From an uncultured Bacteroidia bacterium (GTDB lineage Bacteria; Bacteroidota; Bacteroidia; Bacteroidales; ML635J-15), in the NCBI GenBank assembly GCA_902776565.1, contig CACYQN010000011.1, forward strand, positions 48,561 to 112,560: a stretch of DNA of 64,000 nucleotides, read 5' to 3'. Made by a program: the position numbers and the translations under genes. This document shows positions 1 to 64,000 of this stretch, piece by piece. Under the pieces are notes generated by a model, which searched no databases, had not been told where the DNA came from, and saw nothing but the letters and a program-made list of their open reading frames with translations. The number at the start of each line of letters is the position of its first letter. Position 1 is the first letter of the stretch.

Positions 1-1
1 T

Positions 2-298
2 GAAAATTATAATGGGTATAGAGAATTCTTGGAGCTTCGGATGTATTGTTTTTTGACAGAAGCCTTTCGTATCCGTAAAGAAATCGAAAATAATATTCCT
101 GCCGAAGAAGGTTTATTTGCATCTCAATTTATCAATTATCATAAAACCATTGAGTCCAAATATTCTTCTAAACTGAGAGAGATATTTCAGAATTTACCGT
201 CGTTCAATAGAGAATATAAGGATAGGCTGATTACGAAAGAACAATATTCTGAGTTAGCTGATAGATACGAAGATGAAATAGGCGCATCATGCCGTTAG
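2..298 (+). CDS. hypothetical protein, 3' fragment (frame open to left window edge)
   Basis: Frame is open from nt 2 to the TAG at 296-298 (ORF-track piece 29..298). No motif recognised. Converges on hemW. Confidence 0.35.
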   Translation, partial: ENYNGYREFLELRMYCFLTEAFRIRKEIENNIPAEEGLFASQFINYHKTIESKYSSKLREIFQNLPSFNREYKDRLITKEQYSELADRYEDEIGASCR

Positions 299-312
299 AT
301 TATTCACTTGCT

Positions 313-1434
313 TTACTCAATAAACTCCACTATTATACTGTCCGACACAAACATTCCCTTTGGTGTAAGCGAAAAGTTGTCAGCATTGCATTTGTAAAGG
401 TCTGGCTGCAAATTGCTTATTGCAGTACGGATTTCTGCAACCTTTTCGCGTCCAAAACGCTGTTCAATTTCACAAAGATTAATTCCTTCGGATGTTCTTA
501 GTCCGAGCATTATGGTTTCCTCAAAAATGTCGGTTTCGGAAAGCGTTTCAGTAGTAAGACAAATATTTCCTTCTGATATGCCTTTGATGTATTCCTTTAC
601 ATTTGCGATGTTCCACGCGCGAATGCCGTTGTAGTATGAGTGTGCTCCTGGTCCTAAACCGAGATATTCTGTTCTATTCCAGTACGATGAGTTGTGTTGC
701 GAACGCATGTTCGGCTTGCTGGCATTTGAGATTTCGTAGTGCTCGAAGCCGTTTTCACGGACTTTGCTGTCGAATGCAAGGAACTGCTGCAGACAACTTT
801 CGTCGTCGGTGGGAGAGTACTTGCCTTCTGCAGTGTAGCGATGTAGCAATGTATTGTCCTCTATGCCGAGGCAGTAGCACGAAAGATGGCTTATCGGCAG
901 CGAAAATGCCGTGTCGAGTTGCTTTTCCCACATTTTATTGTCGATGCCCGTAATGCCATATATGAGGTCGATGCTGATGTTGTCGAAGCCGCATTTCTGG
1001 GCTGCAAGTACGCTTTCGATGGCATCTTTTGCGGTGTGGCGGCGTTTTAGGAATTTTAGCGTTGCATCGTCGAAACTTTGTATGCCTATGCTTAGACGGT
1101 TGATGCCGATTTGCCTCAGTTGGTGCAGGTATTCCGCATTCAGGTTTTCGGGATTGGCTTCGAGGGTGATTTCGGCGTTGCTGTCAATAGTATAATTATT
1201 GTAGATTTCCGACAAAATGCCTTCTATTTTTCCAATTTCGAGCATCGACGGTGTGCCGCCACCAAAATATATCGTGCGTATATGCCTGTCGGTTAGTTGG
1301 TTGCTGCGAAATGCAATTTCTTTTTTCAGTGCATTGCAATAGTCGTCAACAAGCGAGGATACAGCTATAGAATAGAAGTCGCAGTATATGCACTTCGACT
1401 TACAAAAAGGGATGTGGACATATATTCCCGACAT
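313..1434 (-). CDS. hemW: radical SAM heme chaperone / HemN-like coproporphyrinogen oxidase family
   Basis: 373 aa. N-terminal radical-SAM CxxxCxxC (HIPFCKSKCIYCDFYS), plus GGGTPS and HNSSYW blocks typical of the HemN/HemW family. Confidence 0.85.
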   Translation of the reverse strand: MSGIYVHIPFCKSKCIYCDFYSIAVSSLVDDYCNALKKEIAFRSNQLTDRHIRTIYFGGGTPSMLEIGKIEGILSEIYNNYTIDSNAEITLEANPENLNAEYLHQLRQIGINRLSIGIQSFDDATLKFLKRRHTAKDAIESVLAAQKCGFDNISIDLIYGITGIDNKMWEKQLDTAFSLPISHLSCYCLGIEDNTLLHRYTAEGKYSPTDDESCLQQFLAFDSKVRENGFEHYEISNASKPNMRSQHNSSYWNRTEYLGLGPGAHSYYNGIRAWNIANVKEYIKGISEGNICLTTETLSETDIFEETIMLGLRTSEGINLCEIEQRFGREKVAEIRTAISNLQPDLYKCNADNFSLTPKGMFVSDSIIVEFIE

Positions 1435-1439
1435 AGGGA

Positions 1440-2147
1440 TTATTTGTCATCGTAATCGTATTCGTAATGGTATCTTACGCGGTCTGTACCATACACATAC
1501 ACTTCGCCATTACCCGACTGCCAAACATCGCCTTCGTCGGTTGCGTATGCTTCTACACGACCAGAACCTGTGCTATGTATTTCAACATATTGAGATGTGA
1601 GGTTGTAGCAATCTACATCGCCCGAACCACTGCATGTTATCTTTACTTCGCTGGCAACACCGTTGACTACCACGTCGCCCGAACCACTGTTAGAGATTTC
1701 TACGGCTTCGTGTTCGCAATTGAAAACATAGAGGTCGCCGGAACCAGTATTATCGAATTCTATCTTTTTTGATAATGGAGATTCTACCGATAGGTCGCCA
1801 GATGCATTGTTGGTGAAATACATGTAGTCCATTCGCTTCATGTAAACGGTAATAGTCACTGGCAATGTGTTGCGCAGACGGTATTTGTTCTTGTCTTTTG
1901 CAATTATCAATCTTTTACGCTTGGTATAAACCGTTAACTTTTGTACGATGTTCGATTCGCCAGTTATGACAACCTTGTTTTCGTTTGAAAATATAATAGT
2001 TACGTCAAATGGCGTTTCATTTCTTACTTCTTGAAAGTATTCGTTTATATTATAGGTTTCAGTAACGACGTTGCCATCACCTTCTATTTTCTTGCACGAG
2101 CTAAAAGCCACGCACATAACCAATGCTGCTATAACAAAGTTTCTCAT
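1440..2147 (-). CDS. GIN-domain (DUF2807) lipoprotein
   Basis: Lipoprotein signal (VAFSSC). Repeated SGSGD(V/L) beta-strand repeats typical of the DUF2807 putative adhesin head domain. Paralog of 3908..4615 and of the N-terminal half of 2362..3876. Confidence 0.65.
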   Translation of the reverse strand: MRNFVIAALVMCVAFSSCKKIEGDGNVVTETYNINEYFQEVRNETPFDVTIIFSNENKVVITGESNIVQKLTVYTKRKRLIIAKDKNKYRLRNTLPVTITVYMKRMDYMYFTNNASGDLSVESPLSKKIEFDNTGSGDLYVFNCEHEAVEISNSGSGDVVVNGVASEVKITCSGSGDVDCYNLTSQYVEIHSTGSGRVEAYATDEGDVWQSGNGEVYVYGTDRVRYHYEYDYDDK

Positions 2148-2303
2148 TTCTTATGAATTAAATTTTTTGCAAAAATAAGGATTATTTATGATCTACGATT
2201 TATGATTCGAAAAGTTTATGTTGCATCGCAAAGCCTTGCGGAGGTTCAATTGTTCGTTGATTTGATTTGAAATCCAAATTTTATTCCAGCGAAATATCTG
2301 TTT

Positions 2304-2340
2304 GAAAAAAAGTCCTTGCCGGGGAGACAGGGACTTTTTT
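2304..2340 (-). terminator. rho-independent terminator (bidirectional shape)
   Basis: Hairpin agtccttg/cagggact (2311-2335) flanked by an A-run (2304-2310) and a T-run (2335-2340). Lies just downstream of the minus-strand gene ending at 2362. Confidence 0.6.
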
Positions 2341-2361
2341 CGTAGTAAGTTTATGTTTTTG

Positions 2362-3876
2362 TTATCGACGTAAGCTTATTAAAGGGAGCTTTAGTCCAAA
2401 GCATATAGGATGTACTTTTAATACCTTGTTGTCTGCTGTTAGGTTGCTATAAACTTTCGACAAGTCGTAGGTAGCATAAAAACAGATTAGTCTAAGGTTT
2501 AATTCTGCTTTTACCCCGTAGCGCAATGCTTCGAAACAGCTGGCTTTGATGTGGTTCTTGTATTTTTCTCCGTTTTCGATGTATTTGTATTTGTTGCGAC
2601 CTCCGATGTTGTATCCGACATATCCGCCTACGCCGATGCTAAGGTGTTTTGGTATGATGACAAAGGTGGGGCAGAGTTCGAAGTTGACGTATGGTGCCGA
2701 TAGTTTGCTTTTCATGTAGGAGAGGTCGGTATTGGTGTCGTAGTAGAGGTAGGGCTGGTGCAGCGAGTCGGTTGCGTATCGTACCGAAGGTTCGCTGAAC
2801 TTGAAGTTGAACCAGGTGAACGAAATTTCGGTTGGCAGGCGGAACCATTTGCCGAAACGTATTACGTTGCCGATACTTATACCAGCTTCCCATGATCCCC
2901 AAGGTTTTACTTTGTACATGCCTTGAGCGAACTTGCCGTTTTCGAGGTAGTTGTTGAAGCCCCATTTTGCACCTATGTATACGTTGTCTTTTATCTTCTT
3001 CTTTTTGGTCGGTGTATTGCTGTCTGTTTGAGTTGCGTTTGATTCTGGTTCACCGTTTGTAGTATTATTGTCCGGTGATCTGTGTATAACAACAGTTCCG
3101 CTTCCATCGTCATCGATGGAAGTTGCCGATTTCCCGTAGATCTCGAACCCTGCGTCGCTGTCGTCTTCCGATGCTTTTGAAAGAAGTCTCTTTAAGTTGA
3201 TGCTACCCGAGCCAATTTTTTGAGTCTTAGGCGAACCATATACTGTAACCTTTCCGATTCCATCGTTGTTGACAGATATTGTCGAGTCAGCAAAGACTTC
3301 AACATTTCCAATGCCGCTGTTGTCGACCGAAGCGTTGTCGGATATAAGATTTTTTGCATTGATGTTGCCTGTTCCCGAATTGATTATGCGAGTGTTTTTT
3401 GATGAGCCGGAAATTTTAATTGCACCAATGCCGCTGTTGTCGATCGAAACCGACGGACAATCAACAGTCACCTCGCAGCTTCCTGTCCCCAAGTTGCCAA
3501 TCTTGACGGGATTTTCTGATACGTAGACCTGGGCCTTGCCAACGCCTTCGTTTATAAATTCGTTCAGCAAAGTCGTGGTTACCTCGATCTTGCAGAAGTT
3601 GTTGTTCGAATATGACGAATTTTCTTCCGTGAAGATTTCGAGGGTGCCGTTGCTTACCGAATACCCGATTTGATTTAGCGTCTTGTCGTCGCAAATGAAT
3701 TTGATAGAATACTTGTCGCCTGTATTTACTAATACGGTGGCAACACTTTTGTTGACTACTCTGTGGAATTCCTCTGTTGTGTATTCCGTTTTGTTGGCTA
3801 TTGCTACGTTGTTGTCTTGTGCTACCACGATAATGCTAGCCAAACATGCCAATGTTACAATGATTAATTTTTTCAT
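2362..3876 (-). CDS. GIN/DUF2807 domain protein fused to a C-terminal outer-membrane beta-barrel-like domain
   Basis: Signal peptide. The N-terminal half has N(S/D)G(I/T)G repeat strands like its neighbours. A Ser/Thr/Asn-rich linker follows. The C-terminal ~200 aa has alternating aromatic/Gly strands (GYVGYNIGG, YATYDLSK) suggestive of an OMP beta-barrel. Confidence 0.5.
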   Translation of the reverse strand: MKKLIIVTLACLASIIVVAQDNNVAIANKTEYTTEEFHRVVNKSVATVLVNTGDKYSIKFICDDKTLNQIGYSVSNGTLEIFTEENSSYSNNNFCKIEVTTTLLNEFINEGVGKAQVYVSENPVKIGNLGTGSCEVTVDCPSVSIDNSGIGAIKISGSSKNTRIINSGTGNINAKNLISDNASVDNSGIGNVEVFADSTISVNNDGIGKVTVYGSPKTQKIGSGSINLKRLLSKASEDDSDAGFEIYGKSATSIDDDGSGTVVIHRSPDNNTTNGEPESNATQTDSNTPTKKKKIKDNVYIGAKWGFNNYLENGKFAQGMYKVKPWGSWEAGISIGNVIRFGKWFRLPTEISFTWFNFKFSEPSVRYATDSLHQPYLYYDTNTDLSYMKSKLSAPYVNFELCPTFVIIPKHLSIGVGGYVGYNIGGRNKYKYIENGEKYKNHIKASCFEALRYGVKAELNLRLICFYATYDLSKVYSNLTADNKVLKVHPICFGLKLPLISLRR

Positions 3877-3907
3877 TTTTTCGTGTTTTATTTGTTAGTA
3901 GATTTCA

Positions 3908-4615
3908 TTATTTGTTTCTAGCGTCAATTTTACCAAGACCTTCATTTGAGGCTTCTATTTTACTCGCTATCAGTTTCGAAGCCTTGATTTTGCCAATACC
4001 TTCGTTGCCGTAGTATGCTTCGTTGGTTGTGCCCGACAACTCTATGGATCCGATGCCATCGTTTTTCACAGTGACTATGTTGGCCTTAATGTTTTGTATT
4101 TCAGTCTTGCCGATGCCTTCGTTAGTAATGTCGATCTGGTCAGCCGAGACATTTGCAAGTTTTACCTTGCCAATGCCAATATTGCGGATAGTAAGCGAAC
4201 TGGCTGTTAGCTTGTCGCACGATATTGAGCCTATGGTTTCGTTGGCAATGATGTTGCAATTGGGCGTATATACAACAATGTCGTGCTTGTCTTCGTCGAT
4301 GCTGCTGTCGGTGTCAAAATATATCGATAACACTCCGTCTTTTACTTCGGTTGCAACATATCGCATTATGTTTTCGTGGACGGTGACAACAACCTTGGAT
4401 TCGTCGCTCTGTACAATTTTGATATTGAAAATACCCGCATTGCATATCTTTTCGAAATTTTCAAGTTTGCGAGTCTCTGTTATTACCTTACCTTTTCCTT
4501 TTATCATGGCGTTTGATAAAGTGCGGGTGCATACAGATGTTTCTTCTGTCCTAGTAATCTCATTTGCATGTATGGCTACCATAAGTGCAAATCCTATTAA
4601 AAAAAAGTATCTCAT
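3908..4615 (-). CDS. GIN-domain (DUF2807) secreted protein
   Basis: Signal peptide. Repeated N(E/D)GIGK strand repeats. Same family as 1440..2147. Confidence 0.65.
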   Translation of the reverse strand: MRYFFLIGFALMVAIHANEITRTEETSVCTRTLSNAMIKGKGKVITETRKLENFEKICNAGIFNIKIVQSDESKVVVTVHENIMRYVATEVKDGVLSIYFDTDSSIDEDKHDIVVYTPNCNIIANETIGSISCDKLTASSLTIRNIGIGKVKLANVSADQIDITNEGIGKTEIQNIKANIVTVKNDGIGSIELSGTTNEAYYGNEGIGKIKASKLIASKIEASNEGLGKIDARNK

Positions 4616-4623
4616 AATCGTAA

Positions 4624-5670
4624 TTATTTTTTGTTATTAGCTATAGTCAAACATATTTCATCTCCGATATCCCTTATCATATTAGCGGGTTCGCTGTTCA
4701 TGAATGCTGAACGAATTTTGTTTGCGCTGCGGCGCAGAAATGTACGGAATCTACTTTCTTTAATTATTGTAATTCCGTTGTCTTGTGATTGGTATGCGAA
4801 CAAGTCTTCATCCGAGGCATGGTTCTCTGGTTCTATATTTTCGATAGAATCTGTATTCTCGGTATTTTGTTCTGCGATGTAATTTTTCTCCTCGGTAACT
4901 GGTGAAGCATCTTCTGTTGCAACGTTGTCGAGTTCTGTTTCGGCAATGTCCTGAATGTCATACAATGACGGTTCGACGATGGTGTCGGTGTTGAATGCCA
5001 AAGTTTCGGTCGGTGCGTTGTTGTTTTTATGGGCCTTGGCTTTTCTTTGGAAATACTGTTCTTCCTTTAAGCTGGGTTCTGAATTGTTGGTGTTGCCTAC
5101 GACAATTTCTTCTGTCATATTGTCGGTCTGAGCATCCGCAATTGTTTTATTGTCAATGTGTTGCGAAATGTTGTTCTGCTCGGGATAGGTAATTGTGTTT
5201 TCTCCGTTTCCAAAGGCATTGTATAGGATTATTCCACATGCGGCAATTAGTACTATTGATGCTGCTATGGAAACAGGTCGTAGCCAGATGACTATTCCGC
5301 GTTTCTTCAGGCCGTCCTTGTCTGGGTAGTGTACGTTCATGTCAGGCTTTTGGATTGTAAGCTTGTATGCTTCGTACGACTTATTTACATTCTGATTGGT
5401 TTTTATTTTGGTGTCAATGTATTTTTCGTCTTCTTCCGAAATAACTCCTTCTACCTTTTCGATGAGGAGCCTTTCTGTGATGTTTTCGACCGAAAGCATT
5501 TCCTTTCCTTCGAATTTTGCATCTTCTACGTCGCTGTTTTCGAGCATTGCTATGACATCGGGATTACTCTCGAGGTATGCCATGAGTTCGGCTTCTTCCG
5601 TTTCGGAGAGCTGGCAATCGAGGAACCTCTGCCACATTTCTTCAATATTGCTTTGATCTATCCTTGTCAT
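4624..5670 (-). CDS. anti-sigma factor (single-pass membrane protein)
   Basis: The real start is taken as MTRIDQSNIEEMWQRF... (ATG 5668-5670), which overlaps the sigma-factor stop as ATGA. Has an N-terminal anti-sigma-like helix region, one TM segment (VSIAASIVLIAACGIILY) and a low-complexity C-terminus. The ORF-track version 4624..6024 is over-extended. Confidence 0.6.
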   Translation of the reverse strand: MTRIDQSNIEEMWQRFLDCQLSETEEAELMAYLESNPDVIAMLENSDVEDAKFEGKEMLSVENITERLLIEKVEGVISEEDEKYIDTKIKTNQNVNKSYEAYKLTIQKPDMNVHYPDKDGLKKRGIVIWLRPVSIAASIVLIAACGIILYNAFGNGENTITYPEQNNISQHIDNKTIADAQTDNMTEEIVVGNTNNSEPSLKEEQYFQRKAKAHKNNNAPTETLAFNTDTIVEPSLYDIQDIAETELDNVATEDASPVTEEKNYIAEQNTENTDSIENIEPENHASDEDLFAYQSQDNGITIIKESRFRTFLRRSANKIRSAFMNSEPANMIRDIGDEICLTIANNKK

Positions 5671-6149
5671 AGCGCGTTCTCCATTTTGACGATATAGTCT
5701 TTTAGTACTTTCCTTGCGCGGAAAATGTAAACTTTCACTTGTGTTTCGTTGAGACCTGTGATTTCTCCAATTTCGTTGTAGGAGTAACCTTCGTAGTCTC
5801 GGAGCAGGATGAGTTGACGCTGCTGTTCCGGAAGCTTTGCAAGTGCATTTTCCAGAATTTCCTTCAGTTCGGAGTTGCTGTCGTATTCTCCGGGTTCGTA
5901 ACCGGTACCTATTGCATCTTCTGCCGTGCTGAATTTCTCGTGTCTGGTTACGTCTATCATCCTGTTGTAAGCAACTTTGAACAGAAAAGACTTTGCGTTG
6001 TCGACTTCGTCGCGGTTTGTCCACAGCTTTGCAAAACTGTCCTGCACTATGTCCTGTGCAAGGTCGCTGTCCTTAATGTTCGACAGCACAAAGCGATAGA
6101 CGTTGTCCGCATACTTGTTAACCATAATATTGTAGTCTTCTCGTGTCAT
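5667..6149 (-). CDS. ECF (sigma-70 family group IV) RNA polymerase sigma factor
   Basis: 160 aa. Region-2 block DIVQDSFAKLW and region-4 block LILLRDYEGYSYNEIGEITGLNETQVKVYIFRARK. Confidence 0.85.
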   Translation of the reverse strand: MTREDYNIMVNKYADNVYRFVLSNIKDSDLAQDIVQDSFAKLWTNRDEVDNAKSFLFKVAYNRMIDVTRHEKFSTAEDAIGTGYEPGEYDSNSELKEILENALAKLPEQQRQLILLRDYEGYSYNEIGEITGLNETQVKVYIFRARKVLKDYIVKMENAL

Positions 6150-6300
6150 TGTTCCCTCTTATGACGTACATGCAGTACAAAATGTTACAAAGAAAATGAA
6201 AAAAAATTAAAGAACAATTTTTTTGTTTTGTGTATCACGATTTTAATAATTAGAATTGCCTAATAATAAATTATTTGTATCTTCGCACCGTAGTTTGAAG

Positions 6301-7182
6301 ATGATAAGATTGCTCTCACATAGCGAAATTGATTTTGTCAAGTATGACGAATGCATTGAAAACTCGATGCAAGGCAAAGTGTATGCAATGTCGTGGTACT
6401 TGGATGCGGTTTTTCCCGATTGGTCGGTGTATGTGGTTGGCGACTACGATGTTGTGATGCCTGTGCCACTGAAACGGAAGTTTGGACTTGTGTATGCGCT
6501 TCAACCGCAGTTCTGCCAGCAGCTGGGAATTTTCTCGAAGTCGTGGCTCTCGAAACTTCAGGCACGCGAACTAGTTGGAAAGTTGCCTTTCCTGTATCGT
6601 CTTTGCTTCAATAGCGGAAATGCAGATGTTTGCAATGAGAAAAAGCTTCGTCCAAACTATGTGCTGGATTTGAGTGCCGACTATGAGATTTTGAATGGCA
6701 GTTTTTCCTTGCAGTGCCGTCGCAATGTGAAAAAGGCAAAGACTTTTGTGCAACGGGTTGCCACAATTTCAAAGGACGAGTATCTGTCGTTCCTTTGCGA
6801 AAATGCAGGACAATGGATGGGAAAAGTGCAGGTTCCTGTTTTGACAAGGCTCATCGACAATGCCATTTCGGCTGGTTGTGCCGAGTTGGTGTCTGTCCGC
6901 GATGTGCAGGATAATGTTCTTGCTGCAGTATTTTTTATAAGGTGGGGTGGACGGCTGTATTATCTGTCGCCAGTTTCGAGCGAAAAGGGCAGGGAATGCC
7001 AGTCGATGACTTTCCTGCTGAACGATATTGTTGAGCGTAATGCAAATTCGTCGCTTCTTATCGACTTCGAAGGCTCGGCAATCGAAAGCATAAGGAATTT
7101 CTATGAGGGTTTCGGAGCAAAGGACGAGCCTTATCCTATGCTTGAGAAGAATATGTGGGTAGCGAAGATGTTGGGGAAATAA
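6301..7182 (+). CDS. hypothetical protein, possibly GNAT/FemAB-like acyltransferase fold
   Basis: Start chosen at MIRLLSHSEIDF (6301) rather than 6256. The family guess rests only on general resemblance to Bacteroidetes GNAT-like hypothetical proteins. Confidence 0.35.
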   Translation: MIRLLSHSEIDFVKYDECIENSMQGKVYAMSWYLDAVFPDWSVYVVGDYDVVMPVPLKRKFGLVYALQPQFCQQLGIFSKSWLSKLQARELVGKLPFLYRLCFNSGNADVCNEKKLRPNYVLDLSADYEILNGSFSLQCRRNVKKAKTFVQRVATISKDEYLSFLCENAGQWMGKVQVPVLTRLIDNAISAGCAELVSVRDVQDNVLAAVFFIRWGGRLYYLSPVSSEKGRECQSMTFLLNDIVERNANSSLLIDFEGSAIESIRNFYEGFGAKDEPYPMLEKNMWVAKMLGK

Positions 7183-7345
7183 TTGTTTGCCGATGCTGTT
7201 GTTAATGCAAAGTATGGTTATGCAGGGCTTTATCCTTATCTTGAAGGGGTTGCTGTGAAGTACAAGAAATAAGATGGTATTGGAGACTGTTTGATAAATT
7301 TGAAAAAGATTTGTTTAATTTCTGTCCACAGGACACTAATATAAA

Positions 7346-7380
7346 ATAAAAAAAAGCCCACAAATGCGGGCTTTTTTATT
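7346..7380. terminator. bidirectional rho-independent terminator
   Basis: Stem agccc/gggct (7355-7372) with an A-run on the left and a T-run on the right. Sits between converging genes ending at 7182 (+) and 7395 (-). Confidence 0.6.
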
Positions 7381-7394
7381 TGATGCACAACTGA

Positions 7395-8468
7395 TTATGC
7401 GTACAATTCTTCGAAAATCTTTCTCAATTCCGGGCTTTCGCGGAGTTCCTGGAGAGTGAAATCAGCGTGTCCCTTAGTGTAACCGTTACCAACGATCATG
7501 TTAACATCAGCACCGATACCTTCAGCACCGAGAGCAGCCTTTGTGAAGCTGGTTGCCATTGAGAAGAAGTAAACGATACCATCGTCCTTTGTGCAGAGAA
7601 CAGATGTCATTTCCTGGTCCGGAACATTTACGCAGTTGATAGTTACATCAGCCATCTTGCCGTTTGTGAGCTTTTCAACGAGTTCGTAAATTTCAACTGG
7701 AGTCTTTCCAGCAACGCTTTCAACTACATCGCAGAATCCCAATTCCTTGATTCTGTTGGTTGACTTCGGGCTGTTAGCAAGACCGATAACCTTACCGGTT
7801 ACACCAACGCGCTTCTTAGCTTCGTAGCAGCAGAGCATACCGCTCTTTCCACCTGCACCGAGGATAACAACATTCTGTCCGTACTGGCAGAGCTTTGCAG
7901 TCTGAGCTGGAGCACCAGCAACGTCCAATGCGCTCAAAGCGAGCTTTTCGGGCATGTCGTTCGGAATCTTAGCGTAGATACCGCTTTCGAAGAGGATAGC
8001 CTTACCCTTGATGTCAACTTGGTCAACATCTGGACGGATTTCGAGGATTTCGTCGATGCGGAGAGGAGTAAGTGACAAAGAAACCAAAGTAGCAATCTTG
8101 TCGCCTTCCTTCAGGTCAATCTTGCCCTTCAATGCGTCGCCAATCTTTTCAACGCGGCCGAGGAGCATACCGCCCGAACCAGTACGACGGTTACGGTGCT
8201 TACCCTGCAATTCAACATTGAGGAACATTTCCTTCTTAATTTCTTCCATAATCTTTTCCTGGCTTGCACCTTCGCCTGCCTGCTGCTTAGCGTAGTTGTG
8301 AATGTCGGTGAACGAAGCGGAGTCGATGTTTAATGTCTGAACATCAATAAGGATTTCGTTGTCATAGATTTCGTCCATATTGTTGTCAAGCTTGTTTGCC
8401 GGCTGTGGCAATACGCCCTTCGGCTCTAATACGCGGTGTACACCGTATTTGTTACCTTTCTTCTGCAT
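7395..8468 (-). CDS. kdd: L-erythro-3,5-diaminohexanoate dehydrogenase-like (lysine fermentation Kdd family)
   Basis: 357 aa. Blocks KYGVHRVLEPKGVLPQPA, GSGGMLLGRVEKIGD, DKIATLVSLSLTPLRIDEI, ILGAGGKSGMLC and FFSMATSFTKAALGAEG match my recollection of Kdd from Fusobacterium/Porphyromonas. Confidence 0.65.
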   Translation of the reverse strand: MQKKGNKYGVHRVLEPKGVLPQPANKLDNNMDEIYDNEILIDVQTLNIDSASFTDIHNYAKQQAGEGASQEKIMEEIKKEMFLNVELQGKHRNRRTGSGGMLLGRVEKIGDALKGKIDLKEGDKIATLVSLSLTPLRIDEILEIRPDVDQVDIKGKAILFESGIYAKIPNDMPEKLALSALDVAGAPAQTAKLCQYGQNVVILGAGGKSGMLCCYEAKKRVGVTGKVIGLANSPKSTNRIKELGFCDVVESVAGKTPVEIYELVEKLTNGKMADVTINCVNVPDQEMTSVLCTKDDGIVYFFSMATSFTKAALGAEGIGADVNMIVGNGYTKGHADFTLQELRESPELRKIFEELYA

Positions 8469-8655
8469 TTTGTTTAGTTTTAAGTTGTTATTTAAATTTT
8501 TACAATTCTCTGCAATTTGTCAAGCGACCGCAAAAGTAATATTTTTCTGAAAAAAAATACATTATTCGGGCAAATATTTTTTTCATTTTTTATTGCTTGT
8601 GAATCTGCAACACAAAAAAATCTTGCATCATCGTTGTCCGCGTTATTATTAGTTG

Positions 8656-8663
8656 TATATTTG
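8656..8663 (+). promoter_or_regulatory. candidate Bacteroidetes -7 promoter box (TATATTTG)
   Basis: Exact match to the TAnnTTTG consensus, ~38 nt upstream of the ATG at 8701. Confidence 0.35.
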
Positions 8664-8700
8664 CATTTGCAATTTTGCGCAGAATTTAAAAACATATTTT

Positions 8701-9159
8701 ATGGATAACACCAAATTTACGAAACAATTTGTTGCCTTGACAATGGCTACATTGAGAGCCGATGGCATCATCGAGCAGGTTGAACTCGACACTATCAAGG
8801 AACAGGCTGCCGACTTGGAGCTTGACATGGTAGAAGTTGAAAAGTTTATCGCTGAGGAAAACAACCTCCAGCAGAATGTAAACATCGAAAATTACATCAA
8901 GGAAATCGGTGCTACCGTTGAAAACCTTGGTGACAAGCACTGCATCATGGACGGCTGTATCCTTGTTGCTTTGTCGGACAAGATTCTCAAGGAATCGGAA
9001 GTAAAAGTGCTGAAGTTCGTATGCGAAGCCCTTGGTTTCTCAGTAGAACGCATGGTTCTCGACATTGCTATCATTGCTCAGAACGACCGCAGCATAAAGA
9101 TTGAAGGAAGCGACAGCAACTTCGACGAGATTATTGAAGATGAGGATTACAAAAATTAA
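8701..9159 (+). CDS. TerB-like (tellurite-resistance TerB fold) protein
   Basis: Start at MDNTKFTKQF. Has two ADG/SDK-I-x3-E-type repeats (RADGIIEQVELDTI, LSDKILKESEVKVL) as in TerB-family proteins. Acidic tail. Confidence 0.5.
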   Translation: MDNTKFTKQFVALTMATLRADGIIEQVELDTIKEQAADLELDMVEVEKFIAEENNLQQNVNIENYIKEIGATVENLGDKHCIMDGCILVALSDKILKESEVKVLKFVCEALGFSVERMVLDIAIIAQNDRSIKIEGSDSNFDEIIEDEDYKN

Positions 9160-9171
9160 AAAATTATTGGT

Positions 9172-9420
9172 ATGAAAGCATATAATCAGAACAGTCAGAT
9201 AATGCCATTGTTGATGAATTTCGTTGTTCCTACCGACATAGTTGAGTATGTTCCAACCGAATTCTCATACGATGATGCAAATCAGGTAACATACGAAATG
9301 ACAATCACCAGCACCCGCAGCCTTCGTCACCCTAGCACTCACAAGGGCGGTGAATATGTAGGCGTTGATGCAAAGAACGAAATCGACGACACCAAGAACA
9401 ACCGCCACATGTGGTTCTAG
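9172..9420 (+). CDS. candidate graspetide (omega-ester/amide RiPP) precursor peptide
   Basis: 82-aa ORF, 12 nt after the TerB-like gene and 9 nt before the ATP-grasp gene. The N-terminal PLLMNFV resembles the PFFARFL leader motif. The C-terminal part has a Thr/Ser cluster followed by an Asp/Glu/Lys cluster. Confidence 0.5.
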   Translation: MKAYNQNSQIMPLLMNFVVPTDIVEYVPTEFSYDDANQVTYEMTITSTRSLRHPSTHKGGEYVGVDAKNEIDDTKNNRHMWF

Positions 9421-9429
9421 TCGCGTGAG

Positions 9430-10419
9430 ATGATTCTTATTTACACAAATAAGGAGGATACTCATCCTACCAACGTCATCAAGTACCTGAACGAATGGAA
9501 TGTTCCAGTATTCAGGCTTAACACCGAGTGCATTCTTACCGACTACGAGTTTGAATGGTGGTGCGATGACAGAGGTGTCGATTTCCGCATAAAAAATATA
9601 AAGAACGACCTGCAACTTTTCGGACATGAGATTACTGCGGTATGGGACCGTCGCGCCTTGGTTCCGTCGGAGTTGCCGGTGGTTAACGAACATGACGAGA
9701 TAAACCGCCATAACCTCGACGAGGCTCGCGGTTTTCTCGCTTTTTTGCGCTACTACACAAAAGATATTTTTTCGATAGGTAGCATTGTGGAAGACCGTCC
9801 CGCCGACTCCAAGATGCTGCAGTTGCAGGTTGCGCGTTCGCTCGGAATGCCTACTCCAGATACAAGTTTTGCAAATACCAAGGATGCGGTGCTGAAGTTC
9901 GCACGTAACTACGAGTACATTTCGCTCAAGTCGATTGTCGATAGCGGACTTTTCCTCGGTGGCGACAAGGAATATGTGTTCTTTTCGCAGCGAATCAAAA
10001 GCAGCGACCTTGAAAGTCAGCCCGACGAGGCCTTCTCGCAGACAGTAAGTTTTGTCCAGAACTATATAGACAAGAAGTACGAACTGCGCATTACGGTCGT
10101 GTGCGACGATGTGATTGCCTGTAAGATAGATTCGCAGTTGCAGTCGGAAACCACAGGTAAAATCGACTGGCGGCAAGGCTACGAGCACGACCTGAAGCAC
10201 GAAATTGTGGTAATTCCAGATTTTGTCTCGGATTTCTGCCGAAAGTTCCTGAAGCACATGAAGCTCAATTTCGGTTGCTTCGACTTTATTGTTACTCCAG
10301 ACGATAAATATGTTTTCCTGGAGTGTAATCCCAATGGACAATGGCTTTGGATAGAAATCGTAACAGAGTTTGACATATCCAGGGTAATAGCGGAGAATTT
10401 GGCAAAGAAAGAACGTTAG
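9430..10419 (+). CDS. MvdD/MdnC-family ATP-grasp ribosomal peptide maturase
   Basis: 329 aa. The N-terminus ILIYTNKEDTHPTNVIKYL is typical of microviridin-type ligases. KYELRITVV is followed by DWRQ. C-terminal FGCFDFIVTPDDKYVFLECNPNGQWLW block. Confidence 0.75.
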   Translation: MILIYTNKEDTHPTNVIKYLNEWNVPVFRLNTECILTDYEFEWWCDDRGVDFRIKNIKNDLQLFGHEITAVWDRRALVPSELPVVNEHDEINRHNLDEARGFLAFLRYYTKDIFSIGSIVEDRPADSKMLQLQVARSLGMPTPDTSFANTKDAVLKFARNYEYISLKSIVDSGLFLGGDKEYVFFSQRIKSSDLESQPDEAFSQTVSFVQNYIDKKYELRITVVCDDVIACKIDSQLQSETTGKIDWRQGYEHDLKHEIVVIPDFVSDFCRKFLKHMKLNFGCFDFIVTPDDKYVFLECNPNGQWLWIEIVTEFDISRVIAENLAKKER

Positions 10420-10467
10420 GTTCTGATAAGACAAAAAAATTATTAGTATCCGTTAAATTTTCTATTA

Positions 10468-10630
10468 GTCATTCCACAAAGCAGAACGAACCGACTAAGG
10501 AACGTGTCGTGTGAGTTCGCTTATGCGGAATCTCCTTTAATACAGTTCAATAGCAGATTACGGACAGCAGTATTCACAACGCTCCCCATTCTGTATCGCG
10601 TGTTACAACGAACTTCCGAACCTTTAGCTC
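10468..10630 (-). ncRNA. unclassified conserved structured element, copy 1 (candidate sRNA or MITE-like repeat)
   Basis: The reverse complement aligns over ~155 nt with 27732-27888 (long identical blocks such as acacgcgatacagaatggggagcgttgtga). A 1-nt length difference in the variable hairpin loop breaks any common reading frame. Confidence 0.4.
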
Positions 10631-10767
10631 GCGCAGTGAAACAAGCAAATGACAAGTTAAATGATTGATTAGTAGCGTTATTGCAATTATATAGGATACC
10701 AACAATTAACTTGATACGCCTTTCATATCCTCGCACATTGCTATGCTGCAATTTGTATTATTGTTCG

Positions 10768-11454
10768 TCACTGTCTCTTAAGCACAAGATTTTCAAATCC
10801 GTATTCGTTTCCATTTTGAAAAGTTCCAGATAGTTTAAGAGAGCCTTTAAATTTCTCAAAATCTGAAACTTCGTAAGTCCATCCTCCGCCTCCCCAAGAA
10901 TCATTGAGAATTACTGTGTCTTCAACAAATCCGTTTGATGTATATTTTGCATAACATGTGTCAATGTCAGTGTGGTTTATCGTAAACACTATCTTGGTAT
11001 TATCATGGCGATTTTCCTTTTTGTATATCTGCCAGTCTCCCCTATATCTTTTCTTGAGAGTTGTTATTAATATCGTATCTGTATTCTCAATAGTATCTAT
11101 ATGCTTGCATATAAGTGTTTTATAAATAGTATTTTCGTCATAGAAATTCAAATTACAATCCTTGGTGTATAAACTTCTTCCGTCTCCATTTTCACTGCTA
11201 TCAGCATTGATAGTCCATGTTTTGTCACTTAATATCTGATTGGTGTTGATGTCAGTTATTAATTCGTGATAATCTAGGTCATTTATCGATGTTGTAATCT
11301 TCAAATGTCCATCCTTTACTATTTCTGAGTTAGATTCCATTATTGCCCATACTCCAAAATAGGTTAGTTTATCATGTTCTGTACGGCGACAATTAGGAAA
11401 TATTACCAATGTGATTATTAATGATACGACTATTGTTGAAATGCGCTTTTTCAT
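10768..11454 (-). CDS. hypothetical lipoprotein
   Basis: 228 aa. Signal peptide with Cys (VIFPNC). AT-rich. No recognised domain. Confidence 0.45.
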   Translation of the reverse strand: MKKRISTIVVSLIITLVIFPNCRRTEHDKLTYFGVWAIMESNSEIVKDGHLKITTSINDLDYHELITDINTNQILSDKTWTINADSSENGDGRSLYTKDCNLNFYDENTIYKTLICKHIDTIENTDTILITTLKKRYRGDWQIYKKENRHDNTKIVFTINHTDIDTCYAKYTSNGFVEDTVILNDSWGGGGWTYEVSDFEKFKGSLKLSGTFQNGNEYGFENLVLKRQ

Positions 11455-11845
11455 AATATTTTAAACTATTAAGTTTTGTCAAAAGTAACAAATTATTTTT
11501 ATCCTCAAAAATTAATATTTTTCTCCGTTTAAATCTCGGTGCAAATACAGGATGACTGGATGTTTTAGCGTTGACTAGTCCCAAGTACTATTAGCACTAT
11601 AACCTCCGATATGGTATTTTAACCCCTCTACTGCATTTTCAAATTCTTCTTTTTTTTCAAACTCATAAATACTTCTCAATTCTGCCATAGTTATCTTTGC
11701 GCAGTTATATCCCATTGCGCCCATCGGTTTGAAGTTATTAAATTTGGAACAAAGTTATGAATAGGAAATAAAGTGTGTTTGTTATATTGTATTGGATATT
11801 TTGACAGATTATTTCAATTTATTTGACAGATTGTCAAATATCTTT

Positions 11846-12076
11846 TTACAAGCTCTTTTCTTCCATATAATCGGAATAACATTTAAAGAAGTCATAATCG
11901 AGTACTTCACAAACTTTTAGCAGTTGGTCTGTGTATATGAAACTGCGGCTGAGTAGATAGTACATATTTTGCCGAGTGCATCCTATCTGTTTTGATAGCC
12001 ATCGTGTACTCCGTCCCTGTCGTGCAAGTTCCGCCTTAATAAGATTTCCGATATGTGGTGCTTCGTGTTTATCCAT
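11846..12076 (-). CDS. XRE-family helix-turn-helix DNA-binding protein
   Basis: 76 aa. IGNLIKAELARQGRSTRWLSKQIGCTRQNMYYLL is a typical HTH_XRE pattern. Confidence 0.65.
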   Translation of the reverse strand: MDKHEAPHIGNLIKAELARQGRSTRWLSKQIGCTRQNMYYLLSRSFIYTDQLLKVCEVLDYDFFKCYSDYMEEKSL

Positions 12077-12421
12077 TACCTTTGTTTTTGCAACATAAAA
12101 AGCGTGGAATTAAATTCTTGCCTAAACTCCGGGTTACCACGCCCACCAACTCAAACAAGTATTCCACGCCATGCCATACACGACATTTTGGAAACCTATT
12201 CTCGAGTTGGTGAGTCTTAGTTGACTCTTGTGGTAAATTGGAGTTCAAGAATTGCTTCTGTCCGCTATTTATATGTTAATATGTTCTTTTTGTTTCTTAC
12301 ATTTCCGTTATTTATGTTTGAATGACAAAAGTAAGGAAAATTTTTATTTAGTGACTATAAATTCAACGATTTATGCGATTGTGCAGATTCAACAAGCAAA
12401 TTCAATATTCGCCAATGACAA

Positions 12422-12451
12422 CAAAAAAGGGCGACAATTTCTGCCGCCCCT
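12422..12451 (-). terminator. rho-independent terminator of the mmd operon
   Basis: The minus strand reads ggggcggcagaaattgtcgccc followed by tttttt. Lies immediately downstream of the stop at 12478. Confidence 0.6.
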
Positions 12452-12477
12452 ATGTAAAAATGTTAAAAATAGAATCC

Positions 12478-14058
12478 TTATCCGAGGAAGCTCAACAGCA
12501 GACCGGCTGCGATTGCCGAGCCTAATACGCCGGCAACATTCGGTCCCATTGCGTGCATGAGGAGGAAGTTGCTCGGGTTTTCCTTCTGACCTACGGTCTG
12601 CGAAACGCGGGCTGCCATTGGCACTGCCGAAACGCCTGCCGAACCGATAAGCGGATTGATCTTTTCCTTGAGGAAAAGGTTCATGAACTTCGCCATTAAA
12701 ACGCCACCTGCAGTACTGAAGCTAAATGCTACAACACCGATGATAACGATTTCGATGGTCTTGAGAGTAAGGAACGAACCTGCTACTGCGGTTGCACCAA
12801 CCGAAATTCCGAGGAATACGGTTACGATGTTCATAAGTTCGTTCTGTACGGTCTTGCTAAGTCTTTCGGTTACACCGCATTCCTTGAGCAAGTTGCCGAA
12901 CATCAAGCAGCCGATAAGCGATGCTGCCGACGGAACTATGAGAACTGCAATCATAGTAATTACAATCGGGAAAACGATCTTTTCCTTCTTGCTTACATCC
13001 CTGAGCTGCTTCATTGTAATCTGGCGTTCCTTCTTGGTTGTGAGAGCCTTCATGATAGGTGGCTGGATTACAGGAATCAAAGCCATGTAGGAGTAAGCTG
13101 CGATTGCGATAGGACCGAGCAAATCCGGAGCAAGCTTCGAGGTGAGGAAGATTGCCGTAGGACCGTCGGCACCACCGATGATACCTATTGAACCAGCCTC
13201 GTTTGGTGCGAAACCTATTGCTACTGCGCAGAGGAAGGTAATGAAGATACCGAACTGAGCTGCAGCACCGAGCAGAAGGCTCTTCGGGTTTGCAATCAGC
13301 GGACCGAAGTCAGTCATTGCGCCGATACCTATAAATATTAAGCACGGGTAAAGACCCAACTTAACGCCCATATAGATGATGTCCAACATACCGCCTTCCT
13401 TCAGAATTGTGCCGTAGCTGTGGTAAGCAGGGCTATTCTCGTCGAGGAAGTTCGACCAAAGTTCGCTGTGGTACATTTCTGCGCCTGGCAAGTTCGACAA
13501 CAGCATACCGAATGCTATCGGGAGGAGAAGAAGCGGTTCGTACTGCTTTGCAATTGCAAGATAAATGAGCAGACAGCTGATAAGCAACATTATGATTGCC
13601 TTCCAGTTTTCGCCCAAACCTGCGATACCGCTGGTCTTGCAGAACTTTACGATTTTTCCCCAGGCCGAATCGTCGGTTTCCTGCGGTTCTACATTTGCAT
13701 TATTGCATTCGGCAGTGTTTGAATCTACATTTACTTTTACAGCGTTTTCACCGTCGCCAAGATTGCCAATCTGAATAGTAATGCCATTGAGCAATTCGGC
13801 AATCTCTTCTTCGCTCATATCATTACCTTCAATAACTTTAGTATAAGTATAGCAATTTGACTTTACGGTGTCGCCGCCAATCATTACTGTAACACCTGCC
13901 TGTCCGTCAGTCTTGCTGACCGTAGCTCCCGTAGTTGCTTCCACCTTCTGATTTTCGCCATCGGTTTTGTCCTGTGCGAAAATATTTGGAGAAGCCAGCA
14001 TCGAAATCAGGAATACGAACCCGACAAGCAGACTTTTCTTTAAAATATCCATAATCAT
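12478..14058 (-). CDS. mmdB: Na+-translocating decarboxylase beta subunit (OadB/MmdB family) with ~140-aa N-terminal extension
   Basis: The C-terminal ~385 aa is polytopic with [19 protein letters not shown] and [10 protein letters not shown] blocks of the OadB/GcdB/MmdB family. The N-terminus has a signal-like segment plus a soluble region. Confidence 0.85.
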
Positions 14059-14073
14059 ACTTTTTTAGGTTCG

Positions 14074-14499
14074 TTATTCGATTTCAACAAGTGCATCGCC
14101 GAGGGCAACAGTTCTGCCGACCTCAACATAAACAGCCTTTACTGTACCGTCCTTTTCAGCCATAATGTTGTTTTCCATCTTCATGGCTTCCATTACCAAC
14201 AGAGTGTCGCCACGCTTAACAGCCTGACCTGCCGATACCAAAATCTTAACTACATTGCCTGGCAACGGAGCCTTTATTGCCGATGCCGATGCTGCTGTAG
14301 CAGGTGCTGCTGGCTTCGGAGCCGATGCTGCTGCTGGCTTTGGAGTCGGCTTGGCAACCTTTGCTATCTGCGGTTCCTTTTCCTTCTCTATTTCTACTGT
14401 GTACGACTTGTCGTTGACCTTTACATTGGCGATGGTGTCGTTTACATCTACCTCGACAGCGTACTTTTTACCTTCTATTGTAAGATTGTACTTTTTCAT
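14074..14499 (-). CDS. mmdC: biotin carboxyl carrier subunit (MmdC-like)
   Basis: Ala/Pro-rich linker, then the biotinyl-Lys motif LVMEAMKMEN. Confidence 0.85.
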   Translation of the reverse strand: MKKYNLTIEGKKYAVEVDVNDTIANVKVNDKSYTVEIEKEKEPQIAKVAKPTPKPAAASAPKPAAPATAASASAIKAPLPGNVVKILVSAGQAVKRGDTLLVMEAMKMENNIMAEKDGTVKAVYVEVGRTVALGDALVEIE

Positions 14500-14503
14500 T
14501 TCC

Positions 14504-14848
14504 TTAATTATTTAACCACGGGGAATAAACCTGTGACACATTCTTGATTGTTAATACATTGGATTCTTTGTCGTGTTCGCCGCCGAAATACAAGTGCAGA
14601 GCGACAGCGATTGCTGCATAGTCGGCATCGTCAACTTTTCCGCTGGCTTTGGCTTCGGCAGCAGGCTTCGGTGCTTCCACCTTTGCTTCCTGCTTCTTGC
14701 CCTTCTTGGCAATAACGCCGAAAAGCGTCATCACTATAACGAAGAAAGCCATAATGAGCAAAACTATGCAGAAACATATTCCTACCAATGCCCAAGTGTC
14801 GTTCCAGCCCCAGTTTTCTGCGTTGACTGCTAATAACATATTACTCAT
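14504..14848 (-). CDS. OadG-family small membrane subunit (MmdD-like)
   Basis: 114 aa. One TM helix, a Lys/Ala/Glu-rich linker, and AAIAVALHLY as in OadG-like subunits. Position within the operon fits. Confidence 0.55.
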   Translation of the reverse strand: MSNMLLAVNAENWGWNDTWALVGICFCIVLLIMAFFVIVMTLFGVIAKKGKKQEAKVEAPKPAAEAKASGKVDDADYAAIAVALHLYFGGEHDKESNVLTIKNVSQVYSPWLNN

Positions 14849-14859
14849 GACAATACGGT

Positions 14860-16419
14860 TTATAGAGGAATATTATTATGTTTCTTGTTAGGACGGGTAT
14901 CCTTCTTGGTTGCCAAAGCTGCAAGTGCGCGGATAATTCTGAAACGCGTGTTGCGCGGTTCGATTACATCGTCGATGTAACCGTACTTGGCTGCCTGATA
15001 AGGATTTGCAAATGCTTCCTTATATTCGGCTTCCTTTTCGGCTGCATATTTGGCCTTTTCTTCCGGATTTTCGATTTCCTTCATGCCCTTTGCGTAGAGG
15101 ACCTCGATAGCACCCGATGCGCCCATAACTGCTATTTCTGCCGACGGCCATGCGTAGTTGAAATCACCCTTCAACTGCTTCGAGCTCATAACATCGTGAG
15201 CACCGCCGTACGACTTGCGCAATGTAACGGTAACCTTCGGAACAGTAGCTTCGCCGTATGCGTACATCAACTTTGCACCGTTGGTGATGATGCCGCCGTA
15301 TTCCTGATTGCTACCCGGCATAAATCCAGGAACATCAACCAAGGTTACCAGCGGAATGTTGAAGCAGTCGCAGAACCTGATGAAGCGTGCGCCCTTGCGC
15401 GACGATTCGATGTCGAGGCAACCTGCGAGGAACGAAGGCTGGTTGGCAACAATACCTACCGACTGTCCATTGAAACGGGCAAAACCTACAACGATGTTCT
15501 TTGCATAGTCCTTGTGAACTTCCTCGAACTCGCCGTTATCTACGATGAGCTTTATGATGTCCTTAACATCGTAAGGCTTGTTGGGGTTGTCGGGAAGAAT
15601 CGTGTTCAATGCATCTTCCATTCTGTCAATCGGGTCGGTGCATTCGACGCGTGGAGTCTGCTCCTTGAAGTTCTGAGGCATATACGAGATAAGTCTCTTC
15701 AAGGTGTCGATTGCATCTTCCTCGTCGTGAGCCACAAAGTGAGCCACACCCGACTTCGATGCGTGAACCATTGCACCGCCGAGGTCGTTTTCGGTAATTG
15801 TTTCACCGGTAACGGTCTTGGTTACCTTTGGTCCAGTTACGAACATATAGCTATTCGATTCCGACATGATTATATAGTCGGTGAGAGCCGGTGAATAAAC
15901 AGCACCACCAGCGCAGGGACCGAGGATTGCCGACAACTGTGGAACAACGCCTGATGCTTCGATGTTGCGCTGGAAGATTTCTGCGTAGCCCGAAAGGCTG
16001 GTAACGCCTTCCTGAATACGAGCGCCACCGCTGTCGTTCAAGCCGATGATAGGAACGCCGGCCTTCATAGCCATATCCATAACCTTGCAGATTTTCTTGG
16101 CGTTGGTTTCCGACAGAGAACCGCCCATTACGGTGAAGTCCTGTGAGAAAACATAAACCATTCTGCCACCGATAGTTCCGTAGCCGGTAACGACGCCGTC
16201 GCCGAGGAACGATTCCTTTTCGATGCCGAAGTTGTGGCATCTGTGGGTTACAAACATGTCGATTTCTTCGAAGCTGCCTTCGTCGAGGAGCATGTTGATT
16301 CTTTCGCGGGCAGTGTATTTGCCCTTCTTATGCTGTGATTCGATGCGCTTTTCGCCACCGCCCAGACGGGCTTCGGCACGCATGTCAACCAATTTTTTAA
16401 TTTTTTCTTCTAAAGCCAT
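14860..16419 (-). CDS. mmdA: methylmalonyl-CoA carboxyltransferase (acyl-CoA carboxylase beta family; MmdA-like)
   Basis: Start taken at [10 protein letters not shown] (ATG 16417-16419). Carboxyltransferase blocks [37 protein letters not shown] and [11 protein letters not shown]. Confidence 0.9.
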
Positions 16420-16430
16420 CTTGTGATTTT

Positions 16431-16841
16431 TTACTTGTTCTTGTCTTCGCAAAATTCAGTGAGCACGCCGAAAGTTGACTTCGGGTGGAGGAAAGCAATG
16501 CTGAGGCCTTCGGCACCCTTGCGCGGAGCCTTGTCGATAAGGCGCAAACCAGCGAGTTCGGCATCCGACAAGCATTTTTCGACACCATTTACGCAGAAAG
16601 CGATGTGGTGAATGCCTTCGCCCTTGTTCTCGATGAACTTTCCAACTGGGCTGTCGGCCTCCATCGGCTCAAGAAGCTCGATTTTTGTCTGTCCAACCTT
16701 GAAAAATGCTGTAGTTACCTTCTGGTCAACAACTTTTTCGATAGCATAACACTTGAGACCCAATACGCCTTCGTAGTATTTTTTAGCCTCTTCGATTGAC
16801 TTAACGGCAATGCCAATGTGTTCTATGTGAGATATATCCAT
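16431..16841 (-). CDS. mce: methylmalonyl-CoA epimerase (VOC superfamily)
   Basis: 136 aa. [15 protein letters not shown] and GIHHIAF blocks. First gene of the mmd operon. Confidence 0.85.
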
Positions 16842-16868
16842 TTTAAAAATATTTTAAAAATTTTTGCG

Positions 16869-16884
16869 CAAATTTACAAAGATA
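16869..16884 (-). promoter_or_regulatory. two overlapping candidate -7 boxes (TATCTTTG, TAAATTTG) for the mce-mmd operon
   Basis: The minus strand reads tatctttgtaaatttgcg 28-43 nt upstream of the ATG at 16841. Both octamers fit TAnnTTTG. Confidence 0.35.
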
Positions 16885-17103
16885 TTTTCAGTTTTAAAAT
16901 ATTTGTTTGAGGTTTTTTGTGGGTGTTGTTGAGCATACACAACCTCCTATTCTCCACCAGCCCTTGTTTCCTTCCTGATTTTTGTCATTTTCTCCCGAAG
17001 CCCACCATTTTTAGCAAAATTATCCTGCAACACCTTAATGTATTTACCCATTGCAGAATCTACCTGATGGATTAGGGTAACAGCCACATTCACAATCCGT
17101 TGT

Positions 17104-17405
17104 CCTTTCGGATTTATAATCCGAAAGGCTTGAATATCAGCATTTGTAATGCGGAAATAACATTTATAATGTAAACAATAGACAAGTACATAATTGGATT
17201 TAAAATCCTTATATTCACGCTGTCTGGATTGCAAATCCAGACAACATTGGGATTCCATCTCTCAAATATTTTTGCAAACTTAACAAATAATCCCCTTTTC
17301 CGCATTGCAAAAATCATTTAACTTTGTGCTTCTGAAAAAACAAGTATATACTTTGTCCTTTCGGATTTATAATCCGAAAACTTTGAATATAAGGATTTTT
17401 AATCC
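17104..17405. repeat. hairpin-repeat cluster A (GGATT-NNN-AATCC family)
   Basis: Five hairpins: cctttcggatt-tat-aatccgaaagg (17104-17128), ggatt-taa-aatcc (17196-17208), gtctggatt-gca-aatccagac (17222-17242), tttcggatt-tat-aatccgaaa (17357-17379) and ggatt-ttt-aatcc (17393-17405). Confidence 0.8.
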
Positions 17406-17475
17406 GCAACAAGTATCACCATTTCATTACAAATCCAGAAACTGCTTTATACTAAATTTCTTTTACAAAAAATCT

Positions 17476-19245
17476 CTATTTCCCATATATTTCAACATAT
17501 TCTCGCAAATATTTGAATGGAAATGGAATCACTGTCAATTGATTATTTCTTACAAAAGAGACATTCATCGTTTCTAGTATTTCATGGAAGAATAAAGAAT
17601 TGTTTTTATATGGAATTACTTTTCTAATATGAGTTGCATGAGAAACACTTGACTGCATTCCTTTTCCGATGACACCAGATGAGTAGTATTCACAATTATT
17701 CTCTTTATTATTGAAATAATGAATGTCTACACAGCCACAAAAATTTTCTGGCCGTTCTTTTTCTGACCTACTGATAATATTGCCCTTATGTAATATCTCT
17801 TCAACTCTTTCCATATTTGGCAACATAAACAACGGTGTTTCTTGAATGATATTAACCTCTTCCTTATTGTTTTTAACAACCCCTCGATATTTTTCGTCTA
17901 TATTCTTTGTTTTATTATCTTCAGCAATTGCTCTTATTTCATTGTATTCATCACTGTTAAACAAATCATTTGAAAGTTTTTCAATTTTAAAAAATCCTTC
18001 ATAATTTATTGTCATACAATAAAAGTCATCTTTATCAAATAAAACAAATCTCCATTCTTTATTAAAATTCCAATCATAAAGAGACACCTTGTGAGATTGT
18101 ATCAAATCGTATTTGACCAATAGCTCATTTAGAATTACAATAACATTTGGAGATAGCTTATCATTATTTTCTAAATTAAACCCTTCTAATGTAATATGTT
18201 GAACAATTTTATCAGAACACACTTTGTACATGTCTTCTATATGTAAACTTTCATAATACTCTTTATCATGAATAATCTTAATGTTAAAATCATTTTTACC
18301 GACCCTATCCTTAATGACAATATTTATGTTTTCAAGAAATAGGCTCAATTGCTGCTTTAGTATGTCACACAATTTAACCGAATTTTTATCATTTATTGTA
18401 TCAACTATTCTTATTGTTTTGTTCTGAAAAGCTTTTTTTAACAATTTGTCATGTTTTTCTTTGTTTTTTACAGCATTATCAACATCAATATGTTCCCAAT
18501 CTGATTCTACACTAAAATCAATATTTGCATATCTGCTATAATGCTTTTTGAATTTTGAAATGATTTTGCATAATATTCCAATTTTTGATTTGTTAAAATG
18601 CTCAAAATCGGCAGTATCCAGAAATTTAATCTCACTTTTTTCTCCTTTATACTGTGATATAGAATATCCTATCTTATATTTATCTTTTTCAGTTTTTAAT
18701 CGCAAGGTATTATTTGATTGTAAAACATAACTTTTAGAATCGGATTTATTATCTTGTTTTGTTAAAGTTTTGACATTTAAAGAAAAGACATAATTCTTTT
18801 TTATTTGGAACTCAATACAGACTATCTGAGAATTTGTTTTTTTACAAAAGTAATACAGTTTTCCACCAATATTACTTGCTCCATCATTTGGCGGCAATGA
18901 TGCTAATGAGTTAAATAGAATCTGCAACAATGAATGTTCATACCTTTTCTCAAAAGGAATATGCAATTGTTCAAATGACAAATCATTATCATTTTCTGCA
19001 TTATATTTAGTCACTATTTCTTTTATAACTATTTTATTATTGCTGTTCTTTTTCAACATAACAATAAAGCTATTGCCTGAAGTATATTGTATAGCCAGCA
19101 CTTTTCCATCAAGAACAGGTCCGTCAAGAATTCTTGCAGATGGTTTCTTAAGCAATGTCCCTTTCTTTATTAGAAAAAAGTCAAAATCTTTATCAATTTC
19201 CTGGTAATTATATTTAGCTACAATTATATTGCTTATTATTTTCAT
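17476..19245 (-). CDS. 589-aa protein of unknown family; weak MID/PIWI-like patterns (DdmE-like pAgo candidate)
   Basis: Its ATG (19243-19245) overlaps the upstream stop as ATGA. Very AT-rich. Residues ~320-352 (FNIKIIHDKEYYESLHIEDMYKVCSDKIVQHIT) resemble a MID 5'-end-binding strand/helix pattern. The C-terminus LTVIPFPFKYLREY resembles the PIWI C-terminal P-x-P-x-x-Y-A pattern. Confidence 0.4.
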   Translation of the reverse strand: MKIISNIIVAKYNYQEIDKDFDFFLIKKGTLLKKPSARILDGPVLDGKVLAIQYTSGNSFIVMLKKNSNNKIVIKEIVTKYNAENDNDLSFEQLHIPFEKRYEHSLLQILFNSLASLPPNDGASNIGGKLYYFCKKTNSQIVCIEFQIKKNYVFSLNVKTLTKQDNKSDSKSYVLQSNNTLRLKTEKDKYKIGYSISQYKGEKSEIKFLDTADFEHFNKSKIGILCKIISKFKKHYSRYANIDFSVESDWEHIDVDNAVKNKEKHDKLLKKAFQNKTIRIVDTINDKNSVKLCDILKQQLSLFLENINIVIKDRVGKNDFNIKIIHDKEYYESLHIEDMYKVCSDKIVQHITLEGFNLENNDKLSPNVIVILNELLVKYDLIQSHKVSLYDWNFNKEWRFVLFDKDDFYCMTINYEGFFKIEKLSNDLFNSDEYNEIRAIAEDNKTKNIDEKYRGVVKNNKEEVNIIQETPLFMLPNMERVEEILHKGNIISRSEKERPENFCGCVDIHYFNNKENNCEYYSSGVIGKGMQSSVSHATHIRKVIPYKNNSLFFHEILETMNVSFVRNNQLTVIPFPFKYLREYVEIYGK

Positions 19246-22200
19246 ATATTTTCGTTTATTATTTTTATGATTTTTTCCTTAATATCCATATCTATTTTCC
19301 CATTTTGTGTATCATATAAACGAGGGATTTCGATTATACGCCCACAATGCGATTCTATTGGATGTCTTTCATCTGCTAAGATGTTAATAATTAAAGCTTT
19401 CTGACCTCCGCATTTTTCCAATTTTTCCATAATATGAGGAATAATATCCGCACTCTGAGGAATAAACTTAGAATATTCGTTCCAATGTTTGAAATCTACA
19501 TAAATGTCTTTACCTGGAATCTTGTAATCAAATAATTCAAATAAATTTTTGTCTTCAATTTCCTCTAACCTGATATTAAATATTTTATTGAATATTTCTT
19601 TGCCTATGTATTCGCCAAGAGCGCCTTTATATATGTTTGTAAAAACCGGAGGACAAATAATGTAGTCATTTTCATTGAAGGTTATTGCAAATTCCTTATT
19701 TTTAAATAATTCTCTTATAAAATCAATATTCAAAAAAGTATCCAATCGAGCAGAATCAGACGAAACATCCTCGAACCGAGGTTTCTTATCAAATGAAATT
19801 TCAATGTCATTGAAATCTCCAGTTCTTTTAAAGAAAACCTTATTAGATTTTTCATACAATTTTATATAGAGTGGCTGATACAAATTATCAATATGTGAAA
19901 AATCATCTTCAGACATAGTTGGATGAGTCAGAACAAAATGTCTAATTTTTTGCCACTCAGAAATAGCATCATCACTCCATCCATTTCTACCATCTGACAC
20001 ATAGCGAATAATTCTATTTAACGCTTCAATTGATTTTGTTTCTGCCTGATTAATGAATTTTTGTTCATCATTTGTTATGTATTCCCTTTTTTCATTTATA
20101 CTTCTTAACAATTCGCTAAACTCTGGATTCAATAAATCATTTTGAGAAATATGACTATCAATTATGGATGATAGATCGTTGTCGTAATATATGTATATAG
20201 TCTTATTCTTGCTATTTGTACGACAGATACGCCCTACAGCCTGCATCACTTTTTGTCTAACAAATTTTTTGTAATCATCCATGCCTTTAAAAGAGAATGG
20301 CGTTATTTTTTCAGAATAAAAATAACCTTTAAATGCTTCTTTAATATAGAGATAGGTCTCTCTTAATGAGAGCATACCATTTTCTTTAAGATATTCTATT
20401 GGGGCGATATATTTGACCAAACTATCCTTTTCATATTTATTTAATAGTTTATACAAATTAGTCGGAGACTCAAGATATATAGCATCAAAATCCTTGCATT
20501 TGCTTTTCCTTATATCATTAATGTGTATAGTTTTTTGTTTATATGGCGTTTCGTATTGTAGATTCTGTCCCGCGCCAATAGTTTGGTATGTAGAAATAAC
20601 TAATATCTTTTCGCCATCTTTTAATCGTTTTTGTAAATAATCTTTTGTGTTTTCATAATCCGTTGATCTTAGAACTACAACATTATTATCGAACGACAAA
20701 TCTGTTTTATTTTGGGCACACAATTTATCGAATATTTCTTTCAATAAACCTTTATTAAATTTGTCTTCTGAAGAAAATTTATTGTCATCAGGGAATTGGT
20801 TGAAAAAACATAACATTGATTTTATGTCGTCATTTTCAATGAATTTCTTTATTGCTATAGCAGCCTTGAATGTACGAATAACCATAAACTCTCTGCTATA
20901 ATAATGTGATATTTTGTCACAAATCTCTTCGACATCTGCATCAGAAGTATATATAGATGACCAATCGACATTTTTATATACAGAACATTTAATATCTTCA
21001 ACTATAATGTTTACTCTATCATAATGACTTATTGATTTTTCAAAATGATTTTTCATCACTTCAAATTCTTCATCAGTAAATACGAAAAATTTGTCTTTTA
21101 ACTTAGGGATTAAATAATCATCTAAAGCGTAATTACCTATGCATGTAGGAATTTGAGCTGTAGCAGAAATGCCAAACACTTTTGCGTTTTCGCAAATATC
21201 AAGCAATATCTTTTCTGGAGAGGAAGCCAATTCTGTTATTCTAACAGAAGAACTAAAAGAATGTCCATCGTCATCTTCTATTGAATAGTACGAAAAACCT
21301 TTGTCAAAAAAAGATGCATCTAAAACGTTGTTTTTCCTTGCTTTCTCATTTTTACGATACAGCATTATTTCATTTGCGAAGTATTTTCTTACATTGTCAT
21401 CATCTATAAAGATGTCTAAAAATGACATAATTGCATCTTCAAGGGTATAATCTTCATTTCCATTTTCTTGTTTGCATTGCAAATAGTTAATCGCTAATAT
21501 TTGAATGCAACCACTAAAATATTTCAAAAATCCCTTAATGTCATTTAGCATGTATCTGAAATCTTTTGACAATTCATCACTTGCATCACCAAATCTTATT
21601 ATATTTTGTCGTTTCGAATTATCTTTTTCATATACAATTTTATCGTTCAGCTTATTTCCAGCTATAGTAATGTTTCTAAAATCATGGAACAGAAATGTTT
21701 TATACGAATCATCTTCTACATTTTCTTCCAACTTAAAGTCTAAATGCATTCCATATTTTTCGTATATATCATTACAGCGTTTTTGGCATTTCATAATTAT
21801 ATCATTCAGTCCGTCTTTGCCATATTTGGTTTTAAGCTGTTGCTGTGATGCAACAGTCATTTCAACAGGCAAATTCTCAGATTTTAAATTATGATATATC
21901 TGCTTATAGGCATCTATACAATTTATTTGAGATTTTATTGCGTCATTGACAAGACTATTCAAAATCTTATCCTTCGTACTGTCAAATTCATCTATGAAAA
22001 TTATAGCATCCTTAGCTAAATCTTTGAAAATATAGGAACTTTTCTCGATTATTGGATCATTTCTTAACAAAAACTTATCCATACTCATCATATAGACTTT
22101 CTTTTCTTTGGTGAGAATTTGAGGATAAACCTCAATAACCCAACTCCAATATCTTTTTATATAGTCTATTTTCCTTTTGTATGTGTATATTTTTCCTTTT

Positions 22201-22700
22201 TTTAATTCATCATTCAAATATTTCTTAACTATTTTACGAAAGTTTGGTTCTTGTGTATCCTTTATTTTATTTCTATAATCTTCTACAATCTCTTTGACAT
22301 TAGGGTCATTACATTTGCTATTTTCATTAATAAATTTTATTGATTGAGCTAGTTTATTGTATTCATTACTATTTCGCACATTTTTATTAATCGAATTAGA
22401 AAACTTTAGAAGGTTATCAACAACACATTCTAAGAAAGATTTTATCAACAACACATTCTCGTCAAATAACCTTAATTCTTCATCTCCCTTAAAATGATCT
22501 TTTAGTCCTTCTAAGTCAATATTCTTCTTTAATGAGGTAATGAAAACGATTTTATCTTTCCTCTTTTCTACAATAGCATCATGAATAAACTTAAATACGG
22601 TATATGTCTTGCCAGAACCTGTTGGCATGGGCAAAAGCAATAATCCGTTATTTTGCATTTTCTCGTAAGCGTAACCTTTTAATATGTCGTTTAAATCCAT
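19242..22700 (-). CDS. SF2 helicase fused to C-terminal PD-(D/E)xK-like nuclease (DdmD-like candidate)
   Basis: 1152 aa. Motif I PMPTGSGKT (aa 24-32), II IIFIDEFD (233-240), III GISATA (510-515), V-like VISTYQTIGAGQNL (701-714), VI QAVGRICR (820-827). Then GALGEY (E1030), ELFDY (D1058) and YVDFK (D1069, K1071). Confidence 0.6.
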   Translation of the reverse strand: MDLNDILKGYAYEKMQNNGLLLLPMPTGSGKTYTVFKFIHDAIVEKRKDKIVFITSLKKNIDLEGLKDHFKGDEELRLFDENVLLIKSFLECVVDNLLKFSNSINKNVRNSNEYNKLAQSIKFINENSKCNDPNVKEIVEDYRNKIKDTQEPNFRKIVKKYLNDELKKGKIYTYKRKIDYIKRYWSWVIEVYPQILTKEKKVYMMSMDKFLLRNDPIIEKSSYIFKDLAKDAIIFIDEFDSTKDKILNSLVNDAIKSQINCIDAYKQIYHNLKSENLPVEMTVASQQQLKTKYGKDGLNDIIMKCQKRCNDIYEKYGMHLDFKLEENVEDDSYKTFLFHDFRNITIAGNKLNDKIVYEKDNSKRQNIIRFGDASDELSKDFRYMLNDIKGFLKYFSGCIQILAINYLQCKQENGNEDYTLEDAIMSFLDIFIDDDNVRKYFANEIMLYRKNEKARKNNVLDASFFDKGFSYYSIEDDDGHSFSSSVRITELASSPEKILLDICENAKVFGISATAQIPTCIGNYALDDYLIPKLKDKFFVFTDEEFEVMKNHFEKSISHYDRVNIIVEDIKCSVYKNVDWSSIYTSDADVEEICDKISHYYSREFMVIRTFKAAIAIKKFIENDDIKSMLCFFNQFPDDNKFSSEDKFNKGLLKEIFDKLCAQNKTDLSFDNNVVVLRSTDYENTKDYLQKRLKDGEKILVISTYQTIGAGQNLQYETPYKQKTIHINDIRKSKCKDFDAIYLESPTNLYKLLNKYEKDSLVKYIAPIEYLKENGMLSLRETYLYIKEAFKGYFYSEKITPFSFKGMDDYKKFVRQKVMQAVGRICRTNSKNKTIYIYYDNDLSSIIDSHISQNDLLNPEFSELLRSINEKREYITNDEQKFINQAETKSIEALNRIIRYVSDGRNGWSDDAISEWQKIRHFVLTHPTMSEDDFSHIDNLYQPLYIKLYEKSNKVFFKRTGDFNDIEISFDKKPRFEDVSSDSARLDTFLNIDFIRELFKNKEFAITFNENDYIICPPVFTNIYKGALGEYIGKEIFNKIFNIRLEEIEDKNLFELFDYKIPGKDIYVDFKHWNEYSKFIPQSADIIPHIMEKLEKCGGQKALIINILADERHPIESHCGRIIEIPRLYDTQNGKIDMDIKEKIIKIINENI

Positions 22701-22723
22701 AAAATATAATCTTATTTGCAGCC

Positions 22724-22731
22724 CAAATATA
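22724..22731 (-). promoter_or_regulatory. candidate -7 promoter box (TATATTTG) for the helicase-nuclease operon
   Basis: The minus strand reads gtatatttggg 24-31 nt upstream of the ATG at 22700. Exact TAnnTTTG match. Confidence 0.35.
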
Positions 22732-22915
22732 CTGCTAAAATTCGAGTTGGAACAAAGTTGTTATTAACAATCATTTTAAACACTACTATAATTTATTAAC
22801 ATATAAAATGTTAATTTTTTTTATCGTGTTGGATTTACTATTATGTCAGTGAGCAGACTCTATTGAATACAATCATTTCTAATGCTTATAGCGATAAAAA
22901 TGATGATACCTTTGT

Positions 22916-23125
22916 CCTTTCGGATTTATAACCTATAACTCAGCAACACATTTTTCTTACTGCCGATTTAGCCATAACGCAAAAAATCTGTATGAACATT
23001 TTTCTATAAAATGGAAAAATAATTTGTACTGTTTAAAAGGCTAGCAATTAAAGGATTAAAAATCCTAATATTCATATAGTCTGGATTGTTGCTAATGCAA
23101 CGAGCTAAAGGTTGCAAATCCAGAC
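22916..23125. repeat. hairpin-repeat cluster B
   Basis: A degenerate cctttcggatttataacc (22916-22933) and ggatt-aaa-aatcc (23053-23065). Also gtctggatt...aatccagac (23079-23125), interrupted by a 26-nt insert gttgctaatgcaacgagctaaaggtt. Confidence 0.75.
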
Positions 23126-23176
23126 AACTTTGATAGGAGGAAACGATTTATTGCAAAAGCAATATTTATTAATTTT

Positions 23177-23242
23177 TTCAGTGCGTTGAAGAAATTTGTA
23201 CAAAATTATTCATTGCGTTGAAGATTTTAATTATTTTTGCAT
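23177..23242 (+). promoter_or_regulatory. upstream repeat unit with two TTCA-N6-TGAA dyads (putative operator/promoter of the ATPase gene)
   Basis: ttcagtgcgttgaaga and ttcattgcgttgaaga lie 32 nt apart. The whole 66-nt unit recurs downstream of the gene at 24403-24467. Confidence 0.4.
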
Positions 23243-23260
23243 CGACAAAAAGAATGAATT

Positions 23261-24391
23261 ATGATTGAAAGAAGATTGGCAAATGTTATTTCAAGTTTGT
23301 TGACAAACCAAAAGGTTATGCTTGTATATGGAGCAAGACGAGTTGGTAAAACCGTATTAATCAGGCAGGTGTCGGAAAAGTATGCGGGAAAGACTTTGTT
23401 CCTGAACGGAGAAGATGCTTCTACGGAAGTAATGTTTCGGGAAAGAACAGCAGCACATTATAGGCAATTGCTTAGCGGAGTTGACCTTTTAATAATTGAT
23501 GAGGCACAAAATATTCCTGAAATTGGCAAAATATTGAAGCTGATAGTTGATGATGTTGAAAACATTCAGGTCATTGCATCTGGTTCTTCCTCATTTGATT
23601 TGCGAAATCAAACTGGCGAGCCATTGGTCGGAAGGTCATACACTTTCCACTTATCGCCATTGTCTGCTGAGGAATGGCTGACGCAAATTCCTGCCGCACA
23701 ATTATATATGGATCTTGAAGAACGTCTTGTATATGGCAACTACCCTGAGCTTCTTTCTATTAAAAGTTTTGAGCAAAAGCAAATGTACTTAAGCGAGCTT
23801 GCGCAATCGTACCTGCTTAAAGATATTCTGACATTGGACGGCATAAAAAACTCAAGCAAAATGTATAATCTATTGCGCTTGGTTGCTTTTCAAATGGGGA
23901 GCGAAGTTTCGTATGACGAACTCGGCAAACATCTGTCGTTGAGCAGGAACACTGTGGAAAAATACCTTGATTTGCTAGCAAAAACTTTCGTAATCTATCG
24001 GCTTCCGGCGTATTCGCGTAATCCGCGCAAGGAGGTCAGTAAAGCTGGCAAATGGTATTTCTACGACAATGGCATTCGAAATGCTGTAATTGGAGATTTC
24101 CGTCCGCTTGCAATACGGCAGGATGTTGGGGCATTGTGGGAAAGTTATATGATATCGGAGCGTATGAAACTCAACGACAACAGACACGACACTTCTATGT
24201 ACTATTTCTGGAGAACATACAATGGACAGGAAATTGACTTGATAGAAGAGCGCAACGGAGAATTGAAGGCTTTTGAGTTCAAGTGGGGAGATAAAAAGCC
24301 AAAGTGTCCCAGTTCGTTCAAGGACAACTATCCCGATGTGCCATTTACATCAGTAAATAAATCCAACTTCATTGATTTTGTAACGAAATAA
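23261..24391 (+). CDS. AAA+ ATPase with C-terminal DUF4143-like domain
   Basis: 376 aa. Walker A GARRVGKT, Walker B LLIIDEAQ. Architecture typical of Bacteroidetes 'ATP-binding protein' (AAA_14 + DUF4143). Confidence 0.7.
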   Translation: MIERRLANVISSLLTNQKVMLVYGARRVGKTVLIRQVSEKYAGKTLFLNGEDASTEVMFRERTAAHYRQLLSGVDLLIIDEAQNIPEIGKILKLIVDDVENIQVIASGSSSFDLRNQTGEPLVGRSYTFHLSPLSAEEWLTQIPAAQLYMDLEERLVYGNYPELLSIKSFEQKQMYLSELAQSYLLKDILTLDGIKNSSKMYNLLRLVAFQMGSEVSYDELGKHLSLSRNTVEKYLDLLAKTFVIYRLPAYSRNPRKEVSKAGKWYFYDNGIRNAVIGDFRPLAIRQDVGALWESYMISERMKLNDNRHDTSMYYFWRTYNGQEIDLIEERNGELKAFEFKWGDKKPKCPSSFKDNYPDVPFTSVNKSNFIDFVTK

Positions 24392-24402
24392 TTACTAAAT
24401 TT

Positions 24403-24467
24403 TTCATTGCATTGAATAAATTAGTACAAAAATCTTCAATCAGTTGAAGATTTTCATTATTTCGCAT
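24403..24467 (+). repeat. second copy of the 23177-23242 unit, not followed by a gene
   Basis: Roughly four-fifths identical to the upstream unit by hand alignment. Followed only by ~65 nt before the converging gene's stop at 24532. Confidence 0.6.
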
Positions 24468-24531
24468 AGCTCACAAGTGTGATTACTTTGTGTACGAAAG
24501 ATTATTGCTGGGGCTTTTTCCGAGAATATCA

Positions 24532-25842
24532 CTACATATCCTCCATCGACAGCAGTCTATATTCAATTTCGTAGCCGTCGAGGTTTGGCTTCAGCACTTC
24601 CGACTTGGAGATTAGCACTTCAGCATTCAACTTTTTGGAATTGCGTTTCACTTCGGCAATAACGGCTTTTTTGTCCAAATCGCTCATTGCAATCAAATCT
24701 ATTTCATTTACGCCTTTTCTGTCCCAAAATGCTCCAATGTTTGTCATGCGCTCCTGCTGGGCAATCTTGTCGCGGAAGTACATTTCCAGAACGCGTCCGC
24801 TGTATTGCTCGTAATCCTTTTCTACAATCTCACGCAACAGGTCAAACCGTCCTTGTTCTATCAGCATCTGATTGGGATACACATACCTAAACCAAAAACG
24901 CAGGAAATTGTCGGAAATCGACCAGCGCGAGTTTCGGCTTCCGGGCTTGGAGAAAATCGGACGCACACGGCGGACAAGCATATATTCGTTTTCGAGGTTG
25001 TACAGATATGCGCCAGTGTTCTTGCCGATTATGGAATCAATTTCGGGCTGAGTGTTTTTGCCCGATGCAATTAGATGCAACACAGAGAAATATATGCCGT
25101 AGTCCTTGCCGAATTCCGAAACAAGAATGTCGCGACCTTCGGTCAAGAATGGCGAGTCGGACGAAATTACACGCCTCAACATCTTGCGCCAGGTTACTGC
25201 CGCACTGTCCATCAGCACCGAAACATACTTGGCAACTCCGCCGGTCAGTAGATATAGGCAAAGCAGGTCTTCTGATGTGTATTTGCGATTGTAGTCGCCA
25301 AGTATTTCTTTTAATGTTGCCACTGAAAAAGGGTTTAGCACCAGCTTTGATGTCTGGCGGGCAAAAAGTGGCTCCTGCCGTCCTTCGAATATGCGTATCA
25401 TCATTGAGTAGATAGAGCCACAGGCAATGAGGTTTATCCGAGATTTGTCCTTGTTTTTGTCCCAAATGTTGCGTATGTCACCGAAAATTGCTGGATTTAC
25501 ATTGTTCAGTTCCTGAAATTCATCAATAATAAGTGTAAAAGGCACTTGTTCCGAATATTTCATCAGCATTTCGAAAACCTCAGCGAAACTCGATGCCGTT
25601 CCCATGAAGTTCGTGCCGAGCTGCCTCTCTGCTTCCTGCTGGAAACTATATGCAAGAAGAGCTTCGCTTTGTCTAGTAACAAAAAAGTACAATGCAGGGT
25701 TCCCTTTTACCGACTCGAGAAGCAGACTAGTCTTGCCTATACGCCTTCTGCCCACCATCACTGTGAAGCAGGATGTCTTTTTGGATTGAATCCGAGATGA
25801 TTTTAGTGACTTCAATTCGTCTTTTCTATCATAGAACTTCAT
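24532..25842 (-). CDS. ATPase (archaeal-ATPase/ORC-like P-loop plus DUF234-like C-terminal domain)
   Basis: 436 aa. Walker A GRRRIGKTSLL, Walker B LIIDEFQEL. The C-terminal region (FWDRKGVNEIDLIA) resembles DUF234. Confidence 0.65.
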   Translation of the reverse strand: MKFYDRKDELKSLKSSRIQSKKTSCFTVMVGRRRIGKTSLLLESVKGNPALYFFVTRQSEALLAYSFQQEAERQLGTNFMGTASSFAEVFEMLMKYSEQVPFTLIIDEFQELNNVNPAIFGDIRNIWDKNKDKSRINLIACGSIYSMMIRIFEGRQEPLFARQTSKLVLNPFSVATLKEILGDYNRKYTSEDLLCLYLLTGGVAKYVSVLMDSAAVTWRKMLRRVISSDSPFLTEGRDILVSEFGKDYGIYFSVLHLIASGKNTQPEIDSIIGKNTGAYLYNLENEYMLVRRVRPIFSKPGSRNSRWSISDNFLRFWFRYVYPNQMLIEQGRFDLLREIVEKDYEQYSGRVLEMYFRDKIAQQERMTNIGAFWDRKGVNEIDLIAMSDLDKKAVIAEVKRNSKKLNAEVLISKSEVLKPNLDGYEIEYRLLSMEDM

Positions 25843-25871
25843 AATTATTAGCGTTTTATGTGACTTATAAT

Positions 25872-26054
25872 TTAATAGTAATTAAGTTAATTTACATTAA
25901 ATTGTCGCAAAGATAATTCATTTTATTTGAACTGCAATGCGGATAGCTGAATTTTTATCACACATTTTTTTATTTTGCTTTTTTGAATTAATTGTTTATC
26001 AATAAAATAATATTTAATTAACTTAATAGCCATTAAGTTAATGTGCATTAAATT
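25872..26054. repeat. two ~32-nt direct repeats upstream of the DUF234-type ATPase gene
   Basis: ttaatagtaattaagttaatttacattaaatt (25872-25903) and ttaatagccattaagttaatgtgcattaaatt (26023-26054). Each contains the near-palindrome attaaGttaat. Confidence 0.6.
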
Positions 26055-26097
26055 AAAATGTGGTATTGCGTTGTGTACAGAAAATTACGCAGTTGTG

Positions 26098-26287
26098 TCG
26101 GATTTGCTGACTTGGGGTAGTGAGCTAAAGGTTGAAAATCCGACACATGCGAATATGGGTATTTGTAATGCGAAGACAGAATAATATTAAGCGGATTATA
26201 AATCATAATATTCATATAGTCTGGATTGCAAATCCAGACAACATTGATTGTTGCTCAGGCAACGAGCTAAAGGTTGCAAATCCAGAC
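26098..26287. repeat. hairpin-repeat cluster C
   Basis: tcggattt...gagctaaaggttgaaaatccgac (26098-26144), ggatt-ata-aatc (26193-26204) and gtctggatt-gca-aatccagac (26219-26239). Also gattgttgctcaggcaacgagctaaaggttgcaaatccagac (26246-26287). Confidence 0.75.
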
Positions 26288-26302
26288 AACACTATTCCCA
26301 AT

Positions 26303-27499
26303 CTAGTACATCATCCCTAACAGCCACAATGGAAGTTTTTTGCCAATTGGTGTTTCGAGGTTGTCGGCAAAGATATAGGAATTGGGTATGTCGGCTATCT
26401 GTGCAAAGTCCTTGTCATCGCCACCGACTTCAATTGTCCACTTGCCGTCAATCCTGAAGTCGCCCTTTTTGTTGTATTCTACAGTATGTGCCACGGACAG
26501 CTGGTTCACGGCAAACGCTTCCCTGATTGTTCCGACATTGACTTGCGATGTGGCGAGTGCGTATATCAGATTGGCATTGTCGAGGTAAATCTTGTCGGGT
26601 TTTTGCAGTTTGCCGACCGACTTTGCATCGTAGTAGAGTTGTTGTATTATGTGCGCGTCGGCAAGGTTTCTCATGTAGGCTATTATTGTGTTCCTGTTTA
26701 TGCCAGTATAGACCGACAGTTTGCTTATATCGACATCGAACGGCAAGGTTGACGACAACACATAAAGCAATGCCTTTATTTTCCGCGTGTTGGATACTTC
26801 AACCTTGCATATTTGCGTAAGTTCCACATCGATTGTGAAGTTGACAATCTGTTCGATTAGCTGGTGGTAGGTCGCCTTGTTCTTGCCATAGAACGGGTAA
26901 TAGCCGAACTTGAGGTATTCTCTGAAAAATTCTATCGGCCTGCACTTTTCGTTCACTCCTGCGCAAATGTCCTGCGGGTTGGCAAGGATTGTTTCCAAAG
27001 GCTTCCGTTCTATCCGTATGCCCTTGTAGAATTCGAGGAATTCCCGGAACGATAGGCCTTGCATTTCGTACGACACGCATCTCCGCGACAAGTCGGCGTC
27101 GCCCATAAGCAAGTTTAGTAGCGACGAAGCACTCAGCACTATCCGCATTTCTGGATAGAGGTCGTATATTTCCTTTATTTCCCTGCTCCAGTTTTCGTAT
27201 TTGTGTACTTCGTCGAGAAACAGGTGCTTGCCTCCCTGCTTGTAGAAGTCGCTGGCGAGCGAGAGCAGACTATGCGAAGCAAAGTACATGGTGTCTAGCG
27301 AACAATATAGGACTTTTCTGTCGTACGACTGGTAGTTGAGTTTGATGTATTGGAGCATAAGTGTGGTTTTGCCCACGCCTCTTGGCCCGCGCAAGGCAAT
27401 CAACGGGGCATCCCAGTCAATGTCGTCCATTATGCTTCTCACGAAGTTAGTCCTTGTGTTCCTGAGCAGTATGTCGTGCTTCTCGAATAGCGATTCCAT
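26303..27499 (-). CDS. AAA+ ATPase with DUF4143-like C-terminal domain
   Basis: Start taken at MESLFEKHDILL (ATG 27497-27499). Walker A GPRGVGKTT, Walker B HLFLDEVH. The ORF-track start at 27646 runs through the upstream repeat array. Confidence 0.7.
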   Translation of the reverse strand: MESLFEKHDILLRNTRTNFVRSIMDDIDWDAPLIALRGPRGVGKTTLMLQYIKLNYQSYDRKVLYCSLDTMYFASHSLLSLASDFYKQGGKHLFLDEVHKYENWSREIKEIYDLYPEMRIVLSASSLLNLLMGDADLSRRCVSYEMQGLSFREFLEFYKGIRIERKPLETILANPQDICAGVNEKCRPIEFFREYLKFGYYPFYGKNKATYHQLIEQIVNFTIDVELTQICKVEVSNTRKIKALLYVLSSTLPFDVDISKLSVYTGINRNTIIAYMRNLADAHIIQQLYYDAKSVGKLQKPDKIYLDNANLIYALATSQVNVGTIREAFAVNQLSVAHTVEYNKKGDFRIDGKWTIEVGGDDKDFAQIADIPNSYIFADNLETPIGKKLPLWLLGMMY

Positions 27500-27523
27500 A
27501 TAAAAACAATTTTCCGCAAAGGT

Positions 27524-27650
27524 AATATTGCTTTTTGGAAATAGCAAATATTTATCAAAAATAGTATTTATAAATAGCATTTTATTTGAAATATTGCTAT
27601 ATGGAAATAGCAAAATACAATCTAATTTGCTATTTAGAAATAGCAAATAG
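27524..27650. promoter_or_regulatory. array of ATAGCAA-core motifs in both orientations (putative operator array)
   Basis: ggaaatagcaaata (27537-27550), taaatagcat (27571-27580), aatattgctat (27590-27600) and ggaaatagcaaaata (27603-27617). A perfect dyad atttgctattt-ag-aaatagcaaat sits at about 27625-27648. Confidence 0.45.
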
Positions 27651-27731
27651 TAGTACTAGCATTCTTGATTACCAATTATTGATGTCCGCTAAATTGTTTA
27701 CATAAAATGATTAGATGGTTGTGTCGTCCGT

Positions 27732-27888
27732 CATTTCGGAAGCTAGTCGCAACACGCGATACAGAATGGGGAGCGTTGTGAAGACCGCTGTCCGTAATCT
27801 GCTAACATACCTGTTACTAAGCAGATTCCGGATAAGCGAACTCACAAGCAACGTTCCTTTTGCTGTTCGTTCAGCTTTCCGGAATGAC
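27732..27888 (+). ncRNA. unclassified conserved structured element, copy 2
   Basis: Aligns with the reverse complement of 10468-10630. Internal hairpin tccg-t-aatctgct / agcagatt-c-cgga (27791-27832). Possible closing helix catttcggaagc (27732-27743) with gctttccggaatg (27874-27886). Confidence 0.4.
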
Positions 27889-27927
27889 GGTGATGGATTT
27901 AGCGAACAGCACTAATTGCCACTAGAA

Positions 27928-30462
27928 TTATCTGCTTATAGTCCACCACCCTGCACCAAATGTCTTTTCTCTATTTGTGCTGGGATAGACTGTTGCGGAT
28001 GCGCCTACAGGAACTGTGATTTTCATTTCTGTTGCGGTTATTTCGACAACAATATCGCCAAAAGGTGTCGGTTTGGTTGCTTTTACCCAACTGACACCGT
28101 CTGCGTTTTGCGGATCGATGAAGAAATGCATGTAGCCTGGTTGCGATTCGTCGGGACGAATGCCCGCCAAAGCTTGGTAGAACCAAGTGCCGATGCCGTT
28201 GTAGCAGTTGTGTACGCGGCTGCGCTCGTGTCCCCACGATTCCCAAGTTGCGGTTGCGCCGTTGGCAATCATAAATAGGTATCCGGGGTAATCGGGCTGA
28301 CGCAAGATGGTTGCCATAAGGTCGGTCTGCTTAGCTTTAGTAGCCCACTCGGTGAAAATCGGTACACCGAATAGTCCGACGGCAATATGCGACTTGTATT
28401 TTCCGTAAGAATCGGCTAAAAGTTGCTTGGTAACTTCTTGTGTTACATTGTTTTCGTCTGCAATGCCAGTCAGCAGGGCGTATGCGTTGTCGAATGGTGT
28501 TCCGTTGGCGTAGCTGTGAGTTTCGTGGTGGTAAAATTGCTTGTGGATGGCGGAATTCAGCCGTTTGCGCTTGTCGGCGAACTTTTGTGCATCGTCGGGG
28601 CGACCAAGCAGTTTTGCCATCTTTACCATGTCGGCAAGACATTCGCTGATAAAACAGTTGTTGGCGTGTATTACCGACTCACCGCCCATATCAATGCCTT
28701 GGGGAGCAAGCCAGTCGCCGAGGAACCACATCCGCTTCTTGGTGTCGGGCCAAGGCTGCAGAAGTTCGTCCTTGCTGTGCTTCTCGACAAATCCGAGCCA
28801 TAGTTTCATCTTTTCGTATAGCTTGTCAACCATGCGACGGTCGCCATAATTAAGATATGTCCGCCACGGAGCCTTGATTATGAATCCGCACCAGTACGGA
28901 CCTCCGCCAGTAGGAAACGATGGTGCCACATAAGCTAGTGAGCCGTCGCTGTCGATTGATTCGCCCCACGCCGTAAGCCAATTTAGGTAGGTGGGAAGCA
29001 CATCGTACATCGTTTGCAAAGTCATTGTGGAGGAATTGCCGTCGCCGCCGTAGCCCATCCGCTCAAGGTGCGGACAATCGACCATATAGCCACTAAAAGT
29101 GAGACATTGCAGAGTATATTTTACAAGGTCGTGGACGGTGTTCAGTTTTTCGTCGGAACAAGAGAATTTTGCCGATTTGTCAATGTCCAATGCACTAATT
29201 TGCAATGCTCTGATTTCTTGTATTTCAGCATTGCTGATTTTTACATATCGGAATGCGTGATGATGGAACTTGTTGCAGAAACCTTCGTCCGACTTGCCGT
29301 TTGCAATGTAAATGTCGCTTTCGCCCTGACTTTCAAATTTTCCGTCTATGGGAATGTAGTCGTTGTATTCCATTGTGACTTCCTCTCCTTTCTGCAACTG
29401 ACCAAACGACACTTGTAACCAGCCAGTTATCACGCGCCCGAAATCGATTAGCAACGAACCATCGTCTTGCTTTTCGACGGATTTTGGCTGAAGGCTGTCG
29501 ATTATGCGGTTGCCTTCGAAAAGTTGTGGCGAGGTGCACATTCCTTCAACATTGCAGGCTGTTGCAGGTTGCCATTGTGGTTGAAAATTTGCATCGAAGC
29601 GTTCTCCGCCGAACTGCAAGGGCATCCAAGTTCCGGTGTAGCTGTATCCGCTTGGCGAGGCTTGCCACGAAGTGTCGGTCTGGACGATGGTTTTGCTTGT
29701 GCAGCTTGAAATTTCGCAGATTTCGGCTTTTACCAGCGGTCCGTCGAATGGTACGCCGAAAATATTGTTGCGATACCAGCCTTGTCCGAGCCAGATTGTG
29801 ATTTCGTTTTCGCCATTGCGGAGGTATGGCGTAATGTCGTAGGTAACAATGAGCGAGTGCTTGTCGAGTTGCGAAACAGCTGGCTGCAAAATCTTATCAC
29901 CGACCTTCTTGCCGTTTATGATAAGTTCGTGGTAGCCAAGCGAATTTATGTGTGCGAGGACTTTAGTTCTGCCTTTCTGCAACTTTACGACAAACTTTTT
30001 TGTAAGCATAGGTGTCGGAGCTAGTCCGTTGCCTTGTTTGCAACCGATGTATTGTCCGTTCATTTCGCCGAGAATGCCGACACCAAAGCGTTCAATTTTG
30101 CTCCCCCCCGAACAAGTTCCTTTTTCGTCCCAAGTGCGTACGCACCAGTAGTAAAGTTGCCGTTCTTGCAAAGGAGTGCCAGTGTAGGCAACCATAATTT
30201 GTTCGTCCGACTCCATGCGACCGCTTTTCCAGATGTCGGCACGACCTTTGACGAGTGCGGCACTGTCGGAAGCGACTTGGATTTCGTATGCTTTTTGCTT
30301 TTGGTTGTTATGAGTGAGCGTGTTCTTCCAGCTGAAATGCGGGTTTGTTGTTTCTATACCAAGAGGTGCTTGCAGCCCTTCGCAGCGCAGGTCAAAGACT
30401 TGTGCGAAAGCTGTTGCTGATAGCAGGCAGAGGGATAGTAATATGGGAAAAATGTTTTTCAA
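27928..30462 (-). CDS. glycoside hydrolase family 78 alpha-L-rhamnosidase
   Basis: 844 aa. Signal peptide. The N-terminal block LRCEGLQAPLGIETTNPHFSWK is typical of the GH78 N-domain. Large six-hairpin-type C-terminal region. Confidence 0.8.
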   Translation of the reverse strand: MKNIFPILLSLCLLSATAFAQVFDLRCEGLQAPLGIETTNPHFSWKNTLTHNNQKQKAYEIQVASDSAALVKGRADIWKSGRMESDEQIMVAYTGTPLQERQLYYWCVRTWDEKGTCSGGSKIERFGVGILGEMNGQYIGCKQGNGLAPTPMLTKKFVVKLQKGRTKVLAHINSLGYHELIINGKKVGDKILQPAVSQLDKHSLIVTYDITPYLRNGENEITIWLGQGWYRNNIFGVPFDGPLVKAEICEISSCTSKTIVQTDTSWQASPSGYSYTGTWMPLQFGGERFDANFQPQWQPATACNVEGMCTSPQLFEGNRIIDSLQPKSVEKQDDGSLLIDFGRVITGWLQVSFGQLQKGEEVTMEYNDYIPIDGKFESQGESDIYIANGKSDEGFCNKFHHHAFRYVKISNAEIQEIRALQISALDIDKSAKFSCSDEKLNTVHDLVKYTLQCLTFSGYMVDCPHLERMGYGGDGNSSTMTLQTMYDVLPTYLNWLTAWGESIDSDGSLAYVAPSFPTGGGPYWCGFIIKAPWRTYLNYGDRRMVDKLYEKMKLWLGFVEKHSKDELLQPWPDTKKRMWFLGDWLAPQGIDMGGESVIHANNCFISECLADMVKMAKLLGRPDDAQKFADKRKRLNSAIHKQFYHHETHSYANGTPFDNAYALLTGIADENNVTQEVTKQLLADSYGKYKSHIAVGLFGVPIFTEWATKAKQTDLMATILRQPDYPGYLFMIANGATATWESWGHERSRVHNCYNGIGTWFYQALAGIRPDESQPGYMHFFIDPQNADGVSWVKATKPTPFGDIVVEITATEMKITVPVGASATVYPSTNREKTFGAGWWTISR

Positions 30463-30498
30463 TTTTGCTGAATTTGGTGTTGCTTGAAGTTGTTATGG

Positions 30499-30549
30499 AT
30501 TTATAATTCTGTGGAGTCGTTGCGCGCCGCGACCCCACAGATTATAAAT
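30499..30549. repeat. long imperfect inverted repeat around a GC-rich core (hairpin; possible terminator/REP-like)
   Basis: Arm atttataattctgtggagtcg (30499-30519) pairs with cgaccccacagattataaat (30530-30549). Lies between the thioredoxin-like gene stop and the GH78 start. There is no clear U-run. Confidence 0.4.
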
Positions 30550-30580
30550 TGTCAATTGTCCATTGTTAATTATCAATTAT

Positions 30581-31078
30581 TCATTGCCTTACCGCCTTTG
30601 GCGTCCAGCATTCGAAGAATCTCATCACCTTTTCCTTGTTGTAGCTTTTGCCTTCTTCAAGGAAACTCGAGTCCTGAGTGTGGATTACCTTGCCGTTCTC
30701 GTCGAGCACAACAAACACAGGAAATCCGAATCGGGCAGGATTTCCGAGCCTTTTCATCATCTTTGCGGCATTTTCTTTTTGCACTTCATCCGACTGGCGA
30801 GGATTGTAGTTGACATGGATATACACAAAATTATCATTGACCAACTTGTTGATAGTGCTGTCGTTGGTGATAAATTCTGCAAACCGCAGGCACCAAGGAC
30901 ACCAGTTGCCGCCAACCTGGCAAATTACGAATTTACCTTCCGATTTTGCTTGTTTCAAGGCCTTGTCGATTTGCTCCATCTGGTTGACATTCTCGTCATA
31001 AACCTTCTTTGGTGCGGTCTGTGCGGTTGCCGACAATGAGAAAATTGCTAATAATGCGATAGTTAAAAAGTTTTTCAT
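30581..31078 (-). CDS. secreted thioredoxin-fold protein (DUF255/thioredoxin-like)
   Basis: Start at MKNFLTIALL (ATG 31076-31078). Signal peptide. Redox motif GGNWCPWCLRF. Confidence 0.7.
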   Translation of the reverse strand: MKNFLTIALLAIFSLSATAQTAPKKVYDENVNQMEQIDKALKQAKSEGKFVICQVGGNWCPWCLRFAEFITNDSTINKLVNDNFVYIHVNYNPRQSDEVQKENAAKMMKRLGNPARFGFPVFVVLDENGKVIHTQDSSFLEEGKSYNKEKVMRFFECWTPKAVRQ

Positions 31079-31304
31079 TTTAATTAGAACAATATGTAAT
31101 TGGTGCAAAAATAAGAAATGAATGCGAATTTGACAATAGGAATTTCTATACCTATAATATAATAGTATCTAACTTCAGTTCCGAAAACAATCAATTGGGG
31201 TTGCGAACGACACAAAATATAGCATCCTATTAACCAACATTTTATTGTTAAAATATTTTTTACAGAAAATGCATAAAAAGATTTTTTGGAAATAAAAAAA
31301 GTAT

Positions 31305-31312
31305 TACTTTTG
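31305..31312 (+). promoter_or_regulatory. candidate -7 promoter box (TACTTTTG) for rplM-rpsI
   Basis: Matches TAnnTTTG ~65 nt upstream of the GTG start at 31377. Confidence 0.3.
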
Positions 31313-31376
31313 CAGTCCGTTTGGTCATCCAGCCTAAGGAACTTAATTTATTAATTTTTAAAGAAGAATTTTTAAA

Positions 31377-31832
31377 GTGAAAACATTGGTTTACAGAACA
31401 ATATCGGCAAACAAGGAGACTGTTAACAAGCAGTGGTATGTTGTCGATGCCGAAGGCGAAATCCTCGGACGTTTGGCTTCGAAAGTTGCTTACGTGTTGA
31501 GAGGAAAGCACAAACCCGAATACACACCGCATGTTGATTGTGGCGACAATGTCATCATCATCAATGCTGAGAAGGTAGTTCTTACGGGTAAGAAACTCAC
31601 CGACAAGGAATACATCAGACACTCTGGTTATCCTGGTGGACAGAAGGTTGAAACTCCTGTCGAAATGCTTGAAAAGCACCCAGAACGCATCATCGAGCAC
31701 GCAATTAAGGGAATGTTGCCGAAGAACCGTCTCGGAAGCGAATTGTTCAGAAATTTGAAAGTTTACGTTGGTAGCGAGCACAAACATGAAGCTCAGAACC
31801 CGACAAAGTTGGATTTAAACACAATTAAATAA
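31377..31832 (+). CDS. rplM: 50S ribosomal protein L13
   Basis: 151 aa, GTG start. [18 protein letters not shown] and GMLPKNRLG blocks. Confidence 0.95.
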
Positions 31833-31834
31833 GC

Positions 31835-32221
31835 ATGGACGTATTTAATGCATTAGGTCGCAGAAAAGCTGCTGTCGCAAGAGTTTACCTTAGCGAAGGA
31901 AAAGGAAACATCACGGTTAACAACCGCAAAATGGAAGAATACTTCCCGATTATGCAGTACCAGTATATCGTAAAGCAACCGTTCTTGACATTGGACAAGA
32001 TGGACTGCTACGATGTAAAGGCCAACATCGACGGAGGTGGTGTAAGAGGTCAGGCTGAAGCTTTGCGCCTTGGTATCTCAAGGGCATTGTTGAAGGTAGA
32101 TCCGGAATACAGGGCTAGCTTGAAGCCTTGCGGTTTCCTCTCACGCGACTCGAGGGTTGTTGAAAGAAAGAAACCCGGACAGAAGAAGGCTCGTAAGAGA
32201 TTCCAGTTCAGCAAGCGTTAG
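31835..32221 (+). CDS. rpsI: 30S ribosomal protein S9
   Basis: 128 aa. GRRKAAVARV and GGGVRGQAEA blocks. C-terminal KKARKRFQFSKR. Confidence 0.95.
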   Translation: MDVFNALGRRKAAVARVYLSEGKGNITVNNRKMEEYFPIMQYQYIVKQPFLTLDKMDCYDVKANIDGGGVRGQAEALRLGISRALLKVDPEYRASLKPCGFLSRDSRVVERKKPGQKKARKRFQFSKR

Positions 32222-32262
32222 TATTTTATTTTCAGAGAATTATAAACAGAGTTTAGTATCTA

Positions 32263-32301
32263 AATCGTGGAGATGGTCCTTCGGGATTCTACTTCACGAT
32301 T
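32263..32301 (+). promoter_or_regulatory. stable hairpin with UUCG tetraloop in the rpsI-rpsB spacer (candidate rpsB leader/processing element)
   Basis: aatcgtggagatggtcc-ttcg-ggattctacttcacgatt forms ~15 pairs with one bulge. It is not followed by a T-run. Confidence 0.4.
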
Positions 32302-32334
32302 GTTACTACAGAATGTAAACTTAAATTTTTAAAA

Positions 32335-33159
32335 ATGTCAAGATTAACATTTGATCAATTGTTAGAGGCTGGCGTACACTTCGGTCACCTCAGACGCAAA
32401 TGGAATCCCGCAATGGCTCCTTACATCTTCATGGAGCGCAACGGTATCCACATCATCGACTTGCACAAGACAGCCGTAAAGGTTGACGAAGCTGCAGAAG
32501 CAATGAAGAACATTGTAAAGTCAGGTAGAAAAGTTTTGTTCGTAGCTACAAAGAAGCAGGCTAAGGACATCGTAGCAGAAGAAGTAACAAAGGTTGGAAT
32601 GCCATTCGTTACTGAACGCTGGCCCGGTGGTATGCTTACCAACTTCCCGACTATCCGCAAGGCTGTTAAGAAGATGTCGTCAATCGACAAGATGATTAGC
32701 GACGGAACTTTCTCTTCGCTTTCAAAGCGTGAACAGCTCCAGATTAGCCGTCAGAGAGCAAAATTGGAAAAGAACCTCGGTTCTATCGCCGACCTTTCAA
32801 GACTTCCGGCAGCTCTTTTCGTAGTTGATATCCTCAAGGAAAAGATTGCAGTTCACGAAGCTCAGAGATTGGGTATTCCTGTATTCGCAATGGTTGATAC
32901 CAATTCGGATCCTAAGAACGCCGACTATCCAATTCCAGCAAACGACGACGCTTCAAAGTCAATTCAGCTTATCGTTGCTACTATGTGCCAGGCTATTAAG
33001 GAAGGTTTGGACGAAAGAGCAGTTGAAAAGGAAAACACTGCAAAGGAAGCTGGCGAAGAGACTGAAGAACAGGCTCCAGTAGAAAGAAAGAGACAGAGAA
33101 GAACTTCGGCTAAGAAGGAACACGTTGAAGAAGCTCCTGCTGAAACCGAAGAAAACTAG
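32335..33159 (+). CDS. rpsB: 30S ribosomal protein S2
   Basis: 274 aa. LLEAGVHFGH and WPGGMLTNF blocks. Acidic/basic C-terminal tail. Confidence 0.95.
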   Translation: MSRLTFDQLLEAGVHFGHLRRKWNPAMAPYIFMERNGIHIIDLHKTAVKVDEAAEAMKNIVKSGRKVLFVATKKQAKDIVAEEVTKVGMPFVTERWPGGMLTNFPTIRKAVKKMSSIDKMISDGTFSSLSKREQLQISRQRAKLEKNLGSIADLSRLPAALFVVDILKEKIAVHEAQRLGIPVFAMVDTNSDPKNADYPIPANDDASKSIQLIVATMCQAIKEGLDERAVEKENTAKEAGEETEEQAPVERKRQRRTSAKKEHVEEAPAETEEN

Positions 33160-33183
33160 TATTAACGTTAAAACCGAAAGACA

Positions 33184-34179
33184 ATGGCAAATATAAGTGC
33201 TGCTGACGTAAAGAAATTGAGAGATTTGACCGGTGCAGGTATGATGGACTGCAAGAAGGCTTTGACCGAAGCTGACGGTGATTTCGAAAAGGCAAAGGAT
33301 CTTATCAGAGAAAGAGGTCTTGCTATCGCTAACAAGCGTGCTGACCGCGAAGCTACCGAAGGTGCTGTTCTCGCTGGTACTGCAAAGAACAATACCGTTG
33401 GTGTTGTTATCGCATTGAGCTGCGAAACCGACTTTGTTGCTAAGAACGACGATTTCGTAAACCTCGCAAAGGACATCCTTAAGGTTGCTTGTGACAATCT
33501 TCCAGCCGACCTCGAGGCTCTCAAGGCTTTGACAGTAAACGGAAAGACTATCGTTGACGCAGTTGCTGAAAGAAGCGGTGTTACTGGCGAAAAGATGGAA
33601 CTTGCATACTACAACAAGATGGAAGCTCCTTACGTTGTTGAATATATCCACAATGGTAACAAGCTCGCTACAGTTATTGGTCTTAACAAGGTTGTTGACC
33701 GTCAGGTTGGCCGTAACGTTGCAATGCAGGTTACTGCTATGAATCCTGTCGCAGTTGACGAAGCTAGCGTTCCTCAGAAGGTTAAGGACGAAGAATTCTC
33801 GATTGCAATCAACAAGACCAAGCTCGAACTCAGCGCAAAGGCTGTTGACGCTGCTTTGAAGAAAGCTGGCATCAACCCGAACCTCGTTGACAGCGACGAC
33901 CATATCGAAAGCAACATGGCAAAGGGATGGATAACTAAGGAACAGGCTGACGAAGCTCGCAAGATTAGAACCGAAGTTACCGAAGCAACTGTTGCTACCA
34001 TGCCGGAAGCTAAGATAAACGCTATAGCAAACGGTCGTTTGCAGAAGTTCTTCAAGGAATCAACTCTTATGAACCAGGCTTACATCTCCGATTCAAAGGT
34101 ATCGATTGCTCAGTACCTCGAATCAGTAGAAAAGGGCCTCGTTGCTACAGGTTTCATAAGATTCGGTTTGAAAAACTAA
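33184..34179 (+). CDS. tsf: translation elongation factor Ts
   Basis: 331 aa. The N-terminus VKKLRDLTGAGMMDCKKAL is the EF-Ts UBA-like signature. Confidence 0.95.
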   Translation: MANISAADVKKLRDLTGAGMMDCKKALTEADGDFEKAKDLIRERGLAIANKRADREATEGAVLAGTAKNNTVGVVIALSCETDFVAKNDDFVNLAKDILKVACDNLPADLEALKALTVNGKTIVDAVAERSGVTGEKMELAYYNKMEAPYVVEYIHNGNKLATVIGLNKVVDRQVGRNVAMQVTAMNPVAVDEASVPQKVKDEEFSIAINKTKLELSAKAVDAALKKAGINPNLVDSDDHIESNMAKGWITKEQADEARKIRTEVTEATVATMPEAKINAIANGRLQKFFKESTLMNQAYISDSKVSIAQYLESVEKGLVATGFIRFGLKN

Positions 34180-34203
34180 CGATTTTCATAATTCTATCAT
34201 TCA

Positions 34204-34236
34204 AAGGGCATTCGCAAGGATGCCTTTTGTTTTTTA
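34204..34236 (+). terminator. rho-independent terminator after tsf
   Basis: Hairpin ggcat/atgcc with a ttcgcaagg loop region, followed by ttttgtttttt. Confidence 0.6.
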
Positions 34237-34290
34237 TTGTTTGGTGAAAAAAAATTACTTAAATTTGTAGTCTAAATTAAATTCAACAAA

Positions 34291-34872
34291 ATGAAAAAAT
34301 TCAGTATCATAATTATTGCAGCCTCATTGATGATGGCAGCTTGCGCAAATAGTGAAAGAAAAACAGAAAATCAAAGTGAAAACCAAAACGAAACAAAGGA
34401 AATGAAAACATTAGTAGCTTATTTTTCAGCCTCTGGAGTGACAAGAGGTGTTGCAACACAACTTGCAGAAGTCGCCGGTGCCGACCTTTACGAAATTGTA
34501 CCCGAACAGATTTATACCGATGCCGACCTCGACTGGAGGGATTCGCTATCGCGCTCGTCGGTTGAAATGAAGGACAAGACCTCACGTCCTGCAATAAAGA
34601 AAACTGAACTCAAAATCGATGACTACGATACAATCTATGTAGGCTTCCCGATTTGGTGGTACACCTGCCCTACTATCATCAACACCTTTATGGAAACCTA
34701 CGACTTTGCTGGAAAGACTGTCATTCCGTTTGCAACATCGGGTAGCAGTTCAATAGAACAGGCTTGCTGTGACTTGAAGTCTGCATATCCAAAGGCCAAC
34801 TGGAAGGAAGGCCGTCTGCTCAACAATGCTACCAAGGAGCAACTCGAAGAGTGGGTAAAATCTTTACAATAA
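34291..34872 (+). CDS. flavodoxin-family lipoprotein
   Basis: Lipoprotein signal (MAAC). VAYFSASGVTR and DADLDWRD blocks and a GFPIWWYT block. Paralog of 56583..57188 and 61485..62006. Confidence 0.7.
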   Translation: MKKFSIIIIAASLMMAACANSERKTENQSENQNETKEMKTLVAYFSASGVTRGVATQLAEVAGADLYEIVPEQIYTDADLDWRDSLSRSSVEMKDKTSRPAIKKTELKIDDYDTIYVGFPIWWYTCPTIINTFMETYDFAGKTVIPFATSGSSSIEQACCDLKSAYPKANWKEGRLLNNATKEQLEEWVKSLQ

Positions 34873-34884
34873 ACAATTTCGGCG

Positions 34885-35730
34885 ATGATAGCAATAGCAG
34901 ATAGCGGTTCGACAAAGACCTTGTGGGTGTTGTCCGACGGGAAAGGGCAGGAACATACATTTAAGACCATTGGCTTCAATCCGTATTTCGTAACTCGCGA
35001 CGAGGTTGAGTATTGCATGTCGGCGGCTTTCCCCAAGGAAGTGAACGCCAGCGATGTTACCGATGTATATTTTTATGGTTCGGGATGCTCCAGTTGCGAC
35101 AACTATGCCCATCTGCAGGAAGCCTTGTCAACTTTTTTCAGCAAGGCATGCGTAAACATTTACTCCGATATGCTGGGAACTGCAAGGGCACTGCTTAAGC
35201 ACGAGAAAGGTGTTGCGGCAATTTTAGGCACAGGCTCCAATTCGTGTTTCTACGATGGCACAGAGATAACAAAGTGCCCTGTTTCGCTTGGCTATATCCT
35301 TGGAGATGAAGGTAGTGGCGCGACAATCGGAAAAACTTTCATCAAACGCTACTTGGAAGGACGTTTCGATGCGGAGCTTACAAAGCAGATTTTTGAGGAA
35401 ACCGGCGAAACTGTAACAACCGTGTTGAAGTCCGTTTACAAGGGCGAACATCCTAACCGTTACCTTGCTAACTTTACCAAGATTATCAGCAAGCACATCG
35501 ACCATCCGCAGATGCAGGAGCTTATGCGTCAGTCGTTTAGAGACTTCTTTGGCAACTACCTGCTTATTTATCCCGACTATATGAAGTACAGGATTGGTTT
35601 TTGCGGAAGCATCGCCTACTATTTCAGCGGTATTTTGGTCGAAGAACTTGAAAAGTTAGGGTATTCCAGAGATAATGTGTTTATTATTAACGAGGTTACA
35701 GCCGAGTTGCTGAAGTACCATTTAGGATAG
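34885..35730 (+). CDS. BadF/BadG/BcrA/BcrD-type ATPase (N-acetylglucosamine kinase-like, ASKHA fold)
   Basis: IADSGSTKT, ILGTGSNS and GDEGSG motifs. Confidence 0.75.
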   Translation: MIAIADSGSTKTLWVLSDGKGQEHTFKTIGFNPYFVTRDEVEYCMSAAFPKEVNASDVTDVYFYGSGCSSCDNYAHLQEALSTFFSKACVNIYSDMLGTARALLKHEKGVAAILGTGSNSCFYDGTEITKCPVSLGYILGDEGSGATIGKTFIKRYLEGRFDAELTKQIFEETGETVTTVLKSVYKGEHPNRYLANFTKIISKHIDHPQMQELMRQSFRDFFGNYLLIYPDYMKYRIGFCGSIAYYFSGILVEELEKLGYSRDNVFIINEVTAELLKYHLG

Positions 35731-36597
35731 TACGCCTTTCTGTCCTGTTTCCGAATCGTAGGCTTTGTTTCGGAAGTCGCGGGGCGAGCAGCCGAGGCGT
35801 ATACGGACAAACTTTGAGAATGCGCTTATGCTTGAGAATTCGAAAGCATGAGCGATTTCTTTTATGGAGCGGTCTGAGTAGCGCAGTTCGTGGGCAATGG
35901 CATCGGTAGCGTATTCGAGAATCCATGTCAGGGCGTTCTTGCCACTTAACGACTGTACGGCATGCGATAGATATTTGGGCGATACACACAGCATTTTGGC
36001 ATAGTCGGCAACAGTTCGCGAGTGAATGCTTTCGGTCGAGAGCAAGTCGATGAACTTGCGGAAAACCAAGTCCTTCTGCTTGGCGATTACGGTGAGCACA
36101 TTTGTATCGATATGCCTGTTTATGATTACGCAAATTTCATAAAAAACAGTTTCCATCAGCAGAAGCATGATTTCCTTGTAGTAGAAGTCGCGAGGCGAAG
36201 CAATTTTCTCGCGCACTATGGAAAAATAGTCAAGTGCAAGCTTCATTTCCTGCTTATTCATGTGGATAATCGGGTGCGTGCGCGTGTACATCATCAGAGG
36301 CCACAGACCGCGTCCAGACATTATAGTCTTTTCAAACTTCACGTACGACAGAGCAAAGAACAACCCGTCGAAATCGTCGTCGAGAACAACGTCATCAATC
36401 GACAGGTTTGGCGGAAGTATTACAATGTCGTTCGCCATAGCGGTGTATGTCGAGCCGCCGAGCGAGAAACTTACTTGTCCTGCCGTGCATATTACAGCCG
36501 AAACCATGGTTGTGCGTATGGTCCCTGCTAGAAAAATATCACCGAAACTATCCTTTATCAGGATGTCGCCATCGTTGTAGTTTATGTTGCGTTCCAT
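35722..36597 (-). CDS. AraC-family transcriptional regulator
   Basis: Start at MERNINYNDG (ATG 36595-36597). C-terminal dual HTH (VADYAKMLCVSPKYLSHAV ... IAHAFEFSSISAFSKFVR). Divergent from the acyl-CoA ligase gene. Confidence 0.8.
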   Translation of the reverse strand: MERNINYNDGDILIKDSFGDIFLAGTIRTTMVSAVICTAGQVSFSLGGSTYTAMANDIVILPPNLSIDDVVLDDDFDGLFFALSYVKFEKTIMSGRGLWPLMMYTRTHPIIHMNKQEMKLALDYFSIVREKIASPRDFYYKEIMLLLMETVFYEICVIINRHIDTNVLTVIAKQKDLVFRKFIDLLSTESIHSRTVADYAKMLCVSPKYLSHAVQSLSGKNALTWILEYATDAIAHELRYSDRSIKEIAHAFEFSSISAFSKFVRIRLGCSPRDFRNKAYDSETGQKGVLS

Positions 36598-36701
36598 AGT
36601 ACAAAGATATAAATTTATCACTAAAAGTTGTCCATTTTTCCTAATAATTTTTTCAGTCGGTTTATTATGTATTATTTCGCGCCGATTTTTAAAAGACGAA
36701 T

Positions 36702-38354
36702 ATGGATAATTTATCATTCAACAAAAGACTGGAAGAAAGCTTCCGCTTAAACTGGGGAAGGCCAGCACTTTCTAATTATCAAGGTATTACACTTACCTAT
36801 TCGGATATTGCAAGACGCATATCAAAATTACATATAGCATTTGAGCAGTTCGGTCTGCAAACTGGCGACAAAGTTGCTTTCTGTTCACGCAGCCAAGCCA
36901 ACTGGGGAGTCTGCATGTTGTCGGCACTTACCTACGGAGCCGTTCCTGTTCCTATTCAGCACGAGTTCAAGCCAGTTGTCATCCAGCAACTTGTAAACCA
37001 TTCGGAAGCTCGTGTGCTATTTGTTGACGACGCAGTATGGAAAGGCCTCGACATTGCCGAAATGACTGGACTATCGGTAGTTGTAAACATTTCCGACCTG
37101 AATTTCCTGTATGCTGCAAGCGATGAAATAATGCAGATACGCGAACATCTCAACGAATTGTACGGCAAGCGTTATCCCAAGCGTTTCGAGAAGGAAGACA
37201 TTAAGTATTACGAAGATACACCCGACGAACTGGCAATCATCAACTACACTTCGGGAACTTCTGGACAATCGAAAGGCGTTATGATTCCCTACCGTGCCCT
37301 ATCGAGCAATGTAGATTTTGCACATTACGACGCATTGCCACGCTTCGGACAGGGTTCGAAAGTTGTGTCGATGCTGCCGATGGCTCACATGTACGGATTT
37401 ATGTTCGAATTCCTATTCCAGATGACAATGGGCGCACATGTTCATTTCATCACACGAATGCCAACGCCAAATCTCATAATGCAGGCTTTTGCCGACATCC
37501 GTCCCGACATTATCATTTCGGTGCCTCTGATAATCGAAAAAATATACAAGAACAAGCTGAAACCTATACTCGACAAAAACAAGCTTTTGTTCCGCATTCC
37601 TATTGTTGACCAGATGCTAGAGAAGAAAATTTGCACCGAACTGACCAACACTTTCGGCAATGCATTCGAGGAAGTAATCATCGGTGGTGCTGCATTCAAC
37701 AACGAGGTTGAACGCTTCTTCCGCAAGATAGGCTTCCGTTTCACCGTCGGTTACGGCATGACAGAGTGCGCACCTATAATATGTTATGCACACTGGAACA
37801 ACACAAAACTTTTTTCGTGCGGCAAGGTGGTACGTAATATGCAGTTGAGGATAGATTCTCCCGACCCAGAAAAGATTGCTGGCGAAGTTCAGGTGAAGGG
37901 AGCAAATGTATTCCTCGGCTATTACAAGAATGAAGAGGCTACCAAGCAAGTCTTTACCGACGACGGATGGTTCCGCACCGGTGATATGGGTGTTATAGAC
38001 AGCGATGGTTATCTGTATCTGAAAGGTCGTTGTAAGTGCATGATTCTTGGTCCGTCGGGACAGAATATTTATCCAGAAGAACTTGAAAATGTTCTCAACA
38101 ACCTATCTTATGTTACCGAATCGCTGGTAATAGACGACCACGGAGCTCTTACCGCACTTATCTATCCCGACTACCAGCAGGCAGAACAAGACGGAATAAG
38201 TGGCGAAGCATTGGAAAGAATGATAAGGGACTGGCTGCCTTCGGTAAACAAGGAACTGCCATCGTACGCCTCGATACACAAGATAGAATTTATGCACGAG
38301 GACTTCGAGCGCACGCCAAAACGAAGCATAAAAAGGTATTTGTACCAAAGATAA
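36702..38354 (+). CDS. AMP-dependent synthetase/ligase (long-chain fatty acid-CoA ligase-like)
   Basis: 550 aa. AMP-binding motif INYTSGTSGQSKGV, plus GYGMTE and WFRTGDMG blocks. Confidence 0.8.
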   Translation: MDNLSFNKRLEESFRLNWGRPALSNYQGITLTYSDIARRISKLHIAFEQFGLQTGDKVAFCSRSQANWGVCMLSALTYGAVPVPIQHEFKPVVIQQLVNHSEARVLFVDDAVWKGLDIAEMTGLSVVVNISDLNFLYAASDEIMQIREHLNELYGKRYPKRFEKEDIKYYEDTPDELAIINYTSGTSGQSKGVMIPYRALSSNVDFAHYDALPRFGQGSKVVSMLPMAHMYGFMFEFLFQMTMGAHVHFITRMPTPNLIMQAFADIRPDIIISVPLIIEKIYKNKLKPILDKNKLLFRIPIVDQMLEKKICTELTNTFGNAFEEVIIGGAAFNNEVERFFRKIGFRFTVGYGMTECAPIICYAHWNNTKLFSCGKVVRNMQLRIDSPDPEKIAGEVQVKGANVFLGYYKNEEATKQVFTDDGWFRTGDMGVIDSDGYLYLKGRCKCMILGPSGQNIYPEELENVLNNLSYVTESLVIDDHGALTALIYPDYQQAEQDGISGEALERMIRDWLPSVNKELPSYASIHKIEFMHEDFERTPKRSIKRYLYQR

Positions 38355-38376
38355 TAAATCAGGTCAAGCGCGGGAA

Positions 38377-39678
38377 CTACTTTCCGCGCTTGCGTTTTGC
38401 CTTCGCCTTCAATCCGCCAGAGTTAACCTTTTTGCGCTTGTCGCTCCTTTCATGGAATGCACCGCCCGAATTTTTCAACGACGGAGCTTTCAAGTATATC
38501 TTGTGCGAAACGGTGGGCTTTTCCTCCTCAAGCAACAACGAGGAAACCTCTACTCCATCCGGGATTTCACATTCCGAAATATTTTCTCCAGCAACAGTGC
38601 GAACTTCGGCATATAGATTTTCCTCGTATGGCGCAACCAAAAGCAAGGAAACACCATCCTTGTCGGCACGACCAGTACGACCTATCCTATGAATGTAGTC
38701 AATCGGATTCTCTGGCGGTGACATATTAATTACATGCGAAACCTCAGTAAAGTCGATTCCTCGTGCAACAACATCAGTGGCAATCAAAATGTTGTATTTC
38801 CCTTCTTCAAAATTTTTCACCGCATTGAACCTGTAGTTCTGCGACTTGTTGGAATGCGTCACCCCTACCCTTTCCGGAAATTTTGCATCAAGCATATCGA
38901 ACAGTCTGTCGGCCTGCTTCTTGTTTTCGGCAAAAATCAACACCTTTGGATATTCATCGGCATCAGCAAGAATTGTTTTCAAGAAATTGACCTTTGTGTT
39001 GAAGTTCGGCAACATATACACGCGCTGCTCAATCTTTTCAACTGGCGTACAACGCCTTGTCACCTCTATTGTCTCAGGATTGCGGAAATGCTTCTGTATA
39101 AACGCGCTAACCTCATCTGTCAAGGTTGACGAAAACATCATCGACTGGCGTTTCTGCGGCAACATCTCGAGAATCTGCTCCAACTGCGGACGGAAACCCA
39201 AATCCAACATCTCGTCAACTTCATCAATTACAAGGCGTTTCACCGATGCAAAACGCAAAACACCAGTCACCGCTATATCATAAATTCTTCCGGGAGTACC
39301 AATAAGCACATCGCAACCATCGGTATAGATGTTGTCCTTCTGCGTATTGATGTTAGCGCCTCCATAAACGCACTTGATACGATAGCTCTTGTACTTGGCA
39401 AGTTTTTCGGCTTCGTCGCGAACCTGCACGGCAAGTTCACGAGTCGGCACAAGCACCAGCACACGCGGATTTTTCTGCTCCGAAAACTCAAGCGCATTGA
39501 AAATTGGCAACAAGTATGCGAAAGTCTTACCCGTACCAGTCTGCGCCACGCCAATCACATCGGCTCCCGATGAAATTCGCGGAAAGCACTTTTCCTGTAT
39601 TGGCGTAGGTTCCACAATATCAATGTCTTCTAAAGCATTTATCAGCTGTTTTGAAATCCGTAGTTCGTCAAAATTCAT
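38377..39678 (-). CDS. DEAD/DEAH-box RNA helicase
   Basis: Q-motif region, AQTGTGKT, VIDEVDEML and HRIGRTGRA. Basic C-terminal tail. Confidence 0.9.
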   Translation of the reverse strand: MNFDELRISKQLINALEDIDIVEPTPIQEKCFPRISSGADVIGVAQTGTGKTFAYLLPIFNALEFSEQKNPRVLVLVPTRELAVQVRDEAEKLAKYKSYRIKCVYGGANINTQKDNIYTDGCDVLIGTPGRIYDIAVTGVLRFASVKRLVIDEVDEMLDLGFRPQLEQILEMLPQKRQSMMFSSTLTDEVSAFIQKHFRNPETIEVTRRCTPVEKIEQRVYMLPNFNTKVNFLKTILADADEYPKVLIFAENKKQADRLFDMLDAKFPERVGVTHSNKSQNYRFNAVKNFEEGKYNILIATDVVARGIDFTEVSHVINMSPPENPIDYIHRIGRTGRADKDGVSLLLVAPYEENLYAEVRTVAGENISECEIPDGVEVSSLLLEEEKPTVSHKIYLKAPSLKNSGGAFHERSDKRKKVNSGGLKAKAKRKRGK

Positions 39679-39797
39679 ATTTGAAAATCTTTATCACAAA
39701 AATAATATCTTTTTCGCATACAGTGAAACACAACCGCCTCCTTATAAAAATATTTTGGCATTTAAGCCCGAAAAAACTAATTTTGCAAAAAAAAGAC

Positions 39798-41474
39798 ATG
39801 ATTCCCTTTGTAAAAAAAATATACCATATATTAATTATCAGCCTGATAATAACACTAGCATTCGTCTTTGCCGGATGTGAAAAAATCGACCTTTCGGAAA
39901 TTAGAACCGACTGCTACTACCTAGGACAATGCAACGATGGCACCTACATTGTGAAATTTGACGCGGTAGGAAGCGACAAGGCAGACGGCAAGTGCTACAA
40001 GGTGGAAAACGAGCCTGTTGCAAAGGAGAAACTGTTTTCAATTGAAGCTGGACATAAGAAATGCTCCGTAAAGATAAATAATGTAGAAATTCCTGTAAAA
40101 GTTATCCCATCGGTAATAAGTAGCGACAGCATAATCGGCGAATACACAATAGCCAAGGAAAAACATTATTTCCAACTATACAAGTACGATTATCCTGAAT
40201 ATAAGGAATTTGAAGCACAATTTGAAAAGGAGAAATACAAAGTCGCAGTAACAAAGGACATCGTTTACGGCAACGCCAAGGGCTTCTGGAGCTACAATCC
40301 CGAAAAGAACGAGACTTTTGCAAAGACTTACACCGACAAGCTTGGCGAACTTATGAAATACAATCTTTCACCACGCGACATTGACCTGAAAATGGACATA
40401 TATGTTCCGCAGGACGACACCAGCAAACTACGACCTTTGCTGATGCTTATCCATGGCGGTGCCTTCTTCAATGGTGACAAGGCATCGGAAGCTTACACGA
40501 AATGGAGTACACACTTTGCAAAAATGGGATTCGTCGTTGCTTCAATCAACTACCGCATGGGCTATCTGCCAAGCGCCGACCAGATTGACTGCGCAGGCTA
40601 CCGCGCTGTGCAGGATGCAAACGCTGCTATGCGCTACCTAGTACACAATGCTGCCAAATATCGCATAAACACCAATTGGATTTTTGTAGGAGGAACAAGC
40701 GCAGGAGCAATTACCGCACTGAACCTTGCCTTTATGCGCAACAAAAACAGACCGGAATCAACGCGAGGCAGCCTCTTCAAAAGCGACCTCGGCGACATTG
40801 AGTCGGTTTCGCCACAATACAAGGAAAATTTCAGCATAAAGGCTGTCGCCAACATGTGGGGGGCTGTGCATGACATAAATATGATTTCAAACGCCAAGAC
40901 CTCGATAATTTCGTTCCACGGCGATGCCGACAACATTGTCCCCTACGGCTACGACCACCCTTTCAACGACGTGCTAGACCCGATAAAGATTGCGCTACGC
41001 AACAACGACAGCAAAGAGGCTAAATCGGTAAAAGACATATTCTCGCTACCACTTAATAAGGCTCTCACCAACAAGATGTACGGGTCGTCGCTTGTTGACA
41101 AGATGGCAAAGGCCAAAGGCAACCGAAGCAAATTGTTCACTTATCCCGGTGGCGGACACAGTTTGCACGTTGATAAGGACAACAACCTTGTGCCATATTT
41201 CTATTTCATACAGGATTCGGTGACCAAATTTTTCATAGAAGAACTAATTCCCGCCCCAATTAGTATCGAGCACGACAAATCCAACCAACTTTGCTATAGA
41301 ATAAAAGGGGGAAACATAGCCGACATATACTGGAAAGTAGAAAATGGCATAATTCTCGAAAGCAACAAAAAGCAAGCGAAAATTGTATTTCTTTCATCCA
41401 AAAACAGCAAAAAAATCATTGTTTCAGGACATTACAGCAATGGCATCGGATTTTTGAAAGAACTAAAATTCTAA
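39798..41474 (+). CDS. alpha/beta-hydrolase (carboxylesterase-type) lipoprotein
   Basis: Start at MIPFVKKIYH with lipobox FAGC. LIHGGAFFNGD oxyanion block and nucleophile elbow GGTSAGA. Confidence 0.7.
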   Translation: MIPFVKKIYHILIISLIITLAFVFAGCEKIDLSEIRTDCYYLGQCNDGTYIVKFDAVGSDKADGKCYKVENEPVAKEKLFSIEAGHKKCSVKINNVEIPVKVIPSVISSDSIIGEYTIAKEKHYFQLYKYDYPEYKEFEAQFEKEKYKVAVTKDIVYGNAKGFWSYNPEKNETFAKTYTDKLGELMKYNLSPRDIDLKMDIYVPQDDTSKLRPLLMLIHGGAFFNGDKASEAYTKWSTHFAKMGFVVASINYRMGYLPSADQIDCAGYRAVQDANAAMRYLVHNAAKYRINTNWIFVGGTSAGAITALNLAFMRNKNRPESTRGSLFKSDLGDIESVSPQYKENFSIKAVANMWGAVHDINMISNAKTSIISFHGDADNIVPYGYDHPFNDVLDPIKIALRNNDSKEAKSVKDIFSLPLNKALTNKMYGSSLVDKMAKAKGNRSKLFTYPGGGHSLHVDKDNNLVPYFYFIQDSVTKFFIEELIPAPISIEHDKSNQLCYRIKGGNIADIYWKVENGIILESNKKQAKIVFLSSKNSKKIIVSGHYSNGIGFLKELKF

Positions 41475-41530
41475 TACAACATACCGTATTATAAATTATC
41501 TTTGCAACAACAATTTTAATTTTTAACGAA

Positions 41531-41959
41531 ATGAAAAAGACATTAGTATTTTTGGCAAGTGCTTTATTTGTAGCACTTTTTGCAGCATCATGCAACAACA
41601 ATTCAACATCGTCAGAAACAGACGGAATAGAAGAACTCCTCGAAGATGCAGTAGTTGAAGAAGAACCTGCAGAAGACAAGGCTCTAACCGATGGCGTATG
41701 GGTAAACGACGACTGGGGAAGCAAGACTACCTACCAGTTCTCAGAAGACGGCATCTGCACGGTTATAAGACCAGATTTTGACGGTGGAATCGACACTATC
41801 AAATGGAACTACACACTTGACGGTGAAACAATGAAGCTCGAACAGAAAGGTGATGACTTCAGCATGTCAAAGGAAATGAAAGTTTCGATTAAGGGCAACA
41901 AGCTCACAATCACCGAAGCTGGCGTTCCTATGGACTACAAATGGCAAGCTGCAGAATAA
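41531..41959 (+). CDS. hypothetical lipoprotein
   Basis: 142 aa. Signal MKKTLVFLASALFVALFAASC. No recognised domain. Confidence 0.5.
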   Translation: MKKTLVFLASALFVALFAASCNNNSTSSETDGIEELLEDAVVEEEPAEDKALTDGVWVNDDWGSKTTYQFSEDGICTVIRPDFDGGIDTIKWNYTLDGETMKLEQKGDDFSMSKEMKVSIKGNKLTITEAGVPMDYKWQAAE

Positions 41960-41980
41960 ATGGAAAAAACTCATAGACAA

Positions 41981-42007
41981 AAGCCTCGCTTAGCGGGGCT
42001 TTTTTTG
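41981..42007 (+). terminator. rho-independent terminator
   Basis: agcctcgc-tta-gcggggct followed by tttttt. Confidence 0.65.
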
Positions 42008-42124
42008 TTAACATAATGACTATCCAATGTGTATAATTTTTTTTTAAAAAGAGAAAAAAAACGATACACATTTCAAAATAAGCATTTATATTTGCATTAA
42101 TTAAATTTTAAATTATTCAATAAA

Positions 42125-42604
42125 ATGAAAAAGACATTAGTATTTTTGGCAAGTGCTTTATTCGTAGCACTTATGGCTGTTTCCTGCAACGACAAGCCAG
42201 CAGAAGCAACCGAAGAAGATCAGAACGCAGAAGCAACAGTTGAAGAAGTAACTGAAGAAGCTCCAGCAGCAGAAGCAGCAGCTCCAGCAGCAACTAACGA
42301 CGTTGTTAATTTCGACCAGTACCTTGACGAATACGAAAAGTTCGTAAAGAGCTATGAAGAATTCGTTGACAATGGCGGTATTGACAAGGCAAAGGAAGTA
42401 AAGACCAATGCAGAAGCAGCAAAGGCTAAGATTAAAGAAGACAATCTTAACGACGCTCAGTTGGCTCGCTTCAAAGCTTTGAACGAAAGAATGACTAATG
42501 CATCTGTAAAACTTGCTCAGAAAACTGCAGAAGGCACAAAGGACGCAGTTAACGCTGGCAAGGATGCAGCTGACAAGCTCAAAGGTCTTGGCAAAAAGAA
42601 TTAA
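42125..42604 (+). CDS. hypothetical lipoprotein (Ala/Glu/Lys-rich helical)
   Basis: 159 aa. The signal peptide is almost identical at the nucleotide level to that of 41531..41959. Confidence 0.5.
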   Translation: MKKTLVFLASALFVALMAVSCNDKPAEATEEDQNAEATVEEVTEEAPAAEAAAPAATNDVVNFDQYLDEYEKFVKSYEEFVDNGGIDKAKEVKTNAEAAKAKIKEDNLNDAQLARFKALNERMTNASVKLAQKTAEGTKDAVNAGKDAADKLKGLGKKN

Positions 42605-42610
42605 TAATTA

Positions 42611-42639
42611 AAAAAAGAGGCTTTTGCCTCTTTTTTTTT
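42611..42639. terminator. rho-independent terminator (bidirectional shape)
   Basis: aaaaaa-agaggc-tttt-gcctct-ttttttttt. Confidence 0.65.
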
Positions 42640-43304
42640 GCCCTATAGAATTGCAAACTAAAGAAAAGAGCATTATTAATTATTGCAAGTGCCATTATTT
42701 GTTCTTATGGTTAAACTTGCATATCATACGACAATAGAGAAGCTCCAAGCACACAACAACTATAGAACGCAGTTGACAACACAAAAGAAGCAAAAGGAAC
42801 TCCAGAACCTAAAGAGTTTCTTTTTTTTCATTGTTGTCCACTAAATTATGCGTTGTCACAATTTTTGTGGTTCGACAACCCTTCGGCTAACGCTCAGGGT
42901 GCAGCTCACCAACCAGAGAAAATTATGCGCCAACGCTTCAAAACACATACGTTTTTCTATATATGCAACCTCTCCGAGGTTGATATATTCTTTCCAAAAT
43001 AAAGCCTGCCTATTTTTATTATTAGGATAACAATCTGATACACTTAAACTTATGTGGTTTTGTTGAAATTTTAGCGGACAACATTACTTTTTTTATGCGA
43101 CAAAGTAACTCATAAAGTAAGAAATGTAAATATGCTACAAAAGAAATCAGCAATCGGTCTGATAAGAAACTCGACAAAGGCATAAGAGTTTTAAAGGAGA
43201 TTGACATTACTTACCATAATAACGAATGTGCAAAAATATTGCGGCACCATCAATGGATTGGGCAACGCCAAGAAAAAGAGCAACATAATATAAATTGATG
43301 AATA

Positions 43305-43337
43305 ACAAAAAAGTCGGAGCAAAAACTCCGACTTTTC
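43305..43337 (-). terminator. rho-independent terminator
   Basis: Hairpin agtcggag-caaaaa-ctccgact. The minus strand has a T-run after the stem. Lies downstream of the stop at 43358. Confidence 0.6.
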
Positions 43338-43357
43338 TATTTATGCATAATCTTACT

Positions 43358-44302
43358 TTACTCTGCCTTATAGGTTTCTACATAATTCTGAATAGCCTGA
43401 TTATTAACCGTGATGCTAAGTTCAAGAACAATATACAACAAAACGCCTTTGTCATTATAAACAATCTTAGACTTTGGCAAACCACCTTCCAAACGGCCCT
43501 GAATCCTTACGGTATAATCATTAATTGCCGCATCTGCATCAGTATAAGCGACACTGCTTTCCTGAGTCGGAATTTGCAGATAAACATAATTCAAACGGAG
43601 AGAATCTACTGCTGATTCATACGACATTCCATTATAGAAAGCTACTTCCTTGTCGGCAGGAGTTCCGAGGAATCCAACTTGGTCGGAACGTGTACGTGGC
43701 GAAAGCTCTGGAGAATAGAGGTCGGCATCAACCTTGAACGATACCTTCTGACCATTGTATTCGTGCAAAGCCACCTTCGAGAATCTGATACGACCAGCAA
43801 CGGATGGAGATGCTGTTATATTGGAATAGTATCTTGCCGGCTGACAAATATCACTTACGCCACCACCAACAACTTCTTCTCGTTCAGTCCAATATCTTCC
43901 TGTATAAATATCACTGACATTCCTGCATGATATTATCTTAGACTTGGTTCCCGGATTATTTGCCTCGTCAGTAGCCGTATAAGTTACCTTGTAATCACCA
44001 GTCTTCTTTAATTCTCCTACATGCGCAGCTACTTTCCTTTCGATTTGCAATACTGTTTCCAAATCTGAAGTCACTTCAATATTTTCTGACATACTTGCAT
44101 TGTCTTCAACATAACATCCCGGGTCAACATACTTTGTATATAGCAAAACCGTTGTGTCTCCTTTCCTGTCAATGTTTACTCCGTCCTTTGCAAGGAAATA
44201 GATTGAAGGCGCTATAGTGTCCTTATGACAATTTACGCACACAACCGATAATGTCGCCAACATAGCGAACACAATCATTGAACTAAGAACTCTTCTATTC
44301 AT
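43358..44302 (-). CDS. secreted protein with Ig-like (DUF5011/HYR-like) region
   Basis: Signal peptide. Block GDYKVTYTATDEANN, typical of DUF5011-type Ig folds. Lies downstream of the S8 protease gene. Confidence 0.4.
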   Translation of the reverse strand: MNRRVLSSMIVFAMLATLSVVCVNCHKDTIAPSIYFLAKDGVNIDRKGDTTVLLYTKYVDPGCYVEDNASMSENIEVTSDLETVLQIERKVAAHVGELKKTGDYKVTYTATDEANNPGTKSKIISCRNVSDIYTGRYWTEREEVVGGGVSDICQPARYYSNITASPSVAGRIRFSKVALHEYNGQKVSFKVDADLYSPELSPRTRSDQVGFLGTPADKEVAFYNGMSYESAVDSLRLNYVYLQIPTQESSVAYTDADAAINDYTVRIQGRLEGGLPKSKIVYNDKGVLLYIVLELSITVNNQAIQNYVETYKAE

Positions 44303-44365
44303 AATTTACGCAATTAAATCAAGCCGTAAAATTATTAACAATATTTTAAACCTCAAAATTTTTTG

Positions 44366-47002
44366 TCACTTTTTTAACAGCACAATTTTCTCTCGCGCAT
44401 CTGTACCTTCTATCCTCAAGAAATAAACACCATCAGTACAACCAGACATATCAACACTAACATCCTGATTGTCAACAATTATTTTCCTTACAATTTTTCC
44501 ACAAACATCATATATGCAAGCCCTTGTCCCAATGTACTCGGAGGGGATAAAAATATTGACAAAACCATCTGTAGGATTCGGATAAACATCAATTCTTGAT
44601 TCTAGATTAGCGATAGAATATTCGCGGTTGCCACTAAGGCACAGATTATCCAGCATTATTTGACTTATATACAAGTCTGAATTTCTTCCATTCTTAACAG
44701 CCAGCCTAATCATCACATTCTGTCCGCGAAAATCGGCAAGCGAAACCGAAACCGTATCAAATTCTGCATAATCTTCTGGCACATAATATGTATCGGCAAA
44801 TCCGCTAACCGTATAGATTCCAGGTCCGCCGTTAGCCCAGATACGATATGGGAAAGTTGCTCCACAATCGGTGCTAACCTCCACAAACAGCGAATCCCTG
44901 CTCGAATCCGAGACTCTGTTCTTGTAGGCATAAACAAAGTTCAAGAAAACAGAATCGACATCTGGCAAATTCGTCTGCGGCAAATACGCATAGTCAACAT
45001 CCTTATTCTTGATATTCTTGCTAAACCTGTAAACAAGAGCATTGCGTTCCATATTTTCACCCCACGGAAGCATTTCCCATGTTTTCAAACCATTAGGATT
45101 TTCAATCACAACTCCATATTTTGAAAAGAAACCGCCTTCGTTGAAATCTATTGCATATGGAAACTCCGATTCATAATACTTGTTAAACCTAAGCATACTA
45201 CTATTATTATAGGTATCGTATTCAACACCGTATGTCATCGAAGAAACCACCGCTCTCAACTCGTTAAGTCCGCCATGTACAGGCACTTCGGGTATTTCGT
45301 ATTCGTAGTTAACTTCAGAACCAGCATCAACATCATTCCAAGTATTGCTTGCAATAAGGCTGTCGCCAGAAAAAACCTGCAATATCACCTCACCAGCATC
45401 ATCTATACCATTATTATATAATGTTGCAAAGACTCTCGGAACGCTCTCAACACAAGTCACCGTATCATAATTAACTGGTTCGTCGCCATACGACATGCTA
45501 AGTTCCACACTAATGTCAAAATCATCAGAAACTGGCGGTATAGGAGTGTAAGTATTTGACAGATAATTGTATGCAGCCATCACATCAATCATACCCATTC
45601 CGTAGGTATTGTCCTCTCCCTCGTCGCCAAGGTCGATAGCCGAATAGTACAAAGCTTCCTTGAGTTCCCTTGCCGAAGCCATCGGAAAAGCCTCTGCCAG
45701 CAACAGCAATGCACCCGACACATGCGGACAAGCCATCGAAGTTCCCTGCAAACTATTATAACCATCTAGTCCAACACACGAGCGAACATTTACGCCAGGA
45801 GCCGAAACTTCGGGCTTTATCTTCAGCGACGATTCCTCATCGACGCAAGGCGTTGGTCCACGGCTCGAAAAACCAGCAACTTCATTGCTTGAATTTACCG
45901 CTGCCACCGACATTGGATTAACAATATTGTATGCCAGCATTGCAGGATAACCAGTTGTAGCATCATTCGGACCTTCGTTGCCAGCAGAGAACGGAGAACA
46001 AATGCCCGCAGCCTCCAAAGTTTCGACAATCGAATTTTCGGGGAGCGAACAAGCGCCAAACTCCTCCGCCATCTCGTAGTCGTAGCCCCACGAGTTGTTG
46101 ATTACACGCGGAACATCGTTGGTGGTATTTTCATCGCCATCGGGATTGAGAACCCATTGGTAAACAGAAAAGAACTGGCTGACAGTCAGCAATTCCGACG
46201 AAGTGCTAGCCACAGGGTCACAGGCTATCCACTTGGCATTGTAGGCAATACCTATTGTGTCGTGGGTGGCTCGGTCAAGTCCCATCGTTGTGCCTGTGGT
46301 GTGCGTTCCGTGGCACGACGAAGCATTGTCGCGCGGAATATCGTGACGCATTCCGTACCAGCACTGCGACTGCGGAAAATTGTTTCCTGCATAGTTGGCG
46401 CTAATAGCAGGATGTTCGGGATTTACGCCTGTATCAATACTGAGCATCAGGATATTGCGCCCTGTATAACCCAAAGCCCACATTGCAGGTGCATTTATGG
46501 CACGCACGCCCCACTCCACTCCGTTTACCGAACGCGGAGCATTTTCCTCTACCAAAGTAGTCCCGTCTTCAATCTTGTAGCGCGGAGCATTAAGGTCGAT
46601 ATAGGTAACATTATCAAAACCAGCAATCTGACCAATAACATCGCGCCTAACCTTCATATTCACGGCATTTACAATCCAGAAATCTTCCATTTCTGCTACA
46701 GCATTGGGATTTGCCTTCTTCAACGGCTCTATCTGCTTCATAAACTTTGCATACGACCTTTCGTAGTTGCGTTTCAACAAAGCCGTTACACCCTTTACGC
46801 GAGTATCGAAGTCAGCGTGATAATTGTCGAACTGCACCGCTAAATCCGAAACAGATTCGGCGTTCTCGAAAAATATGTTCACATCAAGATACTCCGTCTT
46901 TCCGTCCTTAATCGCATCCGACAAGGCAGGACTTACAACAAACTGTGCAAACGACAGCATCGATGCGAAAATTAAAATTACCAGTATAAATGATTTCTTC
47001 AT
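44366..47002 (-). CDS. S8 (subtilisin-family) serine peptidase with T9SS C-terminal sorting domain
   Basis: Catalytic triad blocks SIDTGV (Asp), HGTHTTGT (His) and GTSMACPHVSG (Ser). The C-terminus has the VYPNPT...GVYFLRIEG...KIVLLKK Por-secretion tail. Confidence 0.9.
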   Translation of the reverse strand: MKKSFILVILIFASMLSFAQFVVSPALSDAIKDGKTEYLDVNIFFENAESVSDLAVQFDNYHADFDTRVKGVTALLKRNYERSYAKFMKQIEPLKKANPNAVAEMEDFWIVNAVNMKVRRDVIGQIAGFDNVTYIDLNAPRYKIEDGTTLVEENAPRSVNGVEWGVRAINAPAMWALGYTGRNILMLSIDTGVNPEHPAISANYAGNNFPQSQCWYGMRHDIPRDNASSCHGTHTTGTTMGLDRATHDTIGIAYNAKWIACDPVASTSSELLTVSQFFSVYQWVLNPDGDENTTNDVPRVINNSWGYDYEMAEEFGACSLPENSIVETLEAAGICSPFSAGNEGPNDATTGYPAMLAYNIVNPMSVAAVNSSNEVAGFSSRGPTPCVDEESSLKIKPEVSAPGVNVRSCVGLDGYNSLQGTSMACPHVSGALLLLAEAFPMASARELKEALYYSAIDLGDEGEDNTYGMGMIDVMAAYNYLSNTYTPIPPVSDDFDISVELSMSYGDEPVNYDTVTCVESVPRVFATLYNNGIDDAGEVILQVFSGDSLIASNTWNDVDAGSEVNYEYEIPEVPVHGGLNELRAVVSSMTYGVEYDTYNNSSMLRFNKYYESEFPYAIDFNEGGFFSKYGVVIENPNGLKTWEMLPWGENMERNALVYRFSKNIKNKDVDYAYLPQTNLPDVDSVFLNFVYAYKNRVSDSSRDSLFVEVSTDCGATFPYRIWANGGPGIYTVSGFADTYYVPEDYAEFDTVSVSLADFRGQNVMIRLAVKNGRNSDLYISQIMLDNLCLSGNREYSIANLESRIDVYPNPTDGFVNIFIPSEYIGTRACIYDVCGKIVRKIIVDNQDVSVDMSGCTDGVYFLRIEGTDAREKIVLLKK

Positions 47003-47022
47003 AACTTATTATTTATCTTATT

Positions 47023-48312
47023 TTACAAAATTTCTGCCTTAACAACATCTTCTTCAATCATTTCCGCCAACCTCACCTGACAAATTCTATTCACAAGACC
47101 CTTATCGTACGGCACTGCTACCCTTATATAATTATCGGTATAGCCGAACATCAGACCACCCTTCTTTGCCGACTCGAAAAGCACACTCCGCACCGAACCG
47201 AGATTCTTTTCTACAAACTTACGATGCTTGCGCTCGCAAACCGACTTGATGACATCGGCTCTTTCCTGCTTCTGCCTGGCCGTCACGCGCGGAGTAAACT
47301 TCAACGCCCTCGTGCCTTCCCTTTCGGAATACTGGAACTGGTGAATGAACGAAATATCCAATGAATCAACGAATTTCAGAGTTTCTTCAAACATTTCGGG
47401 AGTTTCTCCGTTCACGCCGACTATCAAATCTATTCCAATGAAAGCATCGGGAATAAGCTTCTTCACAAGTTCAATCTTGTGGCGATACAATGCTGTATCG
47501 TAGCGACGACCAATAAGTTTCAGCAGTTCGTCACACCCCGACTGCAACGGAATGTGGAAATGCGGCATCATCTTCGGTTCCGATGCCACAAACTCAATGA
47601 TTTCGTCGGTTAGCAGGTCGGGTTCAATGCTGCCGATACGGAAACGCTCGATGCCATCCACCGCAGACAAAGCCTTCAATAGTTGCAGAAAGTTTTCACC
47701 GGTAGTCTTACCAAAATCTCCAATATTCACACCCGAAATTATTACCTCCTTCATTCCGTCCTGCGCAAGCGACTTCACCTGCTCCACACAAGTTGCAATC
47801 GACTGGTTACGACTGCGTCCGCGAGCATACGGAATCGTGCAGTAGGCGCAAAAATAGTCGCAGCCGTCCTGCACCTTCAGGAAAGCGCGTGTGCGGTCAC
47901 CCTTGGAAAAGGCGGGGACAAAGGTTTTCATATCGTTGTGAGGCGTAGTACTAACAGCAACATCCTGCGAATTTTCAGCATTGTCGATTATCCGCTCAAT
48001 TTCGGCCTTGTTGTTAACGCCGAACACATATTTCACGCCTGGAAGCGATGCAACCTCATCGGGCTTAAGTTGTGCATAACAGCCTGTTACAATTATAATT
48101 GCATCGGGATTCAGCGAATGGGCACGAGCCACGGCATTGCGTCCCTTGCGGTTGGCGTTTGAGGTCACCGAACACGAGTTCAGCACATAAAAGTCCGCCT
48201 TCTGCGAAAACGGCACTATGGTAAAGCCACGCTCAATGAAGTATCGCGAGATTGTTGAGGTCTCGGCGAAATTCAGACGGCAGCCAAGGGTACAGAAGGC
48301 AACGGTTTTCAC
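47023..48312 (-). CDS. mtaB: tRNA methylthiotransferase, MtaB-like radical SAM enzyme
   Basis: 429 aa. UPF0004 N-domain (FCTLGCRLNFAE). Radical SAM motif CDYFCAYCTIP. Confidence 0.75.
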   Translation of the reverse strand: MKTVAFCTLGCRLNFAETSTISRYFIERGFTIVPFSQKADFYVLNSCSVTSNANRKGRNAVARAHSLNPDAIIIVTGCYAQLKPDEVASLPGVKYVFGVNNKAEIERIIDNAENSQDVAVSTTPHNDMKTFVPAFSKGDRTRAFLKVQDGCDYFCAYCTIPYARGRSRNQSIATCVEQVKSLAQDGMKEVIISGVNIGDFGKTTGENFLQLLKALSAVDGIERFRIGSIEPDLLTDEIIEFVASEPKMMPHFHIPLQSGCDELLKLIGRRYDTALYRHKIELVKKLIPDAFIGIDLIVGVNGETPEMFEETLKFVDSLDISFIHQFQYSEREGTRALKFTPRVTARQKQERADVIKSVCERKHRKFVEKNLGSVRSVLFESAKKGGLMFGYTDNYIRVAVPYDKGLVNRICQVRLAEMIEEDVVKAEIL

Positions 48313-48366
48313 GGGATTTACGATTTTCTGTAGTAGCGGCGCAATGCATTGCGCCGCTACAAATCA

Positions 48367-49248
48367 TTATTTTTTCAACCTAATAATATCGTCTGCAATC
48401 CTTGCATACAAATCGTCGCTGACATTTACCAACGGCAGACGCAAGACATTCTGCATTATACCCATCTGAGCAAGATATGCCTTTACACCAGCAGGATTGC
48501 CTTCGGCAAACATCATCCTTACGGTACGCAAATACTTGTAATGGATAGCTCGTGCAGAATCGAAGTCGCCATTGAGGGCAGCCTTTACCATTGCCGACCA
48601 GTCGCGAGGAAACGCATTGGCAATCACCGAAATCACGCCCTTAACGCCAGCGGAAATCAGAGGAAGCGTCAAACCGTCGTCGCCCGAAATTACAGTAAAG
48701 CGTTCGGGCTTGTTCTCCACAACGCGCATAATCTGGTCAACCGAACCCGAAGCCTCCTTCACAGCAACGATGTTGTCGAAGTCGCAAGCAAGACGGCAGA
48801 TAGTTTCGGGCGAAATGTTAACGCCAGTCCTACCCGGTATATTGTACAGAATCACAGGCACAGGCGAAACTTCGGCAACATGAGCAAAATGAGCGTACAA
48901 ACCATTCTGCACAGGCTTGTTGTAGAACGGAGATGCTGTCAGAAGTCCGTCGATTCCACTGAAATCGAAATTGCGGATGCTATCAAGCAGGTCGGCGGTG
49001 TTATTTCCACTCATTCCAACCATAATCGGCACACGACCAGCAATTTCCTTCTTTGCAAAGTCAATCACCTGACGGCGTTCGGCAGCCGACAGACAAGGCG
49101 TTTCGCCAGTAGTTCCCATCACCAGCACATAATCGACTCCACCATCAATAACATGAGCCAGCAGTCGCGAAAATGCCACATAGTCAACATTTCCGTTAAT
49201 ATCAAAAGGCGTAACCAACGCCACTCCTGTTCCAATAAACTTATTCAT
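48367..49248 (-). CDS. dapA: 4-hydroxy-tetrahydrodipicolinate synthase
   Basis: 293 aa. GTGVALVTPF and MGTTGE blocks and the YNIPGRTG block. Confidence 0.9.
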   Translation of the reverse strand: MNKFIGTGVALVTPFDINGNVDYVAFSRLLAHVIDGGVDYVLVMGTTGETPCLSAAERRQVIDFAKKEIAGRVPIMVGMSGNNTADLLDSIRNFDFSGIDGLLTASPFYNKPVQNGLYAHFAHVAEVSPVPVILYNIPGRTGVNISPETICRLACDFDNIVAVKEASGSVDQIMRVVENKPERFTVISGDDGLTLPLISAGVKGVISVIANAFPRDWSAMVKAALNGDFDSARAIHYKYLRTVRMMFAEGNPAGVKAYLAQMGIMQNVLRLPLVNVSDDLYARIADDIIRLKK

Positions 49249-49792
49249 ATCTAATATTCTCCAAATAGTGCAATATCTGTTTTACAAGTTCCTCAACACT
49301 TGAATTTTCCTCGTTGAGGCTAATCATCACATCAAGCAAATCGGAATTCGTTTCCGAATAAAATCCAACTTTAAAACCTGCTTTTGACTTAATCTTCACA
49401 TAATTAATCGGAATTTTGTCTTCCATATCAAGGCATATAAGAATGTCGAAATCGGTGTCGCAAAATTCTGCAATAGACTCTTCCTTCGGAAAGCCAAGCC
49501 AATCGAGGTCATTTTTGCAGAAAAACGAAAATTCGAGCGGCTGCAAATGGAAATCAGAAAGCTCCTTGCTATCAACAAATCCAAGAGCCTTAACGAAGGA
49601 TATATGCTTCTGCAAAATGAAAAGCAACTTCCGAGCAATTTCAAACTGAGCCTCATCGGTTGCATCGTGCAGAATACCGACCTTATTTGCCGACTCCAAG
49701 CCACAAGCACGGACACAGCGAGGTTCAACACCCCGTGCCTTCAACAACTTGCGTCTTGCAAGACCCGACTTTATTCCGTCAAACATAGGCAC
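49241..49792 (-). CDS. conserved hypothetical protein upstream of dapA
   Basis: 183 aa. Overlaps the dapA start by 8 nt. No motif recognised. Confidence 0.45.
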   Translation of the reverse strand: MPMFDGIKSGLARRKLLKARGVEPRCVRACGLESANKVGILHDATDEAQFEIARKLLFILQKHISFVKALGFVDSKELSDFHLQPLEFSFFCKNDLDWLGFPKEESIAEFCDTDFDILICLDMEDKIPINYVKIKSKAGFKVGFYSETNSDLLDVMISLNEENSSVEELVKQILHYLENIRYE

Positions 49793-49965
49793 AAAGATAC
49801 AAATTTATTTTAGATTGACGAGGTACGATTTGGGATTTTAATTGACAATGGACAATTGGGCTGAAAGGCGAAAAGCCACTTCCAAACGGCGAAGCCATTC
49901 AAACTTTCAAACGGCGTCAGCCATTCAAACCCATAAACATTTGAACATTGAACCATTGAATCATA

Positions 49966-49995
49966 GCAAAAAAACAGGCGGGAACGAATCCCGCC
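49966..49995 (-). terminator. rho-independent terminator
   Basis: Stem ggcggga/tcccgcc (49976-49994). The A-run at 49967-49973 gives a T-run on the minus strand. Lies downstream of the stop at 50038. Confidence 0.6.
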
Positions 49996-50037
49996 CGCCA
50001 ACAAAATATATAAAAGGAAAACAGAAGATTTCTAATT

Positions 50038-50631
50038 TCAGCCTAACCTGCCTTGTCGATACTGGATTACCAGAATCTCAAGCGCCTTGTCGGAAATATC
50101 CGAATCGTACGACTTCTTTAGGTCGTTGCCAAACATACATGCAAACAACTGGCATGTCCCTGCAAAAAATCCACCTTTCAAAGTCTTGATGACCTCGTAT
50201 GCCGTACTGCCACATTCACGGTCAAGCAACTTCACAAACATTTTCGCCTGCGACAAGGTAAACTTGCTCATAATCGGCTTATAGTGAGCCATTATCTGGT
50301 CTTCACGCATATTCATGTACTGACGGCGCTGGCGTTCTGAATCCATACGGGCAAGGCTGTCGTCAATCTGACGATATATTGCCGAAACCTCTAAGACATA
50401 CGGATAAACCTTCTTGAAATTTCTTACCGTCTTGTCATACTTCTTAGCCGCCCTTGCTGCTTTGCGCTTGTTGGAATAAACCTTAACCTCGGGCAAAAGA
50501 ATAAGATTCTCGGTGGCGGATATCAAACTATCGACATTTATTTCAGAATAATACGGCATATCTTTCTGAGCAAACGCCACTTCCGACAAGCAGAAGAAAG
50601 CAACCAATATTGTTAGAAATAACCTTTTCAT
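50038..50631 (-). CDS. secreted hypothetical protein (resembles DUF4294)
   Basis: Signal peptide. The family guess is from recollection only. Confidence 0.4.
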   Translation of the reverse strand: MKRLFLTILVAFFCLSEVAFAQKDMPYYSEINVDSLISATENLILLPEVKVYSNKRKAARAAKKYDKTVRNFKKVYPYVLEVSAIYRQIDDSLARMDSERQRRQYMNMREDQIMAHYKPIMSKFTLSQAKMFVKLLDRECGSTAYEVIKTLKGGFFAGTCQLFACMFGNDLKKSYDSDISDKALEILVIQYRQGRLG

Positions 50632-50720
50632 CTCTGTAAATTTTTAATCCGAAAATCCAGTTTGGCAAAATCCGTTCCAAAATATGCCCAATAACATTTA
50701 TTTAACATTTAGCACTACAA

Positions 50721-52085
50721 CTAAGTCTTATGTATCAACAACTTAACCAATTTATGCGACATCAAGATTGTTATTACCGTCGATAGCAAATCGGAGATTG
50801 GAAAGGCGTACCAAATGGCATCATCGCCCCAAAAAGCAGTACAATAGCGGGGCAAAATTATAACTAAAGGTATAAGAAAAATCATCTGACGGGCAATCGA
50901 AAGGAAAAATGCCGGCTTTGCCTTGCCCAATGCCTGAAACAAGCCCGCCCCTATCACCTGACAGCCCACAACGGGAATTGCAAGCACGAAAATTCGCAGT
51001 CCCCTCGCCCCTATCTCTACAAGTTCCTCATCGTCGCTGAACATAAAGAGCAACTGGTGCGGAATCAACTCGAACAGCACAAAACCGACAATGCATATTA
51101 CCGTCGAAAATATTATGCCAGCCTTCAATGCGCCAATCACACGACCATACTTTTCGGCTCCGTAGTTGTAGCCTGCAATAGGCATAAATCCTTGATTGAC
51201 ACCAAATATCGGCATAAACACGAACATCGTCAGACGGTTTATGATGCCGTAGGCGGCAATAGCCATCGAACCGCCCACTCCGCCAAGCACATTGTTAAGC
51301 ACAATGGATGTCGATGAGTGCGCCAGCTGCCTTCCGAACGATGCCGAACCAAGAGCCAAAGTCTCGCCCAGAACCTTGGGCTTCGGCAACCTGAAACAAT
51401 CGCGGTACGACAGCGACAGAACCCTCTTCTTGCTTCGGCGGAAATACCACAGACCGAGAACCGCACTCACAATCTGCGAAATAGAAGTTGCAACGGCCGC
51501 ACCCTTCACGCCCCAGCCGAAAATAAAGATGAATATCGGGTCGAGCACAAGGTTTATAACCGCCGTCAGAACCTGACACCACATAGCAAACTTGGTATTT
51601 CCCTCGGCACGGATGACGTTGATAAAGACGAAAAAAATGTTCATCGCAAAACTTCCGGGCAGACACCACACGGCATATTCCATCGAATACGGCAAAATGG
51701 AATCGTCGGCACCGAAAAGCCTCAGCAGGTCGGGCAGAAACGCGATTACCAAGCCGAAAAGCAGGACATTGAGGCATAGAATCATAAACACAAGGTTGTG
51801 AAGCACAAGTTCGGCAAGTTCGCGGTTTCTTGCACCAAGCGCACGCGAAATTATTGATGCTCCGCCAAGTCCTACCGCTTGTCCAAAGGTATTGTTTATC
51901 ATAAGCATAAGCGGCAAGGTAACCGACAATCCGGCTATTGCGCCAACGCCCACGGCCTGTCCCACAAAAATAGTATCGGCAACATTATATATGGTAATGG
52001 CGAGCATCCCCAGCACCGAGGGCAACGACAACCGCAAAAGCAAGGTGCTTATGCGTTCAACTCCTAATCGTTCGGCATTATCCAT
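50721..52085 (-). CDS. MATE-family efflux transporter
   Basis: 454 aa, ~12 TM segments. The N-terminal block LRLSLPSVLGML is typical of MATE proteins. Confidence 0.8.
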   Translation of the reverse strand: MDNAERLGVERISTLLLRLSLPSVLGMLAITIYNVADTIFVGQAVGVGAIAGLSVTLPLMLMINNTFGQAVGLGGASIISRALGARNRELAELVLHNLVFMILCLNVLLFGLVIAFLPDLLRLFGADDSILPYSMEYAVWCLPGSFAMNIFFVFINVIRAEGNTKFAMWCQVLTAVINLVLDPIFIFIFGWGVKGAAVATSISQIVSAVLGLWYFRRSKKRVLSLSYRDCFRLPKPKVLGETLALGSASFGRQLAHSSTSIVLNNVLGGVGGSMAIAAYGIINRLTMFVFMPIFGVNQGFMPIAGYNYGAEKYGRVIGALKAGIIFSTVICIVGFVLFELIPHQLLFMFSDDEELVEIGARGLRIFVLAIPVVGCQVIGAGLFQALGKAKPAFFLSIARQMIFLIPLVIILPRYCTAFWGDDAIWYAFPISDLLSTVITILMSHKLVKLLIHKT

Positions 52086-52195
52086 ACAAAATGCAAAAGT
52101 AAGTATTTTTCTGACACCATAATTCGTGAGAATTCATTTAAATGAAAAAAAGCCCGACAATCGCCGAACTTTTAGGATATGTCCAAAATTAAATT

Positions 52196-53890
52196 TTACT
52201 TCTTATAACTATAAACAATTGATACCTCTCCATTGTCATTCAACACATATCTTGAATTTTCATTGGGACCAGCAATCTGTGGCAAAAGTTTATCTTCAAT
52301 GTCAAGTGCCTGATAAATTGTATCCAGTATTACCATACCATCATTTACTACTGTTATTCTTGGATTTAAAACTAATCCAGTTTTTGCAACGGTTTTCATA
52401 ATACCAGTAGAATCCTTGGCAACTTTGTTGAAATACGAAAGTCCTGTTGTCTCAATGTACGAATCTAGATGTTCTGGATTGTAGGCGGAGAGAATTATGT
52501 ACAATGGGACTTTGTTTAGAACTTCCTTGTTTGCCAGCAATGTGCCTAATGCCCCTTTTTCACAACCCTGACAGCCACAGTTGCAATATATTGTCAGAAT
52601 CTTGTAGCTGGACTCCTTTATGTCCATCTGCGACTTTACAAACTTGATTGGTGGACAACCGTCAAGCAAAACATTCTTTTTGTCATCTATATTTTGCTTC
52701 ATGCTCTGCAATACATTTTTACAAGAATCAATGTATTTGGCATAATCGTAATTGTTTTTTACTAATTTAAGATAATATGCAGTGACAGTTGAATCATCTG
52801 TTTTTCGTATATTGAGTGCCAAATTCTTGTTGGTTTCAGACGGATAGTACTCGTATTCAAATTTTTCTCCTATATACTGGAAGTCCTTGTCGGCAAACAA
52901 TATCGCCCATTTGGTTTTTCCATATATATTATCATTAAAGAATATAGTACTTATATATACCTGATTACATTCGTCATATTTTACAGGTCCATAATAACAT
53001 GGCATTTCATGCCCATATTCGGCTGGATGTGGAAGCGGCATTATTGTGTCGATTAAAGCTGACTTGAAACAATGTTCTATGATACTATCGTGATTGAAAT
53101 CCCATTCAAATGCAGACGATGAATACCGATACCTGAATACAGGCAAATCGTTTGCCGATTTTGTCACCAAAAGCGAACAGTAAGTAGGATAATGCATACC
53201 TTCCTTTATGTCTGCATATTTCCTATGCTTTGAAACATGGTATTTGTTTTCCTTTGTATCCATACGGATTCCAATAGGAAGCGGATTCTCTACTGACTCT
53301 TTTGTTCCCAACAAACCGTATGACCTAAAATAGGTTTCACACGGAATTATATTGCCTTGACAAAAGACAAAATCGTTATTATCAGGAGCAACAAGTTTAT
53401 CTACATCATATTTATATCTATTCAATTCATCCTGATCGACTTCGTATCCATATATTTTCTTCACATTGCCGTCCCAGTCGATAAGGCGCAGTGCCTGCGG
53501 TGTCGCAAGTTCTATTTCGTGGCGAAAGTTTGAACAGCCAATAAAAATGCTATCCTTTCCTACAAAATGAAAGCATTTCATCTTGCCTAAAGAATCAACA
53601 AGTATTTCGTGTACTTTTTCACCGCTTTCAAGGTCATAGAAAGATAAAGAGTTGCCACCAATATTCAAAATAACGACATTCTTTCCGTCCATATCAACCA
53701 ACTGCTTGCGGCTCAGAATCGTTTTGCCTCTGTCCTCTTCAGCAAGAATAATGTCCTTTGCATTATATACCTCATAATCGTAAACAAACTTTTCTTTTGT
53801 TTCGACATTATCCTTAAATTGTTGAGTATTATCATTACACGAAAAAAGCGCAAACGATAATATGATTAGTAATAATAATTTTCTATTCAT
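52196..53890 (-). CDS. hypothetical lipoprotein with C-terminal thioredoxin-fold-like region
   Basis: Lipobox LFSC. AT-rich. The C-terminal ~130 aa has a redoxin-like pattern with TIYCNCGCQGCEKG (CQGC). Confidence 0.4.
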   Translation of the reverse strand: MNRKLLLLIILSFALFSCNDNTQQFKDNVETKEKFVYDYEVYNAKDIILAEEDRGKTILSRKQLVDMDGKNVVILNIGGNSLSFYDLESGEKVHEILVDSLGKMKCFHFVGKDSIFIGCSNFRHEIELATPQALRLIDWDGNVKKIYGYEVDQDELNRYKYDVDKLVAPDNNDFVFCQGNIIPCETYFRSYGLLGTKESVENPLPIGIRMDTKENKYHVSKHRKYADIKEGMHYPTYCSLLVTKSANDLPVFRYRYSSSAFEWDFNHDSIIEHCFKSALIDTIMPLPHPAEYGHEMPCYYGPVKYDECNQVYISTIFFNDNIYGKTKWAILFADKDFQYIGEKFEYEYYPSETNKNLALNIRKTDDSTVTAYYLKLVKNNYDYAKYIDSCKNVLQSMKQNIDDKKNVLLDGCPPIKFVKSQMDIKESSYKILTIYCNCGCQGCEKGALGTLLANKEVLNKVPLYIILSAYNPEHLDSYIETTGLSYFNKVAKDSTGIMKTVAKTGLVLNPRITVVNDGMVILDTIYQALDIEDKLLPQIAGPNENSRYVLNDNGEVSIVYSYKK

Positions 53891-54360
53891 GGCTCTCTGA
53901 AAATTTGATTTTATTACACATGAAAAAATTCATTCAAATATAGACATTTTTTTAACACAAATGTACTTCTTCTAAAAATATTTACATAATCACAACAGAA
54001 TGTTGATTGTCAGCACCTTGTACTAGTATTTATATATTTTTACAAAAAATCGACCTTTTAAATACAGCAAACAATACTTATTATATATACACAACCAAAG
54101 ATTATACATTAGTTATTTTAGCAAAACACAAAAACATCAAAACAACAAGAAAAAGACTTCAAATTTACATCAATAACAGCAAGTTTTCAGCATCTTTTGA
54201 TATTTTACTCTTCGCAAATCGTACTTCGCAACCTTTAGATTGGCTTAGCAAACCTTTAGTTCAACGAAGTTAAATCATGAAATCCCAGTATCGGTCTTGC
54301 GAAATTTTTTATTTTGTAATAAATATCCTATTTTGTATTTTTGTCAGCGAATTATTAAAT

Positions 54361-54960
54361 ATGGATATGTCGAACTCAAATTCTTCTGCGATTTCAAATG
54401 GACTCCGATATTTGGAGGACAGAGGATGGACGGAACTTATTGATTCCAGATGGACGATTGATGTGCGAGAAGAATTGGAACGGTCTGGTCTTGGATTAGC
54501 GGAAAATGAAATTATTGAAATTTGTAATATTGCCATCGTACCTAAACCTGATTGGAATACCAAAGAGCGTTTGGGTATTACAAATTGGCCTACACGACAA
54601 GACCAAATCAACACATCCATTAAATACAATGCTTTTTCGGAACATACACTTCAACTGATAGACAACTACATAAACGAAATACTCAATGGAAGAACAAATA
54701 TTGATAGATTCAATTTACCGGAGCATGCAGGACTCTGCACGGCAGGTGCGCCGCTCATTGGGGCGTACATCGTATGCAACTACGCTCGAAGAAGCCTTGA
54801 GCCAAGTCGAAATGCTACAGAAAGCCAAGCAAGCAGCCCAGCAAACTGGGATATAGATGCCAAGCAAGAAGAGTTAGTACAACAATGGGCTGAAGCAAAA
54901 CGACTATGGTTTCCACATGCCGAACAATTAATTACCAATACCTGCCAATGTTTTTGTTGA
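54361..54960 (+). CDS. hypothetical protein
   Basis: Start chosen at MDMSNSNSS. No signal peptide and no recognised motif. Confidence 0.35.
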   Translation: MDMSNSNSSAISNGLRYLEDRGWTELIDSRWTIDVREELERSGLGLAENEIIEICNIAIVPKPDWNTKERLGITNWPTRQDQINTSIKYNAFSEHTLQLIDNYINEILNGRTNIDRFNLPEHAGLCTAGAPLIGAYIVCNYARRSLEPSRNATESQASSPANWDIDAKQEELVQQWAEAKRLWFPHAEQLITNTCQCFC

Positions 54961-55098
54961 CATACTCACAAACAAACCAACTTGCATTGATTGCATAGTA
55001 AAGTTTATCAATAAATAGTCCTCTTTTACATAATTAGTCTGACAGACGAAAGAAGGCAATGCTAATTATAAGTATTTTGCTGATGTTTTCGCACGAAA

Positions 55099-55917
55099 TT
55101 ACCCCCTCGGCTGCAAACTCCGTCTATACTCGCTGGGCGACTGACCTAAATGTTTGGTGCAGTAGCGGCTGAAATAGGAAAGCGAAGCAAAATTCATACG
55201 CTCGGCAATTTGCGTAAGCGAGAGGCGCTCGTCGTCGAGATACTTTTTTATAATTGGTACGGTATGGCGGTTGATGTAGCTGCTAACGCTATGACCTGTG
55301 ACGCGCTTGACGGTTGCCGAAAGGTACTTTGGCGACACATTCAGTCGTTCGGCATAGTAGGTTACCTCGCGCTCGGTGCGGCTTATACCCGTCGAAAGCA
55401 TATCCATCAGTTGCTTCACGATGTAGGCTGTTCGGTCGCTGTGCGGAGCTGTAGTATCGCGCTGTGCGTGCGGCTCGAAGATGTAGTACATCATCGTAAG
55501 GCAGAGGCTACCCATAAGTTCGCGGTAGAACAGCAGATGACGGTCGCCTAGTCGGTCGCGCAGACGATGGAAATCGGCCAGCATAATTGAAGCCTGCTCA
55601 TCGGTAAGTGGAATTACCGGGTTTTGGTTCAGGCTTATACTGCCGCCTATGCTGTAGTTGTTCGATGGTAGCAGGTTTTGGAGAAACTTGTTGTCGGCAG
55701 CAAACCACTCGACCTGCATGTCGGGATGCGCAGCAAGATTTTTCACACGGTCGGGCATCGGAACAACTACCAAATCATTCTTCACAATATGGTAGCATCG
55801 TTCGTTGAACACAAAACTCCCCTCCCCAGCCGTGCAAAGCAGATGCATACAGGTATGAGCCAGTTCTGGTGCGTTCATCCCATAAAAGTCCGTCGAATAT
55901 AGAAAGTCAATCTTCAC
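55099..55917 (-). CDS. AraC-family transcriptional regulator
   Basis: 272 aa. C-terminal HTH_18 pattern (YYAERLNVSPKYLSATVK ... IAERMNFASLSYFSRYCTKHLG). Divergent from the redox cluster. Confidence 0.8.
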   Translation of the reverse strand: MKIDFLYSTDFYGMNAPELAHTCMHLLCTAGEGSFVFNERCYHIVKNDLVVVPMPDRVKNLAAHPDMQVEWFAADNKFLQNLLPSNNYSIGGSISLNQNPVIPLTDEQASIMLADFHRLRDRLGDRHLLFYRELMGSLCLTMMYYIFEPHAQRDTTAPHSDRTAYIVKQLMDMLSTGISRTEREVTYYAERLNVSPKYLSATVKRVTGHSVSSYINRHTVPIIKKYLDDERLSLTQIAERMNFASLSYFSRYCTKHLGQSPSEYRRSLQPRG

Positions 55918-56045
55918 GAGGCGAAGTTACAGATTATTTTTTATTCCCCCAAAACATTTGTGCAAAAAGTGAAAATTATAGTGCTTTTTGTGAAATAGCG
56001 GTTCCGTGGATTTGCTGTTTTTTTGCATCGTAAAACAAAAGAGTT

Positions 56046-56579
56046 ATGCAAGAAGAAAGAGTTGACCCAAGGTTATCGACAGCCGAAGAACTTGCCGAAG
56101 GCGTTCGTCAGGCTCAGACATTATTCAAGTTGAACCACACTATGCCATATACCGACGAGTACAATGCGCTCGCCAAGGAACTGTTTGGCCACGATGTATT
56201 TGCTGACGGTGGCTTCGTAATGCCCGGACTCACAGGTGTTTGCTTCGACCGCGTACGACTGGGCAAAGGTGTAATGATAATGAACAACTGCCTTATGATG
56301 GCTCGCGGAGGCATCACAATTGATGACGGTGCAATGATTGCCGCCAATGCGCAGCTAATTTCCAACAACCACGACCTCCACGACCGTATGATACTGATTT
56401 TCAAGCCAGTACACATCTGCGAAAACGCTTGGATTGGCGCAGGAGCCACCATCTTGCCGGGTGTTACAGTTGGCAAAAACGCCGTGGTAGCCGCAGGTGC
56501 TGTGGTTACAAAGGATGTTGCCGAAAATACCATCGTTGGCGGAAATCCAGCAAAATTCATCAAGAACATAGGAGAATAA
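56046..56579 (+). CDS. sugar O-acetyltransferase (left-handed beta-helix, maltose/galactoside acetyltransferase-like)
   Basis: Hexapeptide repeats. C-terminal WIGAGATILPGVTVGKNAVVAAGAVVTKDV block. Confidence 0.75.
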   Translation: MQEERVDPRLSTAEELAEGVRQAQTLFKLNHTMPYTDEYNALAKELFGHDVFADGGFVMPGLTGVCFDRVRLGKGVMIMNNCLMMARGGITIDDGAMIAANAQLISNNHDLHDRMILIFKPVHICENAWIGAGATILPGVTVGKNAVVAAGAVVTKDVAENTIVGGNPAKFIKNIGE

Positions 56580-56582
56580 ATT

Positions 56583-57188
56583 ATGAAAACCTTGAATGTA
56601 ATGCTATTATTATTGGTACTCGCTACCAGCTGCAACGCACAGAACAAACAAGAAGTTAAACCACAAAATCATAACAATATGAGCAAATCAATCGTCATTT
56701 TCTTCTCACATGCTGGCGACAACTACAGCGTGGGAAACATCGAGGTTGGCAATACAAAAATTGTAGCCGACTACATATCGGAAATCGCTGGTGCTGAGCA
56801 ATTTGAAATAATCACTCACAAATACGACGGCATGGCCTACACGCCACTTATCGAACTAGCCAAGAAAGAGGCTGCCAACGGCGAATTGCCGCCATACGAA
56901 GGCTCTGCTCCCGACCTTTCGCAGTACGACACCGTATTTATCGGTGGTCCCGTGTGGTGGGGAACCTATCCGCAGGTGATGTTCACGCTTTTCCGCGATA
57001 TAAATCTTGACGGCAAAACCGTCATCCCATTCACAACCCACGAAGGCAGCGGCTTGGCATCTTGTGTCGATGATGTGAAAAAAGCTTTTCCAAAGGCAAG
57101 TGTACACAAAGGCTTCAGCATCTACGGACACGAAGTGCGCACAGGCAAGGCAAAAGTTGAGAAATGGTTAAAAGGACTTGGCTATTAA
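56583..57188 (+). CDS. flavodoxin-family lipoprotein
   Basis: Lipobox LATSC. VIFFSHAGDNYS and GGPVWWGTYP blocks. Confidence 0.65.
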   Translation: MKTLNVMLLLLVLATSCNAQNKQEVKPQNHNNMSKSIVIFFSHAGDNYSVGNIEVGNTKIVADYISEIAGAEQFEIITHKYDGMAYTPLIELAKKEAANGELPPYEGSAPDLSQYDTVFIGGPVWWGTYPQVMFTLFRDINLDGKTVIPFTTHEGSGLASCVDDVKKAFPKASVHKGFSIYGHEVRTGKAKVEKWLKGLGY

Positions 57189-57207
57189 CAATTTAAAATT
57201 AAATTCT

Positions 57208-58056
57208 ATGCAATACATAACATTAAACAACGGCGTAAAAATGCCACAGATGGGCTACGGAGTGTATCAGGTGACACCAAGCGATGCAGAACGCTGCGTG
57301 AGCGATGCGCTTAGCGTAGGTTACAGAATGATAGATACAGCACAGGCTTACCAAAACGAAGATGGTGTAGGCAATGCGGTGAAAAAGAGCGGCATATCTC
57401 GCGATGAAATATTCATCGTCTCCAAAATATGGATTTCGAATTACGGCTACGAAAGAGCAAAAGCATCAATCGAGGAGAGCCTGCGCAAACTGCAAACCGA
57501 ATACATCGACCTTATGTTGCTGCACCAACCATTCTGCGACCGCTACGGAGCATACCGTGCATTGGAGGATGCTTACCACAAAGGCAAACTACGAGCAATC
57601 GGTGTAAGCAATTTCTACCCCGACCATTTCATCGACCTTGCCTCGAATGTGGAGGTAAAACCTATGGTAAACCAAGTCGAAACTCATGTTTTCAACCAGC
57701 AGCATCTACCGCAGAAATATATGGAGGAGTTCGGATGCCAGATTATGTCGTGGGGTCCATTGGCAGAAGGTCGTAACAATTTCTTCACCAACGAATTACT
57801 TTCCCAAATTGGCAAAACTCACGGTAAAAGTGTTGCCCAGGTTGCACTTCGTTTCTTATTGCAACGCAATGTAATTATCATTCCGAAATCAACACACAAG
57901 GAGCGCATGGCCGAGAACTTCAATATTTTCGACTTCGAACTTTCGGCTGACGAGATGGCTCGCATCGAAACACTCGACACCAAACAGAGCCTCTTCTTCG
58001 ACCACCACGACGGCGAAGTGACCAAAATGTTTATGGGATGGAGAGGTTTAATCTAA
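57208..58056 (+). CDS. aldo/keto reductase
   Basis: Start at MQYITLNNGVKMPQMGYGVYQ. IDTAQAYQNE and LRAIGVSNF blocks. Confidence 0.85.
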   Translation: MQYITLNNGVKMPQMGYGVYQVTPSDAERCVSDALSVGYRMIDTAQAYQNEDGVGNAVKKSGISRDEIFIVSKIWISNYGYERAKASIEESLRKLQTEYIDLMLLHQPFCDRYGAYRALEDAYHKGKLRAIGVSNFYPDHFIDLASNVEVKPMVNQVETHVFNQQHLPQKYMEEFGCQIMSWGPLAEGRNNFFTNELLSQIGKTHGKSVAQVALRFLLQRNVIIIPKSTHKERMAENFNIFDFELSADEMARIETLDTKQSLFFDHHDGEVTKMFMGWRGLI

Positions 58057-58067
58057 AATTATAAAAT

Positions 58068-59174
58068 ATGAAGAAAACGATATTAGTAATTTGCTCGGCA
58101 GTTCTTATGGCTGCTTGCAACAATACGACCAACAATACTGAAAAAGGCATGAACACATTGACATTCAACGAAAAACAGGCATCGTGCATAAGTGCAATTG
58201 CTTGTTACGAAGCGCAAGGAAATCTCGGAAAACTTGCAGAATCCATCAACAACGGCCTCGACAATGGCTTGACAGTCAGCCAAATCAAGGAAGCCCTCTC
58301 GCAACTTTATGCCTACACGGGTTTTCCTCGCTCGCTCAATGCCTTGGGAACTTTGCAAAAGGTTGTTGCCGACCGCGATGTCAAAGGTCTGAAGACCGAA
58401 TTGGGAGAAGATGCATCGCCGTTGCCATCAAACTACGACGCGCTTAAGCAAGGTACCGAAGTGCAGACAAAACTCAGCGGACAACCTTTCAACTACGACT
58501 TCTGCCCTGCCGAGGACTACTATCTGAAAGCACATCTATTCGGCGACATCTTCGCCCGCAACAACCTCACCCACGCCGACCGCGAACTAATCACCGTAAG
58601 TGCTTTGAGCGGTCTGGAAAATGTAATGCCGCAGTTGCAGGCTCATGTGCGTGGAGCTTTGAATATGGGTGTAACAGAAGAGCAGTTGCGCAACATCCCG
58701 AATTCGTTGAGGGAAAATGGACTTTCCATCGAAGCTTCGCGCTGTGAGGCCGCCATTGCTATGGCTGTTGACGGCAAGACAGATGTTGTTTGTGCACAGT
58801 CGCCATGGCCCATCGGAGAACCTAATACGGCATACGCACAATATTTCATAGGCAACAGCTACCTTGTACCTATGGATGGCGGAATGGTTAATGTCTGCTT
58901 CGAGCCAGGTTGCCGCAACAACTGGCACATTCACCACAACCAAGTTCAGGTGCTGGTATGCGTGAGCGGTCGCGGATGGTACCAGGAATGGGGAAAGCCA
59001 GCCGTCGAGCTGAAACCCGGTGTGGTAATTGAAATTCCCGAAGGCGTAAAGCATTGGCACGGTGCTTCCAAGGACAGTTGGATGCAACACCTTACATATC
59101 ACAAGGATGTGAAGGAAAATGCCAGCAATGAGTGGCTTGAGCCAGTAAGCGACGAGCAATATGAACAGCTATAA
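58068..59174 (+). CDS. carboxymuconolactone decarboxylase-family domain fused to a cupin domain (lipoprotein)
   Basis: Lipobox MAAC. CMD-like LTHADRELITVSAL. C-terminal cupin pattern NNWHIHH...QVLVCVSGRGWYQEWG. Confidence 0.65.
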   Translation: MKKTILVICSAVLMAACNNTTNNTEKGMNTLTFNEKQASCISAIACYEAQGNLGKLAESINNGLDNGLTVSQIKEALSQLYAYTGFPRSLNALGTLQKVVADRDVKGLKTELGEDASPLPSNYDALKQGTEVQTKLSGQPFNYDFCPAEDYYLKAHLFGDIFARNNLTHADRELITVSALSGLENVMPQLQAHVRGALNMGVTEEQLRNIPNSLRENGLSIEASRCEAAIAMAVDGKTDVVCAQSPWPIGEPNTAYAQYFIGNSYLVPMDGGMVNVCFEPGCRNNWHIHHNQVQVLVCVSGRGWYQEWGKPAVELKPGVVIEIPEGVKHWHGASKDSWMQHLTYHKDVKENASNEWLEPVSDEQYEQL

Positions 59175-59250
59175 TCATTAACTAATATTGTCAATTGCCA
59201 TTTTGATGTTTTTTAGTATTTTTGAACCCTAAACATAAACATATAGCTCA

Positions 59251-60492
59251 ATGAAGAAAATAGTATTACTCGCATTTGCTACCATTTTAATGATGGTAAG
59301 CTGCACTAACCGACAGAAAACACCGCAGTTTAAGGAAAATCCCGATATGGAATACCGCACATTGGGAAGCACAGGACTGCGCGTTGGCGTGATTGGACTT
59401 GGATGCGGAGGTTTCGATGAAATTGACTCTACCGCTTCGCGCGAACTCGTCACATACGCCCTTGACCACGGCATGAACTACATGGACCTTTACGATGCTA
59501 ATCCAAAGGTTCGCAGCAACATAGGTTACGGACTTGGCGACCGCCGTGCAGAGATGATTATACAAGGTCACATTGGTTGCTGGTGGAACGGCGACAGCTA
59601 CGAGCGCACCCGCGATGTGGAAAAATGCAAAATCGGTTTCGAAGACCTGTTGGAACGACTGCACACCGATTACATTGATGTCGGTATGATTCATATCGTT
59701 GACAAGATGGAAGAATGGCAGGAAATACAGGGAAGCCCCTATCTGCAATATGTGCAAGACCTGAAGGCGCAGGGAAAAATCAAGCACATTGGTCTAAGCA
59801 GCCACAATGCCGAAGTTGCACTTGCCATCGCCAAGAGCGGACTGGTAGAGGTTATCATGTTCAGTCTCAACCCTGCATTCGACCGTGTACAGTCGGACAA
59901 GAATCCTTGGGATTCAAAGACTTTCGATGAAATGCTACCAGGAATTGACCCCGTCCGCGTGGAATTGTACGACTACTGCGCCCAGCACGACATTGCCATC
60001 ACAGTTATGAAAACCTTCGGCGGAGGTGACCGTCTGCTTGATGCCGAGAAATCGCCACTGAAGATTGCGCTTACCCGCGACCAGTGTTTTGCGTATGTGC
60101 TGGCAAAACCATGCGTGAAAGTTGCACTTTGCAGTATCGACAGTGCCAGCAAGGTTGACGAATACCTGCACTACCTTAAGGCTACCGACGAGGAAAAGGA
60201 TTACAATTCAGCACTCAGCAAGCAAACAGCACAAAACGATATGGACAAAGGTGCATGCACCTATTGCAACCATTGTATGCCCTGCAGTGCCGGCATTCCG
60301 ATTGCAAAGGTAAACGAGCTGCTCGACAAGGCCGAAAAAGAAGGACTTACATCCGAATTGAAGGCAAAATACGATTCGTTGCCCCATCATGCAGGCGAAT
60401 GCACGCATTGCGGTGCTTGCCTAAGCCGTTGTCCGTTCGGAGTTGACATACCAACGCAGATGGACAGAGCAAAGGAAGTGTTCGGAAAATGA
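59251..60492 (+). CDS. aldo/keto reductase with C-terminal 4Fe-4S ferredoxin-type domain
   Basis: AKR N-terminal region. Two Cys clusters, CTYCNHCMPC and CTHCGACLSRCP. Confidence 0.7.
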   Translation: MKKIVLLAFATILMMVSCTNRQKTPQFKENPDMEYRTLGSTGLRVGVIGLGCGGFDEIDSTASRELVTYALDHGMNYMDLYDANPKVRSNIGYGLGDRRAEMIIQGHIGCWWNGDSYERTRDVEKCKIGFEDLLERLHTDYIDVGMIHIVDKMEEWQEIQGSPYLQYVQDLKAQGKIKHIGLSSHNAEVALAIAKSGLVEVIMFSLNPAFDRVQSDKNPWDSKTFDEMLPGIDPVRVELYDYCAQHDIAITVMKTFGGGDRLLDAEKSPLKIALTRDQCFAYVLAKPCVKVALCSIDSASKVDEYLHYLKATDEEKDYNSALSKQTAQNDMDKGACTYCNHCMPCSAGIPIAKVNELLDKAEKEGLTSELKAKYDSLPHHAGECTHCGACLSRCPFGVDIPTQMDRAKEVFGK

Positions 60493-60929
60493 AAGTTATG
60501 GTCAACATATTAGCTTTTGCCATGCTATTTTTCGCTTCGTGTACGAAAGAAGAACCCGATATGACGACGCCAGCATCTGTAAAGACAATACAACTTTCGA
60601 TTGGCGACAAGATTTTCACCGCCACACTCGAAGACAACAATAGTGCAGAAAGTTTTTACGCACTATTGCCGACTACTTTGGAAATGAACGAGCTGAACGG
60701 GAACGAAAAATACAATTACCTCGAAACCACCCTGCCCGTCAACAGCATCCGTCCTGGAACCATCAACGCTGGCGACATTATGCTTTACGGGGACAACTGC
60801 ATAGTGGTGTTCTACGAAACTTTCAAGTCGTCGTACAGCTATTCGCCAATCGGACATATAAATGATATCCAACAACTTAAAGAAGCACTTGGCACAGGAA
60901 ACATAACAATAAAATTCAGCAAGCAATGA
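60489..60929 (+). CDS. cyclophilin-like fold protein
   Basis: 146 aa. ATGA overlap with the upstream gene. The pattern IGDKIFTATLEDNNSAESFYALLP...GDIMLYGDNCIVVFY recalls the cyclophilin-like superfamily. Confidence 0.45.
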   Translation: MKVMVNILAFAMLFFASCTKEEPDMTTPASVKTIQLSIGDKIFTATLEDNNSAESFYALLPTTLEMNELNGNEKYNYLETTLPVNSIRPGTINAGDIMLYGDNCIVVFYETFKSSYSYSPIGHINDIQQLKEALGTGNITIKFSKQ

Positions 60930-61471
60930 CAGACAACCCCACAGGAAAAGACTATGTCGGCAGCGACGACCTCTATGCCGATGTGCAACGGACAATGAAA
61001 CTGTGTACCGAAATGAACACTGGCTATCACAACGAAGCGGAAGTCAGAGACTACTTGAGACAGATAACCGGTAGCAACATCGACGAAACCGTGCGTGTGT
61101 TTCCTCCGTTTAACATCAATTATGGACTTACAACACGCTTTGGCCGCGACTGTTTTGTAAACTTCGGCTGTACATTTCTTGCACTCGGCGGAATAACAAT
61201 CGAAGACGGCGCATTTATCGGACCGCATTGCGTACTTGCTACCGAATATCATCCCGAAGACCCTGCCACGCGTCATTCGTTGCTTACAAAGCCCATTGTC
61301 ATCGGACGCAATGTCTGGCTCGGTGCCGATGTGAAAGTGCTTGCCGGCGTTACTATCGGCGAAAATGCCATAGTTGCTGCAGGAAGCGTTGTTACCAAGG
61401 ATGTACCAGCCAATATGGTCGTTGCTGGAAGTCCTGCCAGAATAATTAGAGAAATAAAAGAAAACAAATAA
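60926..61471 (+). CDS. sugar O-acetyltransferase (left-handed beta-helix)
   Basis: Hexapeptide repeats. VWLGADVKVLAGVTIGENAIVAAGSVVTKDVPANMVVAGSPARIIREI. Paralog of 56046..56579. Confidence 0.75.
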   Translation: MTDNPTGKDYVGSDDLYADVQRTMKLCTEMNTGYHNEAEVRDYLRQITGSNIDETVRVFPPFNINYGLTTRFGRDCFVNFGCTFLALGGITIEDGAFIGPHCVLATEYHPEDPATRHSLLTKPIVIGRNVWLGADVKVLAGVTIGENAIVAAGSVVTKDVPANMVVAGSPARIIREIKENK

Positions 61472-61484
61472 CAAATACAACTAT

Positions 61485-62006
61485 TTGATTATGAAGCAAA
61501 TTACATTAATAATCGCAATATGCTGCCTACTGTCGGGCGCATACGCACAAAACAAACAAGCAAAGGAGAATACCGAAATGAAAAAGACATTAGTAGTTTA
61601 TTTTTCGGCTACAGGCACTACCAAGGCCGCAGCCCAGAGGTTGGCAAAGGAAAAGAATGCCGACCTGTTCGAAATCGTACCAGAGAAGCCCTACACTGCC
61701 GCCGACCTCGACTGGCGTGACAAGCAGTCGCGTTCAACGCTGGAAATGAAGGACAAGAGTTCGCGTCCGGCAATCAAGAACACCTGCCCCAACATTGCCG
61801 ACTACGACACCATTTGGATTGGTTTCCCAGTATGGTGGTACACAGCACCGACAATCATCAACACATTCATCGAGGCTCACGACCTTAGCGGCAAGGTGCT
61901 GAATGTGTTTGCAACCAGCGGAGGTAGCGGAGTCGAAGGTTCTGCAAAAGACTTGAAAAAGGCCTATCCGCAATACACTTGGGGCGAAAGCAGACTTATG
62001 AATTAA
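61485..62006 (+). CDS. secreted flavodoxin-family protein
   Basis: Signal peptide. VVYFSATGTTK and ADLDWRD blocks and a GFPVWWYTAP block. Confidence 0.7.
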   Translation: MIMKQITLIIAICCLLSGAYAQNKQAKENTEMKKTLVVYFSATGTTKAAAQRLAKEKNADLFEIVPEKPYTAADLDWRDKQSRSTLEMKDKSSRPAIKNTCPNIADYDTIWIGFPVWWYTAPTIINTFIEAHDLSGKVLNVFATSGGSGVEGSAKDLKKAYPQYTWGESRLMN

Positions 62007-62024
62007 TCCTGTAAATAAGCGACA

Positions 62025-63125
62025 ATGAAGAAATTAGCATTATTTGCAACGATAGTCATATTGGCAACTGCTTGCAACGACAAAACGCAACCAACAGAAA
62101 CAAAAGAGGAAATGAAACAGGAATTACAACTCACGCAGGAATGGGACAAGGTTTTCCCACTCAGCGACAAAGTTGACCACAGCAAGGTTACATTTGAAAC
62201 ACAGTATGGGCTGACGTTAGCAGCCGATCTCTACACTCCAAAGGAAGCCCAAGGCAAACTGGCGGCCATCGCTGTGAGCGGTCCTTTCGGCGCTGTCAAG
62301 GAGCAGAGCAGCGGCCTCTACGCCATGCGGATGGCGGAGCGCGGCTTTGTGGCACTGGCTTTCGACCCGTCGTACACTGGCGAGAGCAGCGGCGAACCTC
62401 GCCGTACGGCATCACCCGACATCAACACCGAGGACTTTATGGCTGCCGTCGATTTTCTGTCGAAGCAGGACAATGTGGATGCCGAACGCATAGGCATCAT
62501 CGGCATCTGCGGTTGGGGTGGCATAGCCCTCAACGCTGCCGCTGCCGACACGCGCATCAAGGCTACCGTGGCAAGCACAATGTACGACATGACCCGTGTC
62601 AGTGGCAACGGATACTTCGACAGCGAAGACAAAGAAGAGTCGCGCCATACTGCCCGCGAGGCAATGAGCAAGCAACGCCTCTCCGATCCAATGGTAATGG
62701 CTGGCGGTGTCATCGACCCGCTGCCCGATGAAGTTCCACAGTTTGTGAAAGATTACCACGCCTATTACAAAACCCCGCGCGGCTACCATAAGCGTAGCGG
62801 CAACAGCAACGACGGATGGCGCGTCATCGGCACACAGGCTTACGCCAACAGCCGTTTCCTCTACTACATCAACGAAATTCGTTCCGCAGTTCTCGTGATG
62901 CACGGCGCCGAGGCTCATTCACGCTACTTTGGTGAAGCAGCCTACAAATATATGCTGGAAGGTCAGTCCGAAGGATACAACTTCATCGGCAAACCGAATC
63001 CCAATCCCGAAAACAAACAGCTGCTCATCATCCCCGGTGCTTCACACTGCGACCTTTATGACGGTGGCGAGGGCAACTACATCCCTTGGGACACGCTTGC
63101 AGAATTTTTCGGGAAGAATCTATAG
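62025..63125 (+). CDS. alpha/beta hydrolase lipoprotein (dienelactone-hydrolase-like, Cys at nucleophile elbow)
   Basis: Lipobox LATAC. The elbow GICGWGG (G-x-C-x-G) replaces the usual G-x-S-x-G. Confidence 0.55.
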   Translation: MKKLALFATIVILATACNDKTQPTETKEEMKQELQLTQEWDKVFPLSDKVDHSKVTFETQYGLTLAADLYTPKEAQGKLAAIAVSGPFGAVKEQSSGLYAMRMAERGFVALAFDPSYTGESSGEPRRTASPDINTEDFMAAVDFLSKQDNVDAERIGIIGICGWGGIALNAAAADTRIKATVASTMYDMTRVSGNGYFDSEDKEESRHTAREAMSKQRLSDPMVMAGGVIDPLPDEVPQFVKDYHAYYKTPRGYHKRSGNSNDGWRVIGTQAYANSRFLYYINEIRSAVLVMHGAEAHSRYFGEAAYKYMLEGQSEGYNFIGKPNPNPENKQLLIIPGASHCDLYDGGEGNYIPWDTLAEFFGKNL

Positions 63126-63154
63126 ATTAGAAACAGATAAATCGGAATTTACGA

Positions 63155-63915
63155 ATGAAACAGGTATCAGTATTAGTAGGTGCAGGAAGCATCGGACTGG
63201 CGATAATCCGTCGCGTGTCAGCAGGCAAGCACGTGGTGCTGGCCGACTATAGTGAAGAGAATGCCAAGCGAACTGCCAAGACATTGGAAGACGCAGGCTT
63301 CGAATGTTCTACCATCCGATGTGACATTGGAAACAAGGAGGATATCCTTGCTTTGGTGGAGTTTGCCACGAGTAAGGGAGATGTGAAATACTTAGTGAAT
63401 GCCGCTGGTGTGTCGCCTTCCCAGGCTCCCGTAGAGGAGATTCTTCGTGTTGATCTTTACGGCACAAGCGTACTCATGGAGGAGTTCGGCAAGGTCATGG
63501 CTGATGGTGGTTCTGGCATCATCATTTCGTCGCAGAGCGGTCACCGTCTGCCAGCCTTGCCCCAGGAGCAGAACGATGCACTGGCAATGTCGCCCGTGGA
63601 AGAGCTGATGCGATTGCCGTTCATCCCTGTCGCTGGGCAAAACGCGGTGCCACCATCAACAGCATCTCGCCTGGCATCATCATCACCCCATTGGCAAATG
63701 ATGAGCTACACGGCCCTCGTGCCAAGGGCTATCTTGATATGATAGCCGGTATGCCAGCCCGTCGTGCAGGAACGCCTGATGAGGTAGGCGATTTGGCAGA
63801 GTTCCTGATGTCCTCTCGCGGTCGTTTCATCAGCGGTGCAGATTTTCTGATCGACGGCGGCTGCACTGCCAGCTACTGGTATGGTGATTTGCAATACTTA
63901 AAGGCAACTCACTAA
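63155..63915 (+). pseudogene. SDR-family oxidoreductase, disrupted (frame change and apparent internal deletion)
   Basis: The N-terminal part (63155 onward) has GAGSIGLA and IIISSQSG. The homologous reading continues in another frame from ~63634 (WAKRGATINSISPGIIITPLANDEL...FLIDGGCTA). No YxxxK segment is present between them. Confidence 0.6.
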
Positions 63916-63940
63916 ATTCCAATTTATCTGCATAAAAAAT

Positions 63941-64000
63941 ATGTACAGTTTAAAATACAAAGTAACAACAAGCACCTGCGACAGCGAAGGACGGCTGAAA
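63941..64000 (+). CDS. hypothetical protein, 5' fragment running off the window
   Basis: ATG at 63941, MYSLKYKVTTSTCDSEGRLK. Too short to assign. Confidence 0.25.
   Translation, partial: MYSLKYKVTTSTCDSEGRLK

Follow-up and report, generated by a model that had tools for sequence, protein, structure and literature searches.

The window, by which we mean the whole 64,000-nt stretch of DNA of a rumen Bacteroidales bacterium that was analysed, carries three plus-strand genes which encode, in order, a TerB-like protein, an 82-aa ORF and an ATP-grasp protein. The features referred to below are as follows:

6256-7182, plus strand: GNAT-superfamily gene (Acetyltransf_6), 1.5 kb upstream of the three genes, beyond a minus-strand gene
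7395-8468, minus strand: ADH_zinc_N dehydrogenase, the upstream flank (Pfam)
8656-8663, plus strand: Bacteroidetes-type -7 promoter box (TAnnTTTG), TATATTTG, read off the sequence
8679-10472, plus strand (strand inferred from the genes): single transcript over all three genes, from the extent of RNA contigs
8701-9159 (ATG 8701, stop 9159), plus strand: TerB-like protein, 152 aa (Pfam, predicted fold)
9172-9420, plus strand: graspetide-type precursor, 82 aa (homologous ORFs of 70-95 aa lie directly upstream of ATP-grasp genes)
9202-9222, plus strand: leader motif M11-P-L-L-M-N-F17 of the Phhx(1,2)h type (conservation)
9268-9285, plus strand: second leader motif Y33-D-x3-Q38 (conservation)
9301-9396, plus strand: predicted core, residues 44-75 (column counts of representatives)
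9430-10419, plus strand: MvdD/MdnC-type ATP-grasp macrocyclase, 329 aa (Pfam, NCBIfam, PDB matches, Foldseek)
10768-11454, minus strand: downstream flanking gene (no Pfam match)

The three ORFs and the spacers between them, 12 nt (9160-9171) ahead of the 82-aa ORF and 9 nt (9421-9429) ahead of the ATP-grasp gene, are exactly as given in the preliminary description, which had also placed a TAnnTTTG box ahead of the operon. By itself, this motif was not above chance in the window (75 matches versus 64 ± 7.5 expected). RNA contigs from three rumen metatranscriptomes start at 8679-8680, approximately 16-17 nt 3' of the box. One of them (X25) covers 8680-10472 (1805 nt), another (X27) 8680-10415 (1792 nt) and the third (X32) 8679-9899, and the metatranscriptome depth was zero at 8535-8641 and from 10675 on. 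The TerB-like gene, the 82-aa ORF and the ATP-grasp gene are co-transcribed in vivo on a single message of about 1.8 kb. With both flanking genes on the minus strand, they stand as a unit of their own. Each of the three ORFs showed strong purifying selection, with pN/pS values of approximately 0.09 for the TerB-like protein, 0-0.045 for the precursor and 0.05-0.10 for the ligase (0-0.10 overall). Scans for Rfam families and tRNAs gave no match in the window, and an intergenic repeat folded no better than shuffled sequence (z -0.87). The earlier statement that the operon comes without a GNAT, protease or ABC exporter gene holds for the adjoining genes; a GNAT-superfamily gene does lie nearby, at 6256-7182, but it is not kept beside the operon in relatives.

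The ATP-grasp protein had been proposed to be a RiPP maturase on account of its size and of its N- and C-terminal blocks, ILIYTNKEDTHP and FDFIVTPDDKYVFLECNPNGQWLW, both of which are found in the translation. Overall, the searches bore this proposal out. Four NCBIfam RiPP-maturase models (TIGR04187, 04184, 04185 and 04192) matched the protein over its full length with E values of 1e-38 to 1e-50, the matches lying under the curated cut-offs of all four families. The best of these models was TIGR04187 (E 9.5e-51), and the search with TIGR04184-like models that had been recommended earlier gave 1e-49 to 1e-50 for TIGR04187 and TIGR04184. In Pfam, PF21068 was matched with 28.0 bits against a cut-off of 27. 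The PDB sequence matches were MdnC, MdnB, AMdnB, CdnC, PruB and PsnB; among them MdnC was the closest relative (E 8e-33, 29% identity, full length), with residues 4-325 of the ligase aligned to residues 5-322 of MdnC and the blocks AVWxRR, KxLQLQVAR, ELRITVV, DWR and FLE(C/I)NPxGQW in common. The top 31 Foldseek chains were all graspetide ligases, ranking above LysX and RimK. Residues 1-84 form the pre-ATP-grasp domain, which is the leader-binding domain of MvdD/MdnC-type ligases, and ECNPNGQW is the Mg/ATP motif.

In the comparison that the preliminary description had set as decisive, the protein grouped with RiPP macrocyclases and not with RimK, LysX or D-Ala-D-Ala ligases. An enzyme of the latter kind, namely a RimK-style amino-acid adder or a LysX/LysW-like carrier-protein ligase, might modify the small protein in its acidic region or TerB at its acidic tail, and acidic stretches do occur in both proteins. 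Weak matches also exist to rimK_fam (E 1e-9), Pfam RimK (21.4 bits) and LysX_arch (E 4e-6). Moreover, in one subclade an M20/M42-like peptidase domain is fused to the ligase, giving 567-aa proteins (for example on JAZUHT010000066.1), and this domain, which matches the [LysW]-lysine hydrolase model with E 9e-7, brings to mind LysK, the hydrolase of the LysW pathway. However, the scores stayed far below the cut-offs (38.2 versus 143.4 for rimK_fam, 26.1 versus 275.6 for LysX), whereas the RiPP-maturase models matched 40 orders of magnitude better and the structural neighbours ranked likewise. The acidic block of the small protein is internal and followed by K-x-V-K, with no C-terminal Glu, while the small protein does have a leader motif and invariant Thr donors. 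No amino-acid biosynthesis genes lie beside the precursor/ligase pair, and distant TerB partners have no acidic tail. We consider an amino-acid-adding or carrier-protein ligase highly improbable here.

The view of the 82-aa ORF as a precursor directly upstream of the ligase was likewise confirmed, in that it belongs to a conserved family with leader and core features. Homologues of the small ORF lie directly 5' of the ligase in approximately 60 loci, and a search of 1.84 billion proteins gave at least 116 clusters of the precursor family at 50% identity. Among 102 representatives, P12 of the first leader motif was kept in 100, and L13, L14 and M15 were each kept in more than 70%. This motif, MPLLMNF, fits the Phhx(1,2)h leader signature defined in PMC8939145. 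In the second leader motif, Y33 was found in 102 of 102 representatives and Q38 in 100; the motif could be aligned, weakly, to the YDxxxQ found in precursors of actinobacterial ATP-grasp systems. The core is the best-conserved part of the peptide, unlike the hypervariable cores of many RiPPs: T48 was present in all 102 representatives, T56 in 86, D66 in 96, K68 in 85, N69 in 93, D72 in 97, D73 in 96 and K75 in 86. Position 50 alternates between Ser and Cys, and the loop between T56 and D66 is variable. Judged by sequence, T48, S50, T56, K68 and K75 are candidate donors, and D66, D72, D73 and perhaps E70 are candidate acceptors. No GG-type cleavage site was found in the precursor. The operon combines a ligase of the MvdD/MdnC type with an adjoining precursor that has a leader and a core with Thr/Ser/Lys donors and Asp/Glu acceptors, as is expected of graspetides.

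Taken together, we read the locus, with a probability of roughly three in four, as a compact graspetide-type peptide-modification operon whose substrate is the 82-aa product and whose accessory is the TerB-like protein. By homology, the steps would be the following. The 82-aa product would serve as the substrate of the 329-aa ligase, and its leader, comprising MPLLMNF and Y33-D-x3-Q38, would dock onto the pre-ATP-grasp domain. With ATP, the ligase would convert carboxylates of the D66-x-K-N-E-I-D72-D73 block into acyl phosphates, which would then form omega-esters with the hydroxyl groups of T48, S50 and T56; an extra link to K68 or K75, giving an omega-amide, may also form. Since the donors and acceptors flank a loop of variable length, a stapled hairpin or stem-loop is the expected product. 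It would contain two to four nested rings, with 18 Da lost per ring, the number and connectivity of the rings being our guesses from conservation. The family has neither a conserved exporter nor a conserved leader protease, so the product may stay intracellular or be processed in trans. The fusion of ligase and peptidase in one subclade argues that some members, at least, do undergo proteolytic trimming.

The first gene was assigned to the TerB family in the preliminary description, and the assignment was upheld by a Pfam PF05099 match (E 1.4e-8, 35.5 bits versus a cut-off of 24.4) and by the structure. The AF2 model (pLDDT 91.6) is a seven-helix bundle whose top Foldseek matches were 2h5n and 2ou3 with probability 1.0. 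The protein carries the paired acidic motifs of TerB, D21-G22..E28 and D93..E100, in which D21, G22, E28, D93 and E100 are invariant. Its C-terminal part has a conserved AQNDRxIKIEGSD motif followed by an acidic tail; this tail was considered as a ligase substrate and dropped, as distant TerB partners do not have it. No block of TerB was conserved enough for a profile-based search of loci, and a single-sequence search reached close relatives only. The three TerB homologues that we looked up all showed the order TerB, 84-86 aa ORF, ATP-grasp.

How TerB is tied to the peptide was approached through the family loci. TerB lies directly upstream in the clade of the window and in six other loci (L021, L043, L052, L057, L059 and L060), and it is present on basal branches of the ligase tree, including proteobacterial ones. 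In total, TerB-like genes are upstream in about 30% of the family loci. Because about 70% are without TerB, the protein is dispensable and not required for catalysis in general. This fraction, the unrelated genes that fill the upstream slot elsewhere, and the common and promiscuous nature of TerB domains would suit a mere neighbour that shares the promoter in the window clade and has no functional tie to the peptide or the ligase. We find such an accidental pairing hard to credit, since the adjacency recurs across phyla, next to ligases 35-58% identical and with spacings of 6-30 nt. In addition, the look-ups were reciprocal in all three cases, TerB is co-transcribed with the precursor and the ligase, and an independent data set gives a co-occurrence of 30.6%. 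The precursor/ligase family has in the TerB-like protein a genuine accessory, and probably an ancestral one; this recurrent partner is the unusual part of the system. Judging solely from adjacency, our best guess is that TerB would use its conserved acidic, metal-binding face to bind the ligase, the precursor or the product, and that it would be a holder, a gate or a self-protection factor rather than a catalyst.

Members of the family are plentiful among Bacteroidales of the rumen and gut (Muribaculaceae, Alistipes, Prevotella and Odoribacter among them), and the ligases form more than 1,300 clusters at 90% identity in metagenomes. Copies in NCBI include a ligase annotated as J6T48_09090 and a precursor annotated as II060_02660. 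Across the approximately 60 loci, the precursor and the ligase are the only strictly conserved pair, frequently with a 4-nt overlap of start and stop; conservation does not extend to any exporter, immunity gene or protease. The flanks are variable and often defence-like. Among 148 neighbours we counted PDDEXK_4 (6), GmrSD (5), Pkinase (3), Dynamin_N (2), Sel1 (2) and PvuRts1I/SRA (2), together with a KAP NTPase, kinases matching PD-T4-6, and Mrr, PLD and Fic nearby. Small membrane proteins (SH3_3 with transmembrane segments, c8, c17, Ion_trans) are often downstream.

Such surroundings raise the question of whether the same chemistry serves another role, in a module that deals with stress or with phage conflict inside the cell. 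As a predicted metal- or membrane-associated sensor domain, TerB would then gate the ligase, and the stapled protein would do its work within the cell, perhaps by inhibiting a protease or as a membrane effector. The lack of a conserved exporter or leader protease, the very strong purifying selection on the whole small protein, the defence-type flanks and the downstream membrane proteins all fit. However, no one defence partner is conserved, the window copy is surrounded by metabolic genes, and PADLOC gave no significant match for any of the three proteins. Phage and plasmid collections contained no close relatives, only distant graspetide ligases with less than 32% identity, and a place in a defence island says little by itself. 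On balance, a conflict role seems unlikely to us. A bolder version, to which we give the same low credence, is that the TerB/small-protein/ATP-grasp cassette is an ancient intracellular module of Bacteroidota and Proteobacteria, whose stapled small protein would be the physiological ligand or client of TerB and would serve against phages or under membrane or metal stress, without being secreted. If this were true, a defined molecular partner would for the first time be known for the TerB domain.

TerB domains occur widely. With one defined enzyme and one defined peptide, an operon of three genes is a simple setting in which to ask what TerB binds or senses. Returning to the graspetide reading, the predicted product with its long-range stapled hairpin would add a new scaffold to the graspetides of gut microbes. 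This family, which is expressed in vivo, has recently been catalogued by others.

The catalogue in question is that of Carter, Ramesh, Saad, Mubarik and Mitchell (2026; ACS Chem Biol 21:698, PMC13097080), in which group 31 comprises 49 predicted and uncharacterised BGCs. According to Table S4 of that paper, PF05099 TerB occurs in 30.6% of the group 31 BGCs, together with Sel1, protein kinase, dynamin and PF14281 PD-(D/E)XK. The same profile (TerB at about 30%, PDDEXK_4, Pkinase, Dynamin_N, Sel1) was recovered independently for the family of the window, and it is by their neighbours that the two are likened. Our family is much larger in metagenomes than the 49 BGCs of group 31. The operon is a genuine graspetide-type operon and a further member of an already catalogued kind, the link to group 31 being this matching profile. 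The earlier claim that TerB is not a described graspetide context is correct for the main literature searched, and TerB is not taken up in the text of the paper, but the claim is qualified by the entry in Table S4.

Among characterised systems, the microviridins (MdnA/MdnB/MdnC; graspetide group 1; PDB 5ig9, 5ig8) provide the nearest solved structure to the ligase, that of MdnC. Their leader motif PFFARFL and the MPLLMNF found here are both hydrophobic helix motifs after a Pro, and both cores have Thr/Ser/Lys donors and Asp/Glu acceptors. By contrast, microviridin clusters have two ligases, a GNAT and an ABC transporter, whereas the operon has one ligase and neither of the others. The precursor is longer than that of the microviridins and its donors and acceptors are about 20 residues apart; the core TxKxPSDx(E/D)(E/D) and the leader motif PFFARFL are absent from it. 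Scores of 167.7 versus 475 for TIGR04184 (MvdD) and of 141.3 versus 425 for TIGR04185 (MvdC) likewise place the ligase outside the microviridin families.

The actinobacterial SAV_5884-type ATP-grasp systems (TIGR04187), which include graspimiditides such as fuscimiditide and amycolimiditide, are similar in another respect. Their precursors also have YDxxxQ in the leader and a cluster of Asp residues towards the C-terminus, and their stem-loop is stapled between two strands, as expected for the product here. The resemblance between the precursors is at the level of motifs only (3-9 bits), the hosts belong to another phylum, and TIGR04187 scored 172.8 against a cut-off of 350. No O-methyltransferase (TIGR04188, PIMT-type) was found at the window locus or among the 148 neighbours, so no aspartimide is expected. 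The grasp-with-spasm family (TIGR04192) scored 131.2 against a cut-off of 230, and no SPASM or radical-SAM family was among the commonest neighbour families.

The TerB-like protein has the same fold and the same paired acidic motifs as TerB of the tellurite-resistance (ter) operon and as 2h5n and 2ou3. While ter operons contain TerA/C/D/E/Z/Y, none of these is near the TerB-like gene of the window, which represents a dedicated subfamily travelling with the peptide ligase. For such a partner, rosaritide biosynthesis (MirA/MirB/MirC) offers a comparison: PMC13097080 describes a graspetide synthetase that needs a non-catalytic partner protein. MirC is a PpiC-type PPIase/chaperone-domain protein that is strictly conserved in the rosaritide group, whereas TerB is unrelated in fold and present in about 30% of its family. 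Nevertheless, both are cases of a conserved non-ligase protein beside a graspetide ligase which is not an obvious tailoring enzyme. Rosaritide is thereby a precedent for a partner that binds or stabilises, and this recent finding of partner-dependent graspetide ligases makes the question of TerB timely.

The three genes of the operon lie on the plus strand behind a promoter-type box, with spacers of 12 nt and then 9 nt between them, all where the preliminary description had located them.

Features of the operon and its immediate flanks in the window
7395-8468, minus strand: zinc-type dehydrogenase gene, flanking the operon
8656-8663, plus strand: promoter-type box TATATTTG (TAnnTTTG), read from the sequence
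8701-9159, plus strand: ORF for the TerB-like protein, 152 aa
9049-9156, plus strand: C-terminal motif and tail of the TerB-like protein (residues about 117-152), from alignment
9172-9420, plus strand: ORF for the small protein, 82 aa
9430-10419, plus strand: ORF for the ATP-grasp protein, 329 aa
10768-11454, minus strand: flanking gene without a match in the Pfam search

Taken by itself, TAnnTTTG occurs in the window no more often than chance would explain (75 matches against 64 +/- 7.5 expected). We aligned contigs assembled from four rumen metatranscriptomes to the locus. Three of them start at 8679-8680, and two of these reach 10415-10472 unbroken, at about 1.8 kb each; RNA depth is zero in 8535-8641 and past about 10675. 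The RNA data thus support the status of the trio as an operon. The window stems from a rumen Bacteroidales MAG: across the TerB gene, contig CADCCZ010000003.1 shows 100% identity, and MAGs from buffalo and yak rumen show 89-96%. Against the four closest loci, the TerB-like gene has a pN/pS of about 0.09, compared with 0-0.045 in the small ORF and 0.05-0.10 in the ATP-grasp gene, and by our own arithmetic the variant positions in the RNA contigs fall mostly at third codon positions in all three frames. The small ORF is thus translated and constrained.

The operon's neighbours in the window are metabolic genes. A GNAT-superfamily gene (Acetyltransf_6, E 4e-5; 6256-7182, plus strand) lies 1.5 kb upstream, split from the operon by the minus-strand dehydrogenase gene; since relatives do not keep it beside the operon, a connection is improbable. 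A long ORF (4624-6024, minus strand) overlaps the gene of an ECF-type sigma factor (5667-6149, minus strand; Sigma70_r2 and r4_2), lies downstream of it and could contain its anti-sigma partner; this pair (4624-6149) is unrelated to the operon. On the other side of the operon, a repeat of about 150 nt, dispersed in intergenic DNA, occurs at 10468-10620 and, on the opposite strand, at 27735-27888, the copies being 82% identical. Many short metatranscriptome contigs match only 10468-10538, with unrelated sequence on both sides, and therefore the repeat occupies many contexts. In L001-L004, which are close relatives, the ligase is not followed by this repeat; the element has no Rfam match and folds no better than shuffled sequence.

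The ATP-grasp protein had been described as an MvdD/MdnC-like RiPP maturase. Pfam assigned it two domains, each barely above the cut-off: the pre-ATP-grasp domain of MvdD at residues 1-84 and an ATP-grasp domain of the RimK-like type. In the NCBIfam search, which covered models of the suggested TIGR04184 type, the full-length ligase matched TIGR04187 (9.5e-51), MvdD (3.6e-49), MvdC (3.6e-41) and grasp-with-spasm (4.9e-38), though all four scores were far under the curated cut-offs; the non-RiPP models RimK and LysX reached 1e-9 and 4e-6. Its sequence relatives among solved structures are graspetide macrocyclases only (MdnC, MdnB, AMdnB, CdnC, PruB and PsnB), and in a structure search with its AF2 model (pLDDT 88), 31 chains of these same enzymes preceded the first LysX, ArgX or RimK. 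Judged by the refuting condition that the preliminary description had set, these comparisons come out for a RiPP maturase rather than a RimK-type enzyme, and they show that the ligase is a distinct subfamily. In one subclade the ligase (P0008, 567 aa; loci L089 4705-6408 and L090 801-2504) carries a fused domain of about 235 aa at its C-terminus that resembles M20/M42 metallopeptidases (PepT-like, E 1.6e-9; M42 aminopeptidase PDB matches weak), with an Ion_trans channel gene 3' of it. From its sequence, the fused domain is possibly a built-in leader-trimming peptidase.

The proposal that the small ORF encodes the precursor held up well. Across the 80 loci that we retrieved via the ligase, each family ligase is directly preceded by a homologous ORF of 70-95 aa wherever the contig permits, and this ORF often overlaps the ligase start by 4 nt. 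A profile built from five sequences and searched in 1.84 billion representative proteins gave 116 clusters at 50% identity, nearly all of them stand-alone and 76-90 aa long. Over 102 representatives (window numbering), the conserved leader reads M11-P12-L-L-M15-x-[FCY]-T18, I23 and Y33-[DN]-x3-Q38, and it fits the signature Phhx(1,2)h described for graspetide leaders (PMC8939145). The YDxxxQ motif resembles actinobacterial ATP-grasp precursors, a likeness at motif level only. The conserved core consists of R-x-[VI]-G47-T48-[RK]-[SC]50-L-[KR]52 and T56, then a loop whose length varies, and D66-x-K68-N69-E-I-D72-D73-x-K75. The loop thus separates invariant hydroxyl and amine donors from equally invariant carboxylates, an arrangement that predicts a stapled hairpin, in which donor and carboxylate side chains would be joined across the loop. 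The exact ring connectivity in the precursor is something we infer.

Only the precursor and the ligase are universally conserved in family loci. The commonest among 148 flanking proteins were PDDEXK_4 (6), GmrSD_N (5), SH3_3 (4) and protein kinase (3), with KAP NTPase, dynamin, Sel1, PvuRts1I/SRA and an L7/L12-C-terminal protein twice each; several match PADLOC candidate systems, and small membrane proteins often lie directly 3' of the ligase. We found no conserved exporter, leader protease or tailoring enzyme at family loci and no close relatives in phage and plasmid collections. What speaks for an intracellular TerB-client or defence-linked module, a reading that we consider improbable, is the lack of export genes together with flanks that vary and are rich in defence genes. 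The ligase matches, the precursor family and the RNA contigs support the trio as a genuine, expressed, graspetide-type operon, as first described. A basic 51-67 aa protein without a Pfam match (cluster c23, GxSFSLKRAxGxT...) occurs at L021 11057-11679, L020 1330-1497, L028 5531-5701 and L061 1905-2060; in some loci it lies directly 5' of the precursor, and in L021 it comes after an additional TerB-like gene that is 4 kb away from the ligase.

The TerB-like protein passes the Pfam TerB threshold. Its model is a confident seven-helix bundle (pLDDT 91.6) that matches only two structures significantly, 2h5n and 2ou3, the latter a tellurite-resistance protein of COG3793, and both D..E motifs are invariant. 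The gene stands directly 5' of the precursor in the whole window clade and in L021, L043, L052, L057, L059 and L060, of which the last three are distant: L057 and L059 are from Proteobacteria (ligase 38% identical), and L060 is from a freshwater Bacteroidia (35%). In an NJ tree of the ligases, TerB-bearing loci form basal branches and the window clade, and most Muribaculaceae, Prevotella and Alistipes clades are without TerB, a pattern that points to an ancestral unit of three genes from which TerB was lost repeatedly. Reverse look-up returned an 84-86 aa ORF and then a ligase behind 3/3 TerB homologues, but TerB is present in only about 30% of family loci; the partnership is therefore real, though not obligatory, and probably ancient.

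Several variants accompany this partner. The TerB partners in Bacteroidales share an invariant C-terminal motif, A-Q-N-D-R-x-I-K-I-[ED]-G-x-D-x-x-F, and behind it an acidic tail that is disordered; the motif, missing from the distant-clade partners in L021, L052, L057 and L060, may serve in docking. L064 (Flavobacteriales MAG, ligase 32% identical; 5330-5989) encodes a 69-aa precursor, a 143-aa protein that matches TerB only faintly (E 0.039) and the ligase, in this order, and may be a rearranged trio. One clade (L007, L009, L087, L091) adds after the ligase a fourth protein of 250-260 aa (e.g. L087 5798-6577). This protein combines an SH3 domain of the bacterial type with a signal sequence and several transmembrane helices. 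Restriction genes of the GmrSD type stand upstream, and the vicinity also contains PLD, Mrr or Fic genes.

TerB had been put forward as an undescribed graspetide context. The literature searched contained no paper joining the two, and Makarova et al. 2022 do not place TerB among graspetide-associated families. The novelty stands for discussion in text but not for tabulation: in Carter et al. 2026 (PMC13097080), whose RODEO census extends graspetides to 43 groups, Table S4 lists for Group 31 (49 BGCs) TerB at 30.6%, Sel1 at 20.4%, protein kinase and dynamin at 18.4% each and PF14281 at 16.3%, and the main text describes the group's extra proteins only as DUFs or without an HMM match. The TerB-graspetide link has thus been tabulated but never discussed. 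By co-occurrence, the neighbour profile of Group 31 equals the one that we obtained independently, and our operon is a further member of a family catalogued earlier and never characterised. The same study reports, for the rosaritide system, that a graspetide synthetase can need a non-catalytic partner, MirC.

Follow-up and report, generated by a model that had tools for sequence, protein, structure and literature searches.

DdmDE is a recently solved anti-plasmid system, and the accepted model of its action rests on the docking of DdmD by an insertion domain of DdmE. Three structural studies (including 10.1101/2024.05.10.593530 and 10.1101/2024.10.09.617351) describe this domain, termed INS or DID, as conserved in long-C prokaryotic Argonautes (pAgos) and as the DdmD-docking module, and all three place the main DdmD contact on it. 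Deletion of INS abolishes the activity of the Vibrio cholerae system (10.1101/2024.05.10.593530), so the known route of DdmD recruitment might be closed to a DdmE without it. We found no description of such an INS-less DdmE in the literature searched. The gene considered here lies in a 64,000-nucleotide stretch of DNA (the window; contig CACYQN010000011.1) from an anaerobic rumen Bacteroidales, and we judge it, with a probability of roughly 80%, to encode the sensor component of a DdmDE-type module for DNA defence, without the main DdmD-docking surface of the systems studied so far.

A predicted DdmE-type Argonaute encoded beside ddmD

The ddmE-like gene occupies positions 17476-19245 on the minus strand, where a DdmE-type open reading frame running from ATG to TAG was confirmed; its 589-aa product is predicted to be a catalytically inactive Argonaute of the long-C type without INS/DID. 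Taken alone, the protein matched the DdmE of Lactobacillus casei (9iw3_A, E 2e-13) and that of V. cholerae (8u0j/9ezy, E 3e-5) in phmmer searches, and a family profile of 25 homologues matched LcDdmE over its full length (E 2e-47, LcDdmE 7-704 covered) and VcDdmE with an E value of 2e-26. When an AF2 model of the protein (pLDDT 86.5, pTM 0.83) was compared with the PDB by Foldseek, the six best matches were all DdmE (E 1e-30 to 2e-20, TMq 0.58-0.70, the best with a TMq of 0.70 over some 715-750 alignment columns), followed by MIWI, AGO10 and Drosophila Piwi at about 1e-8 and AfAgo at 2e-3. Identity to the solved DdmE proteins in the structural alignments is about 16-17%. The MID/PIWI Argonaute-like fold suggested in an earlier note on this DNA is thus borne out, since the model comparison proposed there, against pAgo and DdmE structures, returned DdmE first and other Argonautes next.

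The alignment to LcDdmE and the AF2/Foldseek comparison both indicate that the architecture N-L1-miniPAZ-L2-MID-PIWI is complete. With domain limits carried over approximately from LcDdmE (10.1101/2024.10.09.617351), the N domain would span residues ~1-100, L1 ~101-164 and a miniature PAZ, or C-APAZ, ~165-197 (18655..19245, minus strand). L2 (~198-257) and MID (~258-390) were placed by alignment to Lc and Vc DdmE and by conservation (18076..18654, minus strand), and a PIWI-like domain follows at residues ~391-589 (17479..18075, minus strand). The N-terminal lobe of about 257 residues aligns with the N/L1/PAZ/L2 part of DdmE and holds three residues that are invariant in the family (N112, N125 and G128), and K203, at the start of L2, aligns to VcK230, which has been named as a C-APAZ minor-groove contact (10.1101/2024.05.10.593530).

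Scans of the 589-aa protein with Pfam, NCBIfam and PADLOC gave nothing significant, the Pfam Piwi and PAZ models did not match it, and matches to PF09066 and slr1659, being below their thresholds, were rejected as chance. A short pAgo identity was rejected because the N-terminal lobe is present and the partner is DdmD, and a catalytic long-A identity because a conserved tetrad and a Pfam Piwi/PAZ match are both lacking and the PAZ region measures only ~33 aa. The standard PADLOC DdmE model fails to recognise the window protein, and likewise 19 of the 25 proteins most closely related to it. The idea that the six relatives it does match are the INS-bearing ones was discarded when an individual scan found the matches scattered across the family, which indicates that the model is simply insensitive.

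The gene directly upstream (19242..22700, minus strand) encodes DdmD, a 1152-aa fusion of an SF2 (XPD/DinG-like) helicase with a PD-(D/E)xK nuclease, and its stop codon overlaps the ddmE start by 4 nt (ATGA). Its identity comes from PADLOC (DdmD, E 2e-49) and from PDB matches to VcDdmD and LcDdmD (E 1e-49), in keeping with the earlier description of the 589-aa protein as the partner of an upstream helicase-nuclease. Across 63 homologues, the helicase residues of Walker A (T27-K31), Walker B (D237/E238) and the Arg fingers (R824/R827) are invariant, and so are E1030, E1055, D1058, D1069 and K1071 of the nuclease; the nuclease residues of VcDdmD are E1059, E1082, D1085, D1100 and K1102. Of 79 related loci scored, 71 have a ddmD gene or fragment directly upstream of ddmE; in the remaining eight, the contig breaks off either at ddmE or no more than ~1.1 kb upstream of it. 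A candidate Bacteroidetes-type operon promoter was read from the sequence 24 nt before the ddmD ATG (TTTG, 21 nt, TAtaTTTG; 22724..22756, minus strand); the Bacteroides consensus is TTTG at -33 and TAnnTTTG at -7. Judged from sequence, the two genes are the known two-gene DdmDE system in a new structural variant.

Guide pocket and catalytic status

The predicted pocket for the guide 5' end combines three elements: a MID motif at residues 320-352 (FNIKIIHDKEYYESLHIEDMYKVCSDKIVQHIT; 18190..18288, minus strand) with Y331, D338, Y340 and Q349; E374 and K378, which lie 3' of that motif (18112-18126, minus strand) and correspond to VcE401/K405; and a C-terminal motif at residues 570-587 (LTVIPFPFKYLREYVEIY, containing TVxPFPFKYLRE; 17485..17538, minus strand) with K578 and E582, the counterparts of VcK674/E678. 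Both motifs read exactly as the earlier note had quoted them, both align to the solved DdmE structures in phmmer, and conservation across 68 homologues is highest in these two blocks, with N321, H326, Y331, D338, Q349, H350 and T352 in the first and T571, P574, F575, P576, K578 and E582 in the second invariant or nearly so.

By alignment, Y340, Q349, E374, K378, K578 and E582 correspond to Vc Y363, Q376, E401, K405, K674 and E678, each of which abolishes plasmid elimination when changed to alanine; VcK674 and E678 coordinate the Mg2+ by which the guide 5'-phosphate is held, and VcR662, to which R566 just before the C-terminal motif aligns, is a target-strand contact (10.1101/2024.05.10.593530). 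K378, K578 and E582 are invariant, Q349 is kept in 67 of the 68 proteins and E374 in 62, and the pocket is also conserved among 140 homologues. Position 340, which aligns to LcY339 as well, is Tyr or His in 67 of the 68 and Arg in one; His occupies it in 33 of the 45 INS-less members, the window protein keeping Tyr. The invariant Y331 belongs to the same pocket loop. The Y...K...Q layout that the earlier note had read into the MID motif stands for its Gln, since that of IVQHI is Q349, and needs correction for its Tyr, since the pocket residue by homology is Y340 of EDMYKV and not Y330/Y331 of KEYYES, which the note appears to have meant. Its likening of the C terminus to the end of PIWI was well placed, with the highly conserved K578 and E582 at the positions of their Vc counterparts.

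A search of homologue conservation for a DEDX tetrad found no invariant acidic residue in residues 391-575, and E582 is the only one in 391-589; D391, E433 and D507 vary, with N or K at these positions in many homologues. The earlier remark that no enzymatic motif is evident agrees with this lack of an invariant acidic triad as well as with the scans described above. We take it as confirmed that the predicted PIWI part is without a conserved catalytic tetrad, and the 589-aa protein is, by homology and predicted fold, a genuine Argonaute of the DdmE type that is expected to be catalytically dead.

Absence of the INS/DID domain

At ~100 aa less than DdmE, the protein is among the smallest members of the family, mainly because the INS/DID inserted into PIWI is absent. 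Its size had been described as intermediate between short pAgos and DdmE, a description that has no architectural counterpart, given that the full series of domains is kept and the difference in length is mainly that of INS/DID. HMMER gaps at profile position 515/516 locate a stump of one helix plus a short helix at residues 478-507 (17725..17814, minus strand), and this region is modelled as a short connection with a pLDDT of 83-92. The site is reduced to about 21-28 aa, as against 107 aa in LcDdmE (510-616) and ~70 extra residues in VcDdmE; across the homologues the segment measures 20-21 aa in INS-less proteins and 87-125 aa in INS-bearing ones. No third gene that is conserved at these loci and could stand in for INS in trans was found (the largest neighbour cluster covers 4 of 66 loci), and no compensating length change was seen in DdmE or DdmD beyond DdmD residues 651-675, a segment ~9 aa shorter in the partners of INS-less DdmE. 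INS-less proteins form a single clade of 45 among 68 proteins (that of the window and those of 67 species genomes), and their hosts are gut and rumen Bacteroidales, Clostridia, Fibrobacter and Treponema.

How DdmD may be recruited

If homology to the systems of V. cholerae and L. casei is a guide, the DdmE-like protein would load short DNA with a 5'-phosphate as its guide and hold the 5' nucleotide of this guide, together with Mg2+, in the MID pocket of Y340, Q349, E374, K378 and K578/E582. The guide would then pair with one strand of invading, plasmid-like DNA, and the displaced strand would be passed to the co-translated DdmD, which would translocate 5'->3' and degrade the DNA. The type and length of the guide, the target range (plasmid versus phage) and the contact surface for DdmD are all extrapolated here from relatives of such low identity in structural alignment (~16-17%). 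With INS/DID absent, we infer that DdmD must be recruited through the remaining L1/mini-PAZ surface, through D-loop DNA, or through both. A wider proposal, to which we give even odds, is that INS-less DdmE represents a distinct DdmDE subtype, widespread among anaerobes of gut and rumen, that recruits its helicase-nuclease without a "DdmDE-interacting domain", either via the L1/mini-PAZ face or purely via D-loop DNA, and that DdmD lost a basic patch in parallel.

The foremost alternative concerns the coupling itself. INS-less DdmE might dock DdmD in no stable way and only open a D-loop or mark the DNA, leaving forked or single-stranded DNA to load DdmD and disassemble its dimer, or docking might have moved wholly to L1/mini-PAZ. 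In vitro, forked DNA or ssDNA is by itself sufficient to take the DdmD dimer apart and activate it (10.1101/2024.10.09.617351, 10.1101/2024.07.20.604412), and the L1-PAZ-L2 side, which forms part of the interface in both solved complexes (including that of 10.1101/2024.10.09.617351), is retained in the window protein. The partner proteins point the same way: DdmD 881-910 has a net charge of +3.95 when the DdmE partner carries INS and of +0.14 when it does not (p 4e-8), which, along with the shorter segment 651-675, is the pattern expected if an INS-binding basic patch was lost with INS. Residues 881-910 correspond to about VcDdmD 914-944 and adjoin the W897/E898 contact of LcDdmD with INS, a mapping that rests on alignment offsets, and their correspondence to the published "basic patch" is putative. 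Since the INS-less proteins are all of one clade, the charge difference could also be a mere effect of phylogeny. We therefore hold this alternative tentatively, at slightly worse than an even chance.

An improbable alternative is that the window protein shares only ancestry with DdmE and works with a different chemistry, such as an RNA guide, an RNA target or phage-specific targeting. Such properties do vary within the family, as LcDdmE binds weakly with RNA combinations and accepts a wider range of guide lengths than VcDdmE (10.1101/2024.10.09.617351), and the 5'-phosphate Tyr is, as noted, His in most INS-less members (33 of 45). Against it, the residues that bind Mg2+ and the 5'-phosphate do not vary, the partner on which the protein depends combines a DNA helicase with an ssDNA nuclease, and the window protein itself retains the pocket Tyr.

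A mobile cassette under purifying selection

The two genes form a mobile cassette (17454..22814, minus strand), recognized by composition and by comparison of genomic contexts. Its GC content is 27-29% between flanks of 42-48%, the same stretch recurs at 86% nucleotide identity in a different genomic context (L089), and in sister strains the site is empty or occupied by other cargo. A junction repeat, CC/ACTTTGTCCTTTCGGATTTATAA, stands on both sides, with the proximal copy downstream of ddmE at 17350..17372, a further copy at 17097-17119 and one upstream of ddmD at 22909..22931; the cassette-exchange borders relative to strain L084 fall at 17331 and 22910. We regard the cassette as cargo of low GC content that sits in a hotspot of this rumen Bacteroidales genome where strains differ.

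It is also under purifying selection. Measured against the 86%-identical copy, dN/dS is 0.14 for ddmE and 0.20 for ddmD, and this comparison is among the grounds on which pseudogene status was rejected. Small metatranscriptome contigs cover parts of ddmE, ddmD and their junction, though these are few, of low depth and could derive from contaminating DNA. It is very unlikely that the pair is a decaying DdmDE, a non-functional remnant or selfish passenger in which the loss of INS/DID inactivated DdmD recruitment: the effect of INS deletion in V. cholerae (10.1101/2024.05.10.593530) and the main DdmD contact seen on INS/DID in three structural studies would favour such a reading, but a dead system would hardly persist and spread as one old clade that accounts for 44 of the 67 genomes at species level and for 80 of 140 cluster representatives, with all of its open reading frames full-length, its pocket residues conserved, its DdmD intact and its dN/dS at 0.14-0.20.

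Significance and comparison with known systems

The INS-less clade, to which roughly half of the 140 nearest cluster representatives belong, across four phyla of gut and rumen anaerobes, offers a natural "deletion mutant" in which the recruitment step can be tested directly. If the wider proposal above is right, the DdmDE mechanism can do without DID, and a protein of ~590 aa would be the minimal DNA-guided sensor of its kind; INS-less DdmE may also yield a smaller programmable DNA-guided module. Plasmid barriers in Bacteroidales and Clostridia bear both on genetic tractability and on how resistance genes spread, and DdmDE is probably under-counted in these groups since the PADLOC DdmE model misses the window protein and most of its closest relatives.

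The closest described relatives are the DdmE proteins of V. cholerae (VC1770; 8u0j, 8u3k, 9ezy, 9bgk) and L. casei (9iw3, 9ixm), with which the window protein shares full-length homology, a common fold, the residues of the 5'-phosphate/Mg2+ pocket including the C-terminal K...E, the lack of a DEDX tetrad and a gene position immediately downstream of ddmD. It differs from them in its stump at the site of their INS/DID (~70-107 aa) and in the C-APAZ sensor pair of VcDdmE, where R232 is replaced by E205. INS-bearing DdmE proteins of marine Flavobacteriia (Kordia, Polaribacter), cyanobacteria, Methanoculleus and some Firmicutes (P0026-P0034; L041-L080) belong to the same family at 23-34% identity and are likewise in an operon with ddmD; they carry the long insertion, and their DdmD partners are basic at the equivalent of window residues 881-910, where INS-less partners are neutral.

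A more distant parallel is found in the long-B pAgo-nuclease and short pAgo systems (SPARTA/SPARSA, SiAgo), in which an inactive Argonaute likewise serves as a guided sensor with an effector in the same operon. Short pAgos, however, comprise MID-PIWI only and rely on a separate APAZ-effector protein, whereas the window protein has a complete N-terminal lobe, and the effectors of short and long-B pAgos are TIR, SIR2 or nuclease proteins of abortive infection, whereas its partner is a translocating helicase-nuclease. Pfam, NCBIfam and PADLOC scans gave no sequence match of the window protein to the long-B or short pAgo families.

DdmDE has been likened by its authors to Cascade-Cas3 (10.1101/2024.07.20.604412). 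As an analogy only, type I CRISPR also uses a guide-bearing, non-cleaving complex that opens an R- or D-loop and loads a helicase-nuclease on the displaced strand; weak Cas3 HMM matches at the Walker A region of the window DdmD are noted here as a separate observation. Unlike Cascade-Cas3, DdmDE would employ DNA guides and a single Argonaute, with no CRISPR array, and in place of the HD nuclease of Cas3 it pairs an XPD/DinG-like helicase with a PD-(D/E)xK nuclease in DdmD.

Identification of a DdmE-type Argonaute

The gene for the 589-aa protein runs from ATG to TAG on the minus strand (window 17476-19245) and is the sole ORF at these coordinates, the plus strand of the interval being full of stops. 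Its start shares 4 nt (ATGA) with the stop of a 1152-aa ORF (19242-22700, minus strand) that sequence comparison identifies as DdmD, with matches to the PADLOC DdmD model (E = 2.3e-49) and to the V. cholerae (Vc) and L. casei (Lc) DdmD structures (E ~1e-49, aligned from residues 162/287 to 1148). None of the Pfam, NCBIfam and PADLOC profiles matched the 589-aa protein above threshold, so the statement in an earlier, sequence-only note that no enzymatic motif is evident was fair.

The same note had read weak MID- and PIWI-like patterns in two peptides, both present in the ORF (residues 320-352 and 570-587), as an Argonaute-like fold, and this reading is now supported by sequence and structure. 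Single-sequence phmmer searches matched the protein to the LcDdmE chain 9iw3_A (E = 2.3e-13) and the VcDdmE chains 8u0j/8u3k/9ezy (E ~3e-5), and the aligned stretches coincide exactly with the two peptides. A database search returned 34 relatives, all without annotation, and a profile built from 25 of them matched LcDdmE end to end (E = 2.2e-47) and VcDdmE with E = 1.8e-26. The earlier note had proposed a structure model and a Foldseek comparison as a check. A confident AlphaFold2 model based on the 25-member alignment (mean pLDDT 86.5, pTM 0.83) found six DdmE entries at the top of the PDB ranking (E = 1e-30 to 2e-20; query-normalised TM 0.58-0.70), followed by mouse MIWI, Arabidopsis AGO10 and Drosophila Piwi (E ~1e-8), Archaeoglobus Ago (2e-3) and then noise. 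We therefore conclude that the protein is an Argonaute, specifically a homologue of the "long-C" pAgo DdmE; it falls inside the DdmE family and most likely functions as DdmE does. The PADLOC DdmE model recognises six of the 25 family members, the window protein not among them.

Guide pocket and inactive PIWI domain

Residues were mapped by counting along HMMER alignments, with roles taken from VcDdmE (10.1101/2024.05.10.593530) and LcDdmE (10.1101/2024.10.09.617351), and conservation was scored in 68 homologues (the window protein and 67 from species-representative genomes). Y340 corresponds to VcY363/LcY339, reported to bind the 5' nucleotide and phosphate; Q349 (VcQ376), E374 (VcE401) and K378 (VcK405, LcK395) correspond to residues of the Mg2+ shell and, for the latter two, the 5' nucleotide site as well; and K578 and E582 (VcK674, VcE678) to C-terminal ligands of the Mg2+ that bridges phosphates 1 and 3 of the guide. 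R566 matches the target-strand contact VcR662 and K203 the C-APAZ minor-groove sensor VcK230, and VcR232 is not kept, its counterpart being E205. K378, K578, E582, D338, D380 and Y331 are invariant in the set, Q349 is kept in 67 of 68 and E374 in 62, and all homologues but one, which has Arg, have Tyr or His at position 340; the pocket is conserved likewise in 140 cluster representatives. On this mapping and conservation, residues 320-352 align as the genuine 5'-end pocket of MID, and the C-terminal peptide as the PIWI tail that closes it. The earlier note thus had the right region for both, and its choice of phosphate-binding Tyr gives way to Y340. At position 340, occupied by Tyr in both Vc and Lc DdmE, 62 of the 140 representatives and 33 of the 45 proteins described below as lacking an insertion domain have His, which could reflect a different 5'-end preference across much of the family.

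The PIWI domain is inactive. Its part of the protein (aa ~391-575) holds no invariant acidic residue among the homologues, many of which have Asn or Lys in place of D391, E433 and D507. A DEDX tetrad is therefore absent, in keeping with the failure to find one by eye. In this the protein resembles Vc and Lc DdmE, both non-cleaving by experiment (Lc: 10.1101/2024.10.09.617351).

A conserved and mobile gene pair

A ddmD gene or fragment lies immediately upstream of ddmE in 71 of 79 related loci scored, and in the other eight the contig stops at, or no more than ~1.1 kb upstream of, ddmE; a search of related loci for a conserved third gene near the pair found none. The partner is intact. Walker A (T27-K31), Walker B (D237/E238), the arginine fingers R824/R827 (VcR855/R858, PMC11795196) and the nuclease residues E1030, E1055, D1058, D1069 and K1071 (VcE1059, E1082, D1085, D1100 and K1102) are invariant in 63 DdmD homologues. 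Relative to a copy on an ENA metagenome contig (L089), dN/dS is 0.14 for ddmE and 0.20 for ddmD. Upstream of the ddmD ATG stands TTTG, 21 nt, TAtaTTTG and 24 nt, presumably a candidate promoter of the Bacteroidetes type. Short low-depth contigs from two gut metatranscriptomes cover parts of both genes, one spanning the junction, and hint weakly at expression, DNA carry-over being possible.

The host is a rumen or bovine-gut Bacteroidales genome, in which the ddmDE region has a GC content of 27-29% against 42-48% around it. Comparison of sister-strain contigs with an identical neighbouring epimerase gene showed that the interval between methylmalonyl-CoA epimerase (16431-16841) and a GH78 rhamnosidase (27928-30462) is a strain-variable hotspot (16842-27927). 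It is empty in L086, holds only ATPase_2/DUF234 and AAA_14/DUF4143 ATPases in L081-L083 and L085, and carries a 517-aa protein, a DZR zinc-ribbon protein and a DUF2971 protein in L084, and Schlafen-AlbA, DUF4325, EMARD_N and kinase-Sel1 proteins in L087. Short direct repeats, TTGTCCTTTCGGATTTATAA and TTGCAAATCCAGACAAC, flank the ddmDE cassette (17097-17119, 17350-17372 and 22909-22931; also 17229-17249 and 23112-23132) and match its exchange borders relative to other strains. The borders of the cassette exchange relative to L084 (22910 and 17331) fall at copies of the 20-23-nt repeat TTGTCCTTTCGGATTTATAA, which occurs within the hotspot only. Palindromes of the form GGATT-N(1-7)-AATCC number nine in the window against 0.6 expected (15-fold enriched), eight of them in the hotspot. 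These repeats and palindromes may mark sites of recombination or represent a REP-like element, with no recombinase gene in evidence nearby. The L089 cassette (4449-9788) is 86% identical in nucleotide sequence, with homology spanning window 22814-17454; it starts 114 nt upstream of ddmD and extends 22 nt beyond ddmE. The junction repeat is missing there, and the cassette lies in another context, between two peptidyl-prolyl isomerase genes, with Fic and AAA_14/DUF4143 genes adjacent. The ddmDE pair therefore travels as a two-gene unit between loci or genomes.

Several neighbouring features were also recorded. A 103-aa ORF (16947-17258, minus strand) has the "four helix bundle suffix" domain (TIGR04258) as its sole match; strains without ddmDE have a 194-197-aa gene in its place, ~425 bp of which is swapped for repeat sequence in the window, and the ORF is thus a remnant. 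An AAA_14/DUF4143 ATPase (23261-24391, plus strand) that matches the PADLOC candidate system PDC-S01 at E = 2e-152 sits between two copies, 81% identical, of an 81-nt direct repeat (23156-23236 and 24382-24462), and two further ATPases, broadly of this kind, occur at 24532-25842 and 26303-27646. The minus-strand operon at 12478-16841, a normal housekeeping one (methylmalonyl-CoA epimerase, carboxyltransferase, OAD gamma, biotin carrier and Na+-translocating decarboxylase beta subunit) is the propionate-pathway decarboxylase typical of Bacteroidales. A second variable, low-GC insert (~10500-12400; 36% GC), between the beta subunit and an ATP-grasp gene, encodes a 76-aa HTH_26 protein (11846-12076) and a 228-aa protein without family (10768-11454); L087 and L088 share it, and L081-L086 lack it.

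Absence of the insertion domain and possible recruitment of DdmD

Relative to the family, both solved DdmE proteins carry a large insertion at profile position 515/516 (window residues ~478-507), which profile alignment sizes at ~70 residues for Vc and 87-107 for Lc; the Lc domain has been placed at residues 510-616 (10.1101/2024.10.09.617351). Known as INS (Loeff et al.), "DID, DdmDE-interacting domain" (Yang et al.) or "insertion domain" (the L. casei study), it is in all three studies the main docking surface for the HD2 helical hairpin of DdmD. Loeff et al. described it as conserved in long-C pAgos and found that its deletion abolishes plasmid elimination (10.1101/2024.05.10.593530). The window protein has at this site one helix and a short turn (pLDDT 83-92).

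Among the 68 homologues the site measures 20-33 aa in 45 and 87-125 aa in 23. The 45 INS-less proteins form one clean clan on a neighbour-joining tree, with two INS-bearing Firmicute proteins as its sister pair; since these and Vc and Lc DdmE carry INS, a single loss is the parsimonious reading. INS-less hosts are mostly from rumen or gut (Treponema bryantii, Fibrobacter, Bacteroidales and many Clostridia, including Lachnospiraceae, Oscillospiraceae and Ruminococcus), and INS-bearing hosts include marine Flavobacteriia, cyanobacteria, Methanoculleus and Erysipelotrichaceae. T. bryantii NK4A124 has two INS-less ddmD-ddmE pairs on separate scaffolds (L001 and L002), with DdmE of 635 and 614 aa. 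An exhaustive profile search covering 1.84 billion representatives gave 1300 family members at E<=1e-3, of which 580 reach E<=1e-30; the best 150 include 140 near-full-length proteins, 80 without INS and 60 with it.

By homology, we propose that the window pair follows the published DdmDE mechanism, in which a 5'-phosphorylated DNA guide would be held in the MID pocket and pair with the target strand to form a D-loop, and DdmD would be loaded on the displaced strand for 5'->3' translocation and cleavage. The analysis itself establishes the fold, the guide pocket, the inactive PIWI and an intact partner; guide chemistry, targets and hand-over are carried over from the studied relatives. Three findings concern how DdmD might be recruited where INS is absent. 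In the alignment, the L1/mini-PAZ half of the published DdmE-DdmD interface is kept. Exposure to forked DNA or ssDNA is by itself enough to separate the autoinhibited DdmD dimer (10.1101/2024.10.09.617351; 10.1101/2024.07.20.604412). On the DdmD side, the segment 881-910 (approximately Vc 914-944, an Arg/Lys-rich stretch) adjoins the LcDdmD W897/E898 contacts with INS, and its net charge is +3.95 with INS-bearing partners versus +0.14 with INS-less ones (p = 4e-8, confounded by phylogeny). The nearby segment 651-675 is ~9 aa shorter in partners of INS-less DdmE. With phylogeny as the confounder, this pattern fits a co-loss of a contact between a basic patch and an acidic INS.

The literature searched contained no description of an INS-less DdmE. 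The INS-less clade yields a minimal DdmE of ~590 aa and brings to light a gap in annotation, with most of the 25 family members escaping the PADLOC DdmE model, and a natural clade of this size challenges the generality of the INS docking model. Unlike Vc and Lc DdmE, the window protein lacks a domain held to be characteristic of the family and essential to its function, and we therefore regard it as a new structural variant of the known DdmDE system rather than a plain further member.
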